DNA of 64,000 bases from Brasilonema angustatum HA4187-MV1 (lineage in GTDB: Bacteria > Cyanobacteriota > Cyanobacteriia > Cyanobacteriales > Nostocaceae): the NCBI GenBank assembly GCA_019359695.1, contig JAHHGV010000004.1, positions 98,031 through 162,030 on the forward strand. Reading direction: 5' to 3'. The translations under genes and the position numbers were made by a program. Of the stretch, positions 1-64,000 are shown one piece after another. The notes beneath the pieces are model-generated. The model ran no database searches, was not told the origin of the DNA, and saw only the letters and a list, made by a program, of their open reading frames with translations. Numbering within the stretch: the stretch's first letter is position 1; each line of letters opens with the position of its first letter.

Positions 1-903
1 GATGCGATACGCCCTTGGCGTCTGCGCTTTGCGCAATCGCACGAAACCACTCAAAGGGCGATCGCCAAACTACAAGAATTTATTGCTTTGCGTCCAAATG
101 CGCGTGAGGTAAGGAAAGCACTAGTAGTCAAGCTGGTTTATCAAGGCTACTTGTATGAAGAAATTCAGACAATTCTAGATGTGTCACTGGGTTCAATAAC
201 AGGTTGGAAACAAGCCTACGAGCGAGATGGAATAGATGGACTGCGGTTGAATCATAAGGGAAGGAAGAGCTACTTGGGTAGCGAACAACGAGAAAAGGTG
301 TTGAGTTGGCTGCAAACAAAGGATTATTGGGAGCTTGGGGAACTGGAGTATAAACTAGCTTTCGAGTACGACGTGGTTTACGAGTCAAAACAAAGTTACT
401 ACGACTTGTTTGAAGCAGCAGGAATAAGCGCAGAAGTTAACCACAAAATTAAACCCCAAAGCAGACCAGGATGCTGTTGCAGCAAAAAAAAAGAGATTGA
501 AACACTCTTGGCAAATCACCGCAGTGAAATTGAAACAGGAAAATTGAGAGTGCTGCTAATTGATCAATGTCATTTAATGTGGGGAGACTTAAGTGGTTAT
601 GTATGGGGAAAAACTGACCTGGAAATCGCGGTTCCAGTCGTGAATGAGCGAGATAAACAGACATATTACGGAGCAGTGGACTATCTCGAACGAGAATTAC
701 TGCTCAAAGCCTACGATGCCGGAAATTCAGAAAATACTATTGATTACCTGCGATATTTGTTAACTCAGTCCCCCAACCAGCGATTACTGATTTTTTGGGA
801 TGGTGCGAGTTACCACCGCTCCAAGGCAGTTCGAGGTTTTTTGGACGAGCTTAATCAAGGTCTGCCAACCGACCAATGGAAAATACACTGCTATAAAGTT
901 TAG
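1..903 (+). mobile_element. IS630-family (Tc1/mariner-like) transposase gene remnant. The reading frame enters from upstream of the window and appears 3'-truncated, with no C-terminal LPPYSPDLNPIE-type block
   Basis: The frame of ORF 88-903 is open back to nt 1 (DAIRPWRLRFAQSHETTQRAIAKLQEFIALRPNAREV...). The N-terminus is HTH-like (VRKALVVKLVYQGYLYEEIQTILDVSLGSITGWK). Acidic blocks LLIDQCHLMWGD and LIFWDGASYHRS fit an IS630 DDE core. The A9 run at 484-492 resembles the IS630 slippery site. The stop at 903 comes before the last catalytic block expected for the family. Confidence 0.6.
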
Positions 904-2350
904 AGTAGATAGCCTGCTTTTCTTGCGAAGGCGTAAAACGCTCAGCAGTGTGAGTCAGACATTTTGCGGCTGTACCAATATCAGGATACCATCCAACTGC
1001 AACTGCTGCGAGAATCCCTGCTCCTAAACAGGTCGCTTCTGTGGTTGTAGAACGCACTATTGGTATACCAGTCACATCAGCTAAAATTTGACACCAAAGA
1101 TTGCTTGTGCTTCCACCACCCATAACGACATATTCACTAAAACGTTGGTTTGTCGCTGACATGACTGCATCCCCTACCAGTCTTTGCTCAAAGGCAATAC
1201 CTTCTAAAATCGCTCGGTAAAAATGTTCTTTACCGTGGGTACCTGTCCAACCAATGGTGATACCAGCAGCATTAGCATCCCAGTAGGGGTTCATCACGTT
1301 GTTCCAGTAAGGCACTAACATTAATCCTTCAGCACCAGGAGATAGTTTTGCTGCAGCAGTTTCAAGTATCTCTAGTGGACTGAGGTTAAGATTGCAGTTG
1401 TGTAAGTCGCTGGCAAACTTTTCTACAAACCAGGTAAGAGTAAAGACACCACCAAGAAGAACAGTTTCTAGAAAATAAGACCCTGCAATCGGTGCATACA
1501 TGGTGCGAAATGATGAATCGACAAAATACTCCTTACTGATTATACCGCTTGCTATTGCCGTACCTAAATTCAGATAAGCCCGACTATTGCCCACAGCATT
1601 AGCACCTAAACCCGCACACTGCCCGTCACCAGCACCCGCAATAACTCGTAAACCTTTAGGTAATCCTGTCGCAGCAGCACCAGTCTCGTTGACATAGCCA
1701 ATAACCTCTCCTGGCGGAACCAATTCAGCAAATTGTTGTTCTTGCAGTTCGAGTGACGTGAGTAAATCTGTTGCCCAGCAATGAGCTTCCATATTCATTG
1801 CTCCCATTGGATCAGCACAAGCCAAACTGGTACGAAAATTTCCGGTTAGGTGATACACCAAGAAGCCATGAACATCTAAGAATTTATAGGTAAGGGCAAC
1901 ATTTTCTGGTTCATGTTGGGTTAACCAGACTATCTTAGCTAAAGAAGGCGTCATAGAGACGGGTTTACCTGTCACTTGGTTGATGTATTGTCCGCCAAAT
2001 TTTTCATCTAGGAAAGCGACTTGGTTACGACTGCGTTTATCCATCCAGGCGATCGCATTGCGAACAGGTTGACCCTCCCTATCTACTGCCACAAAAGTTT
2101 CCCGCTGATGAGTTATGCAAACTGCCTCAACTTGTGATAATTTGATTTGAGTTAGTAATTGTTGTATAGCCTCGCAGGTACTATGCCACCACCGTGCCGC
2201 ATCCTGTTCGTACCAAGTTGCTTGCGGTTGTAATAGTGGATAAGATGCTTTTCCAGAAGCGACAGCTTTCCCTTGCTGGTTCCATGCGATCGCTTTACAT
2301 GCTGTTGTACTACAGTCGATGCCTATGACTAACGCGTTATTTTGAATCAT
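851..2350 (-). CDS. FGGY-family carbohydrate kinase (xylulokinase-like)
   Basis: 499-aa translation with the FGGY N-terminal block VIGIDCSTTACKAIAW and GAGDGQCAGLGANAV / MGGGSTSNLWCQILADV blocks. The last ~17 codons (851-903) are read out of the transposase remnant, so the native C-terminus may have been replaced. Confidence 0.75.
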   Translation of the reverse strand: MIQNNALVIGIDCSTTACKAIAWNQQGKAVASGKASYPLLQPQATWYEQDAARWWHSTCEAIQQLLTQIKLSQVEAVCITHQRETFVAVDREGQPVRNAIAWMDKRSRNQVAFLDEKFGGQYINQVTGKPVSMTPSLAKIVWLTQHEPENVALTYKFLDVHGFLVYHLTGNFRTSLACADPMGAMNMEAHCWATDLLTSLELQEQQFAELVPPGEVIGYVNETGAAATGLPKGLRVIAGAGDGQCAGLGANAVGNSRAYLNLGTAIASGIISKEYFVDSSFRTMYAPIAGSYFLETVLLGGVFTLTWFVEKFASDLHNCNLNLSPLEILETAAAKLSPGAEGLMLVPYWNNVMNPYWDANAAGITIGWTGTHGKEHFYRAILEGIAFEQRLVGDAVMSATNQRFSEYVVMGGGSTSNLWCQILADVTGIPIVRSTTTEATCLGAGILAAVAVGWYPDIGTAAKCLTHTAERFTPSQEKQAIYSKLYSSVFSIGRLADLD

Positions 2351-2422
2351 GATTTATGCGATTGTCGCCTGAAGATGATTTTATATTAGAATGCGACAAC
2401 TCCTCTAGGTGAGGCTTGACAT

Positions 2423-2438
2423 TGACATTAATGTCAAG
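2423..2438. promoter_or_regulatory. Perfect 16-bp palindrome TTGACATTAATGTCAA inside the divergent kinase/ATPase intergenic region. It overlaps two TTGACA -35-like hexamers. Candidate metalloregulator operator
   Basis: Read directly: cTTGACAttgacattaatgtcaagg, 36-51 nt upstream of the ATPase ATG at 2474. Confidence 0.35.
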
Positions 2439-2473
2439 GTTTAGCCTGAGAGAGTGTTGATAATTTCACTCTC

Positions 2474-4384
2474 ATGCTCTACCCACAACGTCTCACTCAA
2501 TTCACCAAAGAACATACAGAAGCTTTCGCCGCCATTTTTTGCGGAGTCCTGTTGTTTTTCGGATGGTTCGCCTTACATCTCAATTTTTTAGGATGGGCGC
2601 TGCTACTATTACCTGCAGCTTACGTTATTGGTGGTTATGAAAGCGCCCGTGAAGGACTGACAACGCTTTTCAAAGAAAAAGAACTGGATGTAGATTTGCT
2701 GATGATTGTGGCGGCTTTGGGTGCTGCGATCTTGGGCTTGTGGCAAAAGGAATACCATCTTATTCTTGATGGCGGAATCTTAATTCTCATCTTTGCGATT
2801 AGTGGGGCGCTGGAAGGCTACGCCATGCAACGAACGGAACGCAGCATCCGCTCTTTGATGAGCTTGACACAAGATACAGCAAGGGTTTTGCGTTCTGGAG
2901 GGGAGGAAATCATTTCCATCAGTCAGCTAAAGGTGGGAGACGAAATTGTTGTCAAACCAGGGGAACTCATTCCCACCGACGCAATGATTGTTTCTGGTTT
3001 GAGTACCGTTAACCAAGCTGCTATCACAGGTGAGTCCGTACCTATAGAGAAGACGGTGGGTGAGGAAGTTTTTGCAGGTACACTCAACGGCTATGGTGCG
3101 CTGAAGCTTAAAGTGCATCAACCACCAGAAAGTAGTTTACTTCAGCGTGTGATTCGTCTGGTAGAACAAGCACAAACAGAAGCACCTCCTTCTCAACAAT
3201 TTGTTGAGCGATTTGAACGGAGATATGCGCTGGTGATTGTGGTGGCTGGGTTGTTGCTGGCAATTTTACCGCCATTTGTCTTAAATTGGGACTGGGAAAC
3301 GACGATTTATCGTGCTCTTACTTTTTTGGTGGTTGCTTCTCCCTGTGCGCTGATGGCTGCAATTATGCCCACACTGCTTTCTGGGATTGCTCATGGTGCA
3401 AGACAGGGGATTTTGTTCAAAAATGGTGCCCAGTTGGAAATGATTGGTAAAGTTCGGGCGATCGCCTTCGATAAAACAGGTACTCTCACAACAGGACAAG
3501 TACAAGTCTTTCAAGTCATTCCTAGTCCTGGATATACAGAAGCAGATGTCTTAAAAGTAGCTGCATCTGTCGAATCTTCTTCCGAACATCCTATCGGTGA
3601 GGCAATTGTCCAGACCGCTCAGGATTTGGATTGGTCAAGAGCGGTTGAAGTACGAGCAATACCAGGGCAGGGAATTTTGGGTATTAACGGACACCAAGAG
3701 GTAATTGTCGGGAAAGCGGATTTTGTCAAACAGTATGTGACTCATTTACCAAGTGAGTTGAAGGATGCAGCAGACTTGCGAGAACAGGAAGGTAAAACGG
3801 TTGTTTGGGTTGCACAACAAGAGCAGGTGCTAGGTGTGATAGTGATCGCAGATCAAATCAGAGCAGAAGCAGTAAGAGCGATCGCCCATTTGAAAAAACT
3901 GGGAGTTGAGCAAATCGTCATGTTAACAGGCGATAATAAGCGCACTGCTGATAGCGTCGCCCAAGCAGTAGGAATTGAGCGAGTGTATGCAGAACTTTTA
4001 CCAGAAGATAAGCTTGATGTCATCCGTCGTTTACAAAAAGAGTATCAAACTGTGGCAATGGTGGGAGATGGTATCAATGATGCCCCAGCCTTAGCTCAAG
4101 CATCTGTGGGAATTGCGATGGGCAAGATTGGCAGTGATGTCGCATTGGAAACCGCAGATATTATATTGATGGCAGATAGATTGGAGAAAATAGAAGCAGC
4201 AATGCGTTTGGGTAAAAGAGCGCAGGCGATCGTCAAGCAGAATATTACTGTTGCTTTGGGTTTTATTGTTTTGCTTTTGGTTGGTAATTTTGTTGGGGGT
4301 ATTAACTTACCGATTGGGGTGATTGGACATGAAGGTTCTACAGTGTTGGTGACTCTGAGTGGTTTACGATTGCTGAGGAAGTGA
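2474..4384 (+). CDS. P1B-4-type heavy-metal translocating P-type ATPase (Co/Zn/Fe exporter class) with no N-terminal metal-binding domain
   Basis: SPC in TM4 (VVASPCALMAA), DKTGTLT phosphorylation site, GDGINDAPAL hinge, HEGSTVLV in the last TM helix, 636 aa with about 6 TM segments. Confidence 0.85.
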   Translation: MLYPQRLTQFTKEHTEAFAAIFCGVLLFFGWFALHLNFLGWALLLLPAAYVIGGYESAREGLTTLFKEKELDVDLLMIVAALGAAILGLWQKEYHLILDGGILILIFAISGALEGYAMQRTERSIRSLMSLTQDTARVLRSGGEEIISISQLKVGDEIVVKPGELIPTDAMIVSGLSTVNQAAITGESVPIEKTVGEEVFAGTLNGYGALKLKVHQPPESSLLQRVIRLVEQAQTEAPPSQQFVERFERRYALVIVVAGLLLAILPPFVLNWDWETTIYRALTFLVVASPCALMAAIMPTLLSGIAHGARQGILFKNGAQLEMIGKVRAIAFDKTGTLTTGQVQVFQVIPSPGYTEADVLKVAASVESSSEHPIGEAIVQTAQDLDWSRAVEVRAIPGQGILGINGHQEVIVGKADFVKQYVTHLPSELKDAADLREQEGKTVVWVAQQEQVLGVIVIADQIRAEAVRAIAHLKKLGVEQIVMLTGDNKRTADSVAQAVGIERVYAELLPEDKLDVIRRLQKEYQTVAMVGDGINDAPALAQASVGIAMGKIGSDVALETADIILMADRLEKIEAAMRLGKRAQAIVKQNITVALGFIVLLLVGNFVGGINLPIGVIGHEGSTVLVTLSGLRLLRK

Positions 4385-4425
4385 CAGGTGTAGGGTGATC
4401 GCTTTATGCAAGGCCCCACCAAATT

Positions 4426-4448
4426 GTAAATTTGGTGGTCTTGAATTA
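4426..4448 (+). terminator. Stem-loop ccaccaaatt-gta-aatttggtgg, 42 nt past the ATPase stop. No U-tract
   Basis: Perfect 10-bp inverted repeat. A second hairpin (aattagtag...ctactaatt) follows at about 4445-4480. Confidence 0.3.
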
Positions 4449-4630
4449 GTAGTGGGTTGTGTGCCCCTACTAATTATTTTCCCTACACACGCCAGATACC
4501 TCTGTCGGGAAACCCTCCTATGGCACTTCGTGCCACGCTACGCGCTTCAGTACTGGCTCACGCCACATGCCTCAACGCGCTTAACCCGCGCACGGCAGTG
4601 GCTCCCCTATACTCTTACCCCCTTACACCC

Positions 4631-6259
4631 CTAGTTTTTGACTAGTTTCAAAAGCTGAAGTTTTTCAGGATAAATCTTTTCTAGTTTGTATTTTAGTTGT
4701 TTCTCTATCTGATCAGTCAATATTTTCAAGGGAGGATTGTGGGTAGGATTATATAAAAAAACATCACTGAACTTATTAGAAATTTTCGGTAGATTTGGCT
4801 CCTTCACCAAGTAAAGCCGTACTTTTGGATTAAGCAGATAACTCAGAGATAGTTCATCACCTAAAGGCCAGGTTCCCTCACAGGAAGTGATCAAAAGTGG
4901 TTGAGAAGCTTGATTGATAATGCGGGCTACTTGTGGCATATAAATGTTAAGATCTTTAGACCACCAACTCTCTGCTTGAGAGATGATGACACAGGATAGG
5001 ACTCCAATCGAGAGCAGCGCAATCATCACAAACTGCCAGAATTTCTGTCGCCAAATGTTAATACAGGTGGGGGCAATTTGAGTTGCCAGAAGGTAACTAA
5101 CAGCTAACTGAATACCCAAAAAAGCAGGGATCAGATACCGAGCTACTCGTGTCCGCACTCCTCCCCAAATGATATCTGGCATTGCTAAAGGTAGAAATGT
5201 AGCTGCAATTAATATTATGATATATAAGCGAGCTTGCTTTGGAGCTTTACGACAAAGAAAATAAATCGAATATCCTACTAAAACTAAGATAAAAGGAATC
5301 AAAAACTTCACCATCAATTTTAAAATGGAGCCATCATTCCCCCGTTGCAAATCGTAGTCAAAATCTACAAAAAAATAGCTAAGGTTAATAACCCACTGTT
5401 TTATCATCTGTAACCGAGACATTCTAAGTTCAGATGTCCAGCCTGTTGTTTTATGAAGTTGGGTTGATTTGCTCATAATCACCAAAAGCCAAGGCGTGAA
5501 AGCTAAAAGCCCTGCCAAAACCGCTAGCAGATAAACAATCACCATCTTAGTTAATCGCAATCTTGCAGCGGCAAATACATAAATACCATGAGCAATTGTC
5601 ACCAACCCAGAAAACAGAAATGTGTATACCCCCATAACCACGGTAGCTGCATACATTCCCCAACTAAGCATAGTTTTTAGTCGCATTGCCCGTAGTAGTG
5701 TTGCGCTTGAGAGCAAAATTGTCACAGTCCACAAACCATACTGCCGTGCTTCCTGTGCATACAGTACATGAAATGGTGACACGGCTAACAGTGCAATTGC
5801 TACCCATCCCACGAGCGATGACTGAAATAATTCTATACATAACCAATAGATACAGGGAAACACCAGCAAGCTAATTAAGACAGACAAACTTCTGGTTACT
5901 GCAACTGAACCGCCAAACCATTGCACCCAAAATCGCGCCATCAGATAATACAGTGGTGGATGCTGCGGATCTTCTACTGCCAAAGAATTTATTGTATCTT
6001 TCCAGGTTTTTTCAGGAGTGATATGTTGATATTTTTGTAAATCTTCAATGCCAATTTCACGATTATTGCAGACGTCTTCAATCGCTTCTTTTTCTGTATA
6101 GCCAGAAATTCGTAAAGAGGTAAAAGTCTCATCGAACCAGTATACTTTGCGGTCAATGTTGACGAAACGAAAAAACACGCCCAATGTCAATAGAACAATG
6201 ACTAAAAATCGTAACCAACTCCGAGGGAGTGCCCAGCTATGCGAGAATCGATTGTTCAT
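4631..6259 (-). CDS. GT-C-fold glycosyltransferase (PMT/ArnT-like, GT39/GT83-type) polytopic membrane protein
   Basis: 542 aa with about 12 hydrophobic segments. A DE motif sits in the first loop (VYWFDETFT), as in PMT_2/ArnT families. Confidence 0.55.
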   Translation of the reverse strand: MNNRFSHSWALPRSWLRFLVIVLLTLGVFFRFVNIDRKVYWFDETFTSLRISGYTEKEAIEDVCNNREIGIEDLQKYQHITPEKTWKDTINSLAVEDPQHPPLYYLMARFWVQWFGGSVAVTRSLSVLISLLVFPCIYWLCIELFQSSLVGWVAIALLAVSPFHVLYAQEARQYGLWTVTILLSSATLLRAMRLKTMLSWGMYAATVVMGVYTFLFSGLVTIAHGIYVFAAARLRLTKMVIVYLLAVLAGLLAFTPWLLVIMSKSTQLHKTTGWTSELRMSRLQMIKQWVINLSYFFVDFDYDLQRGNDGSILKLMVKFLIPFILVLVGYSIYFLCRKAPKQARLYIIILIAATFLPLAMPDIIWGGVRTRVARYLIPAFLGIQLAVSYLLATQIAPTCINIWRQKFWQFVMIALLSIGVLSCVIISQAESWWSKDLNIYMPQVARIINQASQPLLITSCEGTWPLGDELSLSYLLNPKVRLYLVKEPNLPKISNKFSDVFLYNPTHNPPLKILTDQIEKQLKYKLEKIYPEKLQLLKLVKN

Positions 6260-7061
6260 AATATTGAGATAAATAACGATTTTGTGACAGATATTTTGTC
6301 ACAAATATAACTGGTAATCAAAATACCATCAATTATGTAGATCATTCAAAAAGTACTCATAACTCAGTATTATTTTTATTAAATATTGAAAGGCTGCTGT
6401 TTGACAAACAATTTTTGCTGTTGGTAGATGGTGTGAATGAACTACCCTCTGAGGAGGCGAGGGGAGATTTCATTGCTTTTTGACGGGAAAAGCCAGAGAC
6501 GCCCATAATTTTCAGTACGCGAGATTTGGGAGTGGGGGCGATGTAAACATTGCCAAGAAGCTGGAAATGCAGCCATTGATAGTTCCACCACAGTTGGGTA
6601 CTCGCCTACAAGAGTTTGGGGAAACACCACTGCTGCTGTGTATGCTGTGTTCTGTTTTCACAGGGAGGGGTAATATCAAGTCCCTTTAATTAGTTATTAT
6701 TTGGAACATCTGTGCGAAGATTGTAAAATCCTCTCTCCCTGCTAAGCGTGAGATCTTAATGATAAGTCTTTTACCGCACATGATATGACTGCTTACTTCT
6801 GCTGTAAACTTAACTTACTTGCCCATTGAAGCGCTGCTGAAGTAATCACTGATATATACGCGCTTTGGCGGTGGCTGGGTCAACTGTGGTACTGTTAGTG
6901 GGTGTCGGGGTTTTGTATCACAGTTTGCGTCGTAATTCGTCAGGGAATGTAGTGAGTATGGGTGGCTGAATTTGGGAGTGGAAGCAAATGCATAAGTTGC
7001 TTTGATTCACAACTATAGAAGCATTAGAAGAAACTATTCGTAATCAAATAAGGATGTACTA

Positions 7062-7319
7062 ATGTCAGGTACTTTAACTCTCAGGAACAATACAATTTTG
7101 AAGCAAGATCCCACTTTTCAGGACAAAGAACAGGTTACACGTCAAGCAAATGAAAAAATTCCATTTTCGTGGATAGAAATTAAAGATTATAAGGGGATAT
7201 CGTTTGGTCAACACCAGCACTTGGAAGTGCATCTCGACGGTAATGGAATTGTGTCTGACCAGGGCAACTCTAGACAAACCTGGTTCGTTAATACCAAGGA
7301 TGTAGCCAGAATAGACTAA
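7062..7319 (+). CDS. Hypothetical small protein (85 aa)
   Basis: AAGGA lies 8 nt upstream of the ATG. No recognisable motif. Confidence 0.3.
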   Translation: MSGTLTLRNNTILKQDPTFQDKEQVTRQANEKIPFSWIEIKDYKGISFGQHQHLEVHLDGNGIVSDQGNSRQTWFVNTKDVARID

Positions 7320-7727
7320 AGGCAACAATTGTGTGGGCAGAACAATTTTGTTCTCCCACGTTGTCTTTGACGCCATCTACGGAAATATCCGATACCTATC
7401 CCGTGGGTAAAATTCATCTGCACGTAGCGTGTAGCTATTGTTTGTATCTATTTATACAGCACTACTGAGCAGTTTTTAACGGAAATTCCTGTAACTTTAT
7501 TTAACAATCTAGCAAGCCGATGCTGATTTTTATAAGATAAATTTATCATAATTAACTCGCAAAATTTCATTACTAATCGAGTTCAATTTCTGGTTACATC
7601 CTTTTATTTTTCTCGTAGTATCAAAGGTGAAGCTAATTATAACTCGCGGCTATTCTGACAAGAAAAGCCGTAATTTTTGCTTCAGGATAACTTATACCGT
7701 CCATTTGCAAAAGAGAGAACTACGAAA

Positions 7728-8027
7728 ATGGCAACTTACAAAGTAACACTGATCAACGAAGCTGAAGGGCTGAAGGAAACAATTGACGTTGAGGACGATA
7801 CTTATATTCTAGACGCTGCTGAAGAAGCTGGTCTTGACCTGCCCTACTCTTGCCGCGCTGGTGCTTGCTCTACCTGTGCTGGTCTGATCAAAGAAGGTGA
7901 GGTTGACCAAAGTGACCAATCATTCTTGGACGATGACCAGATTCAATCTGGGTACGTGCTAACCTGTGTCGCTTATCCAAAGTCTGACTGTACCATCGAA
8001 ACCCATCAGGAAGAGGAACTTTATTAA
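7728..8027 (+). CDS. petF: Plant-type [2Fe-2S] ferredoxin
   Basis: [14 protein letters not shown]...[11 protein letters not shown]...LTCVAYP is nearly identical in pattern to Anabaena vegetative ferredoxin. The start was moved to ATG 7728 inside ORF 7677-8027. Confidence 0.9.
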
Positions 8028-8051
8028 AAGTTAGGGTTCTGAAAAATTAAC

Positions 8052-8068
8052 CTCTTGCAAGAGTTTTT
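8052..8068 (+). terminator. Small palindrome CTCTTGCAAGAG followed by T5, 25 nt after the petF stop
   Basis: Seen directly. Short stem, so a weak intrinsic terminator candidate. Confidence 0.35.
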
Positions 8069-8382
8069 GATGTCGTACAGACACAAAAGGAAAAGAAGCA
8101 GAACTAACAACACAAATCATTTTGCGCTGTGTCTGCTCCAACACCTACTTTGGCATTAAGTCTAGATTCAGGTTCTATAAGCAGGAGCAGAGGGTGTCCC
8201 ACGTTCCTGCTTTATTTGCCTAATTCTAGCAATCAGCTACTGACAAATATAACAAAGCTAACTTTGTTAATTATCCGTAAATTATTTGACTATCTAAGGG
8301 AACGCTTAATAGGTGAGACTAGCCCCCCCGTCTTGGTGAGTCCAATTGCCGTCTTGGACGCCACTTCCTACCCTACGGGAAG

Positions 8383-8530
8383 CCGCTAGCCCCTAAGGGG
8401 GCTAGCGGAACCGGAGGTTCTCCCCGATAGCCCTCCGGGGAAGACCTCCGGTCTCGCTGCGCTAACGCCAGTCGCCTGCGGAGGGAAACCCTACCAAGAG
8501 CGCTGGTCTCACCGTAAGGCGTGGCGTTAG
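8383..8530. repeat. GC-rich nested-palindrome dispersed repeat (cyanobacterial SDR/MITE-like)
   Basis: gctagcccctaagggggctagc, ccggaggttctcc...ggagaacctccgg-like arms and gctaacgcca...tggcgttagc inverted repeats. It shares the GCTAGCCCCTAAGGGGGC core with the element at 37150. Confidence 0.55.
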
Positions 8531-8632
8531 CCATAGGGGAACATCAAATGTTATGAGTCTTATAGTCTACTCCACAAAAAAGCCTCAGTTACCTTCCAAG
8601 GGGGAAAGAGGCTCTTGAGTATAACTAATAAC

Positions 8633-10228
8633 TCAGTTCGTTCCCGAAATCCCGTTGCCGAGAATTTGAATTTTAGTTCCAGGATAGTAGAATTGGAGAA
8701 TTTTCTGATTCTCCCAACCTAGTTGAGCGAGATTTTGAGCACCTACTTGACTCAAGCCAACTCCATGTCCTAAACCGCCACCAACAAAGGCATATCCCCA
8801 TAGTTCTGATTCACCTTTATTTAAGGGTTGTAAGTAAAACAGTGTGCTCACAGGAGCGGCAAAGGCACTGCGAACCTCGTCTTTATGTAAAGAAAAGGTG
8901 CCAATATCTGTTTTGACATCAAGTTTAAGAATGCGTCCGCTCTTGCTTCTCTCTACAACTTTCATATCTCTGATACTTTTGAACTTTGCGTAGGGACTGT
9001 TTTTCACTTTCAGAAATTTTTGTAAATCCTTGGTAATATCTTTCAAGCTAGATTCCTTACGCCAACGGAACAAGTCTTTCTGGCTTTCGTTAAATCCGAT
9101 TTTGAGACTGATAAACCGTTGAAATTGGTTTTCATCCGCTAAATTCTGCCCAGACAAGTTCCATACATTATCGCTCGGAGCATCTATGATGGGCTGCAGA
9201 TAAGGACGATCATCACCATTCCAGACATCGCTAAAAGAAGCAGTGACACCGCCAGTCGTAGAAGAATATAGGGCATCTACAAGATTGTTTCTGTATGTGA
9301 GAACCATACCCCGCGTTGTTGCGATCGCCCGATCTGTGTTCGGTGTCACTCCACTCAACCCATAATACACCTGGCAGTGAGTATCTGCAGATAATTGATA
9401 CCCATCTATTGCAAATCTATGTAAATTTCGCAGGGCATAAGTCCGGGCCAGAACCGCTTGTGCTTCCATTGCTGCAGTTGGGGCTGAAGCACCAATTTCA
9501 TACGGCACTACTCCACGCAAGTATGTTTCTAAAGGCACTTCGTTAATGAGAGTATAAGTACCGTAAGCATTTGGCTGCAACTTCATCCGTCCAGCGTAAA
9601 GATGTGCTTTCTCTGGTTTTTTAGTTTCGTTGACACGAATCAAATTTTTATCGCTACTAATTTCCAAATTATCTAAGTTGTAGCGTTTACCATTCAATTG
9701 CCAAGTGACTCGCGGTACACTTTGTAAAACTTGGCTATCTACAAAAGCAGTCTTCTGAACTGCAGATTCTACAGTCGAAAGAAGCAAACGTCTGAGTAAG
9801 GGAGTGTTATACACATCGCGCTTGGCCCAAACTTGCCAGCGTTCTGGTTGGGCTATTTCTACCTCTATTCCCTTATCACGCCAGTGTTTGGCACTGTCTT
9901 CGGCTGTTTCGTAAGTGCGGTAAGTGCCCAGCACAACCCTTTCCTTGACGACTGCTACCGGTAAAGCTTGCATCAAGACTTCCAGTTTCACTGGGTTGGT
10001 GGTCACTACGGTTTCCTGACGCTTACCATCTTGAAATTTCAGCCTCAAGCGATCGCCTTTGGTAGGTTCTAATTCTAACTGTTCTGTGGAATTATCTCCA
10101 AATCGCTGCACTATGCCAATCCTGATTTCCACATCTTTTGTGCTGCTAGCAGGACCAGAGGCTCCTGTCAGACCTAATAAACAAAATGTGGTCAGTACGG
10201 TGTAAGAAATACGCCAGATAATTTTCAT
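8633..10228 (-). CDS. SpoIID/LytB-domain secreted protein (cell-wall amidase-enhancer family)
   Basis: Signal peptide followed by a C-terminal SpoIID-type block YAFVGGGLGHGVGLSQVGAQNLA. Confidence 0.7.
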   Translation of the reverse strand: MKIIWRISYTVLTTFCLLGLTGASGPASSTKDVEIRIGIVQRFGDNSTEQLELEPTKGDRLRLKFQDGKRQETVVTTNPVKLEVLMQALPVAVVKERVVLGTYRTYETAEDSAKHWRDKGIEVEIAQPERWQVWAKRDVYNTPLLRRLLLSTVESAVQKTAFVDSQVLQSVPRVTWQLNGKRYNLDNLEISSDKNLIRVNETKKPEKAHLYAGRMKLQPNAYGTYTLINEVPLETYLRGVVPYEIGASAPTAAMEAQAVLARTYALRNLHRFAIDGYQLSADTHCQVYYGLSGVTPNTDRAIATTRGMVLTYRNNLVDALYSSTTGGVTASFSDVWNGDDRPYLQPIIDAPSDNVWNLSGQNLADENQFQRFISLKIGFNESQKDLFRWRKESSLKDITKDLQKFLKVKNSPYAKFKSIRDMKVVERSKSGRILKLDVKTDIGTFSLHKDEVRSAFAAPVSTLFYLQPLNKGESELWGYAFVGGGLGHGVGLSQVGAQNLAQLGWENQKILQFYYPGTKIQILGNGISGTN

Positions 10229-10668
10229 AGAACCTTTGCTCTTCCGCTACAACTGTCTAGGGGTGGATGATCCGCAAAAACAGTATGAAATCAGAAGGAT
10301 AATGGTAGATTTATTTGGTTGTCAGCCCCCAAACCGGAAAAATCCTTGGAGAAAAATTTAAACCGGAGCATCCTGAATATTAAGACCCTCGTTTCTCCTT
10401 TGGGGTTCCTTGAAGGGCTTTGATCAAAAGTATGTAAAACTGAGCAACCACAGGCAAAGCAGTGCGCACCACGATGACTCATGGCAGTTTCGCAGTTTTA
10501 CACAGGTTCAACCCAAGGTTGACTCCCTATGTAGTTTAGTAGTTTTTGGCACAAGTTATTTGAGCAAACTAATATTAGTTTTGCCAATTTCGTTGCTTGC
10601 AAGTCATAGTCATAACGAGTATGATATATAAAGAACCATAAGACACGACCCATGAACAAAACTTCTTT

Positions 10669-10932
10669 ATGATTAAAGTTCAAGAGATTCCTTTAAATCA
10701 GATACGGCGACCTTTGCCACGTACCAACGACCCTGACAAGGTAAAAGCTCTCATGGAATCGATTGCTGCCATTGGGCAACAAGAACCAATCGATATATTA
10801 GAAGTCGATGGACAGTATTATGGATTTTCTGGATGTCATCGCTATGAAGCTTGCCAGCGTTTGGGCAAAGAAACTATCTTAGCCAAAGTCCGCAAAGCTC
10901 CCAAAAGCGTTCTGAAGATGCATTTGGCATGA
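10669..10932 (+). CDS. srxA: Sulfiredoxin (ParB-like nuclease fold)
   Basis: 87 aa with the FSGCHR signature (GFSGCHRYEACQRLG). Confidence 0.7.
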   Translation: MIKVQEIPLNQIRRPLPRTNDPDKVKALMESIAAIGQQEPIDILEVDGQYYGFSGCHRYEACQRLGKETILAKVRKAPKSVLKMHLA

Positions 10933-10975
10933 ATTTCATTAGCTGTTATTAGCAATAACTAAACAGGAGAAAAAT

Positions 10976-11461
10976 ATGCAAACTCGAGTTTTCCCAGTAA
11001 ATATCGGTATTGACGAAGCAAGCAGAGCTAAAATTGCTGAAGGTTTGTCTCGCGTGTTGGCTGATACCTACACGCTGTACCTGAAAACTCATAACTTTCA
11101 TTGGAACGTTACAGGACCAATGTTCCAAACTCTGCATCTGTTGTTTGAAACGCAATACACAGAGTTAGCAATAGCAGTTGATTTAATTGCCGAACGAATT
11201 AGAGCATTGGGCTATCCTGCACCCGGTACTTACAGCGAATTTGCCCAACTCAGTTCTATTCCAGAAACGAATGGCGTTCCCAAAGCTACGGAAATGATCC
11301 GCCTGCTTGTAGAAGGACAAGAAGCCGTTGTCAGAACTGCGCGGTCTATCTTCCCCATAGTAGACGAGGTTCATGACGAACCTAGTGCGGATTTATTAAC
11401 TCAGCGGATGCAGATACACGAAAAGAATGCTTGGATGCTAAGAAGTTTACTTGAAGACTAA
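10976..11461 (+). CDS. dps: Dps-family DNA-binding ferritin-like protein
   Basis: 161 aa with ferroxidase-centre residues in LYLKTHNFHWNVTGPMFQTLHLLFETQYTEL...DLIAERIRALG. Confidence 0.85.
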   Translation: MQTRVFPVNIGIDEASRAKIAEGLSRVLADTYTLYLKTHNFHWNVTGPMFQTLHLLFETQYTELAIAVDLIAERIRALGYPAPGTYSEFAQLSSIPETNGVPKATEMIRLLVEGQEAVVRTARSIFPIVDEVHDEPSADLLTQRMQIHEKNAWMLRSLLED

Positions 11462-11542
11462 GGTAGATGGGGATTATTTGTTGGTTGTCAAAAAGCACCA
11501 TTAACCACTAAACTGTAGTTCTGAGGAACCAGCAGTTAGTCA

Positions 11543-12226
11543 TTGCCAACGATGTCCCACATCGATTTCACTTCACAGTTGCATGACCTGATGCAACGTG
11601 TGGGTATTTCTAGTTTCAAAGCTCTGAGTCGCACTGCTGGCGTCTCAGAGCGTCAGCTTTTGCGGCTACGGCGGCTGGGAGTTGAGCAGATGCGGGTGGA
11701 TGTTCTGTTCAAGTTAGCCCAAGCACTACAAATAACTTTCAATGAGTTAGTTACAATTTTCTCTCAACAAAAGTTAGTACGAAGTAAAGATACATCAACT
11801 AACGAATCTCAACATTTGTTAGAACAAATAGCAGAATTAAAAAAAGAGTACGAGCGATCGCAACAGCAAATACAGCAACAACGACAGGTATTGCTGCAAG
11901 AGTTTCAGCAGTCTAGTTTACAATTGCTGGAATCTTTGTTGCTGCAATTTCCCACTGCAGCACACAAAGCACGGGAAAATCCCCAATTAAGCGCGCTTAA
12001 TATTGTGCCGTTAGTGCACAAACCCTTGGAAAGACTTTTGCAGCACTGGGGAGTGGAAGCCATAGCACCTGTAGGAGCAGAATTGCCTTATGATCCTCAA
12101 CAGCACCAACTTCTAGAAGGTAGTGCACAAGTTGGTGAACTGGTTAAGGTACGTTACATTGGTTACCATCAAGGTGATAAACTGTTATATCGAGCTAAGG
12201 TGAGTCCTATTCCACCAGAAGCATAG
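11543..12226 (+). CDS. HTH (XRE-like) DNA-binding protein with coiled-coil middle and GrpE-like C-terminal domain
   Basis: N-terminal HTH (ALSRTAGVSERQLLRLRRLG). The C-terminus (AELPYDPQQHQ...VGELVKVRYIGYHQGDKLLYRAKV) resembles the GrpE C-terminal beta domain. Confidence 0.45.
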   Translation: MPTMSHIDFTSQLHDLMQRVGISSFKALSRTAGVSERQLLRLRRLGVEQMRVDVLFKLAQALQITFNELVTIFSQQKLVRSKDTSTNESQHLLEQIAELKKEYERSQQQIQQQRQVLLQEFQQSSLQLLESLLLQFPTAAHKARENPQLSALNIVPLVHKPLERLLQHWGVEAIAPVGAELPYDPQQHQLLEGSAQVGELVKVRYIGYHQGDKLLYRAKVSPIPPEA

Positions 12227-12399
12227 AGTCTTTCGCTAAGTACGATCGCAATAAAATCAAGAATTTGTCAATATCTTGATGTGATGATTGACTTATTATT
12301 TGGGATTTATACATACTGATATGGCAAGTGTTTTTGAAATGAATTAGTATTGGTATATGTTGATATTTCTGTTAATTATTATACAAAAAATGTGCTTTT

Positions 12400-12738
12400 A
12401 TGATGGTAGAACAAGTCAAGGTTATTCAACTTAGTGGAATTTTAGATGCCGCTCAATCGCAAGAGTTGAGAAAAAAAATTGATGAAATTTTACAAAAAGA
12501 AAGTAGTACCAAAACAGTGTTACTTGATTTGAAAGAAGTCACTTTTATGGATAGTTCTGGCTTGGGTGCTTTGGTGTTAGCTTTTAAAGCTCTAAACTCT
12601 GTAGATAAAAATTTTGTGATCTGCTCGATAAATGAGCAAGTCAGGATATTATTTGAACTGACAAGCATGGATAAAATATTTAAAATATATTCAAATCGAG
12701 AAGAATTCAACCAAGCTGTGAGTTTTGGAATAAATTAA
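12400..12738 (+). CDS. STAS-domain anti-sigma-factor antagonist (SpoIIAA-like)
   Basis: 112 aa with LDLKEVTFMDSSGLGALV, the phosphorylatable Ser motif of SpoIIAA/RsbV-type proteins. Confidence 0.75.
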   Translation: MMVEQVKVIQLSGILDAAQSQELRKKIDEILQKESSTKTVLLDLKEVTFMDSSGLGALVLAFKALNSVDKNFVICSINEQVRILFELTSMDKIFKIYSNREEFNQAVSFGIN

Positions 12739-13883
12739 TCAAATCTAACCTGGATCATAGATAAATCATCATCAAAAGCTTCTTTGGAGTTTAAAGAGAT
12801 GATACTATTCAAAATGTGATCCAGTTTACCCTCACATTCAAGCTGTGAGGTGACAAGCATCTGAATAAAAGCGTCCAAAGTCCAAAGAGTGCCATCCGAT
12901 TTGGTAATCTCATAAGCACCATCACTAAAAATATAAAGAGAACTAGATTCTTCAATCTGACAAAAGTCATCTACATATTTTACCTCTGGAAACATGCCTA
13001 CTGGCATACCAGGGGTTTTCAGTCTTTTGACTTTTGGGTTGGTTGGAGATTTTCCAGATATTAAGACTGCTGGTGGATGACCTGCACTTGCGTAAATTAA
13101 CTGGCGCTTAACTCGGTTATAAACTCCATACCAAATAGTAAAGTATTTATCGTTTCGATAATTCATTTGAAAAGTATTATTCAACGCTTGCAAAACATCA
13201 CTGGGTTGATAATAATTCAGACCAGCAAGAGCATGCGATCGCAATAAGTTCAGCACGGAAATAGAAGGAAGAGTTGCTCTAAGTCCATGTCCAGCAGTAT
13301 CTAACAAGTAAATTGCCAGATAATCAGAGTCAAGCCAGTAGTAATCAAAACAATCACCACCCAATTGACGCGAGGGAATGAATTGGTAATTAATCTGTAT
13401 AGGATGCGTCATTGGCATAGGCAAAAGGGAACACACATATTCTGCGGCTTCTGCCAATTCTGCTTCTAAAATTTGCTTTTGAGTTTGTAAATCCTTACTA
13501 AGTTGATGTAGACGCAATCCGGCTCTTACCCTTGCTTGCAATTCATTCTGTTCAATAGGTTTAGTGATAAAATCATCAGCACCTGCATCTAGCCCTTTAA
13601 CGCGATCCGCTACCGAATCTAAAGATGTTAATAAAATAAAAAATGTGGTGGATAACTGAGGATCTGTCTTGATTCGCTGGCAAACTTCTAATCCATTTAA
13701 GCCTCCTGGCATAATCCAGTCACAAATAATCAGCGCTGGAGAACAAGCTATTGCTTTTGTAATTCCATCCTTGCCGTTATTGGCTACCAATACTTTATAA
13801 CCCTGTCTTTCCAGCATCCTCGTAAGAAGTATCTGTACTGCTGGGTCATCATCAATTACTATAATTTGAAACGTACTATTCAT
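12735..13883 (-). CDS. Response-regulator receiver fused to PP2C/SpoIIE-type serine phosphatase (RsbU-like)
   Basis: N-terminal REC domain (IVIDDDP...DWIMPGGLNGLEV...K) and C-terminal GDCFDY...LDTAGHG...FSDG PP2C blocks. Its 3' end overlaps the convergent STAS gene by 4 nt. Confidence 0.75.
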   Translation of the reverse strand: MNSTFQIIVIDDDPAVQILLTRMLERQGYKVLVANNGKDGITKAIACSPALIICDWIMPGGLNGLEVCQRIKTDPQLSTTFFILLTSLDSVADRVKGLDAGADDFITKPIEQNELQARVRAGLRLHQLSKDLQTQKQILEAELAEAAEYVCSLLPMPMTHPIQINYQFIPSRQLGGDCFDYYWLDSDYLAIYLLDTAGHGLRATLPSISVLNLLRSHALAGLNYYQPSDVLQALNNTFQMNYRNDKYFTIWYGVYNRVKRQLIYASAGHPPAVLISGKSPTNPKVKRLKTPGMPVGMFPEVKYVDDFCQIEESSSLYIFSDGAYEITKSDGTLWTLDAFIQMLVTSQLECEGKLDHILNSIISLNSKEAFDDDLSMIQVRFD

Positions 13884-13970
13884 TAGTTAATAGTCATTAA
13901 AAAATAATCATTAAAAAATAATCATTTCGGGTATGAACTTTCCCTAAAATTCTGGGTCTTTGATGATCTC

Positions 13971-14744
13971 CTAGCTGATTATGGGATTGGAAAGAGGGTT
14001 TAGCCAAAAGAGGATAATGCTTTTAAGCTGATTGAGATCGCGATACGCTTGTTGCTTAAACCACTGTCCTAAAGCGTCAAAGGGCGTGAAAGATTCTCCC
14101 GTTTGCCATTTAATATCTTGCCCTAAGGGTGTGGTGTGAGTCCCGTTTAGCATCTGTGCTATCACCATCTCTGGAAATCGTTGTTTCAATAACTCAGTTA
14201 AAGCTGTTGATTGATCCAGGGTATCGTTGGTAAATTTGATCAGCAAGTTACGACGAACGTTATACCGATCTTGGACGAGTTTATTAGTTTCTAACGGTGA
14301 GGGGGTAAACTCGACTGCGGCTAGGTTAAACTGTTCAATTAAGGGAATGGCATCCCGTGCAGCATAATTGTTGAAGGATATGAGGATATTGCCAGCGCGT
14401 TCTACATTGAAGAGGCTACCAATAAGCAAGTGAAGCTTACAACCCATGCTATGCCCGATTCCATAAATGGGAAGGTAGCGCTTGCGTATTGCCGAATTAT
14501 CCTGTAGGCGTTCTAGGGCGCGTTCAAAGTTTAAGAGGACAGATTTTGCGATCGCACTATGATCCAAAGTGTTCACAAACGGTGTCGCGATCACAACATA
14601 GCCTTTGCTTGCGAGTTGTTCTAGCAACCAACGGTACGTCAGATGGGGTGCTGTAGCAACAAATGCCCCGCCGAGAAAGTGAATCACACCAACAGGATTT
14701 TGCGGAACAAGTACCCAGTTACCAGAGATTTCTTGCCAGTCCAT
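13971..14744 (-). CDS. DUF1350-type alpha/beta-hydrolase-fold protein
   Basis: 257 aa. GIGHSMG nucleophile-elbow-like motif. Family assignment is from memory of the cyanobacteria/plant DUF1350 family. Confidence 0.45.
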   Translation of the reverse strand: MDWQEISGNWVLVPQNPVGVIHFLGGAFVATAPHLTYRWLLEQLASKGYVVIATPFVNTLDHSAIAKSVLLNFERALERLQDNSAIRKRYLPIYGIGHSMGCKLHLLIGSLFNVERAGNILISFNNYAARDAIPLIEQFNLAAVEFTPSPLETNKLVQDRYNVRRNLLIKFTNDTLDQSTALTELLKQRFPEMVIAQMLNGTHTTPLGQDIKWQTGESFTPFDALGQWFKQQAYRDLNQLKSIILFWLNPLSNPIIS

Positions 14745-15209
14745 GTAAACAAGGTAAAAAGTTAGAAAAAAAAGTTTAAAAGTTAATACTTTTTCATAGT
14801 AAACCTTGTTGACTGTTCTTGTGGGATGATATCAAGCTTGCAGATGGTGAGAATCCCTTTGGCAGCGGCATACCAGAGCGATCGCCACTTAAGTTAGAAA
14901 TAAACTTTCTATCCTTCATGATACAGTCCAGATAAACACATTCATTTATAACCGGTGGTGCGCCATCTGTAGGCTGCTCGTATCTTGCACCATTTTTTCT
15001 TGGTGTCATTTATCATTTGTATTATTTAAGTAAAAAAAGTTGTACTTTTTTGAAGTATTAATTGTTACCTCTAAAATCTTGGAAATTGTTATATAATGAT
15101 ATTTATAGTGTCATAAAGGATACTTCAATTTTCCAACTTCCCAGAAGGTAACGGACAAAAATCAAAATTGCCGAAAGTACAGTCAAAGTATTATGCAATC
15201 TAGGTTTTA

Positions 15210-15421
15210 AGATAAATCAAGGAGGTTTTGTAACATGGTCATCGACACACTAAGCCAAATCGCTGAAACCCTATATTTCTCGTTGAGGTGTGTCGATTCC
15301 TTACTGGGCAAGGGTTTGAGATGCGTGTCTTGCATGATTTTGAAGAACGTATTTGATGTTTTTCTGAGGTGTGTCGATTTGGGTGCTGAAACCCTCACTG
15401 GGTAAAGGCTCCTGAACGAAC
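15210..15421 (+). promoter_or_regulatory. Putative CRISPR leader with shuffled short direct repeats
   Basis: Immediately 5' of repeat 1. gaggtgtgtcgatt occurs twice, gctgaaaccct twice, actggg(c/t)aa(g/a)gg twice. AT-rich stretch 15010-15240 lies upstream. Confidence 0.4.
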
Positions 15422-17493
15422 TCCCTACCGATTGGGTTAAATCGGATTAGTTGGAAAAGATCTGGGAATTAGCTGCTTTATAAGCCTGGAAACCCCTACC
15501 GATTGGGTTAAATCGGATTAGTTGGAAAATCAATTAGACGGATGTAATCACTAATTGGAGGAACCCTACCGATTGGGTTAAATCGGATTAGTTGGAAAAT
15601 CAATGGTATTGTCATCGCTAGGGCAACAAGAGCAACCCTACCGATTGGGTTAAATCGGATTAGTTGGAAAAACTTCAGGTTTGCACAGTATGGAACAAGC
15701 GTGACTCCCCTACCGATTGGGTTAAATCGGATTAGTTGGAAAAGACCTTGAAAACGCATGTGTTTTACCACATACGCGAATGTAGTCCCTACCGATTGGG
15801 TTAAATCGGATTAGTTGGAAAACCTCGAATTCGCCCTCTGCGTTATATGCAACAGTGATACCCTACCGATTGGGTTAAATCGGATTAGTTGGAAACGTTC
15901 TGCCCTGACCCACTCTTTATTTAGAGCTGATCCTGCACCCTACCGATTGGGTTAAATCGGATTAGTTGGAAACCAGCAAATAATGCAATAGTAGCACTAG
16001 CAACTGTGCCCTACCGATTGGGTTAAATCGGATTAGTTGGAAACAATCGCACGTCCTAATAGTCCCCAACCGTTTGTAGCCATGCCCTACCGATTGGGTT
16101 AAATCGGATTAGTTGGAAACTTTTTGAATAGTTTGTACAGCTCCTTTCCCTATACCCTACCGATTGGGTTAAATCGGATTAGTTGGAAACGATAGGGCAA
16201 TCTGCCCTCATTCTGAATAATTACCCCTACCGATTGGGTTAAATCGGATTAGTTGGAAACTTTACATATCCATTAGGATGGTCGAATGCTCCCAACCCCT
16301 ACCGATTGGGTTAAATCGGATTAGTTGGAAACGTACCAGATGGATCATTTTGTCTAAAGATTTCTGACCCTACCGATTGGGTTAAATCGGATTAGTTGGA
16401 AACAAGTTTGGCTTGATGAAGAGAAGTTATGCTTGTTCCCTACCGATTGGGTTAAATCGGATTAGTTGGAAACATTCTGAGTGTTTTCACGTTTCTTCTA
16501 GCTAAATCATGAGCCCTACCGATTGGGTTAAATCGGATTAGTTGGAAACATTTCAAACAGGTTGGCGGAAGTTGAGGTGCAGGTACCCCTACCGATTGGG
16601 TTAAATCGGATTAGTTGGAAACCAGAGAGAAGCGGCGCAAAGACTAAGAGTTAGAACCCTACCGATTGGGTTAAATCGGATTAGTTGGAAACCTTTAAAC
16701 CCAATGTTTAGCTGCATATATAATAGCAACCCTACCGATTGGGTTAAATCGGATTAGTTGGAAACGGGAGATACCGTTGGAGTTGGTGTCTCTGTAGGCC
16801 GCCCTACCGATTGGGTTAAATCGGATTAGTTGGAAACTTCTGGGTGGACGAGCTTGTACTTTATAGGCTCCAGGCCCTACCGATTGGGTTAAATCGGATT
16901 AGTTGGAAACACATGAAGGCGCAATGCAACTTCCGGGAAATCAACCCCCCTACCGATTGGGTTAAATCGGATTAGTTGGAAACCTTAGATAATACTCTAC
17001 AGATCTGTAGAGTATAGAACCCCTACCGATTGGGTTAAATCGGATTAGTTGGAAACGCTCTGTCCCTTCAAAGGACAAGTAGATCTCTCCCCTACCGATT
17101 GGGTTAAATCGGATTAGTTGGAAACTATTGACTTTACAATAGGTTGAAAAACTAGGAAAAATTCCTCCCTACCGATTGGGTTAAATCGGATTAGTTGGAA
17201 ACTTCCCCACCTTTAGCTACTAATTTTATAATAGTGCCCTACCGATTGGGTTAAATCGGATTAGTTGGAAACGAGCCATTATTTTGAACCCAGCCAATTT
17301 CTGCTACGTCCCTACCGATTGGGTTAAATCGGATTAGTTGGAAACAATAACCTACGCTTTTACAGGCGTATCCTATCCCAAAAACCCTACCGATTGGGTT
17401 AAATCGGATTAGTTGGAAACGAATCAGAAGCACCAACAGCAGGAGAACAAAGACCTCCCCTACCGATTGGGTTAAATCGGATTAGTTGGAAAC
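15422..17493 (+). CRISPR. CRISPR array: 29 repeats of 36 nt (CCCTACCGATTGGGTTAAATCGGATTAGTTGGAAAC) and 28 spacers of 33-43 nt. No cas gene in the window
   Basis: Repeats were mapped one by one: 15422, 15493, 15564, 15636, 15708, 15787, 15861, 15938, 16009, 16085, 16155, 16225, 16297, 16368, 16438, 16514, 16587, 16657, 16730, 16802, 16875, 16948, 17021, 17090, 17167, 17237, 17310, 17385, 17458. Internal hairpin CCGATT-gggtta-AATCGG. The 3' end GTTGGAAAC resembles a Cas6 8-nt 5'-handle. Repeats 1-6 end GGAAAA, repeats 7-29 end GGAAAC. Confidence 0.95.
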
Positions 17494-17526
17494 AGTCTAT
17501 CAATTAGATTTAGCGGTGGGAGGATG

Positions 17527-18318
17527 TCAAGCTCCCATCCCGGAGTATCGCTTCAATCCTCGTCGCCACAGCAAACGATTCAAACCCAAAAACACCAAAA
17601 TCCAACCCAGTATTAACAAAAATCCCCGTGTCAAATCCACAGGTGATCCAATCAAAATATTTGCCGGGAAATCAATCATATAAGGAAATGGTGTGCAAAG
17701 TACTATCGATCGCACAGATTCAGGAAAAACCTCAAGTGGTGCAATCATTCCAGACAAAAATAAATAAAACAAAGACCAAAAATTTTCTACAGCACTAGCT
17801 CGTTCCGTCCAAAAAGCAAGCATTGCAAACGAGTATTGCATGATAAAGCGTAAAACAAAAGCAAGTACACTCGCCAACAAAAATAATAAAAAGTTTGCTA
17901 AACTTGGCACCCAAAAAGCTTGTGGATAAAGGAGAAAAAAGAGGATTATCAGTAACAATGTAAAAGGGAAACGAGACATTCTTTCAGAAACATGGGAAGC
18001 AATATGATGCCACACGGGATCAATAGGTTGTAACAAGCGCGGTGAAAGTTTTCCTTGTACTATCTCCTCTTCAAACTCCCAAACCACCCAAGTTACTGTG
18101 ATTTGCCTAACAATGAAAACTGCAAGAAAGTAACGAGCAAAATCAACAGGTGACAAATTGAACCGTCCTCCTTGGGCCGCTTGTATCCACACTCCCATTA
18201 AAATAATTGGCAGAGAGTTTGACAGTAGCCATAAAATGACTTCTGCACGATACTCAATGTTATAAGCGTAATACACTGACAAGAATGTCAGGGCTTTTCG
18301 GAAAATTCGCTTGATCAT
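17527..18318 (-). CDS. ABC-2-type transporter permease-like polytopic membrane protein
   Basis: 263 aa with about 6 TM helices. Family call is from overall resemblance only. Confidence 0.4.
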   Translation of the reverse strand: MIKRIFRKALTFLSVYYAYNIEYRAEVILWLLSNSLPIILMGVWIQAAQGGRFNLSPVDFARYFLAVFIVRQITVTWVVWEFEEEIVQGKLSPRLLQPIDPVWHHIASHVSERMSRFPFTLLLIILFFLLYPQAFWVPSLANFLLFLLASVLAFVLRFIMQYSFAMLAFWTERASAVENFWSLFYLFLSGMIAPLEVFPESVRSIVLCTPFPYMIDFPANILIGSPVDLTRGFLLILGWILVFLGLNRLLWRRGLKRYSGMGA

Positions 18319-18414
18319 AAAGATTTGTCGTGTTTTGATTTATGAAAGTTACGCATCTTCAAATTTCCGACTTCTAAAAGAAGTTGGGAATCTTGTTGTT
18401 CACTTTAACAAAAA

Positions 18415-18609
18415 AGCCTCTCCAGGCAATACGGTTCGGATAAGATCCCCCCGCCTGCGGCGACCCCCTTAAAAAGGGGGTAAAAGGCTAAAATAGTCCC
18501 CTTTTGGGGGTAAAAGACTAAAATAGCCCCCCTTTTTAAGGGGGGTTGGGGGGATCTCCCTTGAGAGAAACAAGCTAATCGAACCGTATTGCCTCTCCAG
18601 GGAGAGGCA
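18415..18609. repeat. MITE-like element with terminal inverted repeats (gcctctccaggcaatacggttcg / cgaaccgtattgcctctccag) and internal tandem ggggtaaaag(g/a)ctaaaatag(t/c)cccc units
   Basis: Read directly. G/C homopolymer runs and a gcctctccagggagaggc terminal hairpin. Confidence 0.5.
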
Positions 18610-18631
18610 TAACCATGAACGAGTAAAAAAC

Positions 18632-21600
18632 TTAACCTAAGAAACTTAGACCTTTTACAGCTATCACTCCAGCTATTGCTGAAGCTGCTAAGGAAAGAAA
18701 AGCAGTGTTAAATAACCACCAAGCAGCACCTGCAACAGCTTTTTTTGTTTCAACTGCTTGCTTTTGAGCTTGATCTTTAATAGCATTAAGGCGTTTTTGC
18801 GTTTCCTTCTGGATACGTTCGGCTTGATGCAAGACGTTATCTCGTGCTGCTTCAATTCGGTCGATAATTTGGTTTGCTTGCTCTTCGGAAATATCTTTGC
18901 GCGAACTCAAGACAGCAACTAGGGTATCACGATCAAATTGACCGAGGCGATCGCGCAAACTCTCAAATCCTGCTTGTGGATCGTCAAACAATTTAGCAAA
19001 ATCTTGCTGAATGCTTTCATAGTTGAGTTCGGGACGTTCGAGTGAGTTGAGATAGTCGCGAACTTTAAGCGTCGCGCCGTCAATCACCGATTGTACTTTT
19101 TGCTGAACTTGCTCATATTGTTCTACCACCGAGTTACGCACAGACTCGATTTGGTCTACAATTCGGTTGGCTTCCTCTTCTGAGATATCCTCGCGCCCAG
19201 ACAGCAAAGCGACAATTGTTGAACGGTCAAATTTGGCAAGGCGATCGCTTAAAGTTCCGACTCCAGCACGAGGAGAAGATAGCAGCAATTGCAAATCGCG
19301 CTTGATTCCTTCAGGGTTTAATTCGTCTTTGTTGGTGTTGCGCAGGTAGTTTTCCAGATTCGCTTCAAAGTCCTGAACCTTTTGAGTCGTACGGTTTGCC
19401 AAGCGTTGCGGCGCTTTGACAATCTTATCAATTCCTTGTTGGAAAGAGTCGATGGTGCGGTTTACTTGCTCTTCACTCAAGTCTCCTCGTTGCGTCAGGA
19501 GTTTGACTAAGGTTTCACGATCAACTTGGGAGAGGCGATCGCGCAATGCATTAGCACCATCTTTGGGATCGGCGAGTAATTTTTGCAAGTCTTGCTGAAT
19601 TCCTTCAGGATTTAGTTCTTCCAGATTCGTATTGCGGAGATACTCACCAATAGCGGTTGTAGTTTGCTCGTACTGCTCTTTGGCTTTACCCGCTACTTTT
19701 TGAGGTGCTTGCAAAACATTGTCCCGGACTGCAAGTAAAGAGTCAATATTTTGGTTTATCTGTTCTTCGCTCAAATCTTGCCGCTGACTTAATAATTTTA
19801 CTAAAGTATCGCGGTCAAATTGTGAGAACCTTCCCTTTAAAGCCTCAAATCCTGCTTGGCGATCTTCTAGCAAAGTTCTGAAATCACGCTTGATACCTTC
19901 TGGATTGAGTTCTTCTTTATTAGTATTGCGCAAATATTCTTCTACTTTTTGCCGCAATTCATCAGCTTTCGCTTTGGTTTGTTCTTGCAGTTCTTTTGCC
20001 CGATTTAAGACATTATCACGTGTACGTTCGAGTTGACCAACAATATTATTAGCTTCCTCTTCGTTTATATCTTCGCGTGCAGCCAGCAGCTTCACTAAGC
20101 TATCACGGTCAATATCTGAAAATCGTTGACTCAAATCTTCAACACCAGCTTCTGGATCTTCCAGCAGCTTTGTCAAGTCCTGCTCAATACCTTCTGGGTT
20201 AAGTTCTGCTTTACCAGTCGAACGCAGGTAGTCTTCTAAGCGAGTGCGGAGGTTTTGGGATTTTTCTGTCGCGTCCGCTTGGTTAACTGTTTCTAAAACT
20301 TCCGTGCGAATGCTTTCCATCTGTTCAGCAATTTCTTTGACTTTTGCTTCGCTGATGTCTTCTCGCTGCGATAGCAAGTTGGCAAAATACTCTAACTTAA
20401 GTTCCTCCAACTCCCGTTTTACAGTTCCTGGGTTAGCGTTCTCGTCATAGATGACTTGTTTGAATTCATCTTTGATTGTCAGGGAGTTAAAATCCCAAGG
20501 TAAAGAGTTTTGTATGTATTCTTCTACATCTGCCTTTATAGTGTTGGATTTAGAGGAAGGCGATTTACTAGCCACAGAACTACCCAACTGACCAGCTTGC
20601 TCTGTTGCTTGGTCTTTAAGCTTTTGCAGTTGCTCTGTAATTTTATCAACATCTATTTGCTTAACTTTTCCTCCTAGCTGTTGTAGCAGAGGTTTAATTT
20701 TCTCGATGTCTATCTGCGAGAAGTCTACCTTTTTCAACACAGCTGGTAAAGCAGCACCCAAACCAAGTTCAACACCTTGCTTCACTATCCCACCACTGGG
20801 ATTAATTTTGCTTCCAGCGGCTGAGGCTAATTGCTGTAGCTGTTGACCTAATTGCTCTGGCTTCAATTCTTCCGGAGTGGCAGAGTTAAGTAAATTAATA
20901 ACTTGTTCTGTGGGATTTTGCCCTTGAGCAGCTTGGTTCCAAGCACCTTGCAATTGATCTACAAGCCGATTGGTATCTTCTTTAGATAAGTCTGTGCGAC
21001 TACTAATTAAATCGACAAAAGTCTGGCGATCGATATTTTTTAGCAAGTCACTATCAGCAACTGATTCTAAATCTGCGTCTTTGAGCAGCTTGTCAAACTG
21101 AGAGCGAATTTCTTTGATATCTAACTGAGGTAATTGCACACCAGCTAAAGATTTTTGCACTGTGTTCTTGATACTATCAGCATCAAAACCTGATGTGAGT
21201 TCGCGGCGGACAGCTGCGGTAATTTCCTCAGCACTAGAAACCATTTGATTTTTAGCAACATTCGCGCCAACAGCTGTAGTTGCTGTACCCACGAGTCCTT
21301 GGAAGCCAGAAGTCGCAGTGCTGACAACAGAACCAATTAAGGAACCTACTGCTCTTGAACCAAACCAAGTGATTAAGGAGAAGTAGGTAGACCAGATGAC
21401 TACACCAATTATCCCTCCTATAAGCGCACTTTCAACCAAGCTTAGTTTGACTGCCAGAAAAGAAGCACCGAATAATGCAATGGTTGCGGTAACAACAGCC
21501 CAAAGACCTGCGGCTGTTTCAACTTTACGAATTGTTCCACCCAAGCCTTCTGAATCATCAGAACCATCACCTCTTCCTAAAGATGATATTCCCACAGCTA

Positions 21601-21823
21601 TGGAGAAGTTTGTTAATAATAATTGAAAGGCAAATGCCATCAATACACCAGTCACTAATGCGACTAAAAATTTCGGATTAGAAAAGACAAGCGTAGCCTG
21701 TTCTGGATTTACAAGTTCCGGATTTGCTGGGATTGGTACTGCTCCAAGTTGGTTCCACAGCAAACCCAACGTCATTTCCACACTTTTAAACATGTTATCT
21801 CCTTGATTACAACTTAAGTACAC
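18632..21823 (-). CDS. Large membrane-anchored hypothetical protein (1063 aa) with about 6 tandem ~95-aa coiled-coil repeats
   Basis: N-terminal multi-TM region and C-terminal TM. Repeats of the form EYLRNTNKEELNPEGIKRDFRTLLEDRQAGFEALKGRFSQFDRDTLVKLLSQRQDLSEEQ... The true start may be the internal MFKSVEM. Confidence 0.6.
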   Translation of the reverse strand: MYLSCNQGDNMFKSVEMTLGLLWNQLGAVPIPANPELVNPEQATLVFSNPKFLVALVTGVLMAFAFQLLLTNFSIAVGISSLGRGDGSDDSEGLGGTIRKVETAAGLWAVVTATIALFGASFLAVKLSLVESALIGGIIGVVIWSTYFSLITWFGSRAVGSLIGSVVSTATSGFQGLVGTATTAVGANVAKNQMVSSAEEITAAVRRELTSGFDADSIKNTVQKSLAGVQLPQLDIKEIRSQFDKLLKDADLESVADSDLLKNIDRQTFVDLISSRTDLSKEDTNRLVDQLQGAWNQAAQGQNPTEQVINLLNSATPEELKPEQLGQQLQQLASAAGSKINPSGGIVKQGVELGLGAALPAVLKKVDFSQIDIEKIKPLLQQLGGKVKQIDVDKITEQLQKLKDQATEQAGQLGSSVASKSPSSKSNTIKADVEEYIQNSLPWDFNSLTIKDEFKQVIYDENANPGTVKRELEELKLEYFANLLSQREDISEAKVKEIAEQMESIRTEVLETVNQADATEKSQNLRTRLEDYLRSTGKAELNPEGIEQDLTKLLEDPEAGVEDLSQRFSDIDRDSLVKLLAAREDINEEEANNIVGQLERTRDNVLNRAKELQEQTKAKADELRQKVEEYLRNTNKEELNPEGIKRDFRTLLEDRQAGFEALKGRFSQFDRDTLVKLLSQRQDLSEEQINQNIDSLLAVRDNVLQAPQKVAGKAKEQYEQTTTAIGEYLRNTNLEELNPEGIQQDLQKLLADPKDGANALRDRLSQVDRETLVKLLTQRGDLSEEQVNRTIDSFQQGIDKIVKAPQRLANRTTQKVQDFEANLENYLRNTNKDELNPEGIKRDLQLLLSSPRAGVGTLSDRLAKFDRSTIVALLSGREDISEEEANRIVDQIESVRNSVVEQYEQVQQKVQSVIDGATLKVRDYLNSLERPELNYESIQQDFAKLFDDPQAGFESLRDRLGQFDRDTLVAVLSSRKDISEEQANQIIDRIEAARDNVLHQAERIQKETQKRLNAIKDQAQKQAVETKKAVAGAAWWLFNTAFLSLAASAIAGVIAVKGLSFLG

Positions 21824-23150
21824 ATGTCAATCTAGAAATCTCTATTAATCTTTAGGCGTTTCTGCAAGAAGAGCTTAAAGAATATTGACAACACGACGCC
21901 TAATGTTACTGTCCAAGTTACTTAGCTTGATAGCAACTGCAACTGCAACTACTGGCTTTGGGATAGCTCTACTTATTAACAAACCTATGATAAACGCAGC
22001 ACCAATACAACAGCAAGCATTAACATACACATACAGAAAAACTATCCTTATTCTTGCTCTTGTCTAAGTTTAAGTACCTAATTGGAGCAAGTGATATTGT
22101 TCACTTTTTCCTTCACATTTTCTCCTATTTCTTAAATTATAAATTTCATGATTTGGAATCCTCTTCCTAGAGAATGACTTGATTTTACCGAGAGAATGAT
22201 TTAAAAGTTTTTAACATTTTTCGTGACTCACAATTAGAAAAATGCCGGAAATTATAGATTACAAAACTATATGCATATATAGTCTTGTAATCTACAGGAA
22301 TATTCCTCTGACGATGCATTTTTATGCGAGCCCTAGATATTGACTTTTGAACTAGTTTCTCGGAACCCTGATTACCTGTGAAAATTTGTGTTGTGAGCTA
22401 GTAGTATTGTTCTGACTACTTTCTGGCAAAGATTGTAAAGCCTTATATTCACAAAAATAAAGAAATGATAAGTATTTTAAGGAAATCAGCTAGACCATTA
22501 ATTGAACAAGAAACAACAGAGCCGTCAGTCGCGCTTGAGTCAGTAATGTTGGACAGTGCGACGTAAAGATGAGTAATGGGTTGCTCTCCCCCACCAAAAT
22601 CTTTGATGCATGTGGTCTATAATTAGATAGCGCTCACCAATCCCTAGCATAAAAATTGCTAAATCAGCAATTCCAGTATAGTTGACTTCTTGTAGAAAAA
22701 CATTTTATTGGACTTTATCTAAAAACGAATAATTTTTCAATTTGATAAAGATAAAACTTATCCCAAAAGATGGGTGAACATTTCGTTCAAAAATAGTATT
22801 AATATGATTAACTGCATTTAGAAGATTCTTGTACAAATAATTTTAGCGCTTAGGAGGAAGTAAGGATGGTCTTCGGTTTGAATCGGTGTACTATAAGCGT
22901 ATTTACTCATTACTGTGTGCAAAATGTGAGCTGTATAAATTGAGAGATTCTGGTTTGCCAATCAACAGGGTGTTTGTGGTTATTCAGGATACAGATTGCA
23001 ATCATCAGATTAAGTGGTGCTGAAATTACAGAGCGTGTTGGCGATAAAGCTGACGAGTATCCTGATAGTTGCGGCACTTTCTGAAATGGTAGGCTAGTAC
23101 CATAAATTTAAGTAGAAAAAATTGTTGTTATTTGAGAGGGAACAAGTATT

Positions 23151-23582
23151 ATGGACAGCGAATTACAACAAGCTGAATACACTGATGCCAAGATAAAAGA
23201 AGGCATCAAAGCACTTGAAGCTTCAGAACCAGGAACTTTGGCAATGCTACCACCTGCGACTGAAACTGAAGAGGAATTGCAGCAGTTTGGTGGACAAATT
23301 TCTACCTTTTTGGCAGAACTTCCTGAATACTTAGGTAGGTTTGTCAACGAATACAAGCTGCCAGTTATTAGCTTTGCTTTACTTGTAGTCACAGTAACTC
23401 TACTCAGGCTAATATTGGCGGTGCTAGATGCAGTCAATGATATTCCACTCTTAAGCCCACTGCTGGAGTTAACAGGGATTGGTTACACAATTTGGTTTAC
23501 TTTCCGCTATTTACTCAAAGGTCCTACTCGGCAAGAATTAGCTGCACAACTGGACTCAATCAAAAAAGAAATTATCGGCTAA
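23151..23582 (+). CDS. CAAD/CURT1-domain membrane protein (thylakoid curvature-type)
   Basis: Acidic N-terminal half then two TM helices (LPVISFALLVVTVTLLRLILAVL ... TGIGYTIWFTFRYLLKG). Matches CURT1/CAAD architecture from memory. Confidence 0.5.
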   Translation: MDSELQQAEYTDAKIKEGIKALEASEPGTLAMLPPATETEEELQQFGGQISTFLAELPEYLGRFVNEYKLPVISFALLVVTVTLLRLILAVLDAVNDIPLLSPLLELTGIGYTIWFTFRYLLKGPTRQELAAQLDSIKKEIIG

Positions 23583-23715
23583 AAGATCTCAAAACCTTTG
23601 AGCTAAGTGCAGCATAGTTTCAACAAAATTTTTTAATACCATTTACACACCTTGTGGTCAAGTAGAAATTGCTTTTTCTGCTTGACCACTTTTTGAATCA
23701 ATATTTAATATGGAG

Positions 23716-24219
23716 CTAATATGGAGCGTTTGCAGGGGCTACGTCCTTGAGAGTACGACCTGTACTACGCCCGTTATAGCCTTGGAAATCCTGGTACTGT
23801 TGCGCTTCGGACTCTGGAACTTCAGCTTTAATTCCTCCAGCAGGTGGGGTTACCCACTGAGGACGGCCTTGCGCATCCCGGTAGTAAACACGTCCATTCT
23901 TTGAGAGGTAGTACTTACCTTGCGCCCCCTCTTTTTCCGCATTCTTATGCCTGTTGTAGAGGTAGTATAAAGCAGCTGCACCAGCTAATGTAATTGCTAC
24001 TTTCTGCCCTGTACCCAATCCCTTTTTAGGTTTGGTTTGCTTTGCTGTCTCTGGATTATTCACTGTTCTAGCAACAGTATTGTCAGCAGGTGGCGGCGGT
24101 GCTGCAGTTTTTGAACCTCCTCCACAGCTAGTAAGCAGTGGGAGTGTTAGCAAAGCTGAAAGAAATATTGCAGCCGGAAAGGAAGCTGTTTTGCGTTTCG
24201 AGTGTACTATGTTAGTCAT
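23716..24219 (-). CDS. Predicted lipoprotein, Pro/Ala/Gly-rich
   Basis: Signal peptide ending in the LTSC lipobox. No catalytic motif. Confidence 0.55.
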   Translation of the reverse strand: MTNIVHSKRKTASFPAAIFLSALLTLPLLTSCGGGSKTAAPPPPADNTVARTVNNPETAKQTKPKKGLGTGQKVAITLAGAAALYYLYNRHKNAEKEGAQGKYYLSKNGRVYYRDAQGRPQWVTPPAGGIKAEVPESEAQQYQDFQGYNGRSTGRTLKDVAPANAPY

Positions 24220-24608
24220 ATTTGTTCTCCACCCTAATTTTAGTAAATGCTGTTTATTAGCGTCTCTAACAGGATTTTATATTAGCAAACATCACAATTA
24301 TTTTAATTTTTATTTACGCCAACAGAGTAGGTTTTGCAAACGTTCTACCAGAAGACTGAGTTGATCATATGCGTACAAGACGTACCCCCTCTTGATATAC
24401 CTCTGGCGTCGCATAACAATATTGTTAATTTTTCGACTGACAGTGATTCACGAAGAATACCATATTTCCATATTTTTAAACAATCTTTTTAGAGGCGATC
24501 GCACATAGCGTGTTCATTTCTATCTTAGGGTGAGTGAAACACGTAAAACAATAGGCTATTGTTAGAAGCTGTCTAGCTAACTAATTTGTCATTAAAACAA
24601 TTTTCGCC

Positions 24609-24818
24609 ATGCTTCTTCAAGACAAGCAGACTGGTCACTTAGTAGAAATACAGGACTTCGAAGCGCTGATTAGCCCATTGAAACCTACTATCGTTGCGCG
24701 ACTTCAGGCGGGAGAAGAAGAACAAGATCCAGAAGAGTATGAGAAACAGCAATTAGTTTTTCCTTCTGGTGAGAGCTTGCCACGCTGCTGGATAGATGAA
24801 AATTATAAAAACCCTTAA
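24609..24818 (+). CDS. Small acidic hypothetical protein (69 aa)
   Basis: ORF only. It resembles small conserved cyanobacterial proteins, but I cannot name a family. Confidence 0.35.
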   Translation: MLLQDKQTGHLVEIQDFEALISPLKPTIVARLQAGEEEQDPEEYEKQQLVFPSGESLPRCWIDENYKNP

Positions 24819-25323
24819 TTTTCCATCATAGCAGTCATTATGAGCAAGGTTATTCATTAACGGTACTTGACAAATCTTGCTCATGATTATCTTGTAAATT
24901 GAACTGCCATCTATTAAGTAGATATTTTAAGATATATAACGATAACTGTGTCTTGAATACAGCAACTTCTTGTTTACTATTGTGACTTTTATATATTTGA
25001 TATTTTCAAGAATTTAGACTATCCAGAATAGCTTAGTAAAAATGAAAAATTTGATTTATATAAAAATTTAAGACGATTGATGTAAACTTATTTACATCAA
25101 TCAAAATATAAAATGAAATAAAAAGCACAAAAAAAATCTATATCGGAAGATTTTATTGTGACTTTTAAAGTCCCTCTATTGAAAGAGGAGATAATCTTTT
25201 TGTTTTTTTAGGCTGGTTAAGAATAATCAAAACGTTATCAACTTGCATTAAGCGATAAAGACTTAACAAAAATTAGAAATAAAGCAGTGAGTAAGTATAG
25301 ATAGCTCTAATTTGGTGATAAAA

Positions 25324-26472
25324 ATGGCAAGTAACCCACTCTTAACAATAAAAGATTACGGTCAAAGTATCTGGATGGATAATTTGACTCGGGACTTAAT
25401 TCAGTCTGGTGAACTTCAACGCATGATTTCGAGTCGGGGTATCCGTGGGATTACTTCTAACCCTGCAATTTTTGAAAAAGCGATCGCCGGAAATGCGCTC
25501 TATGATGCTGATATCGAAGCAGGAATTCGAGCAGGTTTACCTGTTTCCAAAATTTACGAATCCCTAATCTTTGAAGATATCCGCAACGCTTGTGATATTT
25601 TCCGCCCTATCTACGAAGAGTCTGGAGGCTTGGATGGCTACGTCAGCATCGAAGTTCCTCCAACTATCGCCCACGATACAAAAGCTACGATTGGTGAAGC
25701 GCAGCGATATTATCGTGAAATTGGGCGGGAAAATGTCATGATAAAAATTCCCGGAACTCTCAGCGGCGCACCAGCAGTAGAGCAGGTGATTAGCGACGGA
25801 ATTAATGTCAACGTTACCTTACTGTTCTCGATTAAAAGCTATGAAGAGGCGGCTTGGGCATACATTCGAGGTTTGGAAGCAAGAGTAAATAAGGGTCAAG
25901 ATGTTAGCAAAATAGCCTCTGTTGCTAGTTTCTTCCTCAGCCGAATTGACATTAAAATTGACCAAGTCGTTGAGGAAAGAATCAAGACAATTGGCACTGA
26001 GGATTTGGCAATAGAAGCAGGCTTAGTTGCAATTAAAGGCAAAGTTGCAATTGCTAACGCTAAAATTGCTTACCAAAAATACAAAGAAATTATCCAGAGT
26101 GAGCGTTGGAAAGCTTTAGCAGACAAAGGAGCCAACGTGCAGCGACTACTGTGGGCTTCTACCAGTACCAAAGATCCCACCTACAGCGATGTGATGTACG
26201 TTAACGAGTTAATAGGTTCAGATACCGTTAATACTCTACCCCCAGCAACAATAGAAGCCTGCGCAGATCACTGCGATGTTGCTAATCGGCTTGAGACTGG
26301 GGTAAAAGAAGCATATCAGTTGATTGACAGTCTTAAAGATCCAGATATCAAGATTAATCTGGATCAAGTGATGGATCTTGTCTTAGATGAAGGGATTGAC
26401 AAATTTATTCAGCCCTATCAATCACTGATGGAATCAATGGAAGAAAAAGTCAAACAATTGTCTCCCGCTTAG
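25324..26472 (+). CDS. tal: Transaldolase
   Basis: MASNPLLTIKDYGQSIWMDNLTR...GITSNPAIFEKAI transaldolase N-terminal signature. Start moved to ATG 25324. Confidence 0.9.
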   Translation: MASNPLLTIKDYGQSIWMDNLTRDLIQSGELQRMISSRGIRGITSNPAIFEKAIAGNALYDADIEAGIRAGLPVSKIYESLIFEDIRNACDIFRPIYEESGGLDGYVSIEVPPTIAHDTKATIGEAQRYYREIGRENVMIKIPGTLSGAPAVEQVISDGINVNVTLLFSIKSYEEAAWAYIRGLEARVNKGQDVSKIASVASFFLSRIDIKIDQVVEERIKTIGTEDLAIEAGLVAIKGKVAIANAKIAYQKYKEIIQSERWKALADKGANVQRLLWASTSTKDPTYSDVMYVNELIGSDTVNTLPPATIEACADHCDVANRLETGVKEAYQLIDSLKDPDIKINLDQVMDLVLDEGIDKFIQPYQSLMESMEEKVKQLSPA

Positions 26473-26541
26473 TGACACCACACCATAAATAAGGGTTGAA
26501 AATTTTATGTAGGTTGGACTTACCGTGGGGAAATCCAACAT

Positions 26542-26587
26542 AAGAATAATGTAGAGACGTCACATGCTACGTCTCTACATTATTCTT
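26542..26587. terminator. 19-bp perfect stem-loop (aagaataatgtagagacgt / acgtctctacattattctt) between convergent tal and the 26598-27536 gene. Bidirectional terminator candidate
   Basis: Seen directly. Flanking T-rich sequence on both sides. Confidence 0.5.
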
Positions 26588-26597
26588 ATTTAGAAAA

Positions 26598-27536
26598 CTA
26601 ACTCATATTCAATCGCGTCATTTCAAACAACTGCTGGGCATTCTTTCCTAGAAAACCATCAAACAACACCCGCTGATCTGCTTCCACTTCTACCATATAG
26701 CGTTGGGCAATTTCATAGTAGGCATAAGTCCAAGGGAGTTGAATTTTGACATCTACAGTATCTTCTAAGACTGTGACAACTTCAGTAACTGCTTGAGTTG
26801 CCGTTTGCCGCAAACCACTGGCAATATCCCCCTCAATCTCAGCTTTCATTGGCACACCCAAGTTAGCTAAACTACGGGCAGTAGTCTCAATATCTGGGTA
26901 TTTTGAGGTATTCTGACGATTAACGTAGCCTGTAAAGTGATTGACAGCATAACCGTGCAGCAGCACCCAAGCACCATATTGAGTTACCTTGTTCACTTCT
27001 TCCACTACAGAACGCCGGGGAGGTTGCCAAGGGCACGTAAAGATTCTATGGAGTTCTTTGGCAACGCGTTTAGTCTCAGTAGCGAACGCCTGGAGAATTG
27101 CTGAATAATGAAATAAATTCACGTTGGAAACAGTTTGTCGGATAAGGTGGACAGTTTCTTCTGGCAATTCATCAACAATCAACTCGCTGATAAACAACTT
27201 GGGCAAATCAAATTCCTCTTGCTGAGGATGGCGATAGTGACGGGCGTAAAGATGGCTTTCAGGAAAAGAGTATTCCCCAGCCGCCTCGTAGCCCAAAGCC
27301 TCGGCAAGTTGTCCTAAATAGTCAATACCCAAATTAACCTTACCCTGTGGACTGTCTACCTCCATGCGTAAAGATCGAAAAGCAATGTGATCATTAGCAA
27401 CAGTCCCACCCGCATCAGTGATCATTTGTGCGTAGGTGCGGGCATAACTTACCCGGATGCTGTAATCTTGCCAAAGTAATTTCCAAAGATGACGAGCAAT
27501 TTCGGGGTTCATGGTGTTTGTGGCGATGCATATCAA
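26598..27536 (-). CDS. Conserved hypothetical protein, possibly VOC-fold/DUF1338-like
   Basis: 312 aa. HIAFRS-type motif. Weak family recollection only. Start may be the internal MNPEIARHLW. Confidence 0.3.
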   Translation of the reverse strand: MICIATNTMNPEIARHLWKLLWQDYSIRVSYARTYAQMITDAGGTVANDHIAFRSLRMEVDSPQGKVNLGIDYLGQLAEALGYEAAGEYSFPESHLYARHYRHPQQEEFDLPKLFISELIVDELPEETVHLIRQTVSNVNLFHYSAILQAFATETKRVAKELHRIFTCPWQPPRRSVVEEVNKVTQYGAWVLLHGYAVNHFTGYVNRQNTSKYPDIETTARSLANLGVPMKAEIEGDIASGLRQTATQAVTEVVTVLEDTVDVKIQLPWTYAYYEIAQRYMVEVEADQRVLFDGFLGKNAQQLFEMTRLNMS

Positions 27537-27600
27537 ACTTTATGATAACCTCTGGCAAGGATGCGAAACGGCATACTTGCTTTTGTTAGTGAGGTTTCGC

Positions 27601-27663
27601 TCAATCGTAAAGTTTTGTAACAAAAGAGAAAACTTTCTTCCACTCCAACTGAAGAACATATAG
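27601..27663 (+). repeat. Copy 1 of a duplicated 63-nt element (hairpin AAAGTTTT...AAAACTTT then TTCCACTCCAACTGAAGAACATATAG)
   Basis: About 87% identical to 28698-28760 in the same orientation. Confidence 0.55.
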
Positions 27664-27767
27664 AGCCAACACTAATCCAAATATCACTTAGCGTGATATT
27701 CATTTTGTTGAGCTGCGTTCCGTGACGGCAGAGATATAGCATTTGTGCTATATCCTCTGTCTTACTT

Positions 27768-27896
27768 ATCAGTTATCAGTTACCAGTTATCAGTTATCAG
27801 TTATCAGTTATCAGGTAGGAAACGGACTCGTTCACCCCTTGTTCACTGTTCACTGTTTACTGTTCACTGTTCACTGTTCACTGTTTGAACAGTCTT
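27768..27896. repeat. STRR-type heptamer tandem arrays: (CAGTTAT)x~7 then (TTCACTG/TTTACTG)x~7
   Basis: Read directly. The heptamer arrays are textbook heterocystous-cyanobacterial STRRs. A shorter related block lies at 42690-42740. Confidence 0.8.
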
Positions 27897-27958
27897 ACTG
27901 TTTCTGGGGTATTGATGATAGGAATATTTTTTAACACTCCCATGCCACGCATGCGATA

Positions 27959-28666
27959 TTGCTAAAACAGAAAAGTATGAATAAACGCCTGATTAAACGC
28001 CTGATTAAACGAATTATTTTTCCATCAATCGCTTTTTTTGTTGGATTTTTTATCACGCTTACTCATGTTGCTGCACAAGAAGTGCCATCTAAGTTGCAAC
28101 AAGACAACAACCTGTCTCAACCTAATGGGCAACCAGACAACTTCTTTAACTTCCATTTTTGGATCTTTGTTGTATTTTTTTTGATCGCTATTTTTTGCCT
28201 AGCTAATTTCATCAAAAATCGACACTGTCCTCAATGCAAAACGTTCAACCTTAAACGGACTCAACAAGTTTTAGTTCCAGCAACCACTAGTTATTCAGGA
28301 AGGCGCAGGGTAATCTGCCACTGTCAAAACTGTTCTTACCATCACGAGTATGAACAAAACATTCCAGTAATTAGCAATGATTACAGTGGCGGTGGCGGCA
28401 ATGATTACGGTGGTACTAGTAGCAATAATGATACTAATGTTACTACCAATGATTACGGTAGCTGTGGCGGCAATGATTACGGTGGCGGTGGCGGCAATGA
28501 TTACGGTGGTACTAGTAGCAATAATAATACTAATGTTACTACCAATGATTACGGTAGCTGTGGCGGCAATGATTACGGTGGCGGTGGCGGCAATGATTAC
28601 GGTAGCTGTGGCGGCAATGATTACAGTGGCGGTGGCGGTGATGGCGGTAGTTGTGGCGGTGGCTGA
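27959..28666 (+). CDS. Membrane protein with a C4 zinc-ribbon (CPQC...CHCQNC) and a C-terminal Gly-rich NDYGG(G) tandem-repeat tail
   Basis: One TM helix. ~120-bp DNA tandem duplication at 28370-28660 encodes the NDYGG repeats. Confidence 0.5.
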   Translation: MLKQKSMNKRLIKRLIKRIIFPSIAFFVGFFITLTHVAAQEVPSKLQQDNNLSQPNGQPDNFFNFHFWIFVVFFLIAIFCLANFIKNRHCPQCKTFNLKRTQQVLVPATTSYSGRRRVICHCQNCSYHHEYEQNIPVISNDYSGGGGNDYGGTSSNNDTNVTTNDYGSCGGNDYGGGGGNDYGGTSSNNNTNVTTNDYGSCGGNDYGGGGGNDYGSCGGNDYSGGGGDGGSCGGG

Positions 28667-28697
28667 AATAGTCTCCTACTTTTTATCGGAAGAAAAG

Positions 28698-28760
28698 TCA
28701 ATTGTAAAGTTCTGTAACAAGATAGATAATTTTGTTCCACTCCAACTGAAAAACATATAG
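28698..28760 (+). repeat. Copy 2 of the duplicated 63-nt element, directly upstream of the nfeD-like gene
   Basis: See 27601-27663. The hairpin is retained with one G-C to G-U change and one mismatch. Confidence 0.55.
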
Positions 28761-28789
28761 GGATTTATTCATTAATTGGACAGGAGGAA

Positions 28790-29110
28790 ATGAAGAGCTT
28801 AATCCTGATAATTGCGGGAATTGCAGTTGCTGTGGGAATTATCGGTGGTGTATTAATAGTTGGATTAATTTCTCTCCAACGACGACGCCAAGTAGTAGAT
28901 AGCTTGGTACGTAGTGATAATATCATCGGTTGTTTTGGAACGGTAGAAATTCCTTTGAATGACAACAGTCCTGGAAAGGTACGTGTTAATCTTAAAGGTT
29001 CTTTAGTAGATTTTGTTGCCTTTACTGACGAAACTCAACAACTTCATCAAGGTGACCGTGTTGTTGTTGTTAGCATGAAGGGCAATAAAGTATGGGTGGT
29101 ATCTGTGTAG
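28790..29110 (+). CDS. NfeD-like short membrane protein with C-terminal OB-fold (YuaF/YqiJ type)
   Basis: 106 aa. N-terminal TM helix then a beta-rich C-terminus (KVRVNLKGSLVDFVAFTDE...GDRVVVVSMKGNKVWV). Canonical partner of flotillins. Confidence 0.55.
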   Translation: MKSLILIIAGIAVAVGIIGGVLIVGLISLQRRRQVVDSLVRSDNIIGCFGTVEIPLNDNSPGKVRVNLKGSLVDFVAFTDETQQLHQGDRVVVVSMKGNKVWVVSV

Positions 29111-29193
29111 AGAGTGAGGTAACTTGAGGCAAAATAACACAAAAGACCACGCACTAAAAACAACAATTAATCACTAATGACTAACTACTAACT

Positions 29194-30534
29194 ATGAAAT
29201 TTCAGCAAAACATAGCGACGGTGCCAGTAGCACAAATTAATATTGACACACCTACAAACAAGAACAACAATGGTGTTGAAGGATTACTTTTTAGCAGTAT
29301 CCCCATTGCACTTTCTATCTTTAGCGCTGTTATATTTGTATGGTTCGTTAAATCTTTTTTGTGTATCTGCAAACCCAATGAAGTATTGGTTCTTTCTGGA
29401 CGTAGGTGGCGTACTCAGGATGGACAAGAAGTCGGTTATCGAGTGCTATTAGGTGGACGGGCTATTCGTATTCCGATTGTGGAAACTGTTAAGCGTATGG
29501 ATGTCACCACTATGCCGGTACGGGTGGAGGTACGGAATGCTTACGCCAAAGGAGGAACACCTTTAAATATCCAAGCAATTGCCAATGTGAAAATTTCCAC
29601 AGATCCAGGAGTTGTGGGTAATGCTATTGAACGCTTTTTGGATCGCGATCGCTCAGAATTAACTCGTGTTTCTCGCGAAACTCTAGAAGGTTATCTGCGG
29701 GGTGTCGTCGCCACCCTCACACCTGAAGAACTCAATGAAGATCGCCTCAGTTTTGCCCACCGTATCGCCTCTGATGTTAGCCGTGACCTTACAAAACTAG
29801 GATTACAACTCGACACCCTGAAAATTCAAAGTGTTTCTGATGATGTAGATTATCTCAAATCTTGGGGACGCAAGCAAATTGCTCTTGTTGTCAAAAATGC
29901 GGAAATTGCTGAATCAAATGCGATCGCCCAAGCAGAACAAATAGAAGCCCAATGTGAGGAACACGCCCAAGTCGCCAAAACCCAAGACAGAATTATTGTG
30001 CTGGAGAAAGAAAACGAACTCCGCACAATCAAGGCAAAGCTAGGACAAAAAGCCCGCTGTGAAGAAGAAATTACCACAGCTGTTGCTCAAGAAAAGAAGG
30101 CAAAAGCTGAACAAGTTCTGCAAGCATTACGTTCAGAATTAGAACGCTTGCGCTTACAAGCAGATGAAATTCTCCCAGCCCAAGCCGAACGCCAAGCCCA
30201 AGAACTCCGCGCCAGAGGGGAAGCCGCTTCTTTGGAAGAAAATGCTAAAGCCGCAGCTTTAGTAAACGATATTCTCTCCCAAGTTTGGCAGCAAACTGGA
30301 ACAGATGCTTCCAAATTATTCCTAATCCAACAAATTGAAACTGTACTCCAAGAAGCAGTGCAGATTCCCAAGCGTATTCAACTCAAGAAAGTCAACGTGA
30401 TTGACAACGGTGATGGAAAATCTTTAGCCAGCTTAGTCAACGTTTATCCCGAAATTGTATTTCAGTTCCTAGAAAGCGTCAATCAAACCCTTGGTATTGA
30501 TGTCACAGGAACTCTCAATCAAGGAAAGGACTAA
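29194..30534 (+). CDS. Flotillin-like SPFH/band-7 protein (FloT/YuaG-like)
   Basis: N-terminal TM, SPFH core (EVLVLSGRRW...GYRVLLGGRAIRIPIVETVKRMDV...RNAYAKGGTPLNIQAIANVKI), then a long EA-rich coiled-coil flotillin tail. Confidence 0.75.
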   Translation: MKFQQNIATVPVAQINIDTPTNKNNNGVEGLLFSSIPIALSIFSAVIFVWFVKSFLCICKPNEVLVLSGRRWRTQDGQEVGYRVLLGGRAIRIPIVETVKRMDVTTMPVRVEVRNAYAKGGTPLNIQAIANVKISTDPGVVGNAIERFLDRDRSELTRVSRETLEGYLRGVVATLTPEELNEDRLSFAHRIASDVSRDLTKLGLQLDTLKIQSVSDDVDYLKSWGRKQIALVVKNAEIAESNAIAQAEQIEAQCEEHAQVAKTQDRIIVLEKENELRTIKAKLGQKARCEEEITTAVAQEKKAKAEQVLQALRSELERLRLQADEILPAQAERQAQELRARGEAASLEENAKAAALVNDILSQVWQQTGTDASKLFLIQQIETVLQEAVQIPKRIQLKKVNVIDNGDGKSLASLVNVYPEIVFQFLESVNQTLGIDVTGTLNQGKD

Positions 30535-30576
30535 GGTTTTAAGTCACTCACTATTTCCAAACTCCCGAGGTTTTTT

Positions 30577-31287
30577 ATGAACACCTTAAAAACTTTTGCT
30601 ATTACCATGATTGCGGTGACTTTGGGAACGCAGAACCCATCTGCAGCATTGGTTAACAAACCAGTATCCCATCATAATGTAGTGTTTATAGCACCTAACC
30701 AGCCAGATCTCATTGCCAACGATGTTACTTATTCCACAGCACAGGGCGATACTCAAATTTGGATGCCAGGGCGTATAACCGAGAAGAAACCCCAACAATT
30801 AAGTTCTGAAAGTCCAACAACTAAAACGGTATATTTCATCCTCTACGTAGACTTACCTAAAGAAACTGAATATCTATCTACTTTAGGGCTTCGGAAAATT
30901 ATGCAAGATGAATTCCGAAAGAAATTCTCTGGTAAACAAGAGTTGTCTGGTAAAGTCGTTCGGAGTACCGATCTTGTGATTGAGGGGTATCCTGGTACAG
31001 AGTTTGTGGTGCAACATTCTAATGGAGCCTTTGGACAATATCAGTCTTTTATAGTTAAACGACGCATGTACTTTCTTGGAGCTGTAGCACCTGGTGAATT
31101 AACTACAGAAACAGCTAATTTCTTCGATTCTTTCCGAGTATATCCAGAGCAGATTCGTTATCCCGTTGAACGCACCCCAGCGAAACAAGTTATGGGTAAA
31201 GTCCCCCAACTCACATCTTTTGGGTACAAAAGCAAAGGAACGACAATTCCTGAAATGAGTGATTGCCTACGGCAGAGCTACGCTTAA
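30577..31287 (+). CDS. Secreted hypothetical protein (signal peptide) wedged between the two flotillin genes
   Basis: MNTLKTFAITMIAVTLGTQNPSAA signal peptide. No recognisable domain. Confidence 0.5.
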   Translation: MNTLKTFAITMIAVTLGTQNPSAALVNKPVSHHNVVFIAPNQPDLIANDVTYSTAQGDTQIWMPGRITEKKPQQLSSESPTTKTVYFILYVDLPKETEYLSTLGLRKIMQDEFRKKFSGKQELSGKVVRSTDLVIEGYPGTEFVVQHSNGAFGQYQSFIVKRRMYFLGAVAPGELTTETANFFDSFRVYPEQIRYPVERTPAKQVMGKVPQLTSFGYKSKGTTIPEMSDCLRQSYA

Positions 31288-31364
31288 CGCCTACCCAAAG
31301 CTAATGACGTTAATTAACCTGTTTTAATGTTCTACAAATTACACTTGAATTCTGGAGAAAGATT

Positions 31365-32636
31365 ATGGAAATAATCGCTTTACTACTGGGAATTTTTGGT
31401 ACTGGAACTGCCGCCGGTTGGTGGGTGATTCGTAACTTATACTATATTTGTCAACCAAGTGAAGTACTCATCTTCGCTGGCAGTCGCACTTCTCTTGGTG
31501 ATGGGAGTTCGGTTGGATACCGTTTAGTGAAAGGAGGTAGTAGGATTCAAACCCCGCTATTAGAGAAAACTTTCCGCATGGATTTGACAAACATGATTAT
31601 TGAGTTGCGAGTATCGAATGCATACTCAAAAGGCGGAATTCCCCTGACAGTTGAAGGAGTCGCAAATATCAAAATTGCTGGAGAAGAACCGACAATTTAC
31701 AATGCAATTGAGCGACTCTTGGGTAAAAGCCGCAAAGATATCGAACAGTTGGCAAAGGAGACGTTAGAGGGAAATCTGCGAGGAGTATTGGCAAACCTGA
31801 CGCCAGAACAGGTAAACGAAGATAAAATAGCCTTCGCCAAAACCCTGCTTGAAGAAGCTGAAGACGATTTGGAAAAGCTGGGATTGGTACTAGACAACTT
31901 GCAAATTAAGAATATCTTCGATGAGGTGCGCTATCTTGATTCAATTGGACGCAAGCAGCAGGCAGAATTGTTGCGAGATGCGCGTATAGGAGAAGCCCAA
32001 GCTAAAGCCGAGGCAATAATTAAAGTTTCAGAAAATAACCGTATTACCAAACTCAAACAAATTGAACGGGATTTAGAAATTGCTAAAGCAGACGCAGAAC
32101 GCAGAGTTAAAGACGCGCTGACAAAGCGGACTGCTATGATCGCAGAGGTAGAAGCGGTTGTTAATGCCCAAGTAGCAAAGGTGCAGGCAGAAGTTGGGGT
32201 GCAAACCGAACGCATCAAACAGGTTGAAAATCAGTTACAAGCTGATGTGGTTGCACCAGCAGAAGCAGAATCCCAACGGGCGATCGCCAAAGCAAAAGGA
32301 GATGCAGCCCGCATTGTTGAACAGGGTAAAGCCCAAGCAGCCGGGACGCAGTATCTAGCCGAATCTTGGCAAAACGCTGGTGCATCTGCCCGAGAAATCT
32401 TCATCTTCCAAAAATTAGAACCATTGTTGCGAATGTTGGCTGCAGGAGTCCCAGAGGTACAGGTAGACAATTTGACTGTCATTGATGCTACAAATGGTGG
32501 TAGTGTTCCCAAAATGGCGTCATTCTTAGAGCAGTTACGGCAGACAACTGGTGTCGATGTTACAAAGGTTATCAATCAATTTAAGTCTGAAGACAAAAAT
32601 AGCAAGTACGAAATCAGATCACATCTGGAAAAGTAG
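31365..32636 (+). CDS. Flotillin-like SPFH/band-7 protein, second paralogue
   Basis: Same architecture as 29194-30534 (EVLIFAGSRT...GYRLVKGGSRIQTPLLEKTFRMDL...SNAYSKGGIPLTVEGVANIKI). Confidence 0.75.
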   Translation: MEIIALLLGIFGTGTAAGWWVIRNLYYICQPSEVLIFAGSRTSLGDGSSVGYRLVKGGSRIQTPLLEKTFRMDLTNMIIELRVSNAYSKGGIPLTVEGVANIKIAGEEPTIYNAIERLLGKSRKDIEQLAKETLEGNLRGVLANLTPEQVNEDKIAFAKTLLEEAEDDLEKLGLVLDNLQIKNIFDEVRYLDSIGRKQQAELLRDARIGEAQAKAEAIIKVSENNRITKLKQIERDLEIAKADAERRVKDALTKRTAMIAEVEAVVNAQVAKVQAEVGVQTERIKQVENQLQADVVAPAEAESQRAIAKAKGDAARIVEQGKAQAAGTQYLAESWQNAGASAREIFIFQKLEPLLRMLAAGVPEVQVDNLTVIDATNGGSVPKMASFLEQLRQTTGVDVTKVINQFKSEDKNSKYEIRSHLEK

Positions 32637-32660
32637 CCATAAGACTTGTAGGGGTAAGTT

Positions 32661-33383
32661 ATGCCAAGACTATTGCCAGGTAACCCTGAACAATCAAATC
32701 AGACTGACGATGACAGTATGGATGAATTAGAAGTACAAATCCTTCAACTTGTGAAACAAACCTGTCAGCATCCGAGAGGTAGTATTGAACGTCAAAAAGG
32801 ATTGCACAAACTTTTTTTACTAATTCAAAAAACAGGTAAACTGTTGCGGGGTACGGGCGTACCTGATGCGGAGGAAGCACTACAAAAAACCTGGCTATAT
32901 TTTTGCTGCAATCTTTGTGAGGCTTCTACCGCCAAGAATCCCTACAATCCAGAAAAAGGTAGTATCATAACATGGCTCAACGGGTATTTGAAGTACAGGT
33001 TAGAAGATAGTCGTAGGGTTGGTAGTAATAATACAATTCATCCCATACAAGATCAAAATGGTGAAGAGCTAGATCCAGTAAATTTAATTCCAGCACGATC
33101 GCAAGCACCACCCATATTACAAGAAATCCAGGAATGGTTAAAAAAAGAAGCCAATAATTTGCGTCGCATCCACGTACAAAATCGTCCAGATATCAACTGT
33201 CTAGTTTTGATAGAACGTCGCTTACCACCCGAAACTCCCTGGCAAGATTTATCTCAAGAGTTCGGCGTATCCATATCCACCCTCAGCAGGTTCTATCAAC
33301 GTGAGTGTTTTCCCCGCCTTCTCAATTTTGGCAAATCCCAAGGTTATTTTGACAGCGAAGGTTATTTTAATATCGAGTCCTAA
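32661..33383 (+). CDS. Sigma-70-family-like protein with a region-4-type HTH at the C-terminus
   Basis: CLVLIERRLPPETPWQDLSQEFGVSISTLSRFYQRECFPRL reads as a sigma region 4. The N-terminal part is only weakly region-2-like. Confidence 0.4.
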   Translation: MPRLLPGNPEQSNQTDDDSMDELEVQILQLVKQTCQHPRGSIERQKGLHKLFLLIQKTGKLLRGTGVPDAEEALQKTWLYFCCNLCEASTAKNPYNPEKGSIITWLNGYLKYRLEDSRRVGSNNTIHPIQDQNGEELDPVNLIPARSQAPPILQEIQEWLKKEANNLRRIHVQNRPDINCLVLIERRLPPETPWQDLSQEFGVSISTLSRFYQRECFPRLLNFGKSQGYFDSEGYFNIES

Positions 33384-33400
33384 TTTTTGAATTAACGGCT

Positions 33401-34558
33401 ATGAGTTACTCCACCCAACAGCAAATCATCTCTATTCCCATTCCGGCGAAATTTCGAGAAACTGCTCTGGAATTTGCCCAAGAACAACCAACTCAACAAA
33501 AAGCTAAACAAGTGTATGTAAATACTCTAGCTGTACTAGTGGTCAAGAGCTACTTAGAAATGCTGGATATTCCGACTGAATTAGAAGCCAGTTATAGCTG
33601 GAATCAATACGGGCGCTTGATGGCAGATGTTGCAGATTTATTGCTTACCGGAGTAGGACGTTTAGAATGTAGAGCAATCAGGACAGGCGATCGCCTTTGT
33701 TATGTTCCTCCTGATGTTTGGGACAATCGTATTGGTTATGTTGTTGTAGAACTAAATCAAACCTGTAAAGAAGGAAAAATCAGGGGATTTTTACCTGATA
33801 TTCAAACATCACAAATTGACATTGAAGAGTTGCAACCATTGGAAAGATTAATAGAATCTTCCCATCTTGTGCATTTGCGGCAATGGCTAGAAGGTATCTA
33901 CAAATCCCAATGGCAAAGTATTGAAGAATTATCCTGTCAAAGAAGTCCTCAAGTAGCCTTTCGTTTTAGACGGACAGGAGGATTTCAGTTAAATACATCA
34001 CAAGAAGTATGGAAAGTAATTGATCAATTATATCCCCATCGCAGTTGGGAAAACAACTTACCATTAGAACTTTTAGAAAAAATGTCTGGTAATCAAGTTG
34101 AAGACGTAGAATCACCTGAGGATAACATTAACTCTGTTAGTGTTACCGATGTACTTGCTCAGCTTTTAAGAACAAGCGAAGATGAAGAAAAGCGTTGGAA
34201 GCTTGCAGAAACTTTGTGGACGATAGAACCAAAGCACTCTGCTATCAGTGCTAGACGCATCATGGATTTAGGGATGCAACTCGCCAATAATCCAGTGGCT
34301 TTAATGGTAGCAATTTTATCTAAACCTGACAAAACTGTTGCTGTTCTGTTGCGAGTATATCCGATAGGAAACCAGCCCTACCTACCACCAAACTTGCAAT
34401 TAGCTGGATTGTATGAAAATGGACAGCCGTTTCTTGAAGTCAAAGCCAGAGAAGTTGATAATTACATCCAATTAAAATTTTGTGCAGAATTCGGTGAAAG
34501 ATTCGGAGTTCAGGTTAGTATAAATAATGCAAGCATTACGGAACACTTTATCATTTAG
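33401..34558 (+). CDS. DUF1822-like cyanobacterial protein
   Basis: 385 aa. The family name is from memory of cyanobacterial sigma-70/DUF1822/CHAT gene trios. No catalytic motif seen. Confidence 0.35.
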   Translation: MSYSTQQQIISIPIPAKFRETALEFAQEQPTQQKAKQVYVNTLAVLVVKSYLEMLDIPTELEASYSWNQYGRLMADVADLLLTGVGRLECRAIRTGDRLCYVPPDVWDNRIGYVVVELNQTCKEGKIRGFLPDIQTSQIDIEELQPLERLIESSHLVHLRQWLEGIYKSQWQSIEELSCQRSPQVAFRFRRTGGFQLNTSQEVWKVIDQLYPHRSWENNLPLELLEKMSGNQVEDVESPEDNINSVSVTDVLAQLLRTSEDEEKRWKLAETLWTIEPKHSAISARRIMDLGMQLANNPVALMVAILSKPDKTVAVLLRVYPIGNQPYLPPNLQLAGLYENGQPFLEVKAREVDNYIQLKFCAEFGERFGVQVSINNASITEHFII

Positions 34559-34586
34559 CTAAGTCAATGAGTACAGGGTAAGAAAA

Positions 34587-37097
34587 GTGGACATGCGGGT
34601 TATCTTCGGGATTGAACAAGGCAGTTTTGAGAAAGGATTTCCTGTCAGAGTTAGAATTGGCGAAGAAGGTAGACCTGATTATGACGAATTTTCTGGTAGG
34701 TTACCGCCCGCATTGGCAGTTAAGGAAAACTACGAAAATTGGCAAAGAATTTATCGTAACTTACCAGCCAATTGGTTAATCACCCTTCCTGAGAGTCAAA
34801 TAACAAATGTATCTACTTTAGAAGATTGTAATCAAGCTGCTCAAAAGTTTCAATCCAGTTTCAACGAATGGTTAAATCAACCATCAGTACGAAAATTAGA
34901 GCGACAATTTTTACTAAAAATTGGTAATTTACAGGATGTGCGCTTTATTTTGCAAACGCAAGAATCTTTGCTACAGCGACTTCCTTGGCATTTATGGGAT
35001 CTTTTCAGTCATCCCAAACCGGAAATTATAGTAAGTTCGGAGTACGAACCATCTAAAAAGAAGTTAAAAACTCCTGTTAAAATCCTCGCCGTTTTGGGCG
35101 ACAATCAAGGTATCAATATTACACAAGATTTGTCAGCCCTAGAAAACAATTTACCAGGCGCAATAATTGAATCGTTAATAGAACCATCATCTCAAGAACT
35201 GAGAGATAAATTATGGACGAAATCTTGGGATATTTTATTTTTTGCCGGACACAGTTGTAGCCAACAAGATGATAGTTCGGGAGAGATTAAAATTAATGCC
35301 AACGAGAGTTTACCGTTGGAACATCTACGCCATAGTCTCAGACATGCTGTCCAAAAAGGATTAAAACTAGCAATTTTTAACTCTTGCGATGGACTTGGAC
35401 TGGCACGTAATTTGGCTGATGCACGCATTCCCTATACAATTGTCATGCGCGAGCCTGTTCCCGATATAGTAGCACAACATTTTTTGGAATATTTTCTCAC
35501 GGCATTTGCGGCTGGTGAATCTCTATATGCATCTGTACAACAAGCTCGTGCACGCTTGCAAGAAGAATGGGAAAATCAGTATCCTTGTGCTTCGTGGCTA
35601 CCCGTTATTTATCAAAATACCGCAGCAGCAGAACTGAAATATCCCCGACAGCATCAACAGCAAAGTTGGAAAAAAGTTGCTTTGCAAACAGCTATTGTTG
35701 TCGGTGCAATAGCAAGTTTTGGTGTTATTTCATGGCGTGTTATTGATGAATTTCAATCCCGTGCTCGGTTTAGTTCTGGCGATAAAATATTAGTGAGGAC
35801 ATTCACAACTTCCTATAAAAAAGAGGGCGTACAGGCGTTTCGACAGGAAAATTACAACCTAGCAATCAGTAAGTTTGAAAAGTCTTTGCGGCAGTATCCT
35901 AACGATCCAGAAACGTTGATATATCTAAATAATGCCAAGATTGCTCAAAAACCAGCACTGACAATTGGTGTTCCCGTTCCCATTGCCACTAACCCCAATG
36001 TTGCCCAAGAAATTCTCCGGGGAGTGGCACAAGCTCAACAAGAGATAAATCATCAAGGTGGTATGAATGGGAAGTTATTGAAAGTTGAAATCGCAAACGA
36101 TGATAACAATCCTGCTATTGCTGTAAAGGTTGCTGATAGATTTGTGCAAGAAAAAGATATATTAGCAGTTGTTGGGCATAACAGCAGCGATGCTAGCCTT
36201 CCAGCCTCTGAGAAATATCAGGCGGGAAAATTGGTGATGATTTCACCAACCAGTAGTTCCACAAGATTAACAGATCGCTCAGATCGCACCGACGGTAACT
36301 ATATCTATCGGACAGTTATCAGCTTTACGACAATTGCAGATGCTCTGGCGCAATATACTAAAACTACTGGCAAAAACAGAATTGGTACCTGTAATGATTC
36401 TAACGCAGCAGACCAGTCATTTAAAAATGATTTTGAGAAGGCAATTGAGCAAAAAAAAATTCAATTAATTAATATTGATTGCGATTTTGCGTCCAAGAAT
36501 TTCCAGCCAAAAACTATTATAAAAAATGCAAAAGAACAAGGTGTAAATGCCATACTTCTGAACCCTCAAGTAAACAGAATGGATAGAGCGATTGCCGTAG
36601 GCAGAGCTACGCTTAACGCACTCGCCAAAGCAAATCAAGGTCAAATTACGTTATTAGGAAACCCCAGTTTACAAACCAAAGATACTCTGGCTGCTGGCGA
36701 TGCTGTTAACGGGATGGTGATAGCAGTTCCTTGGGACGCCACCCTCTCCCCCGACAAAAACTTTGTCCAAAATGCATACAAATTATGGGGTGATACAGAC
36801 TTAGTTACCTGGCGTACAGCTACCGCCTTTGATGCTACCAAAGTCATTGCAGCAGCACTTAAACAAAAGGATACTAGAGACGGAGTACAACAAGCGTTAT
36901 CTGGTACTTTTTCCCTACAGGGAGCAACAGGTGCAATTAAGTTTTTACCTTCAGGCGATCGCGTTGATAATGCTGTATTAATACAAGTCAAACCCAATCC
37001 CAAAGCTTCCACTGGCTACAGCTTTGAACCAATAAAACCCTATGCAAAGCCGCATCAGTCTAGGGGACAAAATTTTAGTTCAAGACAACCTCAGTAA
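34587..37097 (+). CDS. CHAT protease domain - TM helix - TPR-like linker - periplasmic LivJ-type ligand-binding domain fusion protein
   Basis: Caspase-like His/Cys dyad context (ILFFAGHS ... LAIFNSCDGLG). TM VALQTAIVVGAIASFGVISW. C-terminal type-I PBP block (ALTIGVPVPIATNP...ILAVVGHNSSDASLP...KLVMISPTSSS). Confidence 0.65.
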   Translation: MDMRVIFGIEQGSFEKGFPVRVRIGEEGRPDYDEFSGRLPPALAVKENYENWQRIYRNLPANWLITLPESQITNVSTLEDCNQAAQKFQSSFNEWLNQPSVRKLERQFLLKIGNLQDVRFILQTQESLLQRLPWHLWDLFSHPKPEIIVSSEYEPSKKKLKTPVKILAVLGDNQGINITQDLSALENNLPGAIIESLIEPSSQELRDKLWTKSWDILFFAGHSCSQQDDSSGEIKINANESLPLEHLRHSLRHAVQKGLKLAIFNSCDGLGLARNLADARIPYTIVMREPVPDIVAQHFLEYFLTAFAAGESLYASVQQARARLQEEWENQYPCASWLPVIYQNTAAAELKYPRQHQQQSWKKVALQTAIVVGAIASFGVISWRVIDEFQSRARFSSGDKILVRTFTTSYKKEGVQAFRQENYNLAISKFEKSLRQYPNDPETLIYLNNAKIAQKPALTIGVPVPIATNPNVAQEILRGVAQAQQEINHQGGMNGKLLKVEIANDDNNPAIAVKVADRFVQEKDILAVVGHNSSDASLPASEKYQAGKLVMISPTSSSTRLTDRSDRTDGNYIYRTVISFTTIADALAQYTKTTGKNRIGTCNDSNAADQSFKNDFEKAIEQKKIQLINIDCDFASKNFQPKTIIKNAKEQGVNAILLNPQVNRMDRAIAVGRATLNALAKANQGQITLLGNPSLQTKDTLAAGDAVNGMVIAVPWDATLSPDKNFVQNAYKLWGDTDLVTWRTATAFDATKVIAAALKQKDTRDGVQQALSGTFSLQGATGAIKFLPSGDRVDNAVLIQVKPNPKASTGYSFEPIKPYAKPHQSRGQNFSSRQPQ

Positions 37098-37137
37098 CGA
37101 GAAACAATTGGGCGTGCAAGCTTTTGCAGCTGGAAAT
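36952..37137 (+). repeat. Direct repeat copy 1 (covers the last 146 nt of the CHAT-PBP gene plus 40 nt downstream)
   Basis: About 90% identical to 39605-39789. Confidence 0.7.
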
Positions 37138-37149
37138 TATGATCAGGCG

Positions 37150-37560
37150 ATAGCTAGCCCCTAAGGGGGCGCTGCGCAAACGCTGCTGCGCTCCGCGCAG
37201 ATCGCACATTTTCAAGCATCTGTATGATGGGCGATTGCGCAGAGCGCAGACGCAATCATGCGTATCGCACTTGTTGACCCCATACCAAAGGATACCGAAG
37301 GGAGCTACCCCTTTTCAGTCAGCTTCCTACCGACTGACTGCGTACTCTACTTGCTTCAGCCAGGATTTTGCTATCCGGTTAGCTGCTCAAAAGGTACTCA
37401 TACCAATTGTCCATGATAGTTTGCGCGGCGTAGCCATAGATGCACTTAATATTTATGAAACGAACCGCCTTAGCGCAGCGTGTCCGCAGGACATAGACGA
37501 GCCAGCGCCGTGGGCAAGTCTCCCGACTTGAGGCGACTGGCGTCGCCAAGGACGCCAAGA
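37150..37560. repeat. GC-rich SDR/MITE-like repeat cluster (GCTAGCCCCTAAGGGGGC core, GCGCAG-rich arms, ggcgactggcgtcgcc palindrome)
   Basis: Read directly. ORF 37235-37531 lies inside it and is treated as spurious. Confidence 0.45.
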
Positions 37561-37833
37561 ATTAAAGAGTAAGTATTAAGTGCAAGTTTACAGAGAAATG
37601 GTATCAATCAGTTCATCGGGCTCATTGACAAGTTTGGCATAAATGATTTCCGAATTTGCCAACAGTGTCTGGGCTATTTTTACCCCATTAGCGACAATGA
37701 GTGACTACTTCAATTGCGTGGGTGCGGCTATACCCCGTGGTAAGTGCATAAGTTAATTTCACTTACACCTAATAAAGAATCAAAGGGTATCTATTATCCT
37801 TACTCAAACTCAACCTTCATTAAGGAACATTAT

Positions 37834-39531
37834 ATGAGTGGATTTGGTCACGGTTCTGTCGGGACACGGGAACAAGAATTTACGACTCTACTGGAATTAA
37901 GAAAAGAAGGCTATCCAACACATAAACTTGTGGAACTTGCCGCAAATATAAAGGCAGAAGTTGATACGGTTAAAGATGGACCAGATCCTGAAGAAAACCT
38001 TTGGGTACCAGCAGGCTATACCTACTTTGGTCAATTCATCGATCACGATCTGACCTTCGATAACACATCATCACTGAACCCAGCAGATGCGGGACAACAA
38101 GATCGTTTACCTAGCAACTTGCGTACGCCACGCTTTGATTTGGATTCGTTATATGGCGACGGACCGGATGCTCAGCCTTTCTTATATGCTGAGGACGGTG
38201 CCACTTTGCTGTTCAAAGATAGTGATAAGAATCAATTAAGTGTTGAGCAAGCAACTGAAGACTTACTGCGTAGCCCCAACGGTCGTGCTATTATTGGCGA
38301 CAAGCGCAATGATGAAAACTCTATCATCAGCCAAATCCATTTGGCATTTGTAAAATATCACAATGCAGTGGTTCAAAAGCTTAAGAAAGATGATCCACAA
38401 TTAACTGGTACTGCCCTATTTAATCAAGCACGCAATGAGGTGCGCTGGACTTATCAAAAGCTGGTGATCGAAGACTTTTTACCGCGCATTGTCAAAGCTG
38501 AAGTGCTTGCTGACCTTAAGGAAGCCACAACACGTGAAAAGCGGCAAAAACTCTACGCCCTTTATACTAAAGACAAGCGTCAAAACTTGCCCCGCGAGTT
38601 TGTGGTGGCGGCTTACCGCTTTGGACACTCAGGAGTAAGGACAGGTTATCGGCTCAATACAAACAAACGCTTGAGTATTTTCCCACCCAGCATGCCACCC
38701 AAGAACCCAGAAGATGACGACAAAGACAGTTTGCTGGGATTTGATCCACTACCGAAAACCCATGTCATTGATGACTGGGGTCGCTTTTTTCCAAATACGA
38801 AACCTGGCGTTTTCCCCACCGAACCTCGAGACCAGGCCGCAGATGAAAAACCGCGTCCTGAAGTCCGGCTACAATTTGCTTACAAAATTGATCCAACCTT
38901 GGTAGATCCACTTGGTGTTTTGCCACCTCCGGTGCTACCAACCAGCGCGACGGTTGGGGGATTGGTTAAGGAAGTTGAGGACACAATAAGCCCTGATAAG
39001 TTACCAGACAAAGAGGTTAATCCTCCGCGCCCTTCGTTAGCCCTCCTCAACTTACTTCGTGGCAACACATATAAAGTGCAAGGCGGACAAGCGATCGCAA
39101 ATGTACTCAAGAAAAATTGTTTTCCGGTTAAAATACTAGAACCAAAGTACCTATCTACGAGAAAAGCGGTTGAAGGAAAGAATGGGGAGGCATTGTTCAA
39201 ATTTGAAGAAATCGATTCAACTCTTCAAACAGATACTCCTCTGTGGTTTTATATCTTGGCTGAGGCTCAAGCCTCAGTGGTGGATGCAATCAAATTAGAT
39301 AAAGATGGCACGTTCAACGAAGAACAACTACTCAATGGAGGTGGAGCCAAAACCCAGCTAGGCTGGGTGGGCGGTCGGATTGTAGCCGAGGTGTTTTATG
39401 GTCTGTTGGATTCGGATAGTGAGTCCTACTTCAATGCAGCACCTGAACACTGGAAGCCCATCCTAGGAGGCAATGGAGAAGTCATCTTCGCTAACCTTCT
39501 CAAGTTCGCCGGACTAACTATCGCAAATTAA
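37834..39531 (+). CDS. Animal-type haem peroxidase/dioxygenase superfamily protein
   Basis: Distal-His signature FGQFIDHDLTF and proximal-His block AAYRFGHS. LGWVGGRIVAEVFYGLL near the C-terminus. Start set at ATG 37834 (AAGGA 8 nt upstream) inside ORF 37744-39531. Confidence 0.75.
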   Translation: MSGFGHGSVGTREQEFTTLLELRKEGYPTHKLVELAANIKAEVDTVKDGPDPEENLWVPAGYTYFGQFIDHDLTFDNTSSLNPADAGQQDRLPSNLRTPRFDLDSLYGDGPDAQPFLYAEDGATLLFKDSDKNQLSVEQATEDLLRSPNGRAIIGDKRNDENSIISQIHLAFVKYHNAVVQKLKKDDPQLTGTALFNQARNEVRWTYQKLVIEDFLPRIVKAEVLADLKEATTREKRQKLYALYTKDKRQNLPREFVVAAYRFGHSGVRTGYRLNTNKRLSIFPPSMPPKNPEDDDKDSLLGFDPLPKTHVIDDWGRFFPNTKPGVFPTEPRDQAADEKPRPEVRLQFAYKIDPTLVDPLGVLPPPVLPTSATVGGLVKEVEDTISPDKLPDKEVNPPRPSLALLNLLRGNTYKVQGGQAIANVLKKNCFPVKILEPKYLSTRKAVEGKNGEALFKFEEIDSTLQTDTPLWFYILAEAQASVVDAIKLDKDGTFNEEQLLNGGGAKTQLGWVGGRIVAEVFYGLLDSDSESYFNAAPEHWKPILGGNGEVIFANLLKFAGLTIAN

Positions 39532-39604
39532 GCAAGTGCGCTTTTACCGCTCATTACAGCAATTTTCCGGTAAATAGACCACAGTGATTGAACCAACAAT
39601 CATG

Positions 39605-39789
39605 CAGGCGATCGCGTTGGTAATGCTGTATTAATACAAGCCAAACCCAATTCCAAAGCTTCCACTGGCTATAGCTGGCTATAGCTTTGAACCAAAAAGA
39701 CTCTATCCAAGGCCGCATTAGTCTAGGGGACAAAATTTTAGTTCAAGATAACTCCAGTAAGCAGAAACAATTGGGTGTGCAAGCTTTTC
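39605..39789 (+). repeat. Direct repeat copy 2 (degenerate pseudo-3'-end of the CHAT-PBP gene, with an in-frame stop and a 10-nt internal duplication)
   Basis: Aligned by eye to 36952-37137. CATCAG to CATTAG change. ggctatagct duplicated. Confidence 0.7.
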
Positions 39790-39825
39790 TATAAATTTTG
39801 TTATAAAACAAAATTTATAGAAAAG
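39784..39825. repeat. 42-nt AT-rich perfect palindrome (cttttctataaattttgtt-ataa-aacaaaatttatagaaaag), followed by the GGGGTGC...GCACCCC hairpin at 39833-39858
   Basis: Read directly. Sits at the right junction of the duplicated segment, 3' of the M50 protease gene. Confidence 0.6.
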
Positions 39826-39876
39826 CATACTTGGGGTGCTTTACTTTGTTGGCACCCCAAATATATTAACAACTGT

Positions 39877-41073
39877 TTACGATTGCAGCGATTTTGCAAT
39901 AACTCCTAATTGCAAACCAGGCGGATAACTCCCTTCCTCTTTTATCCGCTTAATCTCGGCTTCAGTGATCCGCAAATTTAACTTTTGTGCTAACTCCTGC
40001 ACAATATCCCCTCGATCAATCACACCAGCGACAGCATCAGCAGGAGAAAGCACGGTGATGCGGGGTAATTGTTCATTTTCCAGCTTGTTAATCACCTCTG
40101 CTATAGGAGTTGACTCAACAACAGTGGGAATTTCTGTCAGGGGATGCACTATACTTTGCACCGTTAGGGTTTCCCATTCACTTCTTTCCACAAGGCGCAA
40201 ATCGTCTATGGAAATGATGCCCCGGTAACGTCCATCAGATTCGGCAAAATAAACTCCAGGAGTGTTAGTCTCCAAAAGGTAGGAGTCGGCGAAAGAACGC
40301 AAAGTCTGATTAGCATCGACGACCCGAAACTCACGAGTCATGGCATTAGCGGCAACCAGACTGAGTAAGGTTTCTTGTAAAATTGTTATGCGGTCATAGC
40401 TATTAGCATTACGGATACCAAACCAACCTAACAAAGCTATCCACAAACCAGTGACTAATTCCCCAGTAAAATAATCTACTGCCAGGCCTAGGGCGATCGC
40501 CCCATAACCCAAAATTTGCCCTGCTTTTGCTGCTAACCGTACCGCTTGAAAACGGTTCCCTGTTGTTTTCCACAAAGCTGCTTTTAAAACTTGTCCGCCA
40601 TCTAAAGGCAAACCAGGAATCAGGTTGAACAGTGCCAAAACTAAGTTGATTCTGCTTAAATCTCCAACCATAACGCTGGCAGGACTGTTATCAGGCAAAA
40701 CATTTACTAGCAGGCTGAGGAGGACAAACAGGACAACACTCACGAATGGTCCAGCAATTGCAACTTGAAATGCTTTTCCTGGGGTTTTGGATTCTTCTTC
40801 GATAGAAGCAATACCACCAAACAGAAACAGGGTAATCGAATTGACTTTTATACCTTGCGATCGCGCAACTAAGCTATGACCCAATTCGTGCAATAATACT
40901 GAACCAAAGAGCAGCAATGCCATCACCACTCCAGCACTCCAAGCTAGAGTCGTTCCCCATGCTTGGTAAGCGACTCCAAAGTTAAGGGTTGCCAGCCCTA
41001 AAATCACAAACCACAGAGGGTCTAAAAACAGTGGAATTCCGAATAAAGACCCGATTTTCCAATTTGTTTGCAT
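39877..41073 (-). CDS. Site-2-protease-family (M50) zinc metalloprotease with C-terminal CBS-domain pair
   Basis: HELGHSL zinc motif in a TM helix. Second metal ligand region LPLDGGQV. C-terminal tandem CBS-like segments. Confidence 0.75.
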   Translation of the reverse strand: MQTNWKIGSLFGIPLFLDPLWFVILGLATLNFGVAYQAWGTTLAWSAGVVMALLLFGSVLLHELGHSLVARSQGIKVNSITLFLFGGIASIEEESKTPGKAFQVAIAGPFVSVVLFVLLSLLVNVLPDNSPASVMVGDLSRINLVLALFNLIPGLPLDGGQVLKAALWKTTGNRFQAVRLAAKAGQILGYGAIALGLAVDYFTGELVTGLWIALLGWFGIRNANSYDRITILQETLLSLVAANAMTREFRVVDANQTLRSFADSYLLETNTPGVYFAESDGRYRGIISIDDLRLVERSEWETLTVQSIVHPLTEIPTVVESTPIAEVINKLENEQLPRITVLSPADAVAGVIDRGDIVQELAQKLNLRITEAEIKRIKEEGSYPPGLQLGVIAKSLQS

Positions 41074-41303
41074 TACATTTTCCTAAAACTAGATATTTTC
41101 AACCGTCCAGAAAGACGTCTCATATGTTGTTTTTTACACATATATAATGTTGCGGCACCAACTATGCTTGCTGAGATTTGGATACTGCAGCATGGCCGAG
41201 TTTATAGGCTCCAATTTCTAGAATAGACAATTCTGAAGAGCGAGCAACTGAACTAGCGACGCAGCAATTTACGACGGTTTTTATGTGCAGCAACGACAAA
41301 CCA

Positions 41304-41340
41304 TATGGTTGAGGCACAGCAATGCTGTGCCTCAACCATA
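41304..41340. other. Perfect 17-bp stem / 3-nt loop hairpin (tatggttgaggcacagc-aat-gctgtgcctcaaccata) 3' of psaK and 5' of the M50 protease gene
   Basis: Read directly. Possible psaK terminator or 5'-UTR element. Confidence 0.4.
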
Positions 41341-41610
41341 GTTCCTGCTTCTAGGTTTATGCTCTAATCAATAGGACTCTTGCAAAAGTCCCAATTGCCA
41401 CGAGTTGGGTAAAAGGGTAAAGGGTTTTTATTTTTCCTTCCTCCCTCCCCCTTATCCCCAGAGGGAACCGGTGAGTTCCCCCTTAACCTTTTCCCTGACA
41501 ACTGCCACGAAGTCTAATGAAATAGCAGAATTCTCTTTCTTGGGGAAGATGTTAATTTTCCCAAGTAAAGAGATCGACATAGTGTGATAAAGAACGTGAT
41601 ATCTAAAAAT

Positions 41611-41868
41611 CTAGAGGCGATTACTAATATTTGTCAGCCCTAGAACGATGCCAATGCCAATAATATGCCCAAAACACATAGCACCAATGAATGCTGGAAG
41701 ACTTATGGAAAGTACAGGCAATTTGGGACCTACCTTGGGAGATTTAATAAACGATGTCAGCAAAAGAACTACCAAACAGCTGACGCTGATGATGATTCCT
41801 ACTGTGGGGTTCCACTCAGGTGTTGCGGGGACATTGGCGGCGGCTGCTAGTAAGATTGATGAAATCAA
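41611..41868 (-). CDS. psaK: Photosystem I subunit PsaK
   Basis: 85 aa with two TM helices. PATPEWNPTVGIIISV...KVGPKLP...FGHIIGIGIVLGL matches the PsaK pattern. Confidence 0.6.
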   Translation of the reverse strand: MISSILLAAAANVPATPEWNPTVGIIISVSCLVVLLLTSFIKSPKVGPKLPVLSISLPAFIGAMCFGHIIGIGIVLGLTNISNRL

Positions 41869-42045
41869 GCTTTTATCTCCTAAATAGAAAAATTGACAAG
41901 TGGTCAGTCATTCGCATTTGGCTAGCTATGTGCTGACTGCTTATTGCTAAGCCATAAAAATTATAGAATTATAAGGGAAAGAACTTGAAATTGTTTATAC
42001 ATTTTTGGTTTTATGTAACTATTACTACTATTATCAAAAATATCT

Positions 42046-42678
42046 ATGCGGGTAAAGATTTGCGGAATAACTCAACCACAACAGGGGAAGGCGATCGCCT
42101 CCCTTGGTGCAACAGCATTAGGATTTATTTGTGTTCCAACCTCACCCCGCTATGTTAAAGTAGAGCAGATTCGGGCTATCGTGGAACAACTGCCCGAAAA
42201 AATCGACAAAATTGGAGTTTTTGCCAACTCCACTGCTCTTGAAATTACTCAAACAGTAGTTCATTCTGGCTTAACTGGCGTTCAACTGCACGGAGATGAA
42301 TCCCCGGAATTTTGTCACCAGTTGCGTCAATTGCTACCAAATGTAGAAATTATTAAAGCTTTGAGAATCCGTACCTTTGAGGATATTGAAAAAGTAGAAA
42401 CTTATACTTCAAAAGGAGATACGCTGTTACTTGATGCTTACCATCCACAGCAACTAGGTGGTACAGGCACAACTCTAGACTGGACAATGTTGCAGCAATT
42501 CAGCCCTAGCTGTCCTTGGTTTTTGGCGGGGGGACTCACTCCAGAGAATATTATACAAGCTTTGACTCAGATAACGCCTAGTGGCATTGACTTATCGAGT
42601 GGTGTAGAACGTGCCCCAGGAGATAAGGATTTAGACAAGGTAGCTAAGTTGTTTGAGAAGCTGCGTTCAAAGTGCTAA
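42046..42678 (+). CDS. trpF: Phosphoribosylanthranilate isomerase
   Basis: MRVKICGIT...GATALGFI...QLHGDE...LLDAY...GGTG TrpF blocks. Confidence 0.8.
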
Positions 42679-42741
42679 GTGATTAACAGTTATCAGTTAT
42701 TTTTTGCTTGATAACTGTTCACTGTTCTCAGTGCTGAGGAC

Positions 42742-43452
42742 TTAGAATAACGATGATTGGTGACGAATTAAGTTGAAGAATTCTTCACGAGTTTTATGCT
42801 CTTCTTGAAACACACCCTGCATTGCGCTTGTCACAGTCCAGGAACCAGGTTTTTGCACACCCCGCATAACCATGCACATATGTGTAGCTTCCATCACAAC
42901 GGCAACTCCCTGTGGTTCTAGAATCATCTGAATTGCTTCAGCAATTTGGCGAGTGAGCCTTTCTTGTACTTGCAAGCGTCGGGAATACATCTCGACAATA
43001 CGAGCAAGCTTGCTCAATCCCACAACTTTTTGATTAGGGATATAGGCAACATGAGCTTTGCCCATAAATGGCAACATATGGTGTTCGCATAAGCTAAAAA
43101 CGTTGATGTCCCGTACTAATACCATCTCATTATGGCCTTCATCAAAGATGGCTCCGTTGACGATTTCTTCTAAAGACTGGTTATAGCCGCTGGTGAGAAA
43201 CCGCATTGCCTCTGCTACCCGCTTGGGTGTTTTCAGCAATCCCTCGCGTTCGGGATCTTCTCCTACACCCACCAGTAGAGTCCGCACGGCGTCCGTCATC
43301 TGCTCCATCTGCTCTTCTGTTTGCGGGTGCAAATCAGCTTGCTGCCCATTGTGAGTGTTGCGGTCTGGTCTTGTGGAGATGGCTTCTGTCAAGTCTGGAA
43401 CAAGAGGAGATTGTTGAGAGCAATTGGAACCGTTGGAACGAGCAATAGTCAT
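42742..43452 (-). CDS. folE: GTP cyclohydrolase I
   Basis: Conserved core [28 protein letters not shown]...[25 protein letters not shown]. Start chosen at the internal MTIARS. The ORF extends to 43503. Confidence 0.85.
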
Positions 43453-44139
43453 GGTGTCGAGTATTAATGAAGGTTTGATTAGGAGTAATGAGTCAGCAGT
43501 CATGAGTCTGTATTATTAGCAAAAACCAAAGACAATAGACTTATGACTAGCTAGAGTGTGCCAGCCCCAGGCACGATAGTCAATTCATCAATAACTGCCT
43601 GTTGTGGTAGCAAAGGAAGCTCAAGAATTAACTTTCAAATTGTTTAACGGTTTGATAACCACGTCACTACTTTGTTATATAAGTCTCGTAGTGTCGATAG
43701 ATTAAACAAACCTAAGAATCCGATTAACTTTCTTCGACAATTGCTATTTTGTATTGCAAAGAGATATTTTCCGCATCTCACATATTCCATAGGGTTAGAA
43801 GAAACTGTAGATGACAGTTGGAAAAGTTGTAGAAACCGCTAATATCTGTACAGCATCGCCGCTCGTACTGGAATAGGTAAGACATTTGCGCTCCTACTCC
43901 CTAGAAATTCATATCATAATTGAAGGGGATAGTCAGCTTAGTAGTTTAACGAGTACGCGGTTTGTACCTCCTACCAAGAACTACAAGTTTCTATATTAGC
44001 CATAGGGACAGAACGTAAGGCTTAGCAGTTGACTCATGACTAAAAATACAAATGCCTATGACTTCAAAGATTGTTAAAAATCTTTAACTGACATAGGCAA
44101 TTATAGCATTGCCGCTATTCTCATCAAGTAGCTGAAGTT

Positions 44140-45123
44140 TTATGAGTGGGAAAGTTCAGTAAAGACACCAATTTTACGGAATTTTTCGTAGCGCATTTGG
44201 CGTCGTTCACTAGGAGTGAAGCGGTTGAGTTCCTCCAAATTGTCTAAGAGGGCTTGCTTGAGAGTGGTGACTGCTCCCAGAGGATCAGAATGAGCACCAC
44301 CAACGGGTTCAGGTAATATCTGGTCGATGATTCCCAAGTTTTTCAAATCCGGTGCTGTCATTTTCAAGACAGCAGCTGCTTGGGGGGCTTTGCCAGCATC
44401 TTTCCACAAAATAGCAGCGCAGGCTTCAGGAGTAATCACAGTGTAAACGGCGTGTTCAAACATTAGCAGGCGATCGCCAACACTAATACCCAATGCACCG
44501 CCAGAAAAGGCTTCACCAATAACAGCACAAACTATCGGCACATCCAAGGAAAACATCTCACGTAGGTTGTATGCGATCGCTTCTCCTGCACCTTGTCGTT
44601 CAGCGACGACTGTAGGTAAAGCTCCTGGCGTGTCGATAAAAGTTAAAATTGGCATGCCAAACTTGTTGGCGTGTTCCATCAAGCGCATCGCCTTACGATA
44701 GCCACCTGGGGAAGCCATACCGAAATTACGGGCAATATTGTCTTTTGTGTCGCGCCCTTTTTGATTACCCAGCATAACCACAGGTTGTCCGCCCAAACGA
44801 CCTACACCACCAACTAAGGCAGGGTCGTTAGAACCACAGCGATCGCCATGTAACTCCATCCATTCATCACTGATAGCTTGAATATAATCAAGCGTACTAG
44901 GGCGGCGCGGATGACGGGCGACTTGTAGTCGCTGAGACGGCGATAGACTACCAAATATTTCTTCACGCAGTTGCATGGCGCGTGCTTCTAGCTGACGAAT
45001 TTGACCAGAAACATCGACACCGTTTTCTTCTGCAAGTTGCCGAATTTGCTCTATTCTAGTTGCCAGTTCTGCTAGCGGCTTTTCAAAATCCAACAGTAGC
45101 GGTTTACGCTCGGTAGTAGCCAT
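44140..45123 (-). CDS. accA: Acetyl-CoA carboxylase carboxyltransferase alpha subunit
   Basis: [18 protein letters not shown]...GRP.TLDYI...ELHGDR...VGG.GRLGG AccA blocks. Start at MATTERK. Confidence 0.9.
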
Positions 45124-45232
45124 TTTTTGACGAAAAAAGTGAAGAGTAAAAATTGAGGTGTGGGGCAATGGGATTTTCTATACTCATGAGTCACTAGCTC
45201 ATAACTAATAACTCATGACTTATGACTAATCA

Positions 45233-46252
45233 CTAAACCAGGAGTGGTCTAAATCCATGCTTTCTTGATACCTGACCAATTTGCTCCATTTTTTCTACAG
45301 TAATCCGATTGCGCCCCCAAGAGAAGTTAGTGTATAACTTCTCAAATTCCAATAGCATTGATTCTGCAAAACAAGCAAACAACTGGCGTGCTGGAACATC
45401 CATATTGACGATGCCCATAATTTTCCAATCAATATCCAGGGAATGTTCCACAATCCCACCATTTAGGACGTGTACACCAGGATGCTGAACTTTAGTTGCG
45501 AGATTTTTTGGATAGCCACCATCAATCAGCAAACAAGGTTGCTTTAAAACTTTGGGGTCGATTTCCATCCCTTTAGGCATACTAGCAACCCAAACGACAA
45601 TATCAGCTTGGGGAAGTGCTTCTTCCATAGACAGGATTTTTCCACGCCCCAGTTCGTCTTGCAGCTGTTGTAGGCGTTCTTGGTTACGGGCTACTAGCAA
45701 CAGTTCCTTGACATCTGTTTTTGCATCCAACCAACGACAAACAGCACTACCAATATCTCCAGTCGCCCCGCATACAGCAACCGTTGCATTTGATAGTTCA
45801 ATGCCTACTTGTTTCGACGCTTTTTCTACCTGTTGACAAATGATGTATGCTGTATGAGTGTTACCTGTGGTAAAGCGTTCAAACTCTAATTTTATATTGC
45901 GGACTTGTTTGAATTGCTCTAAATTAAAGTTTTCAAAAATTATTGAAGAAAATCCGCCTAAAGCTGTGATACTTATCCCGTGCTTTTGAGCGTGAGCCAT
46001 AGCGTTGAGGATTTTGCGTGTTGCAGCTTTGATGCGACGAGTTGCCAGCATTTCTGGCAAAAAGCCTGACTCTACATACCGCCCTTCAATTTTTTGTCCG
46101 GTAACACTGGTAACTGTAATGTTATCGACAATTTGGGGTGGAGCGCTGCACCAAAAATCTAACCCCTGATCAGCATATTCTGGGTAGCCCAATTCTTTGG
46201 CTACTGCTTGCGCGTGTTCTAAACTAGTAAGGTGTCCGATTAGACCAAACAT
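45233..46252 (-). CDS. aar: Acyl-ACP reductase (fatty-aldehyde forming)
   Basis: [18 protein letters not shown]...[18 protein letters not shown] is near-identical in pattern to Synechococcus orf1594 AAR. Confidence 0.85.
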
Positions 46253-46580
46253 GAACGATGTTGTGACGCGTATCCTTCGTTAGAAGGGTGGAATAGGCGG
46301 GTTAAGATATAATTAACCCTTCAAAATACTACACAAAAACTAACCAGCAAATGAGAGTCTGCTCTAGCTTTTGAGAAATTCAAAATCACCGAATATTCGA
46401 GCGGAGGAAACCTCCGCTCCAACTTCTCTCAAAATGCAAAATTCAAAAAAAAGACTCTTTAATTTTGAACTTTGTTAGCGCAGCGGCACGCACTCATCCT
46501 TTGAATTTTGAATTCCTCCCAAGGGTAGATCCCTAATTCCCACTCTTTCAAAAAGTGGGGACTTTGAGTTTCCTGTTCTC

Positions 46581-47273
46581 CTATCCGGTGATTCCGTAGG
46601 CAGACAGACGCATGAGCTCGCGGGTGGAAAAACCAATATTACTAAGGGCTTCTCCGTACTGAATCATGAAAGCTTCTACTAAAGCGTCCTTATCCATAGC
46701 TAAGGTGCGCGCATCATCCTCAACAGAGTTGAGCATTTTCCACACTATGGGCAAGTTTTGGCGATTTGCTTCTTCTAATTCCGCTTTGGATTGTTCAAAG
46801 TGTTCTTTCAACCATACTTCTCCAAAGTTGAGGTGGCTGTATTCGTCTTTGACTACTCCTTCAGTGATTTTACGAGCAAAATCATCAGCAACTTCGATGT
46901 AAATTTCGTATGCGGCGATCGCAAAACATTCAATAATCAAAGACTGAATCAGCAAGCAAGTAACGACTTTACCTTCAGCCGCTGCTTTTTGAAAATTTTG
47001 ATGCAATGGAGCAAAAAACTCTTGAGCAAATTGCATATCTGGCGTTACCTTCAGATTGCGCCCACAAGCTTCAAATCCTTTTTTGTGGCGACTTTCCATC
47101 TTAGAAAGGCGAATGAGCTCATCTTGATTATCGCTCAGCAGTTCAGCGAGTTTGAGATAATTTGCGTGGGCTTCCTGTTCGCCTTCTATCACAATCGCAT
47201 TGATCCGGCTGTAAGCGTCTTTGTATACTTCGCTCTGGAAGTCAAGTTTTGGTTGATCTACAAGCTGCTGCAT
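46581..47273 (-). CDS. ado: Aldehyde-deformylating oxygenase (alkane-forming)
   Basis: [13 protein letters not shown] ... ESRHKKGF ... [11 protein letters not shown] ... DEYSHLNFG di-iron ligand pattern of ADO. Confidence 0.9.
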
Positions 47274-47814
47274 TGTACATTCACTCCCGTGAAATGAATT
47301 ATCTTATACAAGAATCGAGTTTTGCCCGTGAAATAAGGGCAAGGGTAACTATGATTTAATTTTACTTAACAAGTCTCTATGTTATAGATTAGCTTTTGCT
47401 GGTGGGATTAGCTCAAGCTAATTCACAAAAGAACCAGGAAGTAACAGAGACAGGGGATTGATCATGGATGACGAATCCAAAATCTTAAACGCCAAGCACT
47501 CTCAACATCAACCTTTAGAAGGAGACTTCAGCAATGGGTAGTAGCAGCTAAATTGAAAACTTCCCGGAGCCTAGAAATTCTACTGCTAGCTGCTGTTATA
47601 GTATTATTACCTTTAGTTGTCGAGTTGTTGACATCCTTTGTTCCTAATAAGGCACTATCTTGTGTTTTAGGGGAAAATGGCTGATTTTTAGTCCATTATC
47701 ACGATGCCTGGGAGACAGGTTAACTTTTACTTGCTTTTGCTAATTCTAGCTTAGTGCGCGATCGCTGCACCTGGCGTTAGCTGAGTTTCAAAAGCCTTCT
47801 TCACTCCCCATTCC

Positions 47815-48930
47815 CTAACCAGTCTCCTGAATTTGTAGACGGATAGTGTGTTCAGTGCCACCACTCAGTTGTAACTCCATAACTTCACCGCCAAGGGGTT
47901 CCAAGCATTCAAGAAGTTCTCGCAAGCGTGGTGTACTTGCACCCGTATCCACATACAAACGGTCTGATAGATTACCAATTTTCTTCCAACTCATGTACAA
48001 TTTGGCAATCATTTGCTCTAGTTGAGATGCTTGATTCACTAAGTCTGCTGCTATGCTCAGACAGCCAACTCTTTGAGCTTCTATCAGGGCTGTTTCGATG
48101 TCAACTTCTTGAGCGTTTAGTGCTTGGACTTGAGCTGCTGCTTTGAGATATTTTGCCAGATTACGAGCATCTGTGGTGACTTGCTTGATGGTATCTATGT
48201 CAGGATTTTGAGATATTTCCTTTTGAATCGCGTTTTGGTGAGATTCTGGTAATTTCTCCATCTCCTTTACCAATGGCGCGATGTAACGCGGAGGAAGAGA
48301 ATTTTCTGCTGCTTTTACCTTGACTGGTTCGGGTAGCAACTCGGAAGACATTGCTGTCCATTCGTCGTTGATTTGACGTACTTCTCGTCTGGTGATGCGA
48401 TCGCCTTTTTGGGCTGCTTCACCTACCATCTGTTGGACTTCTGGCGCAGCTTTGGCTGTTTCGATAAACGCCCGTTTGCTAAAATTATTGATGGCTGATG
48501 GTTCTAATCTTCCTTCTTCTAAGAGAGTATCAGCGCTGTTCGCTAGTTGAATCAGAGCATATGCTTGACTTTTGCCAATTTCTCGTTCTTTGAGCCATTT
48601 GAGAAAACCAGCACCTCGTCCCTCACCGCCTATTTTCTCTCTGTCGCGAACAGCGCGTAAAATTCGTCCTCGCCAAATGTCGGTTTGCAAATCAAAGCGA
48701 TCGCACACCTGCCAAGCGACATCTAGCTGCTTTTGAAATTCCGGTTCAGGAATTTCCTCATCTTCGGGATCAGGTAGTTCAAATTCAAAATCAGCCGGCT
48801 GTTGCAGAAGTGCAGCCAACTCATCAATAGATTCGTTATATTGCACGATTTTATAGTTTATTAATTTATAACTGTATGCGCGGTTTATTATCACATATTC
48901 CGCGTAAGCTAGATTGTATGCCTGAGTCAT
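47815..48930 (-). CDS. Hypothetical acidic protein (371 aa)
   Basis: ORF only. Its 5' end overlaps the divergent ChaC-family start by 13 nt, so one of the two starts is probably further in. Confidence 0.5.
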   Translation of the reverse strand: MTQAYNLAYAEYVIINRAYSYKLINYKIVQYNESIDELAALLQQPADFEFELPDPEDEEIPEPEFQKQLDVAWQVCDRFDLQTDIWRGRILRAVRDREKIGGEGRGAGFLKWLKEREIGKSQAYALIQLANSADTLLEEGRLEPSAINNFSKRAFIETAKAAPEVQQMVGEAAQKGDRITRREVRQINDEWTAMSSELLPEPVKVKAAENSLPPRYIAPLVKEMEKLPESHQNAIQKEISQNPDIDTIKQVTTDARNLAKYLKAAAQVQALNAQEVDIETALIEAQRVGCLSIAADLVNQASQLEQMIAKLYMSWKKIGNLSDRLYVDTGASTPRLRELLECLEPLGGEVMELQLSGGTEHTIRLQIQETG

Positions 48931-49628
48931 TTGTTCCTAGCTATGTTTATTTTGGCTTGAGTACAATCTTGTCACTAACACGCTCCGACCTTGAATCCAG
49001 CCGCTTGCAGCAAACCATCTTACAATCTGGACGTGCGGTAAATGTCCTGAGTGAAGCCCAGTTGCAGGCGTCAATGCATGAAACTCTTGGGCAACAAAAC
49101 CCAAACTCTGATGTTTGGTTGTTTGCCTATGGTTCTCTGATTTGGAACCCCATCTTCAAATTTGCAGAACAGCGCATCGGCACGATTTACGGTTGGCATC
49201 GCCGTTTTTGTTTATGGGTTCCCCAGGGGCGTGGTACTCCAGAAAACCCAGGGTTGGCACTCGGTTTGGATAGAGGCGGTAGTTGTCGCGGTGTCGCCTA
49301 CCGCATAGCTGCTAGTGATGTACACTCAGAACTAGAGCTACTTTGGCGACGAGAAATGGTAGTTGGTTGTTACATTCCTCGTTGGGTGAGAGTGTTTGAC
49401 GGTACGCAAAGATTACAGGCGATCGCTTTTGTCATCAATCACCAACATCGAGCTTACAGTGGTAAGATTTCCCTTGAAACTACAGTTAATAGCATTGCCA
49501 CAGCTTGCGGTGAGCTTGGTTCTTGTGCTGACTACCTCATGCACACAGTCAATTCCTTGATAAGTGTTGGAATTAACGATAAACAATTGCTTCGGTTGCG
49601 CGAGTCCGTGATGGCGCGACAAAATTAG
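48918..49628 (+). CDS. chaC: ChaC-family gamma-glutamylcyclotransferase
   Basis: VWLFAYGSLIWNP...GWHRRFCLW...GVAYRI...LWRREM ChaC blocks. Confidence 0.7.
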   Translation: MPESFVPSYVYFGLSTILSLTRSDLESSRLQQTILQSGRAVNVLSEAQLQASMHETLGQQNPNSDVWLFAYGSLIWNPIFKFAEQRIGTIYGWHRRFCLWVPQGRGTPENPGLALGLDRGGSCRGVAYRIAASDVHSELELLWRREMVVGCYIPRWVRVFDGTQRLQAIAFVINHQHRAYSGKISLETTVNSIATACGELGSCADYLMHTVNSLISVGINDKQLLRLRESVMARQN

Positions 49629-49881
49629 GGATATATTTTCAAAGTGTTGCGATCGTTAATAAGCGTTCGCGTTCACTGCGATTGTTTGGAATTTTATTAA
49701 TATTTTAGTTATTCTTATTGACAAGATGTCTTTGTTCTGTACTGTCTAGGACTTTACGTTCCTCAATTCACGATCATGAACGTTACATGCGTCTAGGTAG
49801 GTTCGTAATAACAGCTTTTACGTTATTAATAGTTAAAAGTGAGACACATCTTACATTTTAACAAAGCCGAGAAAAGCAAAA

Positions 49882-51420
49882 ATGGCTCGCACGCCCACAC
49901 TAACTTTTGATCGTGGCACATTAATTTTGCATCCACCACCACGCGGCAGGGCTTGGATGGATTTTGCTACATGGGATGATAGAGTAGAAAAATTCCGCAT
50001 TCCGGCTATTCAATACCGTGCTTTGGTGGAAGCAATGCAAGCCCAAGATACTAATTTTATCGATGAAGCTAAGGCGTTTTATCCGATAGAGTTGGTTCCG
50101 AGTCTGGAAATGGAACCTTATCCCCACCAAAGTGAGGCGTTAGCTGCTTGGAAACTCGCGGGAAGACAAGGAGTCGTCGTGCTTCCCACCGCAGCGGGAA
50201 AGACGTATCTGGCGCAAATGGCGATGCAAGCGACGCCGCGCACGACACTTATTGTCGTGCCAACGCTGGATTTAATGCATCAGTGGTATGCTCATTTGAA
50301 GGCGGCGTTTCCTGATGCTGAGGTTGGGTTACTTGGCGGTGGTTCGCGCGATAGAACACCTGTACTTGTTGCCACTTATGATAGTGCGGCTATCCATGCG
50401 GAAAGTTTGGGGAATCTGTATGCTTTGTTAATTTTTGATGAATGTCATCATTTGCCAACAGATTTTAGTCGGGTGATTGCGGAATATGCGATCGCACCCT
50501 ACCGTTTGGGACTATCTGCGACACCCGAACGCACTGATGGTAAACACGCTGACTTGAATTTTTTAATAGGTAGAGAAGTTTATCGCAAAAGGGCTGAAGA
50601 TTTAGCAGGGAATGCGTTAGCAGAACATGAAGTTGTACAAATTAAGGTGAAATTATCACAAAATGAGCGGGAAAAATACACTCAACTGATTCAAGTTCGC
50701 AATGATTTTTTGAAGGAATCAAAGATTTCTTTGGGGAGTCTTCAAGGCTGGCAGAGATTTGTGCAAATGAGTGCGCGATCGCAAGCTGGGCGTAGAGCCA
50801 TGTTAGCGCATCGGGAAGCGAAAGAAATTGCTTTGGGTACTGATGGGAAGATAAGAGTTCTTGCTGATATATTAACAGAACATTATCCAGAAAGAGTTTT
50901 GATTTTTACTGCTGATAATGCGACAGTTTACCACATTTCTCAAAATTTTCTGGTTCCAGCAATTACTCATCAAACTCCTGTCAAGGAACGGCATGAAATA
51001 TTAACAAAGTTTCGAGAGGGAGAGTTTAAAACTTTGGTTGCTTCTCACGTGTTGAATGAGGGTGTTGATGTTCCTGCGGCTTCTGTTGCGATTATTTTAT
51101 CTGGTACTGGTTCAACACGGGAGTATATTCAAAGATTGGGAAGAGTTTTAAGAAAAGGTAAGGATAATAAGAAGCAGGCGATTTTGTACGAGGTGGTGGC
51201 GGAAGATACGAGTGAGGAAGGGACTTCAGCGAGGAGAAGAGGTGTGGAGAAGAAAAATGAACCGCCAAGACGCCAAGAACGCCAAGAGAAAGAGGAGAAG
51301 AAAGGGAATTTACGGGTTATTTATGGGAGTGGGAAGGAAAAGAGTCTTAAAGCTGCTGAACAGTTGGAGATAAATTATAAAGTTCAAAAGAAACCGCCGA
51401 TAAATACGGATGAAACCTGA
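49882..51420 (+). CDS. XPB/ERCC3-like SF2 DNA helicase with a Lys/Glu/Arg-rich C-terminal tail
   Basis: N-terminal DRGTLIL damage-recognition-like segment. LPTAAGKT (motif I), FDECHHLP (motif II), GLSATP (motif III), QRLGRVLR (motif VI). Confidence 0.65.
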   Translation: MARTPTLTFDRGTLILHPPPRGRAWMDFATWDDRVEKFRIPAIQYRALVEAMQAQDTNFIDEAKAFYPIELVPSLEMEPYPHQSEALAAWKLAGRQGVVVLPTAAGKTYLAQMAMQATPRTTLIVVPTLDLMHQWYAHLKAAFPDAEVGLLGGGSRDRTPVLVATYDSAAIHAESLGNLYALLIFDECHHLPTDFSRVIAEYAIAPYRLGLSATPERTDGKHADLNFLIGREVYRKRAEDLAGNALAEHEVVQIKVKLSQNEREKYTQLIQVRNDFLKESKISLGSLQGWQRFVQMSARSQAGRRAMLAHREAKEIALGTDGKIRVLADILTEHYPERVLIFTADNATVYHISQNFLVPAITHQTPVKERHEILTKFREGEFKTLVASHVLNEGVDVPAASVAIILSGTGSTREYIQRLGRVLRKGKDNKKQAILYEVVAEDTSEEGTSARRRGVEKKNEPPRRQERQEKEEKKGNLRVIYGSGKEKSLKAAEQLEINYKVQKKPPINTDET

Positions 51421-51645
51421 TAATCTTGCAATAATTATAGGAACATCCCAATGCATACAAAAATACTAAGACTTACCCAAAAACCCTTTTAAACTCTCTT
51501 ACCTTCGTGCTCTTTGCGTCCTTTGCGGTTTATTATTTTATTCTCCTGTTCCCGTCTCAATACGAGATGACAGTAAAGTTGCACATTTGGAATGTTTCCA
51601 TAATTACCTGTATTCATCTGCATTTATCTGCGGTTAAAAAGTTCA

Positions 51646-52860
51646 ATGCTACCAACAGAGTTACTAAGTCACAGGCAAAATGGGGAAGAAATTATCCCGA
51701 AGAGACTGAAGATTGATGATAATCATTTGGCGATCGCCACTGAGTTAACAAGTTGTTTTCAGGAGGCGGTAGGTGAGACTCAAGGTACACTTGAGCGTCA
51801 GTTGTCGGAGTTGGAGGGGGATACTCCAGATTATAGACTCAAGCGGGGTTTAGCTTATATCCTCAAAAGCAGTTTCTCCACTTTTGAGGTGGTGAGTCCT
51901 TTGGAACCTCAAATGTTACGAGAAAGGGTTTTTGCTTTGGCGGCGAAGTCTGCTCCGAGTCGCGAGTTGACAGAAACGACTTTAACAAAGATTGCTGATG
52001 AATTGAGTCATGAACTTGAGCGTGAAGTTTTGCCAAAACAAGTTGGTGAAGGATTATATGCGGATTTGTCTGAGAATAAGATTTTAACTGCTTTTGATGC
52101 GCCAGCACCCCATGATTTATTGCATCGCTACAATTTATCTCAGGTGCAGGGGGTGTTTTATAGAGCAAGTCAGTTGGTGATAAATGCTCATCGCAATGTG
52201 CCTGGACAATATAAGCTTTTGTTTCGCTACCTCAAGTTGTTTCAATTAATGTCTTATATTGAGGGAGATGCTGACCACGGTTTTACAATTACAATTGATG
52301 GTCCGACGAGTTTGTTTACTCCCAGTACGCGGTATGGTTTGGCTATAGCGAAGCTAATCCCGGCTTTACTTCATGTCACAAAATGGAGTCTTTCCACTAT
52401 ATTACAAATTCGTGATCCATACACAAATACATGGAAAACGGGACGTTTTACTCTCAATTCTGAATGCGGTTTGGTGTCTCATTATTCCACTGGTAAACCA
52501 TACGATAGTATGTTGGAAGAGTCTTTTGCTGATAAGTGGGAGTCAACAAAAACGGATTGGGTGTTGGAGCGAGAGGTTGACTTAATTCCTATTCCTGGAA
52601 GTGTGATGATTCCTGATTTTAGATTAGTCCATCCTGATGGGCGATCGCTGTTATTAGAAATAGTTGGTTATTGGCGACCAGAATATTTACAAAAGAAGTT
52701 TTCCCAAGTACGACGTGCAGGACGTGATGATTTGATTTTGGCAATTTCAGAGCGATTGAATCTGGAGAAAGCCGGAGTTCAATTAAATGATGTGCCTGCT
52801 AGAATTGTTTGGTTTAAAGATAAATTGTTGCCGAAAGCGGTGTTAGCAGTGATCGAGTAA
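51646..52860 (+). CDS. Bax1-like nuclease (DUF790), the usual XPB partner
   Basis: 404 aa immediately downstream of the XPB gene. C-terminal PD-(D/E)xK-like segment IPDFRLVHPDGRSLLLEIVGYW. Confidence 0.55.
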   Translation: MLPTELLSHRQNGEEIIPKRLKIDDNHLAIATELTSCFQEAVGETQGTLERQLSELEGDTPDYRLKRGLAYILKSSFSTFEVVSPLEPQMLRERVFALAAKSAPSRELTETTLTKIADELSHELEREVLPKQVGEGLYADLSENKILTAFDAPAPHDLLHRYNLSQVQGVFYRASQLVINAHRNVPGQYKLLFRYLKLFQLMSYIEGDADHGFTITIDGPTSLFTPSTRYGLAIAKLIPALLHVTKWSLSTILQIRDPYTNTWKTGRFTLNSECGLVSHYSTGKPYDSMLEESFADKWESTKTDWVLEREVDLIPIPGSVMIPDFRLVHPDGRSLLLEIVGYWRPEYLQKKFSQVRRAGRDDLILAISERLNLEKAGVQLNDVPARIVWFKDKLLPKAVLAVIE

Positions 52861-53100
52861 GTAGGTAGGCGTGAATAAACCTCACTATGTAACAGAATGT
52901 AAATTTGTCAAAACCCTTGCGATTGGATTGAGTCGATGGAAGGATGAAAATGTTTCTTCCTCACTCCTATTTTCATAGGGAATATGGGCATTACATCCCT
53001 TAATGGTGGGTTTTACCCAATTCAGGAAGGGGACTGGAATTGTTAAGATTAGAGAAATCACAATATATTAAAACAGCCAGCACAACTGAGTTACAAGACC

Positions 53101-53676
53101 ATGCCTATAGAAATCGCTGTTGAAAAGAAAAAGTTACAAAATCCGCCATTAGAACTTCATTACTTGGGCGATCGCGTTCTCCGTCAAGCTACTAAGCGTG
53201 TATCGAAAGTCGATGAGGAAATTCGTCAAGTGATACGCGAAATGCTACAAACTATGTACAGCAAGGATGGCATTGGTTTGGCTGCGCCTCAAGTGGGAGT
53301 TAACAAACAACTCATTGTCATCGACTGCGAACCAGATAACCCAGCTAACCCACCACTGGTATTAATCAATCCCACTATCACAAAAGCTAGCCGTGAAATT
53401 TGTATGGCGCAAGAAGGATGTTTGAGTATTCCAGGGGTTTACATGGATGTAAAGCGTCCGCAAGTTGTAGAAATTTCTTATAAAGATGAACACGGGCGTC
53501 CCCGGACTCTAAAAGCTGGAGATTTACTTGGACGATGCATTCAGCACGAGATGGATCACCTCAACGGCGTGGTATTTGTAGATCGTGTAGAAAACTCTTT
53601 AGCTTTGACGCAAGAGCTATCTAAGCATGGGTTTTCACATCAGGCTGTAAAACCAATAGATAGGGTGGTTCGCTAG
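53101..53676 (+). CDS. def: Peptide deformylase
   Basis: GIGLAAPQ, EGCLSIPG and HEMDHL metal-binding motifs. Confidence 0.9.
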   Translation: MPIEIAVEKKKLQNPPLELHYLGDRVLRQATKRVSKVDEEIRQVIREMLQTMYSKDGIGLAAPQVGVNKQLIVIDCEPDNPANPPLVLINPTITKASREICMAQEGCLSIPGVYMDVKRPQVVEISYKDEHGRPRTLKAGDLLGRCIQHEMDHLNGVVFVDRVENSLALTQELSKHGFSHQAVKPIDRVVR

Positions 53677-53882
53677 TGAATATAATGACTCCAAAAAGCG
53701 GTTTATTTCTCGCTGGTTCTTGTATTACCGCTATAGCCGCAGTCGGTTCAATGTTTGAACTCGGTTCTGGACAACCAGACTTGGGTACTGAGATAACTGC
53801 AATTATCCTCGCAATAAGCATTCCACTGACAGGATTATTTTTTGTTGCTGCAGTCAGGGATGCTAGAGCTAATATTAAGTAA
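53676..53882 (+). CDS. Small two-TM membrane protein (68 aa)
   Basis: GTG start overlapping the def stop. Hydrophobic. No motif. Confidence 0.3.
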   Translation: MNIMTPKSGLFLAGSCITAIAAVGSMFELGSGQPDLGTEITAIILAISIPLTGLFFVAAVRDARANIK

Positions 53883-54039
53883 GCATCAGGTGTAAAGCAA
53901 GGAAAAGGAAAAAGAAAAAAGGAAATATAAATCTTTTGACTTTTAGCCTTTTCCCTTTTACTAAAGGCTGATTATTTTGTTGTTAATTCAGATAAAAATT
54001 TCCAACAATTGAAAGAATCATTGCTGTGAGGATAAGCCT

Positions 54040-54432
54040 CTACGTCTTGAATTGCTCATCCACTGGAATTTGGTAGCCATTGGCAAGGCGATTGGTTGTA
54101 TTTGCTGTAGCAATAATCCCCATAAGTTCGGCGAACATAACATCGCTCATGCCTTTTGCATATGCCCCTGCTGTGTGCGAGGCGATGCAGTACTCACAAC
54201 CATTTGTCACACTCACCGCAATATAAATCAGTTCGCGCATCAACGGATCGAGTTCGCCTGGACTAGTCATCACTTCTTTGAGTGTCTCCCACGTTCGGCG
54301 TAGAGTGGGGGGATGGTTGGCGATCGCTTTCCAAAAATTGTTAATGTAATCAGTCTTACGAGTGGCGCGGATGTCGTCATATACGACACGCACTTCGTCA
54401 CTCGCTTGTTCGTATTCAATTAGTTTGGTCAT
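54040..54432 (-). CDS. Carboxymuconolactone-decarboxylase/AhpD-like protein
   Basis: CEYCIASHT CxxC-H motif. Confidence 0.7.
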   Translation of the reverse strand: MTKLIEYEQASDEVRVVYDDIRATRKTDYINNFWKAIANHPPTLRRTWETLKEVMTSPGELDPLMRELIYIAVSVTNGCEYCIASHTAGAYAKGMSDVMFAELMGIIATANTTNRLANGYQIPVDEQFKT

Positions 54433-54520
54433 CTGAATGGAGAACTGTAAAGGACAAAGAAAGACTTTCAGCTTTTGAGATCATAGTGGTATTTATACAA
54501 TGAAAATTTTCAGAATATGC

Positions 54521-57500
54521 CTACGGCGAACCCAGTGACTGATAACACCAGCTAGGACGGCGCAAAAGATTAAAGGTATCAATGTAACGAATTCGGCTGT
54601 CTGGTGCTACTGTAGCAACAGCATCAGTTAATAAGCCAATGGGGTTATTGAGGTTCCACAACGGATGAACAATAATAACTGTTATATCACCCACTGTAAA
54701 ACCAGGCAAACTTCCGAAATATTGCGGAGAACAACTACTAAAAGATGCACAAAAAGCATCTCGAAGTTCAGTTGCTGTTTGTCGCCAGTTTTCTAAGTCT
54801 GGGGCAGAAAAATCGCCGTGCAAACCGCAACTAAAATTATTATCAGCTAATGCCTTGAGTAAAGAGAGACCACTACGCCAATCGAGCAAGCCGTGATAGT
54901 TTATATTGCGGTAGTGTCGTAAGCACTCATAACAGGAAGAATCACATTTCTTGCGATGCTGCTGTGACATCATGGCATCAACAAAAGTATTTTGTGCTTT
55001 GATAATTTTTTCTATGAGGATGTTTTGCCAATGTTGGGCAAGCCATAATGTAAAACCAGAACCATTGGGTAGGCGATCGCTAATTACAATTTCTCCTACT
55101 TTTTCACCAGTTTCTTCTAGTTCAAGCTGCCGTAAACCACTCACATCTAATTCATCTGGATCAATATCTAATTCCTGTGCTGCGACAGCACGGATAATAA
55201 AAGCCGCAGAATAGAAAGCAGCTTTAATAGCTGAACCAGGTGCAATGGGATCGAGACATAATCCAGTGGGTACAGATGCGGGTTTGATGCGGAGAACGCC
55301 AGTTGTTTTCGGTGCAACAATAGCCAGTGCTTCAGATTCACCCGGTTCTTTAAAAATTATCCCATTGGATGGATTCTGAAATCGTTCATCAATCCATTGA
55401 AATTCTAAAATTTTTTCACCACGTCCAAAAGAAGCTTTACCTACTGCTCCTTTAAACAAATTCCCGCGATTATCATTAACACGGAATACTCTGCCAGTTT
55501 GAGAAAAAGCGGTCTGAGTATTTGTATTATCTATGAAGTTAAAATTTTGAGGTTGCGACTCAGCAACACTACCCGCACCTGAGATTAATACATCATGTTC
55601 TTCCTTTGCATCTGTACCATAGTTGAGGCTAGTACGAAAAGCCAAAGGTACTGCCCATTTAAAAACTTTAAAACCTTGTTCTGGTATTGCTCCACATTTG
55701 GGACAGACCGTATTTTCAAATTCATTATCAGAAGTTTCTGTATGTTGGCAGCGCTGACATCTCAACATCCACTTTCGGGAAGAAAGCGGGTCATTCTCAG
55801 CAGGAACAAAGCCATTTTTACTGTCTGGAAGTAACGGTGCAGTAAAACCAATAGAGGTGTAAATTCGTTTATCTTTAGTCTTTTCTGCACCTGGGGCAAA
55901 TTCCGCAATAGCTAAATCTAAATCACGGTCGATAGTAGCAATCTTCTTGTTTTTTGATGGATTGTGATGATACAAATCCCGAACTCTGGATGGCATACCG
56001 AACATGGGCAAAACACCACCTTCTGCAAGTAGTTCTGCTAATCCCTTTCCTGTCAATTCTTTATTATTTGCACACTCGTTTATCTTGTTAAACAAGTCCT
56101 GACGCGCATAATTTTCAAAAAAGATGGGAGCGATATTTTTTACACCAATAAGCAAATCATTTACTACCTCGGTAACTTCAGGTGAACTCTGTAACCATTG
56201 ACAAACTTTCTGACGACGAGATTCTTTTTCTAGCCAGTCTTTTACTGTACCAAATTCCCCGTGACTATCTGGCGGCGTGGGACCATCCCACCACTTAACA
56301 TCAGCACATAGAAACGCACGTCGCAGACATTCTTTTGCTAATAGACGCCGTGCAATTTCAATTTGTGACATCGATAGAAAGGGAACTGGTGGCGGGTCAC
56401 CTGTAATTTTTTCGGGATGTTGATAATAAAATTCATCGTGACTGTTACCACGACAAATAGTTAATACAATGGCGAAAGGTTGACCCCGACGACCTGCACG
56501 ACCTGCTCTTTGTTGGTAATTAAAACGCATGGGTGGCATATTTGCCATCACTACAGCCATTAAACTACCAATATCAATTCCCACTTCCATTGTGGTAGTA
56601 ACACTTAGGATGTCGATAGTATCAACCACTGGGATAAAATCTCTATCTTGTTCGCCGATGTTGACAACAATATTGCGAAAATGGCGCTGTCTTTCTGCTT
56701 GATCGTCGGTTTGTCCTGTCAATTCTTCACAATGCAAACGCATGGGTTGACGCTTATTAACTGCTTCTGTCGCGTAATAATTACGAGCGTATAAATCTGA
56801 GCATTTTTTATTAGGTGATATGGGTAATTCTGCAAGACAATTTGTACAGATACCGGCTGCACGATGTAGGTGAGGGCGTCCACATGATGTGCATTGCCAA
56901 ACTGGATCACCGGGAACTGCAACTCGTACCCATAAATGCAGCGGGTTAATTTTTAAATGTTCATGTTTACCATGTTGGCAAATAGCTGACCACAATGCAT
57001 CAAATAATAGCTTCTCAGAAAGCTTATGCTGTGTCACGCATTTAGTGACATATTTTTTCAATCTGGCTTTTGCATCTTGCCAACTGTTCCAATCCTCAGC
57101 AGGATACTTAGGATACCGATACAAATCACCAATGACACGCAAGCATCCGTTGCATATTTCGATAAAAACTTCTGGTGAAAGTTTGCATTGTGTAGCTAAT
57201 TTATTGATTTCTTCTTGTGGAAAATTAAGACAAACATAGCCTAGAGCGGATGCTTCAATGCTATAAAATAAGCGACTAAAGAAAGTATCGCATACTTCAG
57301 ACTCTGTTTTTGATATAAGAGTATATCGCTTGTCAATTGCTTCCCTAGAAGAACCAGCTTTCCATTTTGGTGATTGAGATACAAAATCAAAAAATCCTGT
57401 CCAATGATGTAATTTCTTGTCGTAAGAAAACTCTTGGTCATTGATATCGTTACCAGCAGGATTTATGCCTAAACTAGCTAATCTCTGAATAAGTACTCCT

Positions 57501-60205
57501 GGAGTATCTTTTTCGCCTTCAAATAACACCTTAAGTGAAACGATGCGCGTTTTAGCTGTTTCTTTAATTTCATTGATGAGATTTTGAGCCTTATTTCGGC
57601 GATTGATATACAGTTCTAAATCATCATCATCAAGACCTTCTGGCAAAGGTTTATTAGCATTTTTTATAGTTTTTTTAAACTTTTCGACAGCATCAGGGTT
57701 ATTTTGAGCAAATTCTCTTGCTTCTAAACGAACAGGTTGACCATATTTTTGAATATCTTCTAATAGGTAAACTTTACCAACAGCTAATTGATTAAGTTCA
57801 TCAAATATTGCCTCACGAACAAGGTCAGAGTAATGAGTACGTTCAATCCCATTTGATATTGAAGCGGCATTTTCACGACTATCAGAAAATACGACTAATT
57901 TACGAGAGTCTGATTTTTCTGGTAACTGATAAAAGATTTCTTTAGATAGCAGTTGACTCAACCTAGAAAATGCAGTACGGAAGCCTCTAATTGAAGATTT
58001 CCAAGACCTTCGCCTAGTGTAATCTGCACCACAACATGGGCAAAGAGAGGGTTGTGCTGCCATAAATGCTTGCGTTTCTGGTGATGTATCTCGCAAGTTG
58101 AAAATATAGCCTTTTATCCACTGATTATCTGCTGTATCTGAATCAGGTTCTTCTAAAGTAACGCGACTACTACGAGTGTCTAACCAGGCTTTATCCCACC
58201 AAGCTTTTTCTTTAATTTTATCGCCTCTTGATGGTTGGTTCCAGCCTTTTATATTTAATTCTTTGTCATAAAGATTTGTAGAGGGATAAAATATAGCATA
58301 TTCACGATATGTTCGCCGTTCTAAAAAATTACCAATTTGGCGGTCAGGAATGCTTTCAATATTTGGTTCTGTAGGCAAAAGTTCCCAACCATTACCGTCC
58401 TTTAGTTCCAGACGGTTTCCACCATAAAAGACAGTACCGCACTGTTCGCAGTAAAGCATTTCTAGCACTCGAAATCCATCATGAACTATTGGTGGATTTT
58501 TTACAAAGAGTCTACCTACCGGTCGGTTTTTACTACTTTCATTCTCATGACAATCATAATTTGGCTGAGTGCAAGCCCAAAGCCCATCAATATTTCTGAA
58601 AAACCAGTGCAACCTAAACCGAAATGATTCTAAAGATTTATCTTCAGATAAACCACGAGCAATTAGCAATCCCTTTACTGCTAAATTAAGATTTTCTTCA
58701 TCTAAATTCTCACCAAAAATCCCTTTAGCAAATTGCCTGAGAGATACTGCACGAATTGTATTGTCGAGCTTACAAGAGTTAAGCATTATAGCGCCTACAG
58801 TATCGCTTTGTGATGACAAGACTTGTAAACATTTCTTGAGAAAAGTGGCTTCCTCTGGTGCGTTTGCTAAGGCGATAAATGGTTCACTCTCTAAAAATTT
58901 TTGTCCGACAATTGCTGGAATTGCCTCAGGATGACCAGGGATAATTTGTTCGGAATGCCATTCTGTACCGAAGAATTCAGATAAGAATTTTAAACTTTGT
59001 GGGTCATTTGGTTCAAGAGACGCACTAGAGGCAAGAATTTTTAATTTAGGATGACCAGGATAAAGTTCCAAACGTTGCAGCAGCAGGCGAATCAGGTAAG
59101 CAACTTCTGTCCCAGCAGTGCCACGATAAAGGTGTAATTCATCAAGAATTAAGTGAAAAACACTGCCTTCTTTCTTTAACCATTCCCGTGTTTTATCAAA
59201 AATATTTTTATCAATATCTCGCATCAGCATAATGCTGAGCATGGAATAATTAGTAATTAAAATATCAGGTGGATCATCTTGCATATCCCAACGACAGCGC
59301 ATTTCCGCCCCATCTAAACGCGGGAAAAAGAATGTTACATCCTTGTCACCAGTTTTCTTAAAATGTTCCTCAGCAGCTTGGACTGATTTTTGCATCTGCT
59401 GCATTTCTTCAAGAAGTTCTTCTATCTTGTCCCCGTTAGGTTTACCATTTTGTTTGTACTCATGCCCTGGTACAGGTGTGACGCCGTTGTATCTGCCAAA
59501 ATAAATTCTGTTGTCTTTTCTATTATTTTTAAACCAATCTCGCGCCTTGTCAGAATCTAAAGCGCGGCGTAACCTGGTAAGTTGGTCTTCAACAAGGGCA
59601 TTCATCGGGTATAAAATTAGTGCCCTTACCGCAGCATCTCGTTTTTCATGATTCCTTTGAGGTAGGCGATAAGATTGCTTAAAACTGCGGTTTTTCTTTA
59701 CTAGAGGGTTGCATTTATTTTGCCAATCTTTGTTTTCCCACCAGTCATCGATATGCGGTGGCGCTGCTGACGGTGCTTGCCAGTTTTTTGATTCTTTGGC
59801 TAGATAAGCAAACAAGGGTAAGAGGAAAGATTCTGTTTTACCTGAACCTGTACCAGCAGTAACAACTGCATTTTGACCCGATAATCCTTGACGGAGCATT
59901 TCCAGTTGGTGAGTGTATAATTCAAAATCACCAACCAGTCCACAGGAAGCTAATTCTTTAAAATCTAGCAGTGCAGACTTATCTAAACCTGGAACATCTG
60001 AAAGTTGTAAATTATTGATTGTTTTCCCAGATTTTTGATAACGAGGTAAAGGTTCGATCCAAGGTTCTTGATAAAATACTCCTGGTTCACGCAAACGTCG
60101 TTCCCGTTCCTTCTCAATTTCAGGAAATTGTGTACCGAAAGCAGTTTTAACATAAAGGATTAAGTTGTCGCGTAGCTTTTCAAAAGCGCCGATAGGGTCT
60201 TTCAT
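54521..60205 (-). CDS. Giant (1894 aa) YprA/DUF1998-type SF2 helicase with zinc-ribbon-rich insert and C-terminal DUF1998-like zinc module (DruE/DrmA-like)
   Basis: [10 protein letters not shown] (motif I), [11 protein letters not shown] (YprA-type motif Ic), [16 protein letters not shown] (DExH), [13 protein letters not shown] (motif VI). Cys clusters CQRCQH...CPKCG and [14 protein letters not shown] near the C-terminus. Confidence 0.75.
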
Positions 60206-60211
60206 TTATCC

Positions 60212-61285
60212 TCACAATTTGACGTCTAAAGATTGTATTAATAGAGTTTGACCTAATTTAGCCGCAGTCATTTCTGCTATTTGAGGGGGAACGTCTCGAA
60301 ATAAGTTGAAACCTTTGACATTAAAACCGTTGACCACTTCTTTCGGTTTTGGGATAGAAGAATTAGAAGTGAGTTTTTGTAATGGGAATTTTTCTACTAT
60401 TGGTACGTATCCTGAGCATAAAGTTAAAGCTCTTTCTAGCACTTTTGGTAGTTTAGCGCCAACCGGAACTGCCATCATAAATCGACGTTTGTCGTAAATG
60501 ATAACTTTAATCTTAGCAGCATTAATAACAGCATATCGCCCCCAGTCACGTTCAACTTGGGTACATCTTTCTTCTTGCCAAAGATAATATGTTTGGGTTT
60601 TGCGAGAGGGATGTTGATATTTGCTGAGACGGATATTCGGCACTCTCATTCCCGACGCACCTCCCATTGATGAGGGAGAAGGGAGAAAGCGTAATATATT
60701 AGGATCAAATGTTTGACGTTTCCAGTTTAATTCTGACTCATTAGACCACTGGCAATTAGTTAAATAATCTTCAAGGGAGGCGGAAAAATTTAAAAGCGAC
60801 CAAGCTGATGGTGTTTCTATAAAATTCATTGCTAATTGAGAAGCAATTTCCTGTAATTCTGATACATCCTCAGCTTGTACAGCTATTCGCTTAGGTACTA
60901 ATACTAATTCAGCCTTTTGTTCTGTCACTTCAATCTTTATGTTTCGTCCAACAGATTGACAAGTATTTCTTAATTTATCTATAGTGTTTGGTGTTCTAAA
61001 TCCTGCTAAAATAGCTTGAGGAAAACCAGCGCTAGGTAATCTTATTAATACAGGGGGAGTGACATAAACTTTTTTGTTATTGTCAGTGAAATCAAATTCA
61101 CAGTGACCCAATGAATCCAGAGCGCGAACAGTTGATAATCTTTTATCTTTAATGTCATCCTCCTCCTCACTACAAGCAGTTCTATTAAGACTGTAAAGAT
61201 AATAAAATGCCTGTTTAAGAGATAACCAAGGCATTTCCTTTTTAGCAGAAATGACATAGAGTAGTTCGTCGCTATCCCTGGACAC
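60212..61285 (-). CDS. Hypothetical protein (357 aa), middle gene of the helicase cassette
   Basis: 6-nt gap to the helicase start. No recognisable domain. Confidence 0.6.
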   Translation of the reverse strand: MSRDSDELLYVISAKKEMPWLSLKQAFYYLYSLNRTACSEEEDDIKDKRLSTVRALDSLGHCEFDFTDNNKKVYVTPPVLIRLPSAGFPQAILAGFRTPNTIDKLRNTCQSVGRNIKIEVTEQKAELVLVPKRIAVQAEDVSELQEIASQLAMNFIETPSAWSLLNFSASLEDYLTNCQWSNESELNWKRQTFDPNILRFLPSPSSMGGASGMRVPNIRLSKYQHPSRKTQTYYLWQEERCTQVERDWGRYAVINAAKIKVIIYDKRRFMMAVPVGAKLPKVLERALTLCSGYVPIVEKFPLQKLTSNSSIPKPKEVVNGFNVKGFNLFRDVPPQIAEMTAAKLGQTLLIQSLDVKL

Positions 61286-63341
61286 GCTTTGCCTCCTTTT
61301 GGAATTTTTCCCATAATTTCTTCAGACGAATATCGTCGATAGGAGGCAGAGTTCGTTTGTGATTATCCAACAAGATTTTTTTCCAAGAAAACAATTTTTT
61401 CTTATCCTTACAAATTAATACCTTAAGTTCTGATTCTTGTAAGCTTGTACCACAAAATATCGCTCTATCAAAAAAACTTCCTTTGGCAATAGCCCAAACA
61501 GGATACCAATCAATAGGTAGTGATTCTTCTGGATAAATTGCAACTTGCCCCGGTTCTTTACCCACAAAAATAATGCGTTGGTTTCCTTGGATTGGCAAGA
61601 GAGTATTGAAGTTAAAAGCAGGACAATCAATTCCCTTTACCAATGCTCCAATCACTCCTGGAGAGTTTTCATGTCGATTTGTTGTCACCAAACTAAAACT
61701 GTCAAGATATGGCGTTTTTCTGCTGATTCGGGAAGGAAAATCTTCTACTAAAAATAGAGATAAACGCTTAATAATATCTTTACCCTTGCAGGCTTCAATT
61801 TCAAGCTTGGTGTCGGCTGGAATCTCTGGAGAGAGTTCATAAATACCTTCTCCAGATTTGTCTTGTAACAGCTTGCCATTGCAATATACTTTTACGGATT
61901 CATCACCACCTTGTAAAACTAATTTTGGTGGTGCGAATTTAAAGAAATAATTTCCTCTGTCAAGGCGTACACCACCTTCTAAATCAAGTCTGATGCTAGT
62001 CGAAAAGGACAAGATAGGATATTCGCTTTTTACTATTTCATCACTATGGGCAGCAGCCACTTTAAAAAAGTACCATCCGGTAGGTAAACCTTTGACAGTA
62101 TGCAGTTTCTCAAAGCCTTCACAACTGGATGCACCCCATTTTTCTAACAAACTGCAACACTCTTGCTGCACTGCTAAATAAAAAGGCAAACCTTTAGGAA
62201 TTTGCACTACTTCTACAAGTCCAGGTAACCCCAAACTTCTGCCTTCAACAAACACTCGGATTGGCGAAGCTGGCAATTTAAAACACCATTGTTTGTTAGT
62301 GGATTCCATCCGCAAACCCTGACGCCAATCCAATTGGGAGGCGTCGATATTTTTACCATTTAATTCTTTGCGGATAGGTGAAGACCAACCATTACCCTGT
62401 TCAGTGCAAGAGTAAGAATCGTGATTAGAATTCAAAATCAGACCATCTTCAGGAAATTCATGCTTTGTCGTACAACGTAAGGTGAAGCTGGCACGTTTGG
62501 CAATCAAGTCGAGTTTGCAACATAGTCTTAAGACACCGTAAACCTGAGTTCTTCCTTCAGACGGTATTTCGGTAGTTCCATCCCAGGTGCGTAACTCATT
62601 AACAATCCTTTCGATCAGTGCGTGACGTAGTTCATCGCCTTCGCTGGTTTCTTCCAGTAATCGCAGCGTTCGTCTTCGCAGATAGTTACGTCCGTGTTTG
62701 ACTAACAAAGAAGCTGTATGTCTTTCAGAGGGAAGGGAAATAGGTTCTAAGCCTGCTTCTGCAAAAATAACGGGTAGTGCCTTCAGTTCCCTCTGCGTCA
62801 AAAGAGTTTGGGCGATGGGTATACCGACGTGAACCAACCTGCCAGTAATATTTGCGTTGAAAATGCCCAGTTCACCTGATTTATCGACATTTGCCCATTT
62901 CTCTAAATCTTTCCAGAGTGTTTGCATCTGGTCAAAGTGGGGATATGGTCGGGATGTCGGTTCTTCACCCAGTAATTCCCGCAAGCGCGGATAGTAGGCT
63001 TTAGAAGAAAAATCACCTTCAGTACCTGCTGCCAAAACAAATAAAGCTAAGTAGCCTATATATGGAGGATAACCTTGTCGATGGTATCGCCATTCCGGGT
63101 TTTGCATACTCCCCCAGGCTTTTTTACAGATACCATTTATATTTACTGCATTTTTTACTGTTTGGATAAAGTCTTGGTAGGCAACCCCTTTAGATGCGCC
63201 TAAGGAATTAATAAAATCCTCTGTGACGTAAAGATTAACAGTACGCCCCGCCATTTCTGGGTTGAAGAAATGCTGTGCGATTTTATCGTTCCACTCTGAG
63301 TAATTTATAGTAGTTTTTACAGATAGATTGACGGCTTTCAT
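61272..63341 (-). CDS. Hypothetical protein (689 aa), first gene of the helicase cassette
   Basis: Overlaps the 357-aa gene by 14 nt (translational coupling). No recognisable domain. AT-rich promoter-like region upstream (63342-63420). Confidence 0.6.
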   Translation of the reverse strand: MKAVNLSVKTTINYSEWNDKIAQHFFNPEMAGRTVNLYVTEDFINSLGASKGVAYQDFIQTVKNAVNINGICKKAWGSMQNPEWRYHRQGYPPYIGYLALFVLAAGTEGDFSSKAYYPRLRELLGEEPTSRPYPHFDQMQTLWKDLEKWANVDKSGELGIFNANITGRLVHVGIPIAQTLLTQRELKALPVIFAEAGLEPISLPSERHTASLLVKHGRNYLRRRTLRLLEETSEGDELRHALIERIVNELRTWDGTTEIPSEGRTQVYGVLRLCCKLDLIAKRASFTLRCTTKHEFPEDGLILNSNHDSYSCTEQGNGWSSPIRKELNGKNIDASQLDWRQGLRMESTNKQWCFKLPASPIRVFVEGRSLGLPGLVEVVQIPKGLPFYLAVQQECCSLLEKWGASSCEGFEKLHTVKGLPTGWYFFKVAAAHSDEIVKSEYPILSFSTSIRLDLEGGVRLDRGNYFFKFAPPKLVLQGGDESVKVYCNGKLLQDKSGEGIYELSPEIPADTKLEIEACKGKDIIKRLSLFLVEDFPSRISRKTPYLDSFSLVTTNRHENSPGVIGALVKGIDCPAFNFNTLLPIQGNQRIIFVGKEPGQVAIYPEESLPIDWYPVWAIAKGSFFDRAIFCGTSLQESELKVLICKDKKKLFSWKKILLDNHKRTLPPIDDIRLKKLWEKFQKEAKRVQG

Positions 63342-64000
63342 GTACTTATTATAATCTGTATATTTATTGATATTGCATAAAGTCTACTTTTCATAAGACG
63401 TGAAAAACAGAGTTTAGTTCATAGAAGATTTATGCGCGGATGATTGACGCGAATTTTGAACCTAGTGGTTCGCCACACACGCTATGACGAGGTAATCAAG
63501 GAATGGGGGAGTATGACGGGGTAATGAGGAGATGGCACAGATGCAGTGATGGGAGAGTTTCTCTCTACCTCCCCACTTCTGGATTAATCAAAACGTCACG
63601 GTATAATTTCTGAGATACGAGTGGGACGGCAGTGGTGTATCCCAAATTATGAGTATAAATGCTTACTAAATCGGGGACTTCAGGGTGATTTAGGTGAGCA
63701 ACGTTAAACCTATATCTACTAATCTGTTTGCGGAAGGTTTTGGTTTAGATCTGGGGATCGAGCAGCCAGGTTTCCAAACGGTAAGCGTGGTAGAAATAGA
63801 TTCTGGCGGGACAAATAAGCTGTTGCGCATTAAAAATGCACAACAGCAAGGCAGAAGGCAGAAGGAAAGAGGGTTTCAATGATTGATTAGACTAAAAGAA
63901 TATGCAAATTCAAAGCGCGACAGCTTACCATTGCAACTTTAGTTTGGAGACAAAATTCTTCAAAAGCAATTTCCCGCCTACAGCAATCACATTTAGTTTA

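Follow-up and report, generated by a model that had tools for sequence, protein, structure and literature searches.

The window, i.e., the whole 64-kb stretch of DNA that was analysed, carries a chromosomal orphan CRISPR array of type III-B which is best explained as the remainder of a decayed RT-cas1-cas2-leader-array unit, and in which a repeat variant from the leader end was copied through successive spacer acquisitions; this reading is given a probability of about 0.8. Its ancestor would have been a complete RT-cas1-cas2-leader-array unit from which cas1 was deleted and in which cas2 was cut to a 150-nt relic, with the leader (219 nt) and all 29 repeats staying intact.

The array and the cas2 relic

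The array spans positions 15423-17493 and contains 29 copies of a 36-nt repeat, CCCTACCGATTGGGTTAAATCGGATTAGTTGGAAA followed by A or C, the first at 15423-15458 and the last at 17458-17493. The 30-nt core of the repeat occurs 29 times with no mismatch, against 0 expected occurrences (100 shuffles), and the 1044 nt of repeat show no substitution apart from an A shared by one block of copies. Repeats 1-6, which with spacers 1-5 make up the leader-proximal and youngest part of the array (15423-15822, forward strand), all end in GGAAAA, and repeats 7-29 with spacers 7-28 (15861-17493, forward strand) end in GGAAAC, the family consensus; the terminal repeat (29) is not degenerate. The 28 spacers are 33-43 nt long and every one is unique. 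A DUF1350 gene (13971-14744, reverse strand) flanks the array on the left and an ABC-2 permease gene (17527-18318, reverse strand) on the right, the latter separated from the last repeat by a trailer flank of 33 nt (17494-17526, forward strand) that runs up to its stop codon. The earlier note had described this anatomy correctly, namely the 29 repeats, the succession of six A-ending and 23 C-ending copies, the spacer range, both flanking genes and, exactly, the 33 nt to the permease stop.

The trailer flank has no counterpart in any fetched locus of the repeat family, and the DUF1350/ABC-2 context is absent from all of them. Exact look-ups of the flanking proteins returned only two short Logan contigs (run SRR12347719), both broken at the array. 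The 64-kb window holds no second CRISPR array and no tRNA genes, and Rfam searches (gathering threshold over the whole window, E-value over the leader and first repeats) found neither CRISPR-DR nor any other family. The sole Rfam result, a snoRNA match with an E-value of 0.08, was put down to chance.

CRISPR arrays are generally recognized by identical direct repeats (23-47 nt) that alternate with unique spacers of roughly equal length, by a leader at one end that related arrays share, and by adjacent cas genes. The repeats, the spacers and a conserved leader are all found here, and adjacent cas genes are not; lacking them, the array is an orphan and still a CRISPR array. Pfam and PADLOC scans detected no cas gene in 53 of the 57 listed window ORFs of at least 90 aa (the four left out are short and nested inside or overlapping larger genes), and 16 Cas and RT proteins used as tblastn queries had no hit in the whole window at E ≤ 0.1. 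The earlier statement that no cas gene lies nearby is therefore upheld across the 64 kb as regards genes, but it overlooked a non-coding relic of cas2 at 15052-15203.

This relic of the adaptation module, on the forward strand, was recognized by nhmmer and tblastn. Of cas1 it retains the final few bases; of cas2 it retains the initial ~85 nt, with the start codon lost (ATC), and the final ~30 nt down to the stop TAG (15201-15203), and about 160 nt from the middle of cas2 are deleted. A profile made from 21 loci in which a complete cas2 adjoins the leader matched the window in two parts, profile positions 3-108 at 15052-15159 (E-value 8e-5) and positions 269-520 at 15170-15422 (E-value 4e-66). 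By tblastn, Cas2 residues 14-31 match 15117-15170, and the same frame then ends in KYYAI and a stop, as compared with KYYVI and a stop in intact Cas2. The Cas2 match taken alone is weak (E-value 0.85 over the whole window); the relic is accepted because the nhmmer match is collinear and because comparable relics of other loci can be aligned with it. When a longer profile was used, the 5' part of the relic in the window no longer reached the threshold, whereas the relics of loci L005, L103 and L026, which have the same two-part form, stayed significant. These three loci and L092, which carries the relic too, lie in other gene contexts and have no spacers in common with the window. Among the relic loci, identity is 53-66% in the relic region, 73-91% in the leader and 100% in the repeats. 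The window relic has lost its reading frame and is non-functional.

Repeat family, leader and polarity

At least 115 stretches of cyanobacterial genome contain an identical 31-nt core of the repeat, and half or more of the family arrays are orphans. Where genes of CRISPR systems adjoin, the recurrent neighbors match RT-Cas1/Cas1_IIIb, Cas10b, Cmr4, Cmr5, Cmr6, CARF proteins, Csx3-AAA and WYL, and the PADLOC matches next to identical repeats comprise Cas1_IIIb/RT, Cas10b and Cmr3-6. Judged by these neighbors, the repeat belongs to a widespread cyanobacterial type III-B family (Cmr with RT-Cas1-Cas2) and not to type I-D. Of the partner types that the earlier note had anticipated, I-D or III, the second is thus to be expected, in the form of III-B with RT-Cas1-Cas2, and I-D was discarded, as the cas neighbors are all of the Cmr type and the repeat is unlike I-D repeats such as GTTCCAATTAATCTTAAACCCTATTAGGGATTGAAAC, which is linked to cas10d/csc (PMC4428289). 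The repeat has the III-Bv form, with 36 nt, a 5' stem-loop predicted as CCGAUU/AAUCGG at positions 6-23, and then a 13-nt A/U-rich tail, AUUAGUUGGAAAC, that ends in GGAAAC. It was not found verbatim in the literature.

A close counterpart of the locus is on plasmid pNPM1 of Nostoc sp. 'Peltigera membranacea cyanobiont' N6 (NZ_CP026682.1), the 36-nt repeat of which is identical to that of the window, with a leader homologous over its whole length. A query that begins 20 nt before the end of the cas2 relic and continues through leader and array shows 70.7% identity to pNPM1, where the array also has 29 repeats. In contrast to the window, with its cas2 relic only, pNPM1 has intact RT, cas1 and cas2 immediately upstream, and it has Cmr6-5-4-3-Cas10 and CARF genes downstream, whereas the window array stands amid chromosomal housekeeping genes. 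Furthermore, the terminal repeat of pNPM1 is degenerate and no A variant is present, opposite to the window on both points.

The nearest studied relative, although distant, is CRISPR3 of Synechocystis sp. PCC 6803 (pSYSA, III-Bv), whose layout of cas1-cas2, about 206 nt and array is like that of the family. Its repeat is likewise 36 nt long with a 5' stem-loop, but the stem sequence differs from that of the window; the 13-nt A/U-rich tails both end in UUGGAAAC (AUUGAUUGGAAAC in Synechocystis, AUUAGUUGGAAAC in the window), and 11 of the 13 tail bases are identical to the Synechocystis tag (PMC3575380). The leader motifs AAATCGCTG...TTTTTCGTTG...TCGATG.CTTAC are recognizably common to CRISPR3 and the family, and a large Cmr6-like protein is encoded both there and in the Nostoc N6 locus (PMC3575380, PMC6546367), in which such proteins measure 550-579 aa. 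Identity between the Nostoc N6 and Synechocystis proteins is 37% for Cas1, 46% for Cas2, 28% for Cmr4 and 23% for the Cmr6-like protein, and the gene upstream of cas1 in Synechocystis is csx18 instead of an RT. A close repeat variant is DR4 of the unicellular genus Microcystis (CCTTACCTATTAGGTCAAATAGGATTAGTTGGAAAC, M. aeruginosa), which is slightly different from that of the window and shares 31 of the 36 bases and the whole 13-nt tail with it, the stem being preserved by a compensatory change from CCGAUU/AAUCGG to CCUAUU/AAUAGG. DR4 is reportedly linked to III-B, has spacers of 33-46 nt, and its arrays either adjoin cas10/cmr2-cmr3-cmr4-cmr6 or are solitary (PMC4428289).

The leader of the window array covers the 219 nt from the cas2 stop to repeat 1 (15204-15422, forward strand), a distance of 220-222 nt in the intact loci, and is conserved in more than 70 arrays of the family; in dozens of loci, spread over many genera, the sequence preceding repeat 1 is 73-90% identical to it. 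It ends in ...GTGTCGATTTGGGTGCTGAAACCCTCACTGGGTAAAGGCTCCTGAACGAACT and carries a 10-bp inverted repeat on the forward strand, ATCGACACAC at 15241-15250 and GTGTGTCGAT at 15288-15297, along with a third, direct copy of GTGTGTCGAT at 15369-15378. In an alignment of 70 distinct leaders the columns of these elements are at least 95% conserved and are the top-conserved leader motifs, which may be recognition sites of the integrase or of a host factor; the family leader motif reads GTGTCGATTTGG.GCTGAAACCC. Column counts over the same 70 leaders point to a putative forward-strand promoter placed where the family leaders keep theirs, with a -35 box TTGCAT (15330-15335), a 16-nt spacer and a -10-like box TTTGAT (15352-15357). 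The family -10 consensus is TAT(T/A)AT, and the window, with T in place of A at position 2, matches it weakly, so that transcription may be weak; a simple promoter consensus scan did not call the 15330-15357 element.

The earlier note had put the leader on the 15.2-15.4 kb side because of the block of variant repeats. This placement was right, but the block alone is insufficient proof, because one with an A end and a C end fits either polarity, and variant blocks at the trailer end are known within the family (L063, L083 and L031). A leader on the right, with A as the ancestral base and the 23 C-ending repeats as the younger ones, would explain the block pattern equally well, and it is nevertheless hardly credible: the conserved leader and the cas2 relic are both on the left, the right flank consists of 33 unconserved nucleotides and then a gene end, the decayed terminal repeats of the family fall at the right end, and the family consensus at position 36 is C. 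Of 47 complete arrays of the family, one has an aberrant first repeat and 24 have an aberrant last repeat, the aberrations of terminal repeats lying mostly at positions 31-36. In 16 loci complete cas1 and cas2 genes immediately precede the leader; RT lies upstream of cas1 in 11 of them and in two further loci with a truncated cas2, and wherever cas genes persist the order is cas1-cas2-leader-array, with RT, where present, first. The left-to-right sense proposed earlier is thus supported by the conserved leader, the cas2 relic, the decay of terminal repeats and the C consensus, and, on these sequence features, the orientation is firmly set, with the leader on the left and the array reading rightward.

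The variant at repeat position 36

Position 36 is C almost throughout the repeats of the family arrays. Since C is the family consensus, the A of the first six repeats is, by this comparison, the derived state. Six variants among 29 repeats would form one end block by chance with a probability of 2/C(29,6) = 4e-6. Spacer acquisition, in its textbook form, copies the leader-proximal repeat, and because each insertion duplicates repeat 1, a C to A change at its last base would give an A block at the leader end. The earlier proposal that the variant was copied from the leader-proximal repeat is hence supported, and its figure of six acquisitions needs a small amendment, as six A-ending repeats correspond to five acquisitions or to six, according to the origin of the variant. 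That origin may have been a point mutation or a one-base slip of the spacer-side cut, in which case the first base of the incoming spacer would count as repeat position 36.

In other family arrays, too, variants come in runs, those of L109 being nested and cumulative towards the leader, and independent leader-end blocks exist elsewhere, with T in L003 and A in L122. Position 36 is the most variable site of the family for propagated variants, and A, T and G have all been seen there. This variability could suggest that position 36 is outside the repeat and arrives afresh with each spacer, as in the type I-E system of E. coli, where the last repeat base is PAM-derived. Such an origin is extremely improbable, as it is contradicted by the run structure, an unbroken series of six A and then 23 C (chance 4e-6, as above), and position 36 is C in nearly all family repeats regardless of the spacer.

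Copying of repeat 1 is not the sole process behind the variant patterns of the family (L063, L083, L068). In locus L063 the leader-end repeats are canonical and those of the trailer end carry a two-base variant, L059 shows the opposite, and in L068 position 36 alternates C/G/C/G/C. Because L063, L059 and L068 are poorly explained by the copying of repeat 1 alone, homologous recombination or gene conversion deserves mention, which would have brought in the leader of the window array together with repeat-spacer units 1-6 from an A-ending array of the same genome. The ~250 nt of leader and identical repeats common to the arrays, of which many genomes have multiple copies, would offer a substrate for it. 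However, A-ending repeats outside the window are rare, occurring as single copies, of which those in L072, L120 and L121 are terminal and that in L111 is internal, and as a short pair at the leader end of L122; no array composed wholly of A-ending repeats was seen among the family arrays, and one mutation followed by copying is simpler. An import is accordingly judged quite improbable, and copying of a mutated repeat 1 is preferred.

A working orphan or a fossil, and what the array means

If the array is a living one, new spacers would enter at the junction of the leader and repeat 1, through an RT-Cas1-Cas2 integrase whose genes lie elsewhere in the genome and which recognizes the conserved leader; systems with RT-Cas1 are able to acquire spacers from RNA. 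The array would be transcribed from the leader, and its crRNAs would load a Cmr complex encoded in trans; a matching Cmr and adaptation system in the genome of Brasilonema angustatum is assumed here, by analogy. The crRNA 5' handle would be 8 nt (UUGGAAAC/A), a length that the earlier note had assumed, if Cas6 made it; with RNase E it would be 13-14 nt (AUUAGUUGGAAAC/A), by analogy with Synechocystis CRISPR3, which does without Cas6 and in which RNase E makes 13-14-nt handles (PMC3575380, PMC12464536). Processing by RNase E and RNase J is shown for Synechocystis only, as is a transcription start 1 nt ahead of repeat 1. The III-Bv subtype is characterized by a module devoid of cas6 and by a large Cmr1-Cmr6 fusion protein; Cas6 gave no match in the ten scanned neighbor clusters of the family nor in the Nostoc N6 locus. 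A Fischerella plasmid match proved to be another orphan array and is silent on cas6.

Multicellular cyanobacteria show an 'array fragmentation', i.e., many cas-less arrays per genome whose repeats are common with a few cas-linked arrays, and in Anabaena sp. PCC 7120 the transcripts of orphan arrays are processed by Cas6 enzymes encoded elsewhere (bioRxiv 10.1101/2020.04.14.041012, with reference to Hou et al. 2019). These Anabaena arrays belong to the I-D and III-D repeat groups and are Cas6-processed, unlike the III-B family of the window. Within the family, Scytonema tolypothrichoides has a leader-only orphan array (L092), the leader of which is the closest to that of the window, and an intact cas1-cas2 array (L077) on a separate scaffold.

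Alternatively, the array might be a fossil, with no matching RT-Cas1-Cas2 or Cmr module left in the genome and with all 28 spacers predating the decay of the cas genes. The absence of cas genes from the 64 kb, the non-functional cas2 relic and the weakened -10-like box would all fit, as would the failure to find protospacers. The earlier note had looked to phages, plasmids and self-targets for these: by BLAST, the whole array matched no phage of INPHARED and, among PLSDB plasmids, gave repeat and leader matches only, and no spacer matched elsewhere in the window, in the fetched loci or among the other spacers, self-targets within the window thus being nil. The exact cores of spacers 1-5 are absent from IMG/VR, and that of spacer 28 is absent from JGI metagenomes. 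Against a fossil, the repeats are unsubstituted save for the shared A and the leader has kept 73-91% identity, whereas the relic has drifted to 53-66%; moreover, arrays with the same deletion in other genomes carry wholly different spacers, therefore the spacers turned over after the deletion. As orphans make up half or more of the family and an intact module exists elsewhere in a related genome, a fossil is considered unlikely, and an array served in trans is the favored interpretation.

A bolder proposal, tentative and rather doubtful, is that the cas-less arrays of the family, instead of being random fragments, descend as one lineage from a single deletion, of cas1 and the middle of cas2, and that all spacers have since been replaced. 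Across several Nostocales genomes, the relic-leader-array unit of this proposed lineage now occupies different chromosomal sites. If the proposal were true, the ~220-nt leader alone would suffice for an RT-Cas1-Cas2 integrase encoded elsewhere, and the excess of propagated variants at position 36, where independent arrays show A, T or G, would be a record of one-base slips of the spacer-side cut.

Orphan arrays are the rule in filamentous cyanobacteria, and in this respect the finding changes little, the array being an ordinary orphan of a known III-B-linked repeat family. The partner system to be expected is now identified as RT-Cas1-Cas2 with Cmr, and the conserved 220-nt leader, the common cas2 relics and the hot spot at position 36 would be useful for studies of how RT-Cas1-Cas2 chooses its sites.

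An orphan array of a type III-B repeat family

The array spans positions 15423-17493 of the window and consists of 29 copies of the 36-nt repeat CCCTACCGATTGGGTTAAATCGGATTAGTTGGAAA[A/C], running from the copy at 15423-15458 to that at 17458-17493. A 30-nt core of the repeat occurs 29 times with 0 mismatches, where chance predicts none, and the last base is A in repeats 1-6 and C in repeats 7-29, a single end block of 6/29 variants that would arise by chance with p = 4e-6. The 28 spacers are 33-43 nt long and no two are alike. The flanking genes, both on the minus strand, encode a DUF1350 protein (13971-14744) and an ABC-2 permease (17527-18318), the stop codon of the latter being 33 nt from the last repeat. 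The earlier note had given the same repeat count, with six copies ending in GGAAAA and then 23 in GGAAAC, the same spacer range and the same flanks, and all were recovered here. Its statement that no cas gene is nearby also held: among 57 listed ORFs of 90 aa or longer in the window, 53 were scanned with Pfam or PADLOC and none proved to be a cas gene (the other four are short and nested in or overlap larger genes), and 16 Cas and RT proteins used as tblastn queries had no match in the window. The window contains no second CRISPR array, and its genes are those of a cyanobacterial chromosome (aldehyde decarbonylase, CAAD protein, accA, trpF, def).

The spacer searches proposed in that note, against phages, plasmids and, within the window, the genome itself, returned no target. 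No protospacer of the array was found in phage genomes or in plasmids, spacers 1-5 had none in IMG/VR and spacer 28 none in JGI metagenomes, and no spacer matched the rest of the window. Within spacer 22 (16984-17020) lies a perfect palindrome of 24 nt, ATACTCTACAGA|TCTGTAGAGTAT, with AGATCT at its centre, and spacer 27 (17346-17384) holds a hairpin, TACGCC..GGCGTA.

Scanning about 186,000 species genomes with a 31-nt repeat core yielded at least 115 genome stretches. Among the matches listed, the named records are all cyanobacteria except a single contig from an Acetobacteraceae bin and two entries labelled only "uncultured bacterium"; the genera include Nostoc, Scytonema, Calothrix, Brasilonema, Coleofasciculus, Symploca, Microcoleus, Lusitaniella, Argonema and many more, and some genomes carry six or seven separate arrays. 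The ORFs around the arrays were clustered, and PADLOC scanning of the cluster representatives identified RT-Cas1 or Cas1_IIIb as a recurrent neighbor, nearly always upstream and on the same strand as the array, together with Cas10b/Cmr2, Cmr4, Cmr5 and a large Cmr6, and with CARF-RelE, CARF-TM, Csx3-AAA and WYL proteins. Fused RT-Cas1 proteins are also present. Of the 16 loci with complete cas1 and cas2, 11 have an RT gene upstream of cas1, as do two further loci with a truncated cas2. The fully annotated Nostoc sp. N6 plasmid pNPM1 has RT, cas1, cas2, leader and a 29-repeat array in this order, followed on the opposite strand by Cmr6, Cmr5, Cmr4, Cmr3 and Cas10/Cmr2. Given these recurrent Cmr and RT-Cas1 neighbors, the sequences assign the family to type III-B with an RT-associated adaptation module and not to I-D, so that, of the I-D/III partners expected by the note, only type III stands. 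A close repeat variant, DR4 of Microcystis, has been reported as linked to III-B (PMC4428289). The window feature is an orphan array of an ordinary kind, from a repeat family already known to be linked to III-B. Related arrays also occur on a Fischerella sp. NIES-4106 plasmid (plasmid3), where cas genes are absent within 20 kb on both sides, and on a Synechocystis sp. B12 plasmid, with the variant repeat CCCTACCGATGGGTTTGAATCGGATTAGTTGGAAAC beside RAMP and CARF genes.

Elsewhere in the window, three adjacent minus-strand genes (54521-63341) have very strong matches to Druantia defense proteins (a 1894-aa helicase to DruE, E = 0; a 357-aa protein to DruL4, 2e-118; a 689-aa protein to DruF4, 9e-259), which makes this a second defense system, some 37 kb away from the array. 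An XPB-like helicase gene (XPB_DRD, ResIII, Helicase_C; PADLOC PbeA matches) followed by one for a DUF790 protein (49882-52860, plus strand) looks like an XPB-Bax1-type helicase-nuclease pair. Tandem heptamers similar to cyanobacterial STRR repeats occur at 27766-27885 (TTATCAG x7) and 28372-28659 (TGTTCAC x6.6), near a 24/48/96-nt tandem repeat inside an ORF. The plus-strand ORF at 88-903, with HTH_23 and partial DDE_3 domains, overlaps the end of the adjoining sugar kinase gene; it resembles an IS630-type transposase, perhaps a truncated one.

Polarity of the array and the origin of variant repeats

Three independent lines of evidence place the leader on the left. The first is conservation across genera of about 220 nt upstream of repeat 1: window 15184-15422 is 73-90% identical to dozens of loci by BLAST, and 70 distinct leaders can be aligned column by column, whereas the right flank has no BLAST counterpart in any other fetched locus. 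Secondly, surviving cas1-cas2 genes are always leader-side, with the cas2 stop 220-222 nt before repeat 1, and the window has a stop codon homologous to it at 219 nt. Thirdly, among 47 complete family arrays of at least 5 repeats each, the first repeat departs from the array majority in 1/47 and the last in 24/47, mostly at positions 31-36. The earlier note, which had used the variant repeats to put the leader on the 15.2-15.4 kb side, is therefore supported, on stronger grounds than it gave.

Nearly every repeat in the family ends in C, and therefore A is the derived state. Family variants are grouped in runs rather than scattered, and the runs at the leader end are what is predicted if repeat 1 is copied at every insertion: one array (L003) has six T-ending repeats and then 14 C-ending ones, four others (L011, L059, L073, L115) have leader-end runs, in L109 the variants are nested and accumulate toward the leader, and a metagenome contig (L122) has two A-ending repeats after a different leader. 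Trailer-end blocks also exist (L063, L083, L031), and in the 76-repeat array of Coleofasciculus sp. H7-2 (L068) the last base reads, from the leader, 47 C, 6 G, 3 C, 2 G and then C. This pattern is poorly explained by copying of repeat 1 plus single mutations, and points to recombination or to gene conversion between copies of the chromosome; recombination between family arrays probably also acts. Because of the trailer-end blocks and this switching, a variant block alone does not set polarity, so that the note's copying mechanism is supported but its use of the block as sole marker is not. The A block of the window probably grew in place, import being a less likely origin. Position 36 has more independent propagated variants (A, T, G) than any other repeat site. 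As a speculation, the spacer-side cut might slip by one base, so that the first base of the incoming spacer would become position 36 and be copied thereafter.

Leader architecture and crRNA processing

Some 65 nt ahead of repeat 1, family leaders contain a promoter-like element (-35 TTGC.C, 16-nt spacer, -10 TAT(T/A)AT). The corresponding window sequences, TTGCAT and TTTGAT, match it weakly, and a simple promoter scan did not call the site. A distant homologue is the CRISPR3 system of Synechocystis plasmid pSYSA (Cas1 37%, Cas2 46% and Cmr4 28% identical; Cas proteins overall 23-46%), whose transcription start was mapped 1 nt before repeat 1 (PMC3575380). Its 206-nt leader region between cas2 and the array (L124, 17900-18105) has, in the same order as the window leader, the motifs AAATCGCTG, TTTTTCGTTG, TCGATG.CTTAC and GTAAGGCT, and from this comparison the architecture of the leader appears to predate the sequence of the repeat. 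The repeats are alike in having 36 nt, a 5' stem-loop and a 13-nt tail (AUUGAUUGGAAAC in CRISPR3, AUUAGUUGGAAAC in the window). CRISPR3 lacks Cas6, and RNase E, aided by RNase J, yields handles of 13-14 nt (PMC3575380, PMC12464536, PMC6546367). Cas6 was likewise absent from the part of the family neighbor proteins scanned, which leaves the 8-nt handle proposed in the note as one of two candidates, the other predicted handle being CRISPR3-like, of 13-14 nt. The A variant leaves the predicted repeat stem-loop unaltered.

A cas2 relic and the orphan state

A DNA profile of the cas1 end, cas2 and leader from 21 loci with complete cas2 matched the window in two collinear pieces (profile 3-108 at 15052-15159, E 8e-5; 269-520 at 15170-15422, E 4e-66). 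The window therefore retains, to the left of the leader (15204-15422), the 5' part (~85 nt) and the 3' end (~30 nt) of cas2 (15052-15203), without the start codon and ~160 nt of the middle; one frame reads ...FSNFPEGNGQKSKL...KYYAI*, compared with LSNFLEGYGQRIQL...KYYVI* in intact Cas2. The same two-part relic, with cas1 absent upstream, is found in Scytonema sp. RU_4_4 (L005), [Scytonema hofmanni] UTEX 2349 (L103) and Calothrix rhizosoleniae (L026). An orphan array of Scytonema tolypothrichoides (L092), whose profile match covers only the leader and the cas2 3' end, aligns with the relics in register and bears an extra deletion; both it and L103 have unrelated genes beside them. About 70 nt 5' of the relic (14982-15051) recur in L103 (2464-2530) and contain a terminator-like hairpin, GCACCA-N8-TGGTGT (14987-15006); this stretch is not cas1.

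Between relic-bearing loci, identity is 53-66% in the relic region, 73-91% in the leader and 100% in the repeats, and the window has no spacer in common with any fetched locus. We infer that the cas genes were lost long ago, with leader and repeats kept under constraint since, and that spacers have been replaced after the loss, which requires that another part of the genome supply the integrase. In S. tolypothrichoides, the leader-only orphan array and an array with intact cas1-cas2 (L077) are on different scaffolds. Among the matches listed, the leaders with enough upstream sequence comprise 16 with complete cas1 and cas2 and about 31 with neither at that threshold, so that orphans outnumber the cas-bearing loci there. 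This fits the array fragmentation published for multicellular cyanobacteria, in which orphan arrays are expressed and processed in trans (bioRxiv 10.1101/2020.04.14.041012).

Follow-up and report, generated by a model that had tools for sequence, protein, structure and literature searches.

The seven co-directional genes located at positions 28,790 to 37,097 of the window, a 64,000-nucleotide stretch of the Brasilonema angustatum HA4187-MV1 genome, probably constitute two separable modules arranged head to tail. Module A is a common cyanobacterial NfeD–flotillin membrane-scaffold operon, while module B corresponds to an EACC2-type signalling system, in which a LivJ-type sensor would govern the ligand-gated release of a sigma factor; their adjacency is facultative and limited to some heterocyst-forming cyanobacteria.

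Organization of the locus

The seven open reading frames (28790–37097, plus strand) are separated by gaps of 83, 42, 77, 24, 17 and 28 nt. The initial annotation had proposed seven tightly spaced genes on one strand, and this arrangement was confirmed. Its gene list and domain assignments are likewise in agreement with Pfam for NfeD, both Band_7 proteins, DUF1822, CHAT and Peripla_BP_6. The features of the locus are:

27959..28666, plus strand, remnant of a DUF2207-family membrane protein (BLASTP against the Scytonema orthologue L003:5313-6386)
28790..29110, plus strand, short NfeD-like protein (Pfam NfeD)
29194..30534, plus strand, flotillin 1, SPFH/Band_7 (Pfam Band_7)
30577..31287, plus strand, 236-aa protein with signal-peptide-like N-terminus (Brasilonema loci only)
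31365..32636, plus strand, flotillin 2, SPFH/Band_7 (Pfam Band_7)
32637..32717, plus strand, conserved non-coding block 5′ of the sigma-like gene (cross-genome conservation)
32661..33383, plus strand, ECF-like sigma-70-family protein, 240 aa, supported by homologue alignment and fold; likely true start Met20 at 32718
33401..34558, plus strand, DUF1822 protein (Pfam DUF1822)
34587..37097, plus strand, sensor-protease, 836 aa (Pfam CHAT, Peripla_BP_6)
37152..39875, plus strand, 2.7-kb replacement segment outside the system (blastn against L001)

With the exception of the 236-aa gene, the remaining six-gene core was also found in 10 other genomes. Since the flanking genes differ between these genomes, the locus is no chance arrangement.

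The NfeD–flotillin module

The short NfeD-like protein (Pfam NfeD 29.5 bits versus a cut-off of 29.1) is composed of an N-terminal transmembrane helix (hydrophobic residues 1–31) and an OB-fold partner-binding domain. In 51 of 60 metagenomic loci, an orthologue is encoded 5′ of the two flotillins. Flotillin 1 (Band_7 E 9e-21), the orthologues of which share 81–98% identity, displays an N-terminal membrane anchor and an Ala/Glu-rich coiled-coil tail. Its paralogue flotillin 2 (Band_7 E 1e-22; about 36% identity to flotillin 1) has 5956 relatives at E<=1e-30 and matches a protein of the Brasilonema angustatum HA4187-MV1 MAG with 100% identity. As in the yuaF-floT and yqeZ-floA operons of B. subtilis, the NfeD gene lies directly 5′ of an SPFH/flotillin gene. 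In contrast to these operons, two paralogous flotillins are encoded here in one operon, and both stay far below the NCBIfam FloT equivalog cut-off of 700 bits (131.8 for flotillin 1 and 161.5 for the other flotillin).

The 236-aa secreted-type protein, which matched no known family, is present only in the Brasilonema loci (L001, L002, L087); outside of these the two flotillin genes are directly adjacent. Its gene is thus a lineage-specific insertion between the flotillin genes. In Aphanothece (L044), the gene directly 5′ of that for the sigma-like protein encodes a relative with 28% identity (pairwise E 1e-13). NfeD, flotillin 1 and flotillin 2 form a widespread, autonomous cyanobacterial NfeD–SPFH–SPFH membrane-scaffold operon. 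Trichormus variabilis and a Coleofasciculaceae genome contain this module in the absence of the module B genes for the sigma-like protein, DUF1822 and the sensor-protease (hereafter the trio), and in Anabaena sp. WFMT the two modules are found on different contigs.

The sensor-protease and its relation to EACC2-caspase systems

The sensor-protease starts with an EACC2-like constant domain (34587–35096), which is followed by the CHAT domain (residues 180–337; 35124–35597; Pfam E 1.6e-13), the only hydrophobic segment of the protein (residues 363–387; transmembrane helix 35673–35747), a TPR-like segment and a single LivJ-type binding domain (Peripla_BP_6, residues 471–797; 35997–36977; E 5.8e-29). 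The initial annotation had made its proposal dependent on conservation of the CHAT His/Cys dyad, and both His222 (35250–35252) and Cys267 (35385–35387) are invariant (100%) in an alignment of 64 homologues. The constant N-terminal domain has 1349 relatives; among the 150 listed, protein lengths range from 137 to 1556 aa and the domain begins within the first few residues in most. The C-terminus carries a binding domain in nearer trio loci and something else in more distant ones. Relatives of 1231–1246 aa contain two Peripla_BP_6 domains, and natural single-domain forms of 813–827 aa occur in Anabaena, Trichormus and Sphaerospermopsis.

Clustering across 80 cyanobacterial loci placed the sigma-like family in 80, DUF1822 in 73 and the constant domain with CHAT in 62 loci. 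The gene order sigma-like, DUF1822, constant domain plus CHAT is kept in nearly all of these 80 loci whose contig reaches far enough, confirming the cyanobacterial trio named in the initial annotation. Its statement that the genes can not be placed in any described system does not hold, since a purely computational study has described a system of EACC2-caspase, ECF sigma and DUF1822 (Kaur, Iyer, Burroughs & Aravind 2021, eLife 10:e70394, PMC8195603). According to these authors, a constant EACC2 and caspase N-terminus is combined with a highly variable C-terminus, which may be extracellular with transmembrane helices or bind small molecules. A CHAT protease connected to an outside sensor, previously regarded as the second unusual point of the locus, is therefore a known design of this family.

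Based on matching architecture and neighbours, module B can be assigned to the EACC2-caspase/ECF-sigma/DUF1822 systems. Shared features are the hypervariable C-terminus, either extracellular behind a transmembrane helix or small-molecule-binding, the presence of an ECF-like sigma factor gene and a DUF1822 gene in the neighbourhood, and the cyanobacterial distribution. However, the single or tandem Peripla_BP_6 (LivJ-type) sensor and the flotillin, PspA, DUF2207 and TIGR04222 neighbours are not named in the parts of the text and tables of Kaur et al. considered here. Moreover, DUF1822 is given there as a TPR protein, while the model obtained here displays alpha/beta, HEAT-like and beta-sandwich parts.

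The sigma-like protein and DUF1822

Sequence-profile searches with the 240-aa protein gave no match in Pfam, NCBIfam or PDB. Its AlphaFold model (pLDDT 87.6) comprises two helical domains connected by a flexible linker, and Foldseek matches to this model are almost all sigma factors (ECF SigL, SigH, sigmaE, AlgU, SigK), albeit weak (E 0.01–0.5, probability up to 0.92). The NCBI names of homologues also point to a sigma factor. Fold similarity, with its weak E-values, and these names in combination support an ECF-like member of the sigma-70 family. Homologue alignment indicates Met20 (32718) as the likely start, in which case the gap to flotillin 2 increases from 24 to 81 nt.

The DUF1822 protein matches its Pfam family over the full length (E 5.5e-88). 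In the predicted structure an alpha/beta domain (residues 1–150) is followed by a conserved low-confidence linker, a HEAT-like helical middle part and a C-terminal beta-sandwich. In the searches run, it did not resemble any of the known anti-sigma domains. DUF1822 is a candidate for a sigma-binding partner and/or protease substrate. In most listed loci the sigma-like and DUF1822 genes are separated by 0–78 nt or overlap according to our own ORF calls, and the Kaur tables contain HTH+TRADD-N+TPRs fusion proteins named DUF1822 family by NCBI; both argue for a link between the two proteins.

Kaur et al. count EACC2-caspase systems among the counter-invader conflict systems. In such a conflict system, or one for programmed cell death, DUF1822 might be a latent effector, possibly a nuclease, which is freed by the CHAT protease on an invader- or kin-derived signal, with the sigma factor being of secondary importance. 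The hypervariable sensor ends would fit such a function, as would the invariant DUF1822 residues D79, E89 and C90 and R91 (conserved in at least 90%), which fall in adjacent predicted strands (79–82 and 86–94). However, Arg takes the place of the canonical Lys, DUF1822 displays no nuclease signal at the sequence level and no nuclease is found among its top 50 Foldseek matches. Related DUF1822 proteins appear in the Kaur tables as TRADD-N plus TPRs, that is, as adaptors rather than enzymes. Furthermore, none of the seven proteins matches a PADLOC defence model, the flanks of the locus are housekeeping genes (transaldolase, trpF, GTP cyclohydrolase I) and a periplasmic amino-acid-type binding domain would be an odd phage sensor. 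A conflict or cell-death system with DUF1822 as its effector is thus improbable.

Proposed mechanism

By analogy with known systems, module B is likely to act by ligand-gated proteolysis releasing a sigma factor. From the predicted topology, the single-pass membrane protein would bind a small molecule outside the cell. Binding would switch on the cytoplasmic CHAT protease, consistent with the intact dyad, which in turn would cut itself and/or the DUF1822 partner. Cleavage would then free the ECF-like sigma factor to reprogram transcription, as suggested by two precedents leading from a protease via a partner to an ECF sigma factor: CalpL–CalpT–CalpS (bioRxiv 10.1101/2024.05.08.593097) and Csx29–Csx30–RpoE (PMC9825189).

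CalpL differs in being a Lon-type instead of a CHAT protease, and in its type III CRISPR-associated system a SAVED domain senses intracellular cA4, with CalpT as anti-sigma and CalpS as ECF-like sigma factor. No sequence relation between CalpL–CalpT–CalpS and DUF1822 was found. Type III-E Craspase shares the combination of CHAT and sigma factor: the CHAT protease Csx29 (TPR-CHAT) cleaves Csx30, a binding partner of the sigma factor RpoE, which links the proteolytic step to a response at the level of transcription. In Craspase, however, activation depends on guide-RNA/target-RNA binding on Cas7-11 in place of a periplasmic binding domain; it lacks an EACC2-like domain, and no PADLOC match links the seven proteins to it. 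DdvA–DdvS of Myxococcus xanthus (PMC11506125) combines, as proposed here, CHAT and control of an ECF sigma factor in a single-pass protein. In the transmembrane anti-sigma factor DdvA, CHAT belongs to a periplasmic TPR-CHAT domain, its dyad is incomplete, and a zinc-binding anti-sigma domain lies on the cytoplasmic side, whereas the sensor-protease is predicted to have the inverse arrangement, a cytoplasmic CHAT domain with intact dyad and a periplasmic ligand-binding part.

Adjacency of the two modules

Flotillins adjoin the trio in 11 of 80 trio loci, all from Nostocales and all with the binding-domain type of trio, and the trio is found 3′ of the flotillins in 2 of 55 metagenomic flotillin loci. 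The co-conservation of flotillin and CHAT genes expected in the initial annotation is therefore mostly absent. Nevertheless, the six-gene block is all that the Brasilonema locus has in common with those of Nostoc, Anabaena subtropica, Fischerella, Westiellopsis and Pelatocladus. In five Fischerella-type genomes deletion scars mark the place of the lost flotillins, while the trio is kept: the NfeD start region is fused to the 3′ end of flotillin 2 in L023, and only the flotillin 2 tail and the conserved spacer remain in L019, L020, L025 and L027. Adjacency of A and B is thus an old but facultative Nostocales arrangement, which was lost several times by clean deletion.

The block at 32637..32717, which contains AAGACTTGTAG...GCCAAGAC at 32641–32670, is conserved among Brasilonema, a Nostocaceae MAG and the Fischerella group. 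Genomes with deleted flotillins still carry it, along with the final ~25 codons of flotillin 2. The block shows no conserved RNA structure and probably represents a promoter or leader of the trio itself.

The initial annotation had envisaged a single system, in which an NfeD/flotillin microdomain houses and gates the sensor-protease and all genes form one operon. The tight row of genes on one strand stands, and none of the six intergenic spacers contains a terminator-like hairpin. Persistence of the six-gene block in 10–11 Nostocales genomes and restriction of flotillin adjacency to membrane-anchored binding-domain trios also point in this direction. In B. subtilis, membrane signalling proteins as well as proteases are scaffolded by flotillins. 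On the other hand, flotillins are missing from 69 of 80 trio loci and the trio from 53 of 55 flotillin loci, the modules occupy different contigs in Anabaena sp. WFMT, the five deletion variants dispense with the flotillins but retain the trio and its upstream spacer, and the non-coding block suggests a separate trio promoter. One microdomain-organized unit is therefore unlikely, and two separable modules are the preferred reading. Any functional tie between A and B would be loose, through a shared membrane-stress theme or co-regulation and without an obligatory complex. Such a looser link is kept alive by an adjacency that has outlived synteny, and by a PspA/IM30 gene that takes the corresponding place upstream of the trio in four or five loci of other cyanobacterial groups.

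Membrane-related neighbours and a possible envelope-stress regulon

As a new lead, trios with a binding-domain sensor are repeatedly found beside membrane-stress or membrane proteins, namely flotillin/NfeD, PspA/IM30 with a free binding protein, DUF2207 and TIGR04222. The trio could accordingly be an envelope surveillance switch with the neighbouring membrane genes as targets of its ECF-like sigma factor, paralleling B. subtilis, where the ECF factor sigmaW controls FloA, FloT and pspA-ydjGHI (PMC8581546). Flotillin/NfeD genes lie upstream on the same strand in 11 trio loci, and a PspA/IM30-family gene together with a free TPR plus binding-domain paralogue is present in L031, L038, L044 and L071; L048 contains the PspA-family gene without this paralogue. 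TIGR04222-type membrane proteins with a Gly tail (20 loci) and DUF2207 (11 loci) track the trio, each occurring in 1 of 80 flotillin loci. In Anabaena lutea (L008) the DUF2207 gene is directly upstream of the sigma-like gene, and its product is 67% identical to the L003 protein. However, the sole motif tested, GAAACT-N17-CCAAGAC, derives from the conserved non-coding block 5′ of the sigma-like gene; each locus contains it a single time, and it is absent 5′ of NfeD and the TIGR04222 gene. Lineage-varying neighbours would also be expected from mosaic synteny decay, and two of the four full- or near-full-length PspA proteins score 33.9 and 33.4 bits against a Pfam gathering threshold of 33.9. Control of the neighbours by the trio is thus possible, albeit rather doubtful.

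State of the copy in the window

Compared with L001 and L003, the sensor gene contains a 1-nt insertion at ~37033, which places the last ~21 residues out of frame. In blastn, L001 and the window are colinear to 37151 and resume at 39876. The intervening 2.7-kb segment, encoding a 98-aa ORF and an animal-haem-peroxidase-family protein (37744–39531; Pfam E 2.8e-27), replaces a second TPR plus binding-domain unit. Further upstream, the DUF2207 remnant aligns with the 357-aa L003 orthologue (Pfam DUF2207 E 2e-16) at residues 13–43 and 51–141 only. L003 residues 34–214 are missing, and the alignment indicates deletion of the extracellular DUF2207 domain. The remnant retains a signal/transmembrane segment, a transmembrane helix, a zinc-ribbon-like CxxC...CxxC motif and a tail of Gly/Asn-rich repeats.

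Module B of the window thus appears C-terminally damaged and its function may be impaired. The frameshift, the replaced binding-domain unit and the internally deleted DUF2207 gene would all fit a locus that is decaying in the B. angustatum genome and no longer works, a reading to which we give limited credence. Since the source is a MAG, the single-base indel may be an assembly error. All seven ORFs are intact, and the 815 in-frame residues of the sensor-protease include the entire first binding domain, resembling the natural single-domain forms of Anabaena, Trichormus and Sphaerospermopsis.

Organization of the gene cluster

The seven open reading frames of the cluster lie exactly where the initial annotation placed them, and Pfam agrees with its domain assignments for NfeD (marginally), for Band_7 in both flotillins, for DUF1822, and for CHAT and Peripla_BP_6. 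The features of the cluster are:

28790-37097, plus strand: NfeD, flotillin 1 (Flot1), a 236-aa secreted protein, flotillin 2 (Flot2), the sigma-like protein (Sig, 240 aa), the DUF1822 protein and the sensor-protease (836 aa), in this order
30577-31287, plus strand: gene of the 236-aa secreted protein
32637-32717, plus strand: region ahead of the sigma-like gene, containing a conserved non-coding block of about 45 nt
32718, plus strand: probable start of the sigma-like protein at Met20, as placed by alignment of homologues

The six intergenic gaps measure 83, 42, 77, 24, 17 and 28 nt in gene order, and no terminator-like hairpin was found in these spacers. A promoter consensus scan gave no more sites than shuffled sequence; for cyanobacteria both results are uninformative. 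Rfam and tRNA searches across the entire window returned no matches. Identity with a known anti-phage defence system was rejected, the sole match in PADLOC-DB 2.0 being a chance-level one of flotillin 1 to RT_UG13b (E 0.0014). The observation of the cluster is confirmed; its interpretation as a single flotillin and CHAT membrane-microdomain operon is supported in part only.

The trio belongs to a described family

Full-text search for DUF1822 led to the EACC2-caspase / ECF sigma / DUF1822 systems described by Kaur, Iyer, Burroughs & Aravind 2021 (PMC8195603). In their description the C-terminus of the caspase-like protein is highly variable, being either extracellular behind TM helices or small-molecule-binding, and the systems are proposed to sense a stimulus, activate an autopeptidase and produce a transcriptional output via the sigma factor. 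Scanning species-representative genomes with the sigma-like protein as anchor yielded 397 relatives, of which the best 80 loci were compared. Throughout these 80 the order of sigma-like gene, DUF1822 gene and a gene for the N-terminal domain plus CHAT is kept wherever the contig allows, with DUF1822 found between the other two in 73. All five features of the family are present, namely the constant N-terminal domain, the CHAT His-Cys dyad, the variable C-terminus and the DUF1822 and sigma-like neighbours. Gene order, variable end, dyad and constant domain therefore identify the trio as a member of the EACC2-caspase / ECF sigma / DUF1822 family, in a variant with a binding-domain sensor; the EACC2 identity of the N-terminal domain is taken from architecture and neighbours, not from comparison with an EACC2 profile.

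The initial annotation could not place the cluster in any described system, which the match to this family overturns, and had regarded the joining of CHAT to an outside sensor as an oddity, which is the normal design of the family. Neither the text of PMC8195603 nor its readable tables mention a LivJ-type sensor. The system is already known, from computational description only. Such systems are numerous in multicellular cyanobacteria, and no experimental test was found in the literature. The binding-domain subtype offers a tractable entry point to the ligand of the sensor, the substrate of the protease and the genes transcribed by the sigma factor, because its dyad is invariant, its ligand-binding sensor recognisable and its predicted topology clear.

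Distant trios without a binding domain (loci L036, L043, L045 and L052-L078) show a DUF928 gene after the protease gene in 18 loci and a separate TPR-CHAT protein gene nearby in 14, in a region about 4 kb downstream of the sigma-like gene.

Components of the trio

In the sensor-protease, CHAT occupies residues 180-337 (Pfam E 1.6e-13) and Peripla_BP_6/ANF_receptor residues 471-797, and there is one hydrophobic segment, at residues 363-387. This single segment fits a topology in which the N-terminus would be cytoplasmic and the binding domain periplasmic. All 64 aligned sequences share the dyad residues His222 (FFAGHS) and Cys267 (FNSCDG), which are thus 100% invariant; the initial annotation had taken an unconserved dyad as grounds against its reading. 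Residues 1-170 are conserved in 63 homologues (29-94% identity). Counted over 50%-identity representatives, this constant domain has 1349 relatives; for most of the 150 matches listed, whose proteins span 137-1556 aa, it begins only a few residues from the N-terminus. About 40 nearer loci retain the binding-domain end; more distant ones lack it and still have the N-terminal domain and CHAT. Sensors with one and with two binding domains both occur.

The 240-aa protein has no match in Pfam or NCBIfam at E<=0.01, Sigma70_r2 and Sigma70_r4 included, and so is not recognised as an ECF factor at the sequence level; searching the PDB sequences with a profile of 18 homologues likewise revealed no sigma factor. 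The protein has 134 homologues, every one from cyanobacteria, and these often carry the NCBI name sigma-70 family sigma factor. An AlphaFold model from 48 sequences reached a pLDDT of 87.6 and a pTM of 0.47, with confidence falling around residues 100-130. In a Foldseek search of this model against the PDB the top 50 matches are nearly all sigma factors (among the matches are ECF SigL, SigH, sigmaE-RseA, AlgU-MucA and SigK), at weak E values of 0.01-0.8 and TM-scores of 0.2-0.4. Weak similarity at the fold level, together with the NCBI names of the homologues, hints at a sigma factor.

The DUF1822 protein matches its Pfam family over the full length (E 5.5e-88), and 1720 DUF1822 clusters were counted. 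The model (pLDDT 78) divides into five parts:

Part 1, residues 1-150: confident N-terminal alpha/beta domain
Part 2: low-confidence linker with invariant L159, W162 and W171 and conserved F187-R188
Part 3: HEAT-like helical segment
Part 4: second low-confidence stretch, bearing R285-R/K286
Part 5: C-terminal beta-sandwich

The gene takes the position usual for an anti-sigma gene; in most loci listed, the sigma-like and DUF1822 genes are 0-78 nt apart or overlap, as judged by ORF calls. In the tables of Kaur et al., related proteins named DUF1822 family by NCBI are annotated as TRADD-N + TPRs, and HTH+TRADD-N+TPRs fusions are also listed (PMC8195603), which argues that the sigma-like HTH protein and DUF1822 work together.

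Proposed mechanism

The conserved order of the trio, the intact and invariant dyad, the single TM segment and the variable sensor end are the observed basis of a possible mechanism. Ligand binding outside the cell would activate the protease, which would then cut its own chain and/or DUF1822 at candidate exposed basic sites, for which F187-R188 and R285-R/K286 of DUF1822 come into question, and this cleavage would free the ECF-like sigma factor. CalpL-CalpT-CalpS and Csx29-Csx30-RpoE follow the same logic, and DdvA-DdvS is a CHAT / ECF-sigma relative with inverted topology; none of the three is a homologue of the trio in the sense of family membership.

The flotillin module is autonomous

Both flotillins match Band_7 (E 9e-21 for flotillin 1, 1e-22 for flotillin 2) and have hydrophobic N-terminal segments, at residues 28-61 and 3-22, respectively. 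Against the FloT equivalog NF058507 (NCBIfam) they score 131.8 and 161.5 bits at a cut-off of 700, which places them in the flotillin family and not among FloT orthologues. The NfeD gene, whose product has a marginal Pfam score (29.5 bits, cut-off 29.1), is on the same strand, 83 nt upstream; a reciprocal scan of metagenomes showed NfeD ahead of the two flotillin genes in 51 of 60 loci. Flot2 is 100% identical to a protein from the MAG of Brasilonema angustatum HA4187-MV1. It has 5956 relatives at E<=1e-30, and its orthologues, 66-97% identical, are spread across cyanobacteria. The module occurs without the trio in Trichormus variabilis ATCC 29413 and one Coleofasciculaceae genome, and in Anabaena sp. 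WFMT module and trio lie on separate contigs. The flotillin module is autonomous, and the flotillin operon an ordinary one.

The gene of the 236-aa protein was inserted between Flot1 and Flot2 in Brasilonema only. In an Aphanothece MAG, the gene immediately preceding the sigma-like gene (L044:9282-9917) encodes a 28%-identical relative. In Anabaena sp. WFMT the stand-alone NfeD-Flot-Flot module (L081:6095-14718) lies beside a Ser/Thr kinase-Peripla_BP_6 fusion and a NACHT/AAA_16 protein, on a short contig with ParA, ParD, PIN, integrase and transposase genes; this is a further binding-domain sensor adjoining flotillins, possibly on a mobile element.

Adjacency of flotillins and trio is facultative

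Flotillins stand directly upstream of the trio in 11 of the 80 best loci, all from Nostocales (Brasilonema, Scytonema, a Nostocaceae MAG, Nostoc parmelioides, Anabaena subtropica, Pelatocladus, Fischerella and Westiellopsis), and all 11 of these trios have a binding-domain sensor. General synteny as the cause of this arrangement was partly rejected: outside Brasilonema and Scytonema these genomes have the six-gene block (the seven genes without the 236-aa gene) in common with the window, and none of its flanking genes. The arrangement is hence old, having outlasted the local synteny. The DUF2207 and TIGR04222 genes upstream extend the conserved neighbourhood beyond the seven genes.

The proposal of one coupled system holds insofar as the adjacency is real and old in Nostocales, and the co-conservation that it calls for is mostly lacking: 11 of 80 trio loci have the flotillins, and in the metagenome scan Sig/DUF1822/CHAT lies downstream of flotillins in 2 of the 55 loci with enough downstream sequence. 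Flotillins have also been deleted, one locus (L023) fusing the start region of NfeD to the 3' end of Flot2 and four others (L019, L020, L025 and L027) retaining only the last ~25 codons of Flot2. The adjacency is dispensable, lineage-restricted and facultative.

Different genera share the ~45-nt non-coding block ahead of the sigma-like gene, and all five flotillin-deletion loci retain it (at ~9940-10003 in L019-L027), which suggests that the trio has a regulatory region of its own. No structured RNA was found in the Flot2-Sig spacer (RNAalifold -1 kcal/mol, no covariation). A promoter motif shared by the flotillin operon and the sigma-like gene was rejected, since GAAACT-N17-CCAAGAC occurs once per locus, upstream of Sig and not of NfeD; this test is weak because the pattern was derived from the Sig-upstream site itself.

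A recurring membrane-related neighbourhood

Upstream of the trio lies a same-strand mosaic of membrane-related modules that varies by locus. A DUF2207 protein with a Gly-rich tail is encoded upstream of NfeD in Scytonema; in Anabaena, Dolichospermum and Trichormus loci (e.g. L008 and L012) a form 67% identical to it directly precedes the sigma-like gene. A TIGR04222-type protein, with a conserved N-terminal domain of ~200 aa (DQVWHLHLTYT) and a Gly/Cys-rich tail, lies beside the trio in 20 of 80 loci; the membrane region of its longer forms is clear in L022 and below cut-off in L044. In four non-Nostocales loci (Allocoleopsis, Planktothrix, Aphanothece and Pseudanabaena) a PspA/IM30-family gene is followed by a free TM + TPR + Peripla_BP_6 paralogue, and a further locus (L048), probably misbinned, has the PspA-family gene and lacks the paralogue. 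In L071 a sodium:dicarboxylate symporter gene lies in between.

Membrane-related genes near the trio in the compared loci
L022:5004-6494, TIGR04222-type protein
L008:8136-8954 (Anabaena lutea), TIGR04222-type protein
L018:15848-17542, TIGR04222-type protein
L044:7671-9062 (Aphanothece), TIGR04222-type protein
L031:2-2042, PspA/IM30 with free paralogue, upstream and on the same strand as a binding-domain trio
L038:4519-6683, PspA/IM30, likewise
L044:5528-7638 (Aphanothece), PspA/IM30, likewise
L071:6123-8351, PspA/IM30, likewise
L048:161-787, PspA/IM30 without the paralogue, upstream and on the same strand as a binding-domain trio

The idea that DUF2207 and TIGR04222 proteins generally go with flotillins was rejected: each occurs in only 1 of the 80 flotillin loci scanned, and both accompany the trio, not the flotillins. 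The membrane-stress neighbourhood recurring around the trio is a new lead and the part worth following. The regulon of the B. subtilis ECF factor sigmaW includes floA, floT and pspA-ydjGHI, and PspA is anchored at the membrane by the SPFH protein YdjI (PMC8581546); this regulon is a precedent for an ECF factor tied to proteins of these kinds.

The binding-domain subtype could conceivably be a cyanobacterial switch for surveillance of envelope or membrane integrity, rather than a generic conflict system, with neighbouring membrane-protective proteins as outputs or partners, a reading that we consider rather unlikely. The periplasmic binding domain would report an extracytoplasmic cue, and caspase-like proteolysis would free the sigma factor; the partners would differ by lineage, with NfeD/flotillins in Nostocales, PspA/IM30 and the free paralogue elsewhere, and Gly-tailed DUF2207 and TIGR04222 proteins. 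Such a switch would correspond, with a caspase as its gate, to the sigmaW, Psp and Lia responses to envelope stress. A functional neighbourhood would link caspase-like proteolysis to bacterial membrane homeostasis and provide a regulatory context for cyanobacterial flotillins, whose roles are poorly defined; otherwise the locus is another member of a catalogued family beside a housekeeping operon.

State of the copy in the window and flanking genes

The following features of the window concern the integrity of the cluster and its surroundings:

18632-21823, minus strand: 1063-aa ORF
27959-28760 region: DUF2207 gene, upstream of NfeD
28377-28760: spurious overlapping ORF created by the GGNDYGG repeat of the DUF2207 gene
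~37033: 1-nt insertion in the sensor-protease gene
37152-39875: 2.7-kb segment with a 98-aa ORF and an animal-haem-peroxidase-family gene (37744-39531)
39604-39788: short remaining duplicate of the junction region
39877-41073, minus strand: Peptidase_M50 + CBS gene
54521-63341, minus strand: 1894-aa DEAD/Helicase_C protein, then ORFs of 357 and 689 aa without Pfam match

Flotillin-linked relatives have sensors of 1231-1246 aa with two tandem TPR + binding-domain units. In the window, the insertion shifts the frame of the sensor-protease gene, and the 2.7-kb segment substitutes for the second unit. Other loci encode natural single-domain sensors of 813-827 aa, and the truncated form may therefore remain functional; since the sequence comes from a MAG, the frameshift may also be an assembly error. 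The DUF2207 gene has lost its extracellular domain and keeps a CxxC...CxxC zinc-ribbon-like motif and the GGNDYGG-type repeat tail.

Site-2 proteases (Peptidase_M50) are a class that cleaves membrane anti-sigma factors. The Peptidase_M50 + CBS gene was rejected as a part of the system and is treated as coincidental, because it is conserved beside the cluster only in Brasilonema (L001) and Scytonema (L003). The only family signal in the 1063-aa ORF is a weak, sub-threshold match to an apolipoprotein-like repeat. The genes of the DEAD/Helicase_C protein and the two ORFs that follow it may form a defence-type set.

Follow-up and report, generated by a model that had tools for sequence, protein, structure and literature searches.

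In Brasilonema angustatum HA4187-MV1, a gene for a CHAT protease domain followed by two periplasmic-binding domains (PBP1 and PBP2) has lost its second binding domain, the place of which is now taken by a peroxidase segment, a 7-nt filler and a second copy of the 174-nt PBP1 end and linker (Table 1). Comparison with relatives indicates that CHAT, PBP1, linker and PBP2 formed one gene in the ancestor, with an M50 protease gene convergent to it, and that the peroxidase probably changed address within the genus Brasilonema. The locus, which lies in a 64,000-nt stretch of DNA analysed here as a whole (the window), is the scar of an ordinary, lineage-specific rearrangement and does not represent a novel type of mobile element. 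It provides a worked example of a multidomain gene losing a domain and a resident gene changing address, with no recombinase, in a repeat-rich polyploid cyanobacterium. No new system is revealed, and the value of the example is local, concerning genome evolution in Brasilonema.

Ancestral architecture of the CHAT-PBP-PBP gene

The orthologue in Brasilonema sp. CT11, B. octagenarum, Scytonema and most Nostocales is a single CHAT-PBP-PBP gene of ~1235 aa, which in those relatives is followed by the convergent M50 protease gene, with the peroxidase absent. In each of the four syntenic relatives with the M50 gene (L001, L002, L011 and L012), that gene is placed relative to the CHAT gene as it is in the window. 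Nostocales CHAT-PBP-PBP and CHAT-PBP orthologues share the synteny of the window gene, standing beside DUF1822 and flotillin genes, and are annotated as 'ABC transporter substrate-binding protein'. The CHAT-PBP-PBP orthogroup is characterised by one ORF, downstream of DUF1822, in which a CHAT domain precedes two PBP domains; the window gene lacks the second PBP, although its synteny and its CHAT and PBP1 domains are conserved.

The truncated ORF encodes 836 aa from a GTG (databases start at the ATG at 34593, giving 834 aa) and shares 88% amino acid identity with residues 1-815 of the 1231-aa CT11 orthologue. A +1 frameshift (T37033) accounts for the stop at 37097, and the last ~21 residues form an out-of-frame tail. 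The product ends where natural single-PBP proteins end (Anabaena/Dolichospermum). Unlike in natural CHAT-PBP orthologues, however, the single-PBP state of the window gene is secondary, brought about by the frameshift and the replacement of PBP2, and carries a nonsense tail. With a dN/dS of 0.25-0.27 for CHAT/PBP1 against CT11, the remaining gene is still under purifying selection. Users of annotations should be warned that the 834-aa B. angustatum 'ABC transporter substrate-binding protein' is a secondarily truncated CHAT-PBP-PBP gene.

Relatives hold an extra ~415-aa PBP2 domain at the site of the peroxidase segment. The comparison with genomes lacking the peroxidase, as proposed by a reading made earlier from the window's letters alone (the sequence-only reading), gave a positive empty-site test in CT11, B. 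octagenarum, a JGI relative and Scytonema, with the peroxidase present at this position in none of the four. The view that the segment was inserted is thus upheld in that the site is empty in all four close relatives, but the site is not clean, since the PBP2 body (~1.15 kb) and flank are missing from the window. The lost DNA begins ~70 nt inside the PBP2 region and reaches as far as the intergenic sequence near M50. No PBP2 or 2OG-oxygenase remnants were found in 37224-37833 or 39532-39604. What survives of PBP2 is its start: homology to relatives continues past the stop codon to 37151 and resumes at 37203-37223, and tblastn across the remnant reads ...AAGNYDQA[17 extra codons]IAHFQASV. The 51-nt insertion that splits it sits between GGCGAT and CGCA of a HIP1-like site, with GAT on either side, and a portion of this inserted element is found again at L007 14925-14954 and at 8387-8402 of the window.

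Table 1. Features of the rearranged locus, in window coordinates.
Feature	Position	Strand	Basis or remark
Truncated CHAT-PBP1 gene: CHAT protease domain and one periplasmic-binding domain	34587..37097	+	Pfam CHAT, Peripla_BP_6, ANF_receptor
Repeat copy A: PBP1 end and inter-domain linker of the ancestral CHAT-PBP-PBP gene, including frameshift base T37033	36952..37125	+	
PBP2-start remnant in two parts (37126-37151, 37203-37223), interrupted by a GC-rich small-repeat insertion of 51 nt (37152-37202)	37126..37223	+	Alignments to L001, L002, L003
Left end of peroxidase segment: 6 nt and a ~40-nt GC-rich dispersed element	37224..37271	+	92% identical to CT11 L007 9835-9882
443 nt absent from the CT11 peroxidase locus (insertion here or deletion there)	37272..37714	+	
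Conserved peroxidase 5' region: own upstream region and AAGGA ribosome-binding site	37715..37833	+	Conserved in CT11, Stigonema
Haem peroxidase gene, 565 aa, peroxidase-cyclooxygenase superfamily, peroxidase-type active site by motif	37834..39531	+	PF03098 E 2.4e-27
Peroxidase 3' flank, right end of segment, 66 nt	39532..39597	+	98% identical to CT11 L007 11687-11748
7-nt filler AATCATG at right junction J2	39598..39604	+	Matches neither parent
Repeat copy B: non-coding, decaying duplicate of the PBP1 end and linker, with 10-nt tandem duplication (39665-39684)	39605..39788	+	
Ancestral intergenic DNA shared with the convergent M50 gene: palindrome and second hairpin (~39832-39859)	39789..39876	.	
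Convergent M50/CBS-domain protease gene, right syntenic anchor	39877..41073	-	Pfam; 97.5% aa identity to CT11

Repeat copies, junctions and the peroxidase segment

Copy A (174 nt) recurs as copy B (184 nt) in direct orientation, with 16 mismatches and one 10-nt gap (BLAST E = 2e-59). The identity is 90.8% over aligned bases, in agreement with the ~90% given by the sequence-only reading, and 85.9% with the gap counted. The 10-nt difference in length is indeed an internal duplication in the second copy, a tandem repeat of CTGGCTATAG, and the in-frame CAG-to-TAG change described earlier was likewise recovered at 37056 (C in copy A, T in copy B). This change holds in the present frame of copy A; in the ancestral frame it is a synonymous ATC/ATT difference of ambiguous polarity. 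Of the span first given for the repeats, the starts (36952/39605) stand, but similarity is clear only up to 37125/39788 instead of 37137/39789, and takes in 146 nt at the end of the present ORF and 28 nt downstream rather than 40. No third copy occurs in the whole window.

Contrary to what had been supposed, the source of the repeats is not the native CHAT 3' end but an internal inter-domain junction of the ~1235-aa ancestral gene. Copy A, which is collinear with L001 8567-8738, L002 12380-12553 and L011 8357-8528 and in its ancestral frame reads ...SRISLGDKILVQDNLSNEKQLGVQAF, is the PBP1-end/linker/PBP2-start junction of that gene. Against four outgroups, A and B have three derived substitutions in common, plus the +1 at the same spot, and derived substitutions number 8 in copy B versus 4-5 in copy A. 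The two copies are thus nearest to each other, with B a sister duplicate made within this lineage; shared and independent origins of the frameshift, before or after the duplication, are equally parsimonious. Copy B is non-coding and is decaying faster than copy A, and we propose that it has no function and should be treated in annotation as dead DNA. The A/B divergence of ~10% is of the same order as the synonymous divergence between B. angustatum and CT11, and the insertion is not recent; gene conversion between the copies would make this age estimate a minimum. We also considered copy B as the leftover 3' end of the lost PBP2, and rejected this because it matches the PBP1-end/linker of relatives at 81-83%, not the PBP2 end, and holds linker sequence. 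In both copies the left repeat boundary lies 3 nt from a site of HIP1 (GCGATCGC), a repeat of cyanobacterial genomes (PMC5861425).

The left junction of the insert (J1, 37223/37224) has 1 nt of microhomology. The 9-mer CAATCATGC at the right junction has a single further occurrence in the window, at 37253-37261, within the small element that lies at the left end of the segment. At J3, where copy B meets the downstream intergenic DNA, there is no microhomology, and homology to L011 10510 and L012 10486 begins exactly at 39789. A perfect 20+4+20 palindrome (39783-39826) takes its first 6 nt from copy B; that it was made by the junction was rejected, an imperfect version being present in B. octagenarum and the JGI relative, with homology from 39789, so that only its perfection is specific to the window. 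The intergenic hairpin region has an RNA fold of -41.6 kcal/mol (z = -7.2), and no RNA families were found. The peroxidase is the sole gene between the repeats. Pfam revealed no integrase, transposase or domain match in any spacer ORF, and there are no terminal inverted repeats at the segment ends (37126/37224 versus 39597/39604), the only inverted-end unit being an internal 144-nt MITE-like piece. The earlier judgement that the repeats, at 174/184 nt, are far too long for a transposon target duplication (a few to ~15 bp) is confirmed.

The self-contained peroxidase segment (37224-39597) sits where the PBP2 body was and is ~92% identical to a CT11 segment; in CT11 that segment occupies another locus, where it is flanked by a deoxyhypusine-synthase-like gene and a CCP_MauG gene. 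On the left, the flanks ATGATG and ACT of the small element are common only to the CT11 copy and not to other copies of the element; on the right, homology to CT11 stops at ...GAACCAAC. An ENA relative also has the 3' half of the conserved 5' region (~70 nt with the ribosome-binding site), and Nostoc KVJ3 has the final ~30 nt of that region; the genomic contexts in CT11, Stigonema, the ENA relative and Nostoc KVJ3 all differ. The dS of the peroxidase to its CT11 orthologue (0.19) falls within the backbone range (0.06-0.23), and the gene is not of foreign origin. B. octagenarum has no peroxidase at the CT11-type locus, and therefore the CT11 position may itself be derived. A neighbour search did not find a B. 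angustatum orthologue of the CCP_MauG neighbour that would mark a donor-type locus, and an 85% Logan match in the donor-site search came from another sample.

As described earlier, the DNA between the copies holds a GC-rich repeat cluster (GC 50-53% at 37000-37600 versus 41.8% for the whole window) together with a haem peroxidase bearing the quoted motifs (PF03098 match). It contains at least three small repeat-type elements. The 443-nt piece holds the MITE-like unit (37441-37584, with 15-nt inverted ends) and no recognisable coding remnant. Small mobile repeats occur in Nostocales, and hairpin-forming GC-rich units of 40-50 nt, akin to known small GC-rich repeats and HIP1, recur in the window, CT11 and B. 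octagenarum; in the window, one interrupts the HIP1-like site within the dead PBP2 start. At this locus they decorate the scar, with no sign of having caused the rearrangement, and together with the 443-nt piece they were added later, or lost from CT11. There may nonetheless be a weak link of small repeats or HIP1 sites with breakpoints.

Origin of the rearrangement

We consider it probable that one old, illegitimate event both brought in the segment and doubled its flanking DNA, and that a deletion and the arrival of small GC-rich repeats came afterwards. In this non-homologous or template-switch repair, which probably took place between sister chromosomes of the polyploid host, the left chromosome end, produced by a break at 37223, would have been linked to a peroxidase fragment that had been copied or excised. 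The far end of the fragment would have been linked to a chromosome copy at 36952, a point 272 nt upstream of that break. The outcome would be a short tandem duplication with an insertion at its join point. A deletion from ...GCTTTT to CTATAAA, at the same time or later, would account for the loss of the duplicated PBP2 start, of the PBP2 body and of DNA downstream; as the PBP2-start remnant lies only beside copy A, the deletion ending copy B must be later than or simultaneous with the duplication. The peroxidase would then rely on its own 5' region for expression and on the ancestral hairpins for termination. The insert does lie between the end of the left copy (36952-37223, with the later 51-nt insertion) and the restart of the right copy at 39605 (36952-equivalent), and a check for a source copy in the lineage found the same segment in CT11 at the other locus, but no copy of that locus from B. 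angustatum itself. Tandem duplication with foreign or ectopic DNA at the join point is a known product of illegitimate end-joining or template switching (FoSTeS/MMBIR-type). The locus resembles such products in its join-point insert, microhomology of 0-1 nt, short filler and absence of a recombinase signature, but differs in that the right copy is truncated and fused to intergenic DNA, which needs a further deletion or a third switch, and in that the event is old, overlain by small-repeat insertions and mechanistically read from sequence. No intermediate genome was found, and the mechanism is reconstructed from one end state.

The homology-mediated integration put forward by the sequence-only reading is possible but less economical than a single illegitimate event. 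In its Campbell-type form, which we regard as unlikely, a circle with the peroxidase and ~174-270 nt of the PBP1 end and linker recombined with the chromosome by a single crossover, leaving direct repeats. Cyanobacteria are recombination-proficient, the insert is flanked on both sides by direct repeats of a chromosomal segment, as in Campbell-type integrants, and the HIP1 sites near the left repeat boundaries would also fit. Yet a prior illegitimate event would have been needed to build the circle (PBP2 start, peroxidase and PBP1 tail), and the loss of PBP2 and the join to CTATAAA would be left unexplained. The junctions show filler or 1-nt microhomology rather than homology, the lineage-specific derived bases common to both copies leave no divergent donor visible, and no circular donor is known. 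A multi-step route, rather improbable in our view, corresponds to the 'decayed tandem duplication' also suggested earlier: unequal crossing-over between the PBP1 and PBP2 ends (both with TCAGGCGATCG) would first give CHAT-PBP1-L-PBP2'-[PBP1 tail-L]-PBP2, after which PBP2' was replaced by the peroxidase and the last PBP2 deleted. The PBP1 and PBP2 tails are indeed paralogous, with 11 nt of HIP1-containing identity, and ACAATCA to the left of copy B resembles the bases that precede this shared motif in the CT11 PBP2 tail, but that match is of 5-7 nt with a 3-nt indel. The route further requires three independent events and a peroxidase replacement ending, by coincidence, within ~5 nt of the earlier crossover, and a three-PBP orthologue is absent from the best 120 homologues.

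A different doubt concerns the assembly, which comes from a short-read metagenome (2x150, 300-bp fragments, metaSPAdes; PMC8354539). J1 and 37175-37576 are spanned by the metaSPAdes MAG contig only, and this MAG assembly is the one source for the left junction. The MAG could have been mis-joined via the multi-copy GC-rich repeats at 37175-37576, so that the peroxidase is not beside the CHAT gene or DNA was collapsed, and besides the short-read source, the breaks of the Logan contigs of the same run at 37174 and 37577 (the latter within the right inverted end of the MITE-like unit) and the lack of an independent record of J1 would agree with this. However, Logan's independent assembly, built from the same reads, also contains copy A together with the beginning of the first small repeat, and Logan contig L006 runs contiguously through peroxidase, filler, copy B, hairpins and M50 at 100% identity. 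The CHAT gene adjoins M50 in four syntenic relatives, so both halves form one locus even if the middle is imperfect; the 37224-37271 element is linked to the peroxidase in CT11 also, and no separate PBP2-only protein of B. angustatum is among the homologues found. An artefact is thus very unlikely. Metagenome contigs scanned for exact patterns contained neither J1 nor the control J2, and that collection is therefore without this genome. The least credible reading, already largely refuted, is a site-specific integrative element or transposon remnant at the CHAT 3' end with the peroxidase as cargo and the repeats as att sites or a long target duplication. It could appeal to direct repeats that bound the insert and include the gene's present 3' end, and to a 70%-identical peroxidase on a Nostoc megaplasmid. 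Against it stand, besides the missing integrase, transposase and terminal inverted repeats, an empty site in relatives that is a gene with a whole extra domain and not one att copy with an intact gene, four other peroxidase loci without flanking repeats or duplications, and the absence of a phage match. The peroxidase unit (5' region, gene and 3' flank) might be a transposase-less itinerant module that moves within Brasilonema when small GC-rich hairpin repeats and HIP1 sites undergo breakage or template switching. We raise this as a long shot because the peroxidase is in three different states in three congeners, the segment's left end is a small repeat common with CT11 whose loop the filler matches, and the duplicated flank begins 3 nt from a HIP1 site. 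In a weaker variant, placement of the peroxidase behind the flotillin-DUF1822-CHAT-PBP module may have been functionally selected.

The haem peroxidase

The enzyme is identical to B. angustatum HA4187-MV1 KME46_04855 and scores 96.1 bits against PF03098 (cutoff 25). Thirty homologues all retain residues Q67, D70, H71, D72, R158, E161 and H265 and the motifs FGQFIDHDL, GDKRNDEN and RFGHS without change. Even the nearest solved structures are distant (E 3e-6); the best PDB matches are peroxidases, led by the cyanobacterial peroxidase 8s6c, with an alpha-dioxygenase third (E 3.5e-5). In COX, alpha-DOX and LDS, the catalytic Tyr lies three residues before the proximal His. Here, a near-invariant Tyr261 lies four residues before His265 (AYRFGH), in a structure model too poor to place it (AlphaFold pLDDT 56), with which Foldseek ranks MPO/LPO above COX at TM 0.2-0.3, uninformative beyond the superfamily level.

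The short bacterial peroxicins and peroxidockerins (Zamocky et al. 2015, PMC4420034) share PF03098, G-Q-x-x-D-H-D, R-x-x-E and the proximal R-F-G-H-S with the window enzyme, which like them is single-domain, of ~565 aa and cyanobacterial; the window enzyme is only remotely similar to any solved structure. G-Q-x-x-D-H-D and R-x-x-E are typical of the superfamily except for families 4 (cyclooxygenases) and 7 (PMC4420034), and their presence contradicts the earlier description of an 'oxylipin-type dioxygenase'. By this motif criterion the enzyme would be peroxidase-type (families 1-3, 5 and 6) and not cyclooxygenase/dioxygenase-type, and its label is corrected from dioxygenase to peroxidase-type.

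The repeat pair and the ancestral CHAT gene

The haem-peroxidase gene of this locus lies between copy A, at the end of the CHAT-PBP gene, and its duplicate, copy B. The copies differ by 16 mismatches and one 10-nt gap (BLAST E 2e-59), the gap being a tandem duplication of CTGGCTATAG in copy B, and no third copy was found in the 64-kb window. The repeat reported by the sequence-only reading is therefore real, but clear similarity reaches just 37125 and 39788 and not the ends it gave (37137 and 39789). Along the locus, two flotillin-like genes, each followed by a hypothetical gene, precede DUF1822 and CHAT-PBP; then come the spacer, the peroxidase, copy B, two hairpins and M50/CBS. The spacer between the copies is GC-rich (50-53% GC vs 41.8% over the window as a whole). 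An identical peroxidase is encoded by KME46_04855 in the B. angustatum HA4187-MV1 MAG, a short-read metaSPAdes assembly from a Hawaiian soil culture (SRR12347719; PMC8354539). A site of the cyanobacterial HIP1 sequence (GCGATCGC) occurs at 36955 and 39608, 3 nt from the left boundary of each copy, a proximity that could be chance because the window holds 41 such sites.

Coordinates of features at the rearranged locus
Feature	Position	Length	Remarks
CHAT-PBP gene	34587-37097		
Copy A	36952-37125	174 nt	
GC-rich insertion	37152-37202	51 nt	breaks homology to PBP2 start
Moved segment, left part	37224-37271	48 nt	
Stretch missing from CT11	37272-37714	443 nt	
MITE-like unit	37441-37584	144 nt	small unit with inverted ends
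Moved segment, right part	37715-39597		
Haem-peroxidase gene	37834-39531	565 aa	PF03098
Copy B	39605-39788	184 nt	
Tandem duplication in copy B	39665-39684		
Palindrome	39783-39826		20+4+20
M50/CBS protease gene	39877-41073		minus strand, convergent

Orthologous loci were compared in seven genomes, namely Brasilonema sp. CT11 (L001), Scytonema tolypothrichoides (L002), Nostoc parmelioides (L003), two Dolichospermum (L004 and L005), B. octagenarum (L011) and a JGI relative (L012). L001, L002, L011 and L012 share the window's flanking synteny, and the peroxidase is missing from the CHAT locus in all seven genomes, an empty-site result that bears out the earlier view of an insertion relative to kin. 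A Nostocales module, (NfeD)-flotillin-hypothetical-flotillin-hypothetical-DUF1822-CHAT-PBP(-PBP), is kept in the window (28761-37097) and in L001, L002, L003, L011 and L012; its small hypothetical gene separating the two flotillins (30577-31287) varies among relatives.

The orthologue is a single open reading frame encoding CHAT, a first periplasmic-binding domain (PBP1), a linker and a second such domain (PBP2), with 1231 aa in CT11 and 1246 aa in Scytonema. This architecture of ~1235 aa is usual among the closest Nostocales homologues, and the 834-aa protein of the window is the only shortened one among close relatives. Homology to the two-PBP genes extends past the stop codon (37097) to 37151, resumes at 37203-37223 (…IAHFQASV) and then ends; copy A therefore represents the PBP1-end/linker/PBP2-start junction of a two-PBP gene in the ancestor. 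An additional base, T37033, at the PBP1/linker boundary produces the present stop, and this frameshift position is also where single-PBP orthologues that occur naturally in Anabaena and Dolichospermum terminate (…TGYNFVPK, then stop). No trace of the PBP2 body is left in the window locus. The insertion did not fall behind a normal CHAT gene end, as had been proposed, since its actual target was the middle of the ancestral two-PBP gene, with loss of a domain. The remaining CHAT-PBP1 gene is probably functional, given its omega of ~0.26 and the natural occurrence of a single-PBP architecture. Its PBP1-coding part (35661-37154) shows 82-90% DNA identity to CT11 (dS 0.28, dN 0.076) vs ~95% for the rest of the locus, and this extra divergence suggests relaxed constraint or an older allele acquired by recombination.

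Source of the peroxidase segment and type of enzyme

Both parts of the moved segment are collinear with a single stretch on another CT11 contig (L007 9835-11752, ~92% identity), where the peroxidase is flanked by a deoxyhypusine-synthase-like gene and a CCP_MauG gene. The left part consists of 6 nt and a dispersed GC-rich element of ~40 nt, whose flanks (ATGATG, ACT) are common only to the window and CT11 copies, so that element and peroxidase are linked by descent. No coding remnant is recognisable in the stretch missing from CT11. Of the peroxidase 5' region, ~120 nt are kept in CT11 and Stigonema, the 3' half including the ribosome-binding site also in an ENA relative, and the last ~30 nt in Nostoc KVJ3 too; the contexts are unrelated, and the segment therefore carries its own expression signals. 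Its transcripts presumably end at the two strong hairpins before the M50 gene.

Both complete B. octagenarum genomes possess the CT11-type neighbourhood and lack the peroxidase there, so that three congeners (CT11, B. octagenarum and the window) show three different peroxidase states. The dS of the peroxidase to CT11 (0.19) falls inside the backbone range (0.06-0.23), and it looks like a resident Brasilonema gene with a changed address rather than one recently imported from a foreign source. A homologue of 70% identity lies on a Nostoc megaplasmid, and the search for phage matches to the peroxidase found nothing.

Solved relatives of the PF03098 protein are remote (E 3e-6), with a cyanobacterial peroxidase first, eosinophil peroxidase next and then alpha-dioxygenase. 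Residues Q67, D70, H71, D72, R158, E161 and H265 are invariant in 30 homologues. According to Zamocky et al. 2015 (PMC4420034), the superfamily typically carries the signatures G-Q-x-x-D-H-D and R-x-x-E, the exceptions being family 4 (cyclooxygenases) and family 7. Since both are present, the earlier label of an oxylipin-type dioxygenase is unsupported; judged by its motifs, the enzyme is a peroxidase-type superfamily member, and plausibly a short bacterial peroxicin. Its AlphaFold model (pLDDT 56) is too poor to add information. Four positions ahead of the proximal haem His stands a near-invariant Tyr (AYRFGH; residues 261-265, window 38614-38628), which is Phe in mammalian peroxidases; in fatty-acid dioxygenases the catalytic Tyr is at -3 from this His.

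Age, junctions and history of the rearrangement

In relatives, the counterpart of copy B is the PBP1-end/linker (81-83% match) and not the end of PBP2. Compared with four outgroups, copies A and B have three derived substitutions in common and the additional base at the same spot, shared changes that make them sisters, with the duplication falling within the B. angustatum lineage. Derived substitutions number eight in copy B, which also has its 10-nt duplication, and four to five in copy A, and three differences are ambiguous; gain of the additional base before or after the duplication is equally parsimonious. The copies have diverged by ~0.10, similar in magnitude to the backbone dS against CT11, which dates the event as old rather than recent, at roughly the age of the species split, an estimate that would be a minimum if gene conversion acted. 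Copy B is dead DNA. The PBP2-start remnant stands only beside copy A, so the deletion fusing copy B to CTATAAA was later than, or part of, the duplication.

The left junction of the moved segment (37223/37224) reads …CAAGCATCTGT / ATGATGGGCG, with a possible microhomology of 1 nt, and the right junction …GATTGAACCAAC / AATCATG / CAGGCGATCGCG, with a 7-nt filler (39598-39604). The 9-mer CAATCATGC spanning this filler (39597-39605) has one other occurrence in 64 kb, at 37253-37261 in the loop of the small element that the moved segment carries at its left end; two or more matches appeared in 11 of 100 shuffles. The filler may have been copied from that element, an indication that is suggestive but weak. 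By eye, CATGCAGGCG at this junction is the reverse complement of that left-end element in its B. octagenarum form (L015 6383-6422). Copy B joins intergenic DNA as …GTGCAAGCTTTT / CTATAAATTTTG, and from exactly 39789 onward the sequence is homologous to the intergenic DNA near M50 in B. octagenarum and the JGI relative.

The simplest history, which we regard as reasonably probable, would be one illegitimate repair or template-switch event. A peroxidase fragment, copied or excised, would have been placed where the two units of a 272-nt tandem duplication (36952-37223 equivalent) join, and a deletion reaching from …GCTTTT in the duplicated linker to CTATAAA in the intergenic DNA would, afterwards or concurrently, have taken out PBP2; insertions of small repeats, point changes and the 10-nt duplication would be later additions. 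Campbell-type integration of circular DNA by homology is unlikely, as it requires an already rearranged circle and leaves the PBP2 loss unexplained, and we give slightly less credence to an unequal crossover involving the tails of PBP1 and PBP2, which needs three events plus one coincidence.

A mis-assembly within 37175-37576, where Logan contigs of the same run break, retains a small probability, but the right half is contiguous in an independent assembly (L006, the Logan contig of the source reads) and both halves come from one syntenic locus. Least credible of all is an integrative element or transposon, which fails every defining feature tested: as the sequence-only reading had held, no transposon is involved, the inserted segment being devoid of integrase, transposase and terminal repeats. 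Flanking duplications are likewise absent from four other peroxidase loci, which marks the pair of repeats as a one-off scar and not a property of a cassette. The locus is an ordinary but instructive rearrangement scar.

Small repeats and the intergenic gap

The MITE-like unit has 15-nt inverted ends (TGCACTTAATATTTA and TAAGTATTAAGTGCA) around a GC-rich core and no other copy in the window; the independent Logan contig stops within the right end, implying that the unit is multi-copy in the genome. The 51-nt GC-rich insertion, a hairpin-type element, sits in a HIP1-like site (GGCGAT/CGCA) with GAT on either side; a portion of the element is found again at window 8387-8402 and in CT11 (L007 14925-14954). 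A 68-nt dispersed repeat is shared at 87% identity between window 52858-52925 and L007 14525-14592, just downstream of the CCP_MauG gene.

The palindrome is perfect only in this genome, relatives having an imperfect form that starts at CTATAAA. Its outer left 6 nt (GCTTTT) belong to copy B, so that the right arm has seemingly been 'corrected' to match, and the perfect form could be a product of quasipalindrome correction by template switching. The gap between the convergent CHAT-PBP-PBP and M50/CBS genes (window 39532-39876; L011 9831-10421; L012 9807-10325) differs in content between genomes, with the peroxidase in the window, nothing in CT11 and Scytonema, and a gene for a 2OG-Fe(II) oxygenase in B. 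octagenarum and the JGI relative.

Follow-up and report, generated by a model that had tools for sequence, protein, structure and literature searches.

A chromosomal XPB-Bax1 helicase-nuclease gene pair is conserved across Nostocales cyanobacteria

Results

A helicase gene and a nuclease gene lie on the same strand

We analysed a 64,000-nucleotide stretch of DNA from Brasilonema (Nostocales), hereafter the window, in which an earlier note, made from the sequence alone, had described an archaeal-type XPB helicase and Bax1 nuclease pair. Both open reading frames lie at the coordinates, and have the lengths, given in that note. The locus comprises the following features:

49882-51420, plus strand: XPB-type SF2 DNA helicase/translocase gene, 512 aa, with DRD, HD1, ThM, HD2 and a cyanobacterial tail (ORF list, Pfam and PDB matches)
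49900-50070, plus strand: damage-recognition domain (DRD), aa 7-63; PF18458 XPB_DRD, profile positions 1-57 of 57
50107-51240, plus strand: helicase core, aa 76-453, with HD1 (motifs I, II, III), RED-equivalent, thumb (ThM) insert and HD2 (motif VI); near gap-free alignment with AfXPB
51241-51417, plus strand: C-terminal tail, aa 454-512; variable Lys/Arg/Glu-rich linker followed by a conserved motif
51304-51378, plus strand: conserved tail motif GNLRVIYGSGKEKSLKAAEQLEINY, aa 475-499; in 74 of 74 scorable orthologous loci
51421-51645, plus strand: intergenic spacer, 225 nt, unusually long for this operon
51439-51599, no strand assigned: MITE-like insertion, 161-bp core, with 8-bp direct repeats and imperfect inverted ends
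51646-52860, plus strand: Bax1-type (DUF790) endonuclease gene, 404 aa, with NTD, Cas2-like CRD and nuclease domain and lacking the C-terminal domain
52501-52857, plus strand: nuclease (NUS) domain, aa 286-404; acidic residues E291/E292, D324 and E338 mapped onto AfBax1

The upstream gene encodes an XPB homologue

The 512-aa helicase matches XPB_DRD over the full profile length with 89.7 bits against a cutoff of 26 (Pfam), and its TFDRGTLIL N-terminus sits within this match; the other Pfam domains are ResIII (87 bits), Helicase_C and ERCC3_RAD25_C. Its sequence is 100 % identical to that of a Brasilonema angustatum HA4187-MV1 protein. A search of the PDB aligned aa 7-456 with XPB from Archaeoglobus fulgidus (AfXPB; 2fwr/6p66_A) at 41 % identity (E = 1e-102) and returned StXPB from Sulfurisphaera tokodaii at 7e-99. 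XPB chains scored between 1e-102 and 8e-99, whereas no helicase other than XPB did better than 6e-17, and yeast and human XPB chains matched at E of about 1e-22. The helicase motifs I (PTAAGKT, 102-108), II (DECHH, 186-190), III (SAT, 212-214) and VI (QRLGRVLR, 417-424) are invariant in an alignment of 18 Nostocales orthologues. The earlier description of an XPB/ERCC3-like helicase with a DRGTLIL N-terminus and these four motifs is therefore borne out, and the protein groups with XPB rather than with type III Res subunits, as its DRD and the gap between 1e-102 and 6e-17 indicate.

The RED-equivalent that follows motif III reads R217-T218-D219. R217 and D219 do not vary among the 18 Nostocales sequences or in Deinococcus, Haloferax and Archaeoglobus, while the middle residue varies across the XPB family, being E in AfXPB, D in StXPB, S in Deinococcus, P in Haloferax and T in the window; the StXPB equivalent has been described as R205-D206-D207 (PMC7672443). 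At the level of sequence, residues 222-330 align without gaps to the AfXPB thumb region and would form a long thumb. An AlphaFold2 model built from 18 Nostocales sequences had a mean pLDDT of 46.7, with less than 35 in the tail, and is uninformative on the thumb fold and on the tail. The best NCBIfam model for the helicase is repair_heli_XPB, and its score against NF045503 (194.1 bits, in two stretches) falls below the 610-bit equivalog cutoff of a model that is tuned to archaeal sequences. Judged by these matches, the helicase is an XPB homologue, although it lies outside the NCBI 'equivalog' range.

The downstream gene encodes a Bax1-type nuclease

DUF790 (PF05626) covers aa 1-403 of the 404-aa protein over the entire profile (1-387 of 387) with 523.1 bits against a cutoff of 28.8 (E = 4.8e-157). 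The NCBIfam Bax1 models gave 164.2 and 143.5 bits, below their 500-bit equivalog cutoff, and the PDB matches were to Bax1 chains 8gy8_A (1e-30), AfBax1 6p66_B (8e-29) and StBax1 (1e-22). The alignments cover aa 1-392 of 8gy8_A and aa 1-368 of AfBax1 and reproduce the architecture of NTD, Cas2-like CRD and nuclease domain. Hence the assignment to DUF790/Bax1, which the earlier note had offered as a point on which its reading could fail, agrees with Pfam, NCBIfam and the solved Bax1 structures alike. E-values of this size against solved structures (1e-29 to 1e-30 for Bax1, 1e-102 for XPB) leave no room for a chance match. An AlphaFold2 model (12 cyanobacterial sequences; mean pLDDT 53.6) was confident only in the nuclease domain (pLDDT 83-89); with this model, the top seven Foldseek matches were all Bax1 chains and the sole confident ones, at a global TM-score of 0.24.

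Within the nuclease domain, E291/E292, D324 and E338 align with E274/E275, D305 and E318 of AfBax1, acidic residues that are needed for cutting, as their mutation abolishes cleavage (PMC7293015). Across 16 diverse members of the Bax1 family, conservation reaches 90 % or more at D324 and E338, and W343 does not vary. A C-terminal nuclease domain is thus present as the earlier note had proposed, but its PD-(D/E)xK-like label fits less well: in place of a textbook PD-(D/E)xK string, the active site follows the pattern E...D...E-x-x-G-x-W, as in Bax1/VRR-Nuc. Four of the six AfBax1 residues at the N-site and XPB interface (F119, Y131, D133, E135, Y155 and N156) are identical in the window, where they correspond to Y138, D140, Y162 and N163; the differing positions are F119, replaced by L120, and E135, replaced by S142 with E143 adjoining.

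XPB precedes Bax1 in most genomes, and the spacer in the window carries an insertion

We scanned Bax1 loci with a six-sequence alignment as query; the counts given here refer to the best 80 loci out of at least 589 positive genomes, all Nostocales. XPB lies directly upstream of Bax1 on the same strand in 75 of these 80 best-scoring genomes. The two genes overlap at 50 of the 75 junctions (48 of them by 71 nt), and a further 11 have spacers of at most 60 nt. In the window, the nuclease gene does not follow the helicase directly, as had been stated, since 225 nt (51421-51645) separate them. Most of this spacer is made up of a lineage-specific, MITE-like insertion of about 161-178 bp, flanked by the direct repeats ATAATTAT (51431-51438) and ATAATTAC (51600-51607) and bounded by the imperfect inverted ends AGGAACAT and ATGTTTCC. 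It is found in Brasilonema UFV-L1 (89 % identity) and missing from the sister species Brasilonema CT11 and from Scytonema, and no second copy occurs within the 64-kb window.

The spacer contains no terminator-like site, promoter and terminator scans did not rise above shuffled expectation, its RNA fold is not significant (z = -1.8), and positions 49500-53200 gave no Rfam match. Upstream of the pair we found no LexA-type box or other damage-response signal; the only match to the LexA-box pattern RGTACNNNDGTWCB near the genes is on the minus strand within the XPB coding sequence, and this count fits chance. Chlorogloeopsis, Deinococcus plasmids and Haloferax pHV4 also carry the two genes in this order. 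Fischerella, Westiellopsis and four non-Nostocales cyanobacteria that we sampled have no XPB gene beside Bax1, so that the need of the nuclease for XPB may not be absolute.

Sequence identity of the pair declines with taxonomic distance

More than 100 Nostocales clusters contain XPB at 80-98 % identity, and Bax1 is full length and 81-99 % identical in all 80 of the best genomes among the at least 589 that are positive. Beyond the Nostocales, as judged by the names of clusters and by a further protein search, Leptolyngbya, Nodosilinea and Leptothoe widely carry Bax1 too, and the window protein is 64-67 % identical to its Leptolyngbyales counterparts. The view that the pair is uncommon in bacteria consequently does not hold within cyanobacteria, given that at least 80 Nostocales species share both proteins at 80-99 % identity and that a cyanobacterial occurrence was already reported in 2005.

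The earlier note had also proposed to compare the phyletic distribution of the pair with the host phylogeny as a test for horizontal transfer. A recent acquisition from archaea, which would make the two genes an accessory island pair, is in our judgement highly improbable. It could draw on the mainly archaeal distribution of the family and its rarity in most bacterial phyla (PMC1189080, PMC3353954), and on the flanks of the pair, which are housekeeping genes that differ between genera. However, identity declines with taxonomic distance, from 96-99 % in Brasilonema through 89-95 % in Scytonema and about 84 % in Nostoc to about 65 % in Leptolyngbyales, and this argues against recent import. There is likewise no compositional anomaly (G+C of the genes 0.40-0.45, window mean about 0.42), and the window ORFs and a domain search revealed no integrase or transposase adjoining the pair. 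The closest relatives outside cyanobacteria are those on Deinococcus megaplasmids (XPB 60 %, Bax1 48-51 %), compared with 25-45 % for archaeal proteins and 45 % between the helicase and Haloferax XPB. Since these nearest outside relatives are bacterial (50-60 %) and not archaeal, any inter-domain transfer would be ancient. Our searches found the pair in no viral contig, no phage record and no cyanobacterial plasmid, and the location of its non-cyanobacterial relatives on Deinococcus and haloarchaeal megaplasmids fits some horizontal mobility. Taken together, the sequence comparisons support the view that the pair consists of conserved, vertically inherited chromosomal genes in filamentous cyanobacteria.

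The helicase tail ends in a conserved peptide

The unusual Lys/Arg/Glu-rich tail pointed out previously is indeed atypical of XPB, as it occurs in all Nostocales orthologues and is missing from AfXPB, Haloferax XPB and Deinococcus XPB, but it measures about 59 aa (454-512) when counted from the end of the archaeal XPB homology and not the estimated 70 or so. Its linker (aa 454-472) contains 63 % charged residues and is followed by a motif with the consensus LxVVYGSGKEKSLKAAEQLEINY, in which AAEQ is found in 70 and VAEQ in 4 of the 74 scorable loci. Across 75 sequences, those of the 74 loci and that of the window, the positions L, V, Y, A, E, Q and Y never change, and each is encoded by two to four synonymous codons. 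This synonymous variation points to selection on the motif at the protein level; it rules out conservation at the nucleotide level, such as an internal promoter for bax1.

The tail consists of a charged, flexible linker and a conserved peptide, and this peptide would most plausibly dock onto a partner protein. The sequences 'QLEINY', 'QLDLNY' and 'QLGLW' resemble the bacterial clamp-binding consensus, QLxLx[LF], although the resemblance is short and could be chance. We tentatively suggest, as a rather unlikely possibility, that the peptide is a docking motif, possibly of a clamp-binding-like type (QLxIxY), which joins an archaeal/eukaryotic-type XPB-Bax1 incision machine to the bacterial replisome or another host complex. 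If so, cyanobacteria would possess a specific, UvrABC-independent excision or fork-processing pathway, which in simpler form would also exist in Deinococcus and, following PMC3424549, in Rubrobacter and would aid UV, desiccation or radiation tolerance. The conserved peptide also provides a concrete handle for finding the cellular partner of the XPB-Bax1 machine.

The neighbourhood offers little for a defence role

The neighbours of the pair are ChaC, def and CMD genes, and a complete Druantia operon (DruF4-DruL4-DruE4) lies 1.7 kb downstream on the opposite strand. XPB-Bax1 can be rejected as a part of this Druantia system, because of the opposite orientation, the intervening def and CMD genes and the absence of DruE from the 80 loci (no match in a tblastn search with the window DruE).

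The Druantia operon is nonetheless one of the observations that would fit an anti-phage or anti-plasmid, restriction-like module, in which the helicase translocates on foreign DNA and a PD-(D/E)XK-type nuclease degrades it. The helicase core also resembles defence helicases (PADLOC PbeA, 191.7 bits; Dnd-associated TIGR04095, 121.7 bits), relatives reside on Deinococcus and haloarchaeal megaplasmids, and Feder and Bujnicki left open a 'selfish character' (PMC1189080). Yet the PbeA profile (positions 237-639) matches nothing beyond the generic core of the helicase, aa 65-448, Bax1 has no PADLOC match at all, and no PbeBCD, Dnd or Mod genes, or other partner defence genes or methyltransferase, lie near the pair in the window; nothing supports the restriction-like alternative that the earlier note had raised. 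Defence genes are typically patchy in distribution and fast-evolving. The near-uniform, full-length and highly conserved spread of the pair across the order is the opposite of this pattern, XPB and Bax1 genes that have become split each lie among housekeeping genes, and the pair is missing from the phages and viral contigs searched. We therefore consider a defence role improbable, and a weaker explanation than genome maintenance.

Discussion

First, our analyses demonstrate homology of every domain, conservation of the catalytic and ATPase motifs, operon linkage and vertical conservation of the pair across the Nostocales, and with XPB at 1e-102 and DUF790 at 523 bits the archaeal-type XPB-Bax1 identification stands. 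We consider it likely that the two genes are cyanobacterial orthologues of archaeal XPB-Bax1, form a two-gene operon and serve chromosome maintenance rather than defence. By analogy with archaea, they would most likely serve genome maintenance, as a machine that first opens a bubble or fork in the DNA and then cuts it; complex formation, enzymatic activities and the in vivo substrate we infer from the solved complexes of archaea, to which the pair is homologous. XPB and Bax1 would be co-transcribed, XPB would bind distorted or forked duplex DNA via its DRD, RED-equivalent (R217/D219) and thumb and would use ATP for 3'->5' translocation that wedges the strands apart, and an XPG-like incision would follow 3' of the lesion. 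UvrABC is present in cyanobacteria, beside which the pair may provide an auxiliary excision or fork/bubble-processing route. Counted against a maintenance role are the NCBI equivalog scores below cutoff, the two AfBax1 interface/N-site residues that differ, the weak UV phenotype of XPB deletion in Thermococcus, the lack of a damage-response signal, the occasional unlinking of Bax1 and the megaplasmid relatives.

Second, a role in replication or transcription, at stalled forks, R-loops or transcription bubbles, with recruitment by the tail to, for example, the sliding clamp, SSB or RNA polymerase, seems to us possible, with a smaller but real share of the probability. The in vitro substrates of archaeal XPB-Bax1 are forks and bubbles and not lesions as such (PMC7672443), and archaeal XPB mutants are barely UV-sensitive, deletion of XPB in Thermococcus causing slight UV sensitivity only (PMC7690668). 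The same explanation gains from a tail motif that is under protein-level selection and placed behind a flexible linker like recruitment peptides, from the QLEINY-type likeness to the clamp-binding consensus, and from the fact that cyanobacteria already have UvrABC. The brevity of that likeness, which could be chance, weighs against it, as do the Deinococcus and archaeal XPBs, which work without such a tail.

Third, the pair is an orthologue of a known system, already visible in family surveys and in RefSeq, where it is labelled 'DEAD/DEAH box helicase' and 'DUF790 family protein', and not a new kind of system. A 2005 publication already described DUF790 together with an SF2 helicase in "Archaea and Cyanobacteria" (PMC1189080). 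According to a 2012 paper on M. tuberculosis, an XPB-Bax1 complex had not yet been identified in bacteria, and 'few, if any' cyanobacteria possess XPB (PMC3353954). The Nostocales-wide XPB and Bax1 matches contradict the latter statement, and our analysis corrects it. In the literature searched, we found no experiments on the orthologues from Deinococcus or cyanobacteria, or on any other bacterial member of this clade. XPB-Bax1 serves in archaea as a model of the XPB-XPG step in nucleotide excision repair of eukaryotes, and its in vivo role is unsettled even in archaea; a genetically tractable order (Nostoc/Anabaena and relatives) that keeps a conserved chromosomal copy beside UvrABC therefore offers a practical in vivo system.

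Comparison with known systems

The PbeA and Dnd-associated restriction helicases and type III Res share an XPB-like SF2 core with the window helicase, which differs from them in that a DRD replaces their N-terminal modules and the Bax1 nuclease is separate. M. tuberculosis XPB (Rv0861c) and eukaryotic XPB/ERCC3/Ssl2 have the SF2 XPB core, a RED-type motif and the 3'->5' polarity class in common with the window XPB. Unlike in the latter, their N-terminal domain is long and eukaryote-like and their thumb is short; those of eukaryotes act within TFIIH.

The closest non-cyanobacterial relatives are the Deinococcus DEAD/DEAH helicase and DUF790 proteins, for example those of D. peraridilitoris (pDEIPE01; WP_041231895/WP_015231275), which are encoded by overlapping genes and carry an R-S/T-D motif; in published trees, cyanobacterial and deinococcal DUF790 proteins cluster together. 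Whereas the cyanobacterial pair is chromosomal, the Deinococcus pairs reside on megaplasmids or secondary replicons, and their XPB ends in an unrelated stub of about 20-25 aa in place of the LxVVYG...AAEQLEINY motif.

Compared with archaeal XPB-Bax1 (A. fulgidus 6P66; Sulfurisphaera tokodaii 6P4F/6P4O/6P4W), with XPB sharing 41 % and Bax1 about 25-30 % of its residues, the window pair resides in a bacterial host with UvrABC, its XPB carries the 59-aa extension with the conserved motif and a Thr at the middle RED position (E or D in archaea), and its Bax1 differs at two N-site/interface residues and, like many archaeal Bax1 proteins, lacks the C-terminal dimerisation domain. Both systems share the domain orders DRD-HD1-ThM-HD2 and NTD-CRD-NUS, the helicase motifs, the R and D of RED, the nuclease acidic residues and the order of adjoining or overlapping genes.

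Identity of the helicase and the nuclease

Profile, alignment and structural matches identify the two genes as genuine XPB and Bax1 orthologues, which in Nostocales appear to constitute a conserved, vertically inherited operon. Both ORFs lie where the earlier note had placed them:

49882-51420, plus strand: XPB-type SF2 helicase, 512 aa
XPB aa 7-63: damage-recognition domain (DRD; PF18458, 89.7 bits against a cutoff of 26, complete)
XPB aa 102-108: motif I, PTAAGKT
XPB aa 186-190: motif II, DECHH
XPB aa 212-214: motif III, SAT
XPB aa 417-424: motif VI, QRLGRVLR
51646-52860, plus strand: Bax1-type (DUF790) endonuclease, 404 aa

Besides the DRD, the helicase carries the ResIII/DEAD, Helicase_C and ERCC3_RAD25_C modules (Pfam). 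Against all PDB sequences its best match is XPB from Archaeoglobus fulgidus (Af; 2fwr/6p66_A, E 1e-102, aa 7-456, very few gaps), with XPB from Sulfurisphaera tokodaii (St) at 7e-99, eukaryotic XPBs at about 1e-22 and the top non-XPB helicase at only 6e-17. This ranking places the protein in the XPB group rather than among type III restriction Res subunits, the alternative named beforehand, and together with the complete DRD and the helicase motifs it bears out the earlier identification. R217-T218-D219 follows motif III at the position of the RED motif, whose R and D are invariant in Nostocales, Deinococcus, Haloferax and Archaeoglobus and whose middle residue varies (E in Af, S in Deinococcus, P in Haloferax and D in St, where the motif is R205-D206-D207; PMC7672443).

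In the nuclease, Pfam DUF790 spans aa 1-403 (523 bits, E 5e-157), both NCBIfam 'endonuclease Bax1' models match (164 and 143 bits), and solved Bax1 chains align across the N-terminal, Cas2-like and nuclease domains (8gy8_A, 1e-30; AfBax1 6p66_B, 8e-29; StBax1, 1e-22), confirming the DUF790/Bax1 assignment first made by reading the sequence. XPB and Bax1 both score under the NCBI equivalog cutoffs, which are archaea-tuned; they are clear homologues that are not named automatically, and in RefSeq they are annotated as 'DEAD/DEAH box helicase family protein' (XPB) and 'DUF790 family protein' (Bax1). Residues E291/E292, D324 and E338 align with AfBax1 E274/E275, D305 and E318, of which E275, D305 and E318 are the likely metal-binding triad; the D305A substitution almost eliminates junction cutting by the archaeal complex (PMC7293015). 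Among 16 diverse family representatives, D324 and E338 are conserved in at least 90 % and W343 is invariant. A PD-(D/E)xK-like C-terminus had been proposed earlier; the nuclease site has the E...D...E arrangement of the Bax1/VRR-Nuc type, with no literal PD-(D/E)xK string. At the N-terminal site and XPB interface of AfBax1, four of six residues are identical in the window protein (Y138, D140, Y162, N163), and L120 and S142 differ. The AlphaFold2 model of Bax1 is poor overall (pLDDT 53.6) and confident in the nuclease domain (83-89); searched against the PDB with Foldseek, its only confident matches are seven Bax1 chains, after which come the PD-(D/E)XK nucleases YaeQ and NucS/EndoMS. The protein is without the C-terminal dimerisation domain of AfBax1 and StBax1, a domain reported to be poorly conserved and missing from many archaeal Bax1 proteins.

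A conserved peptide in the helicase tail

The helicase had been credited with an unusual Lys/Arg/Glu-rich tail of about 70 aa; the tail is real, but only about 59 aa (454-512) lie past the end of archaeal-XPB homology. It is missing from Archaeoglobus and Haloferax XPBs, is represented in Deinococcus XPB by only a short unrelated stub, and is universal in Nostocales orthologues, where it measures 59-116 aa from the SARRR anchor. The tail opens with a Lys/Arg/Glu-rich linker whose length varies greatly, after which comes the motif L-x-V-[VI]-Y-G-S-G-K-E-[KR]-S-L-K-A-A-E-Q-L-E-I-N-Y, present in all 74 scorable orthologous loci (AAEQ in 70, VAEQ in 4). When codons are compared across these loci and the window (75 sequences), the residues L, V, Y, A, E, Q and Y never change although their codons do, two to four synonymous ones being used at each position; selection therefore acts on the peptide rather than on any DNA signal within the coding sequence. 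Recruitment motifs usually have this form, a short conserved peptide on a flexible linker, and we take 'QLEINY', 'QLDLNY' and 'QLGLW' to resemble the bacterial sliding-clamp-binding consensus. The AlphaFold2 model of the helicase (pLDDT 46.7) is too poor to inform on the tail.

Spacer and gene order

The genes had been described as directly adjacent; a 225-nt spacer in fact separates the two ORFs, with the following features:

51431-51607: MITE-like insertion; 161-bp core at 51439-51599, 8-bp direct repeat ATAATTAT/ATAATTAC, short imperfect inverted ends
51507-51716, plus strand: mechanical ORF of 69 aa ending ...NRVTKSQAKWGRNYPEETED, a frame relic

The insertion accounts for the length of the spacer. 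It is common to Brasilonema UFV-L1 (89 % identity) and missing from Brasilonema CT11 and Scytonema; no second copy was found in the window, and fragments of 36-50 nt from its middle match other Nostocales loci. The 69-aa ORF is the relic of a frame used in Nostoc-type genomes for the last ~23 XPB residues (...NYPEETED), where it overlaps the Bax1 start by 71 nt; XPB stops earlier in Brasilonema and Scytonema. No terminator-like site was found in the spacer. The cyanobacterial LexA-box pattern RGTACNNNDGTWCB is matched perfectly at a site within the XPB coding sequence (50353-50366, minus strand), probably by chance, since the two matches in the window (0.5 expected) are equalled in 12 of 100 shuffles.

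Across the best 80 loci, drawn from at least 589 genomes with a Bax1 relative, XPB lies immediately upstream of Bax1 on the same strand in 75; its ORF overlaps the Bax1 start in 50 of these (by 71 nt in 48), and 11 more have a spacer of at most 60 nt. Head-to-tail or overlapping order is also found in Chlorogloeopsis, Deinococcus peraridilitoris pDEIPE01 and Haloferax volcanii pHV4. The recurrence of same-strand adjacency and overlap supports a putative operon with possible translational coupling. In Fischerella (PCC 9431, CENA71) and Westiellopsis the pair is split (loci L050, L079, L082 and L091), with Bax1 between phosphorylase and ValRS genes (L050) and XPB on another contig amid CysRS, Psb28 and molybdenum-cofactor genes (L091). 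Both genes are nevertheless retained at full length in this Nostocales subclade, at separate chromosomal sites among housekeeping genes, so their partnership does not depend on co-transcription. Bax1 is solitary at its locus in all four non-Nostocales cyanobacteria examined, always in housekeeping surroundings.

Three loci show other arrangements. A same-strand GMC-oxidoreductase gene (568 aa) lies between XPB and Bax1 in Tolypothrix campylonemoides VB511288 (L007, 3593-6000), lengthening the spacer to 2.4 kb. On the D. peraridilitoris megaplasmid pDEIPE01 (L084, 11412-12163), topA follows the pair and a split NucS-domain endonuclease lies 4 kb on, in a DNA-metabolism neighbourhood. Leptolyngbya sp. 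BL0902 (CP046155.1; L090, 13421-16891) encodes a 1093-aa PLD-nuclease and SNF2-helicase protein followed directly by a 60-aa DUF790 C-terminal fragment (profile 336-387, 46 bits), 2 kb from that genome's full-length solitary Bax1; HEPN/nucleotidyltransferase genes come after the fragment, which may be left over from another kind of helicase-DUF790 pairing.

By tblastn, conservation of the flanks stops at the genus: ChaC recurs in 1 of the 80 loci, and the upstream neighbours in few.

44140-45168, minus strand: accA-like carboxyltransferase, assigned by eye
45233-46252, minus strand: acyl-ACP reductase, assigned by eye
46581-47273, minus strand: aldehyde-deformylating oxygenase, assigned by eye
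47815-48930, minus strand: 371-aa acidic protein, no Pfam or PADLOC match

The first three form an alkane-biosynthesis cluster of cyanobacterial type (44140-47273, minus strand; assigned by eye from translations) that lies beside XPB-Bax1 only in the closest relatives (2/80 loci); its presence agrees with a cyanobacterial source. The 371-aa hypothetical protein is 96-100 % conserved in Brasilonema and Scytonema only (3/80), and it overlaps at its start with the 5' end of the mechanical ChaC ORF; the Pfam match of that ORF sets in only at aa 80.

Distribution and inheritance

The window helicase is 100 % identical to a protein of the Brasilonema angustatum HA4187-MV1 MAG. The 120 XPB relatives listed are all 80-100 % identical, and every named one belongs to a Nostocales genus (Brasilonema, Scytonema, Nostoc, Calothrix, Tolypothrix, Fischerella, Chlorogloeopsis, Sphaerospermopsis and others). 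At least 589 genomes encode a Bax1 relative (scan of one genome per species), the best 80 of which are all Nostocales, full length and 81-99 % identical; Bax1 also occurs widely in Leptolyngbya, Nodosilinea, Leptothoe, Adonisia, Pseudanabaena and Symploca, at 64-67 % identity to the window protein. By exhaustive search, the family comprises about 2,400 clusters at 50 % identity. Protein identity drops with taxonomic distance, the G+C of the pair region (0.40-0.45) is the same as the window's, and the ORFs and Pfam matches next to the pair include neither an integrase nor a transposase. On these grounds the pair carries the signature of vertically inherited core genes, not of a recent import.

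Genome maintenance or defence

A complete Druantia-type defence operon lies just downstream of the pair (PADLOC):

54521-63341, minus strand: Druantia operon, independent of XPB-Bax1
54521-60205, minus strand: DruE4, 1894 aa, 1944 bits
60212-61285, minus strand: DruL4, 393 bits
61272-63341, minus strand: DruF4, 858 bits

Its proximity, the resemblance of the helicase core to PbeA (PADLOC, 191.7 bits) and to a Dnd-associated restriction enzyme, and the location of non-cyanobacterial relatives on Deinococcus and haloarchaeal megaplasmids would fit a defence module. However, Druantia is on the opposite strand with def and a CMD gene in between, and it is missing from all 80 related loci, where tblastn with the window DruE found nothing. 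PbeA is matched only in the generic helicase core, no PADLOC model picks up Bax1, and no Pbe, Dnd or Mod partner genes are present. Moreover, no relative was found in 2.9 million viral contigs, among 50,697 phage records or on any cyanobacterial plasmid, and the distribution across the order is uniform, full length and highly conserved, unlike that of defence genes. We therefore consider a defence function improbable.

Because more facts point away from defence than toward it, the pair probably serves genome maintenance. The host also has UvrABC. Action at stalled forks, R-loops or crosslinks is a serious, if tentative, variant of the maintenance reading, since deletion of archaeal XPB causes only slight UV sensitivity (PMC7690668).

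Comparison with known XPB-Bax1 systems

The XPB-Bax1 association is already visible in published surveys: DUF790 was reported to co-occur with ResIII/helicase domains, with a Cyanobacteria-Deinococci grouping (Steczkiewicz et al. 2012, PMC3424549). According to a 2012 study of Mycobacterium tuberculosis XPB (PMC3353954), 'few, if any' cyanobacteria have XPB, and an XPB-Bax1 complex had yet to be identified in bacteria; the distribution among Nostocales genomes contradicts the former statement. As far as the literature searched shows, only the helicase tail is without an earlier description. The finding would not surprise a specialist, but it offers an entry point for studying XPB-Bax1 in vivo in a tractable bacterium. 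By homology with the archaeal structures, the window XPB and Bax1 would coil round ~10 bp of duplex at a ds/ss junction, with the thumb of XPB as a wedge between the strands that also holds the 3' arm and with the RED residues touching the junction, and ATP hydrolysis would move the helicase on by ~2 bp; every element for this archaeal mechanism appears conserved in the two window proteins.
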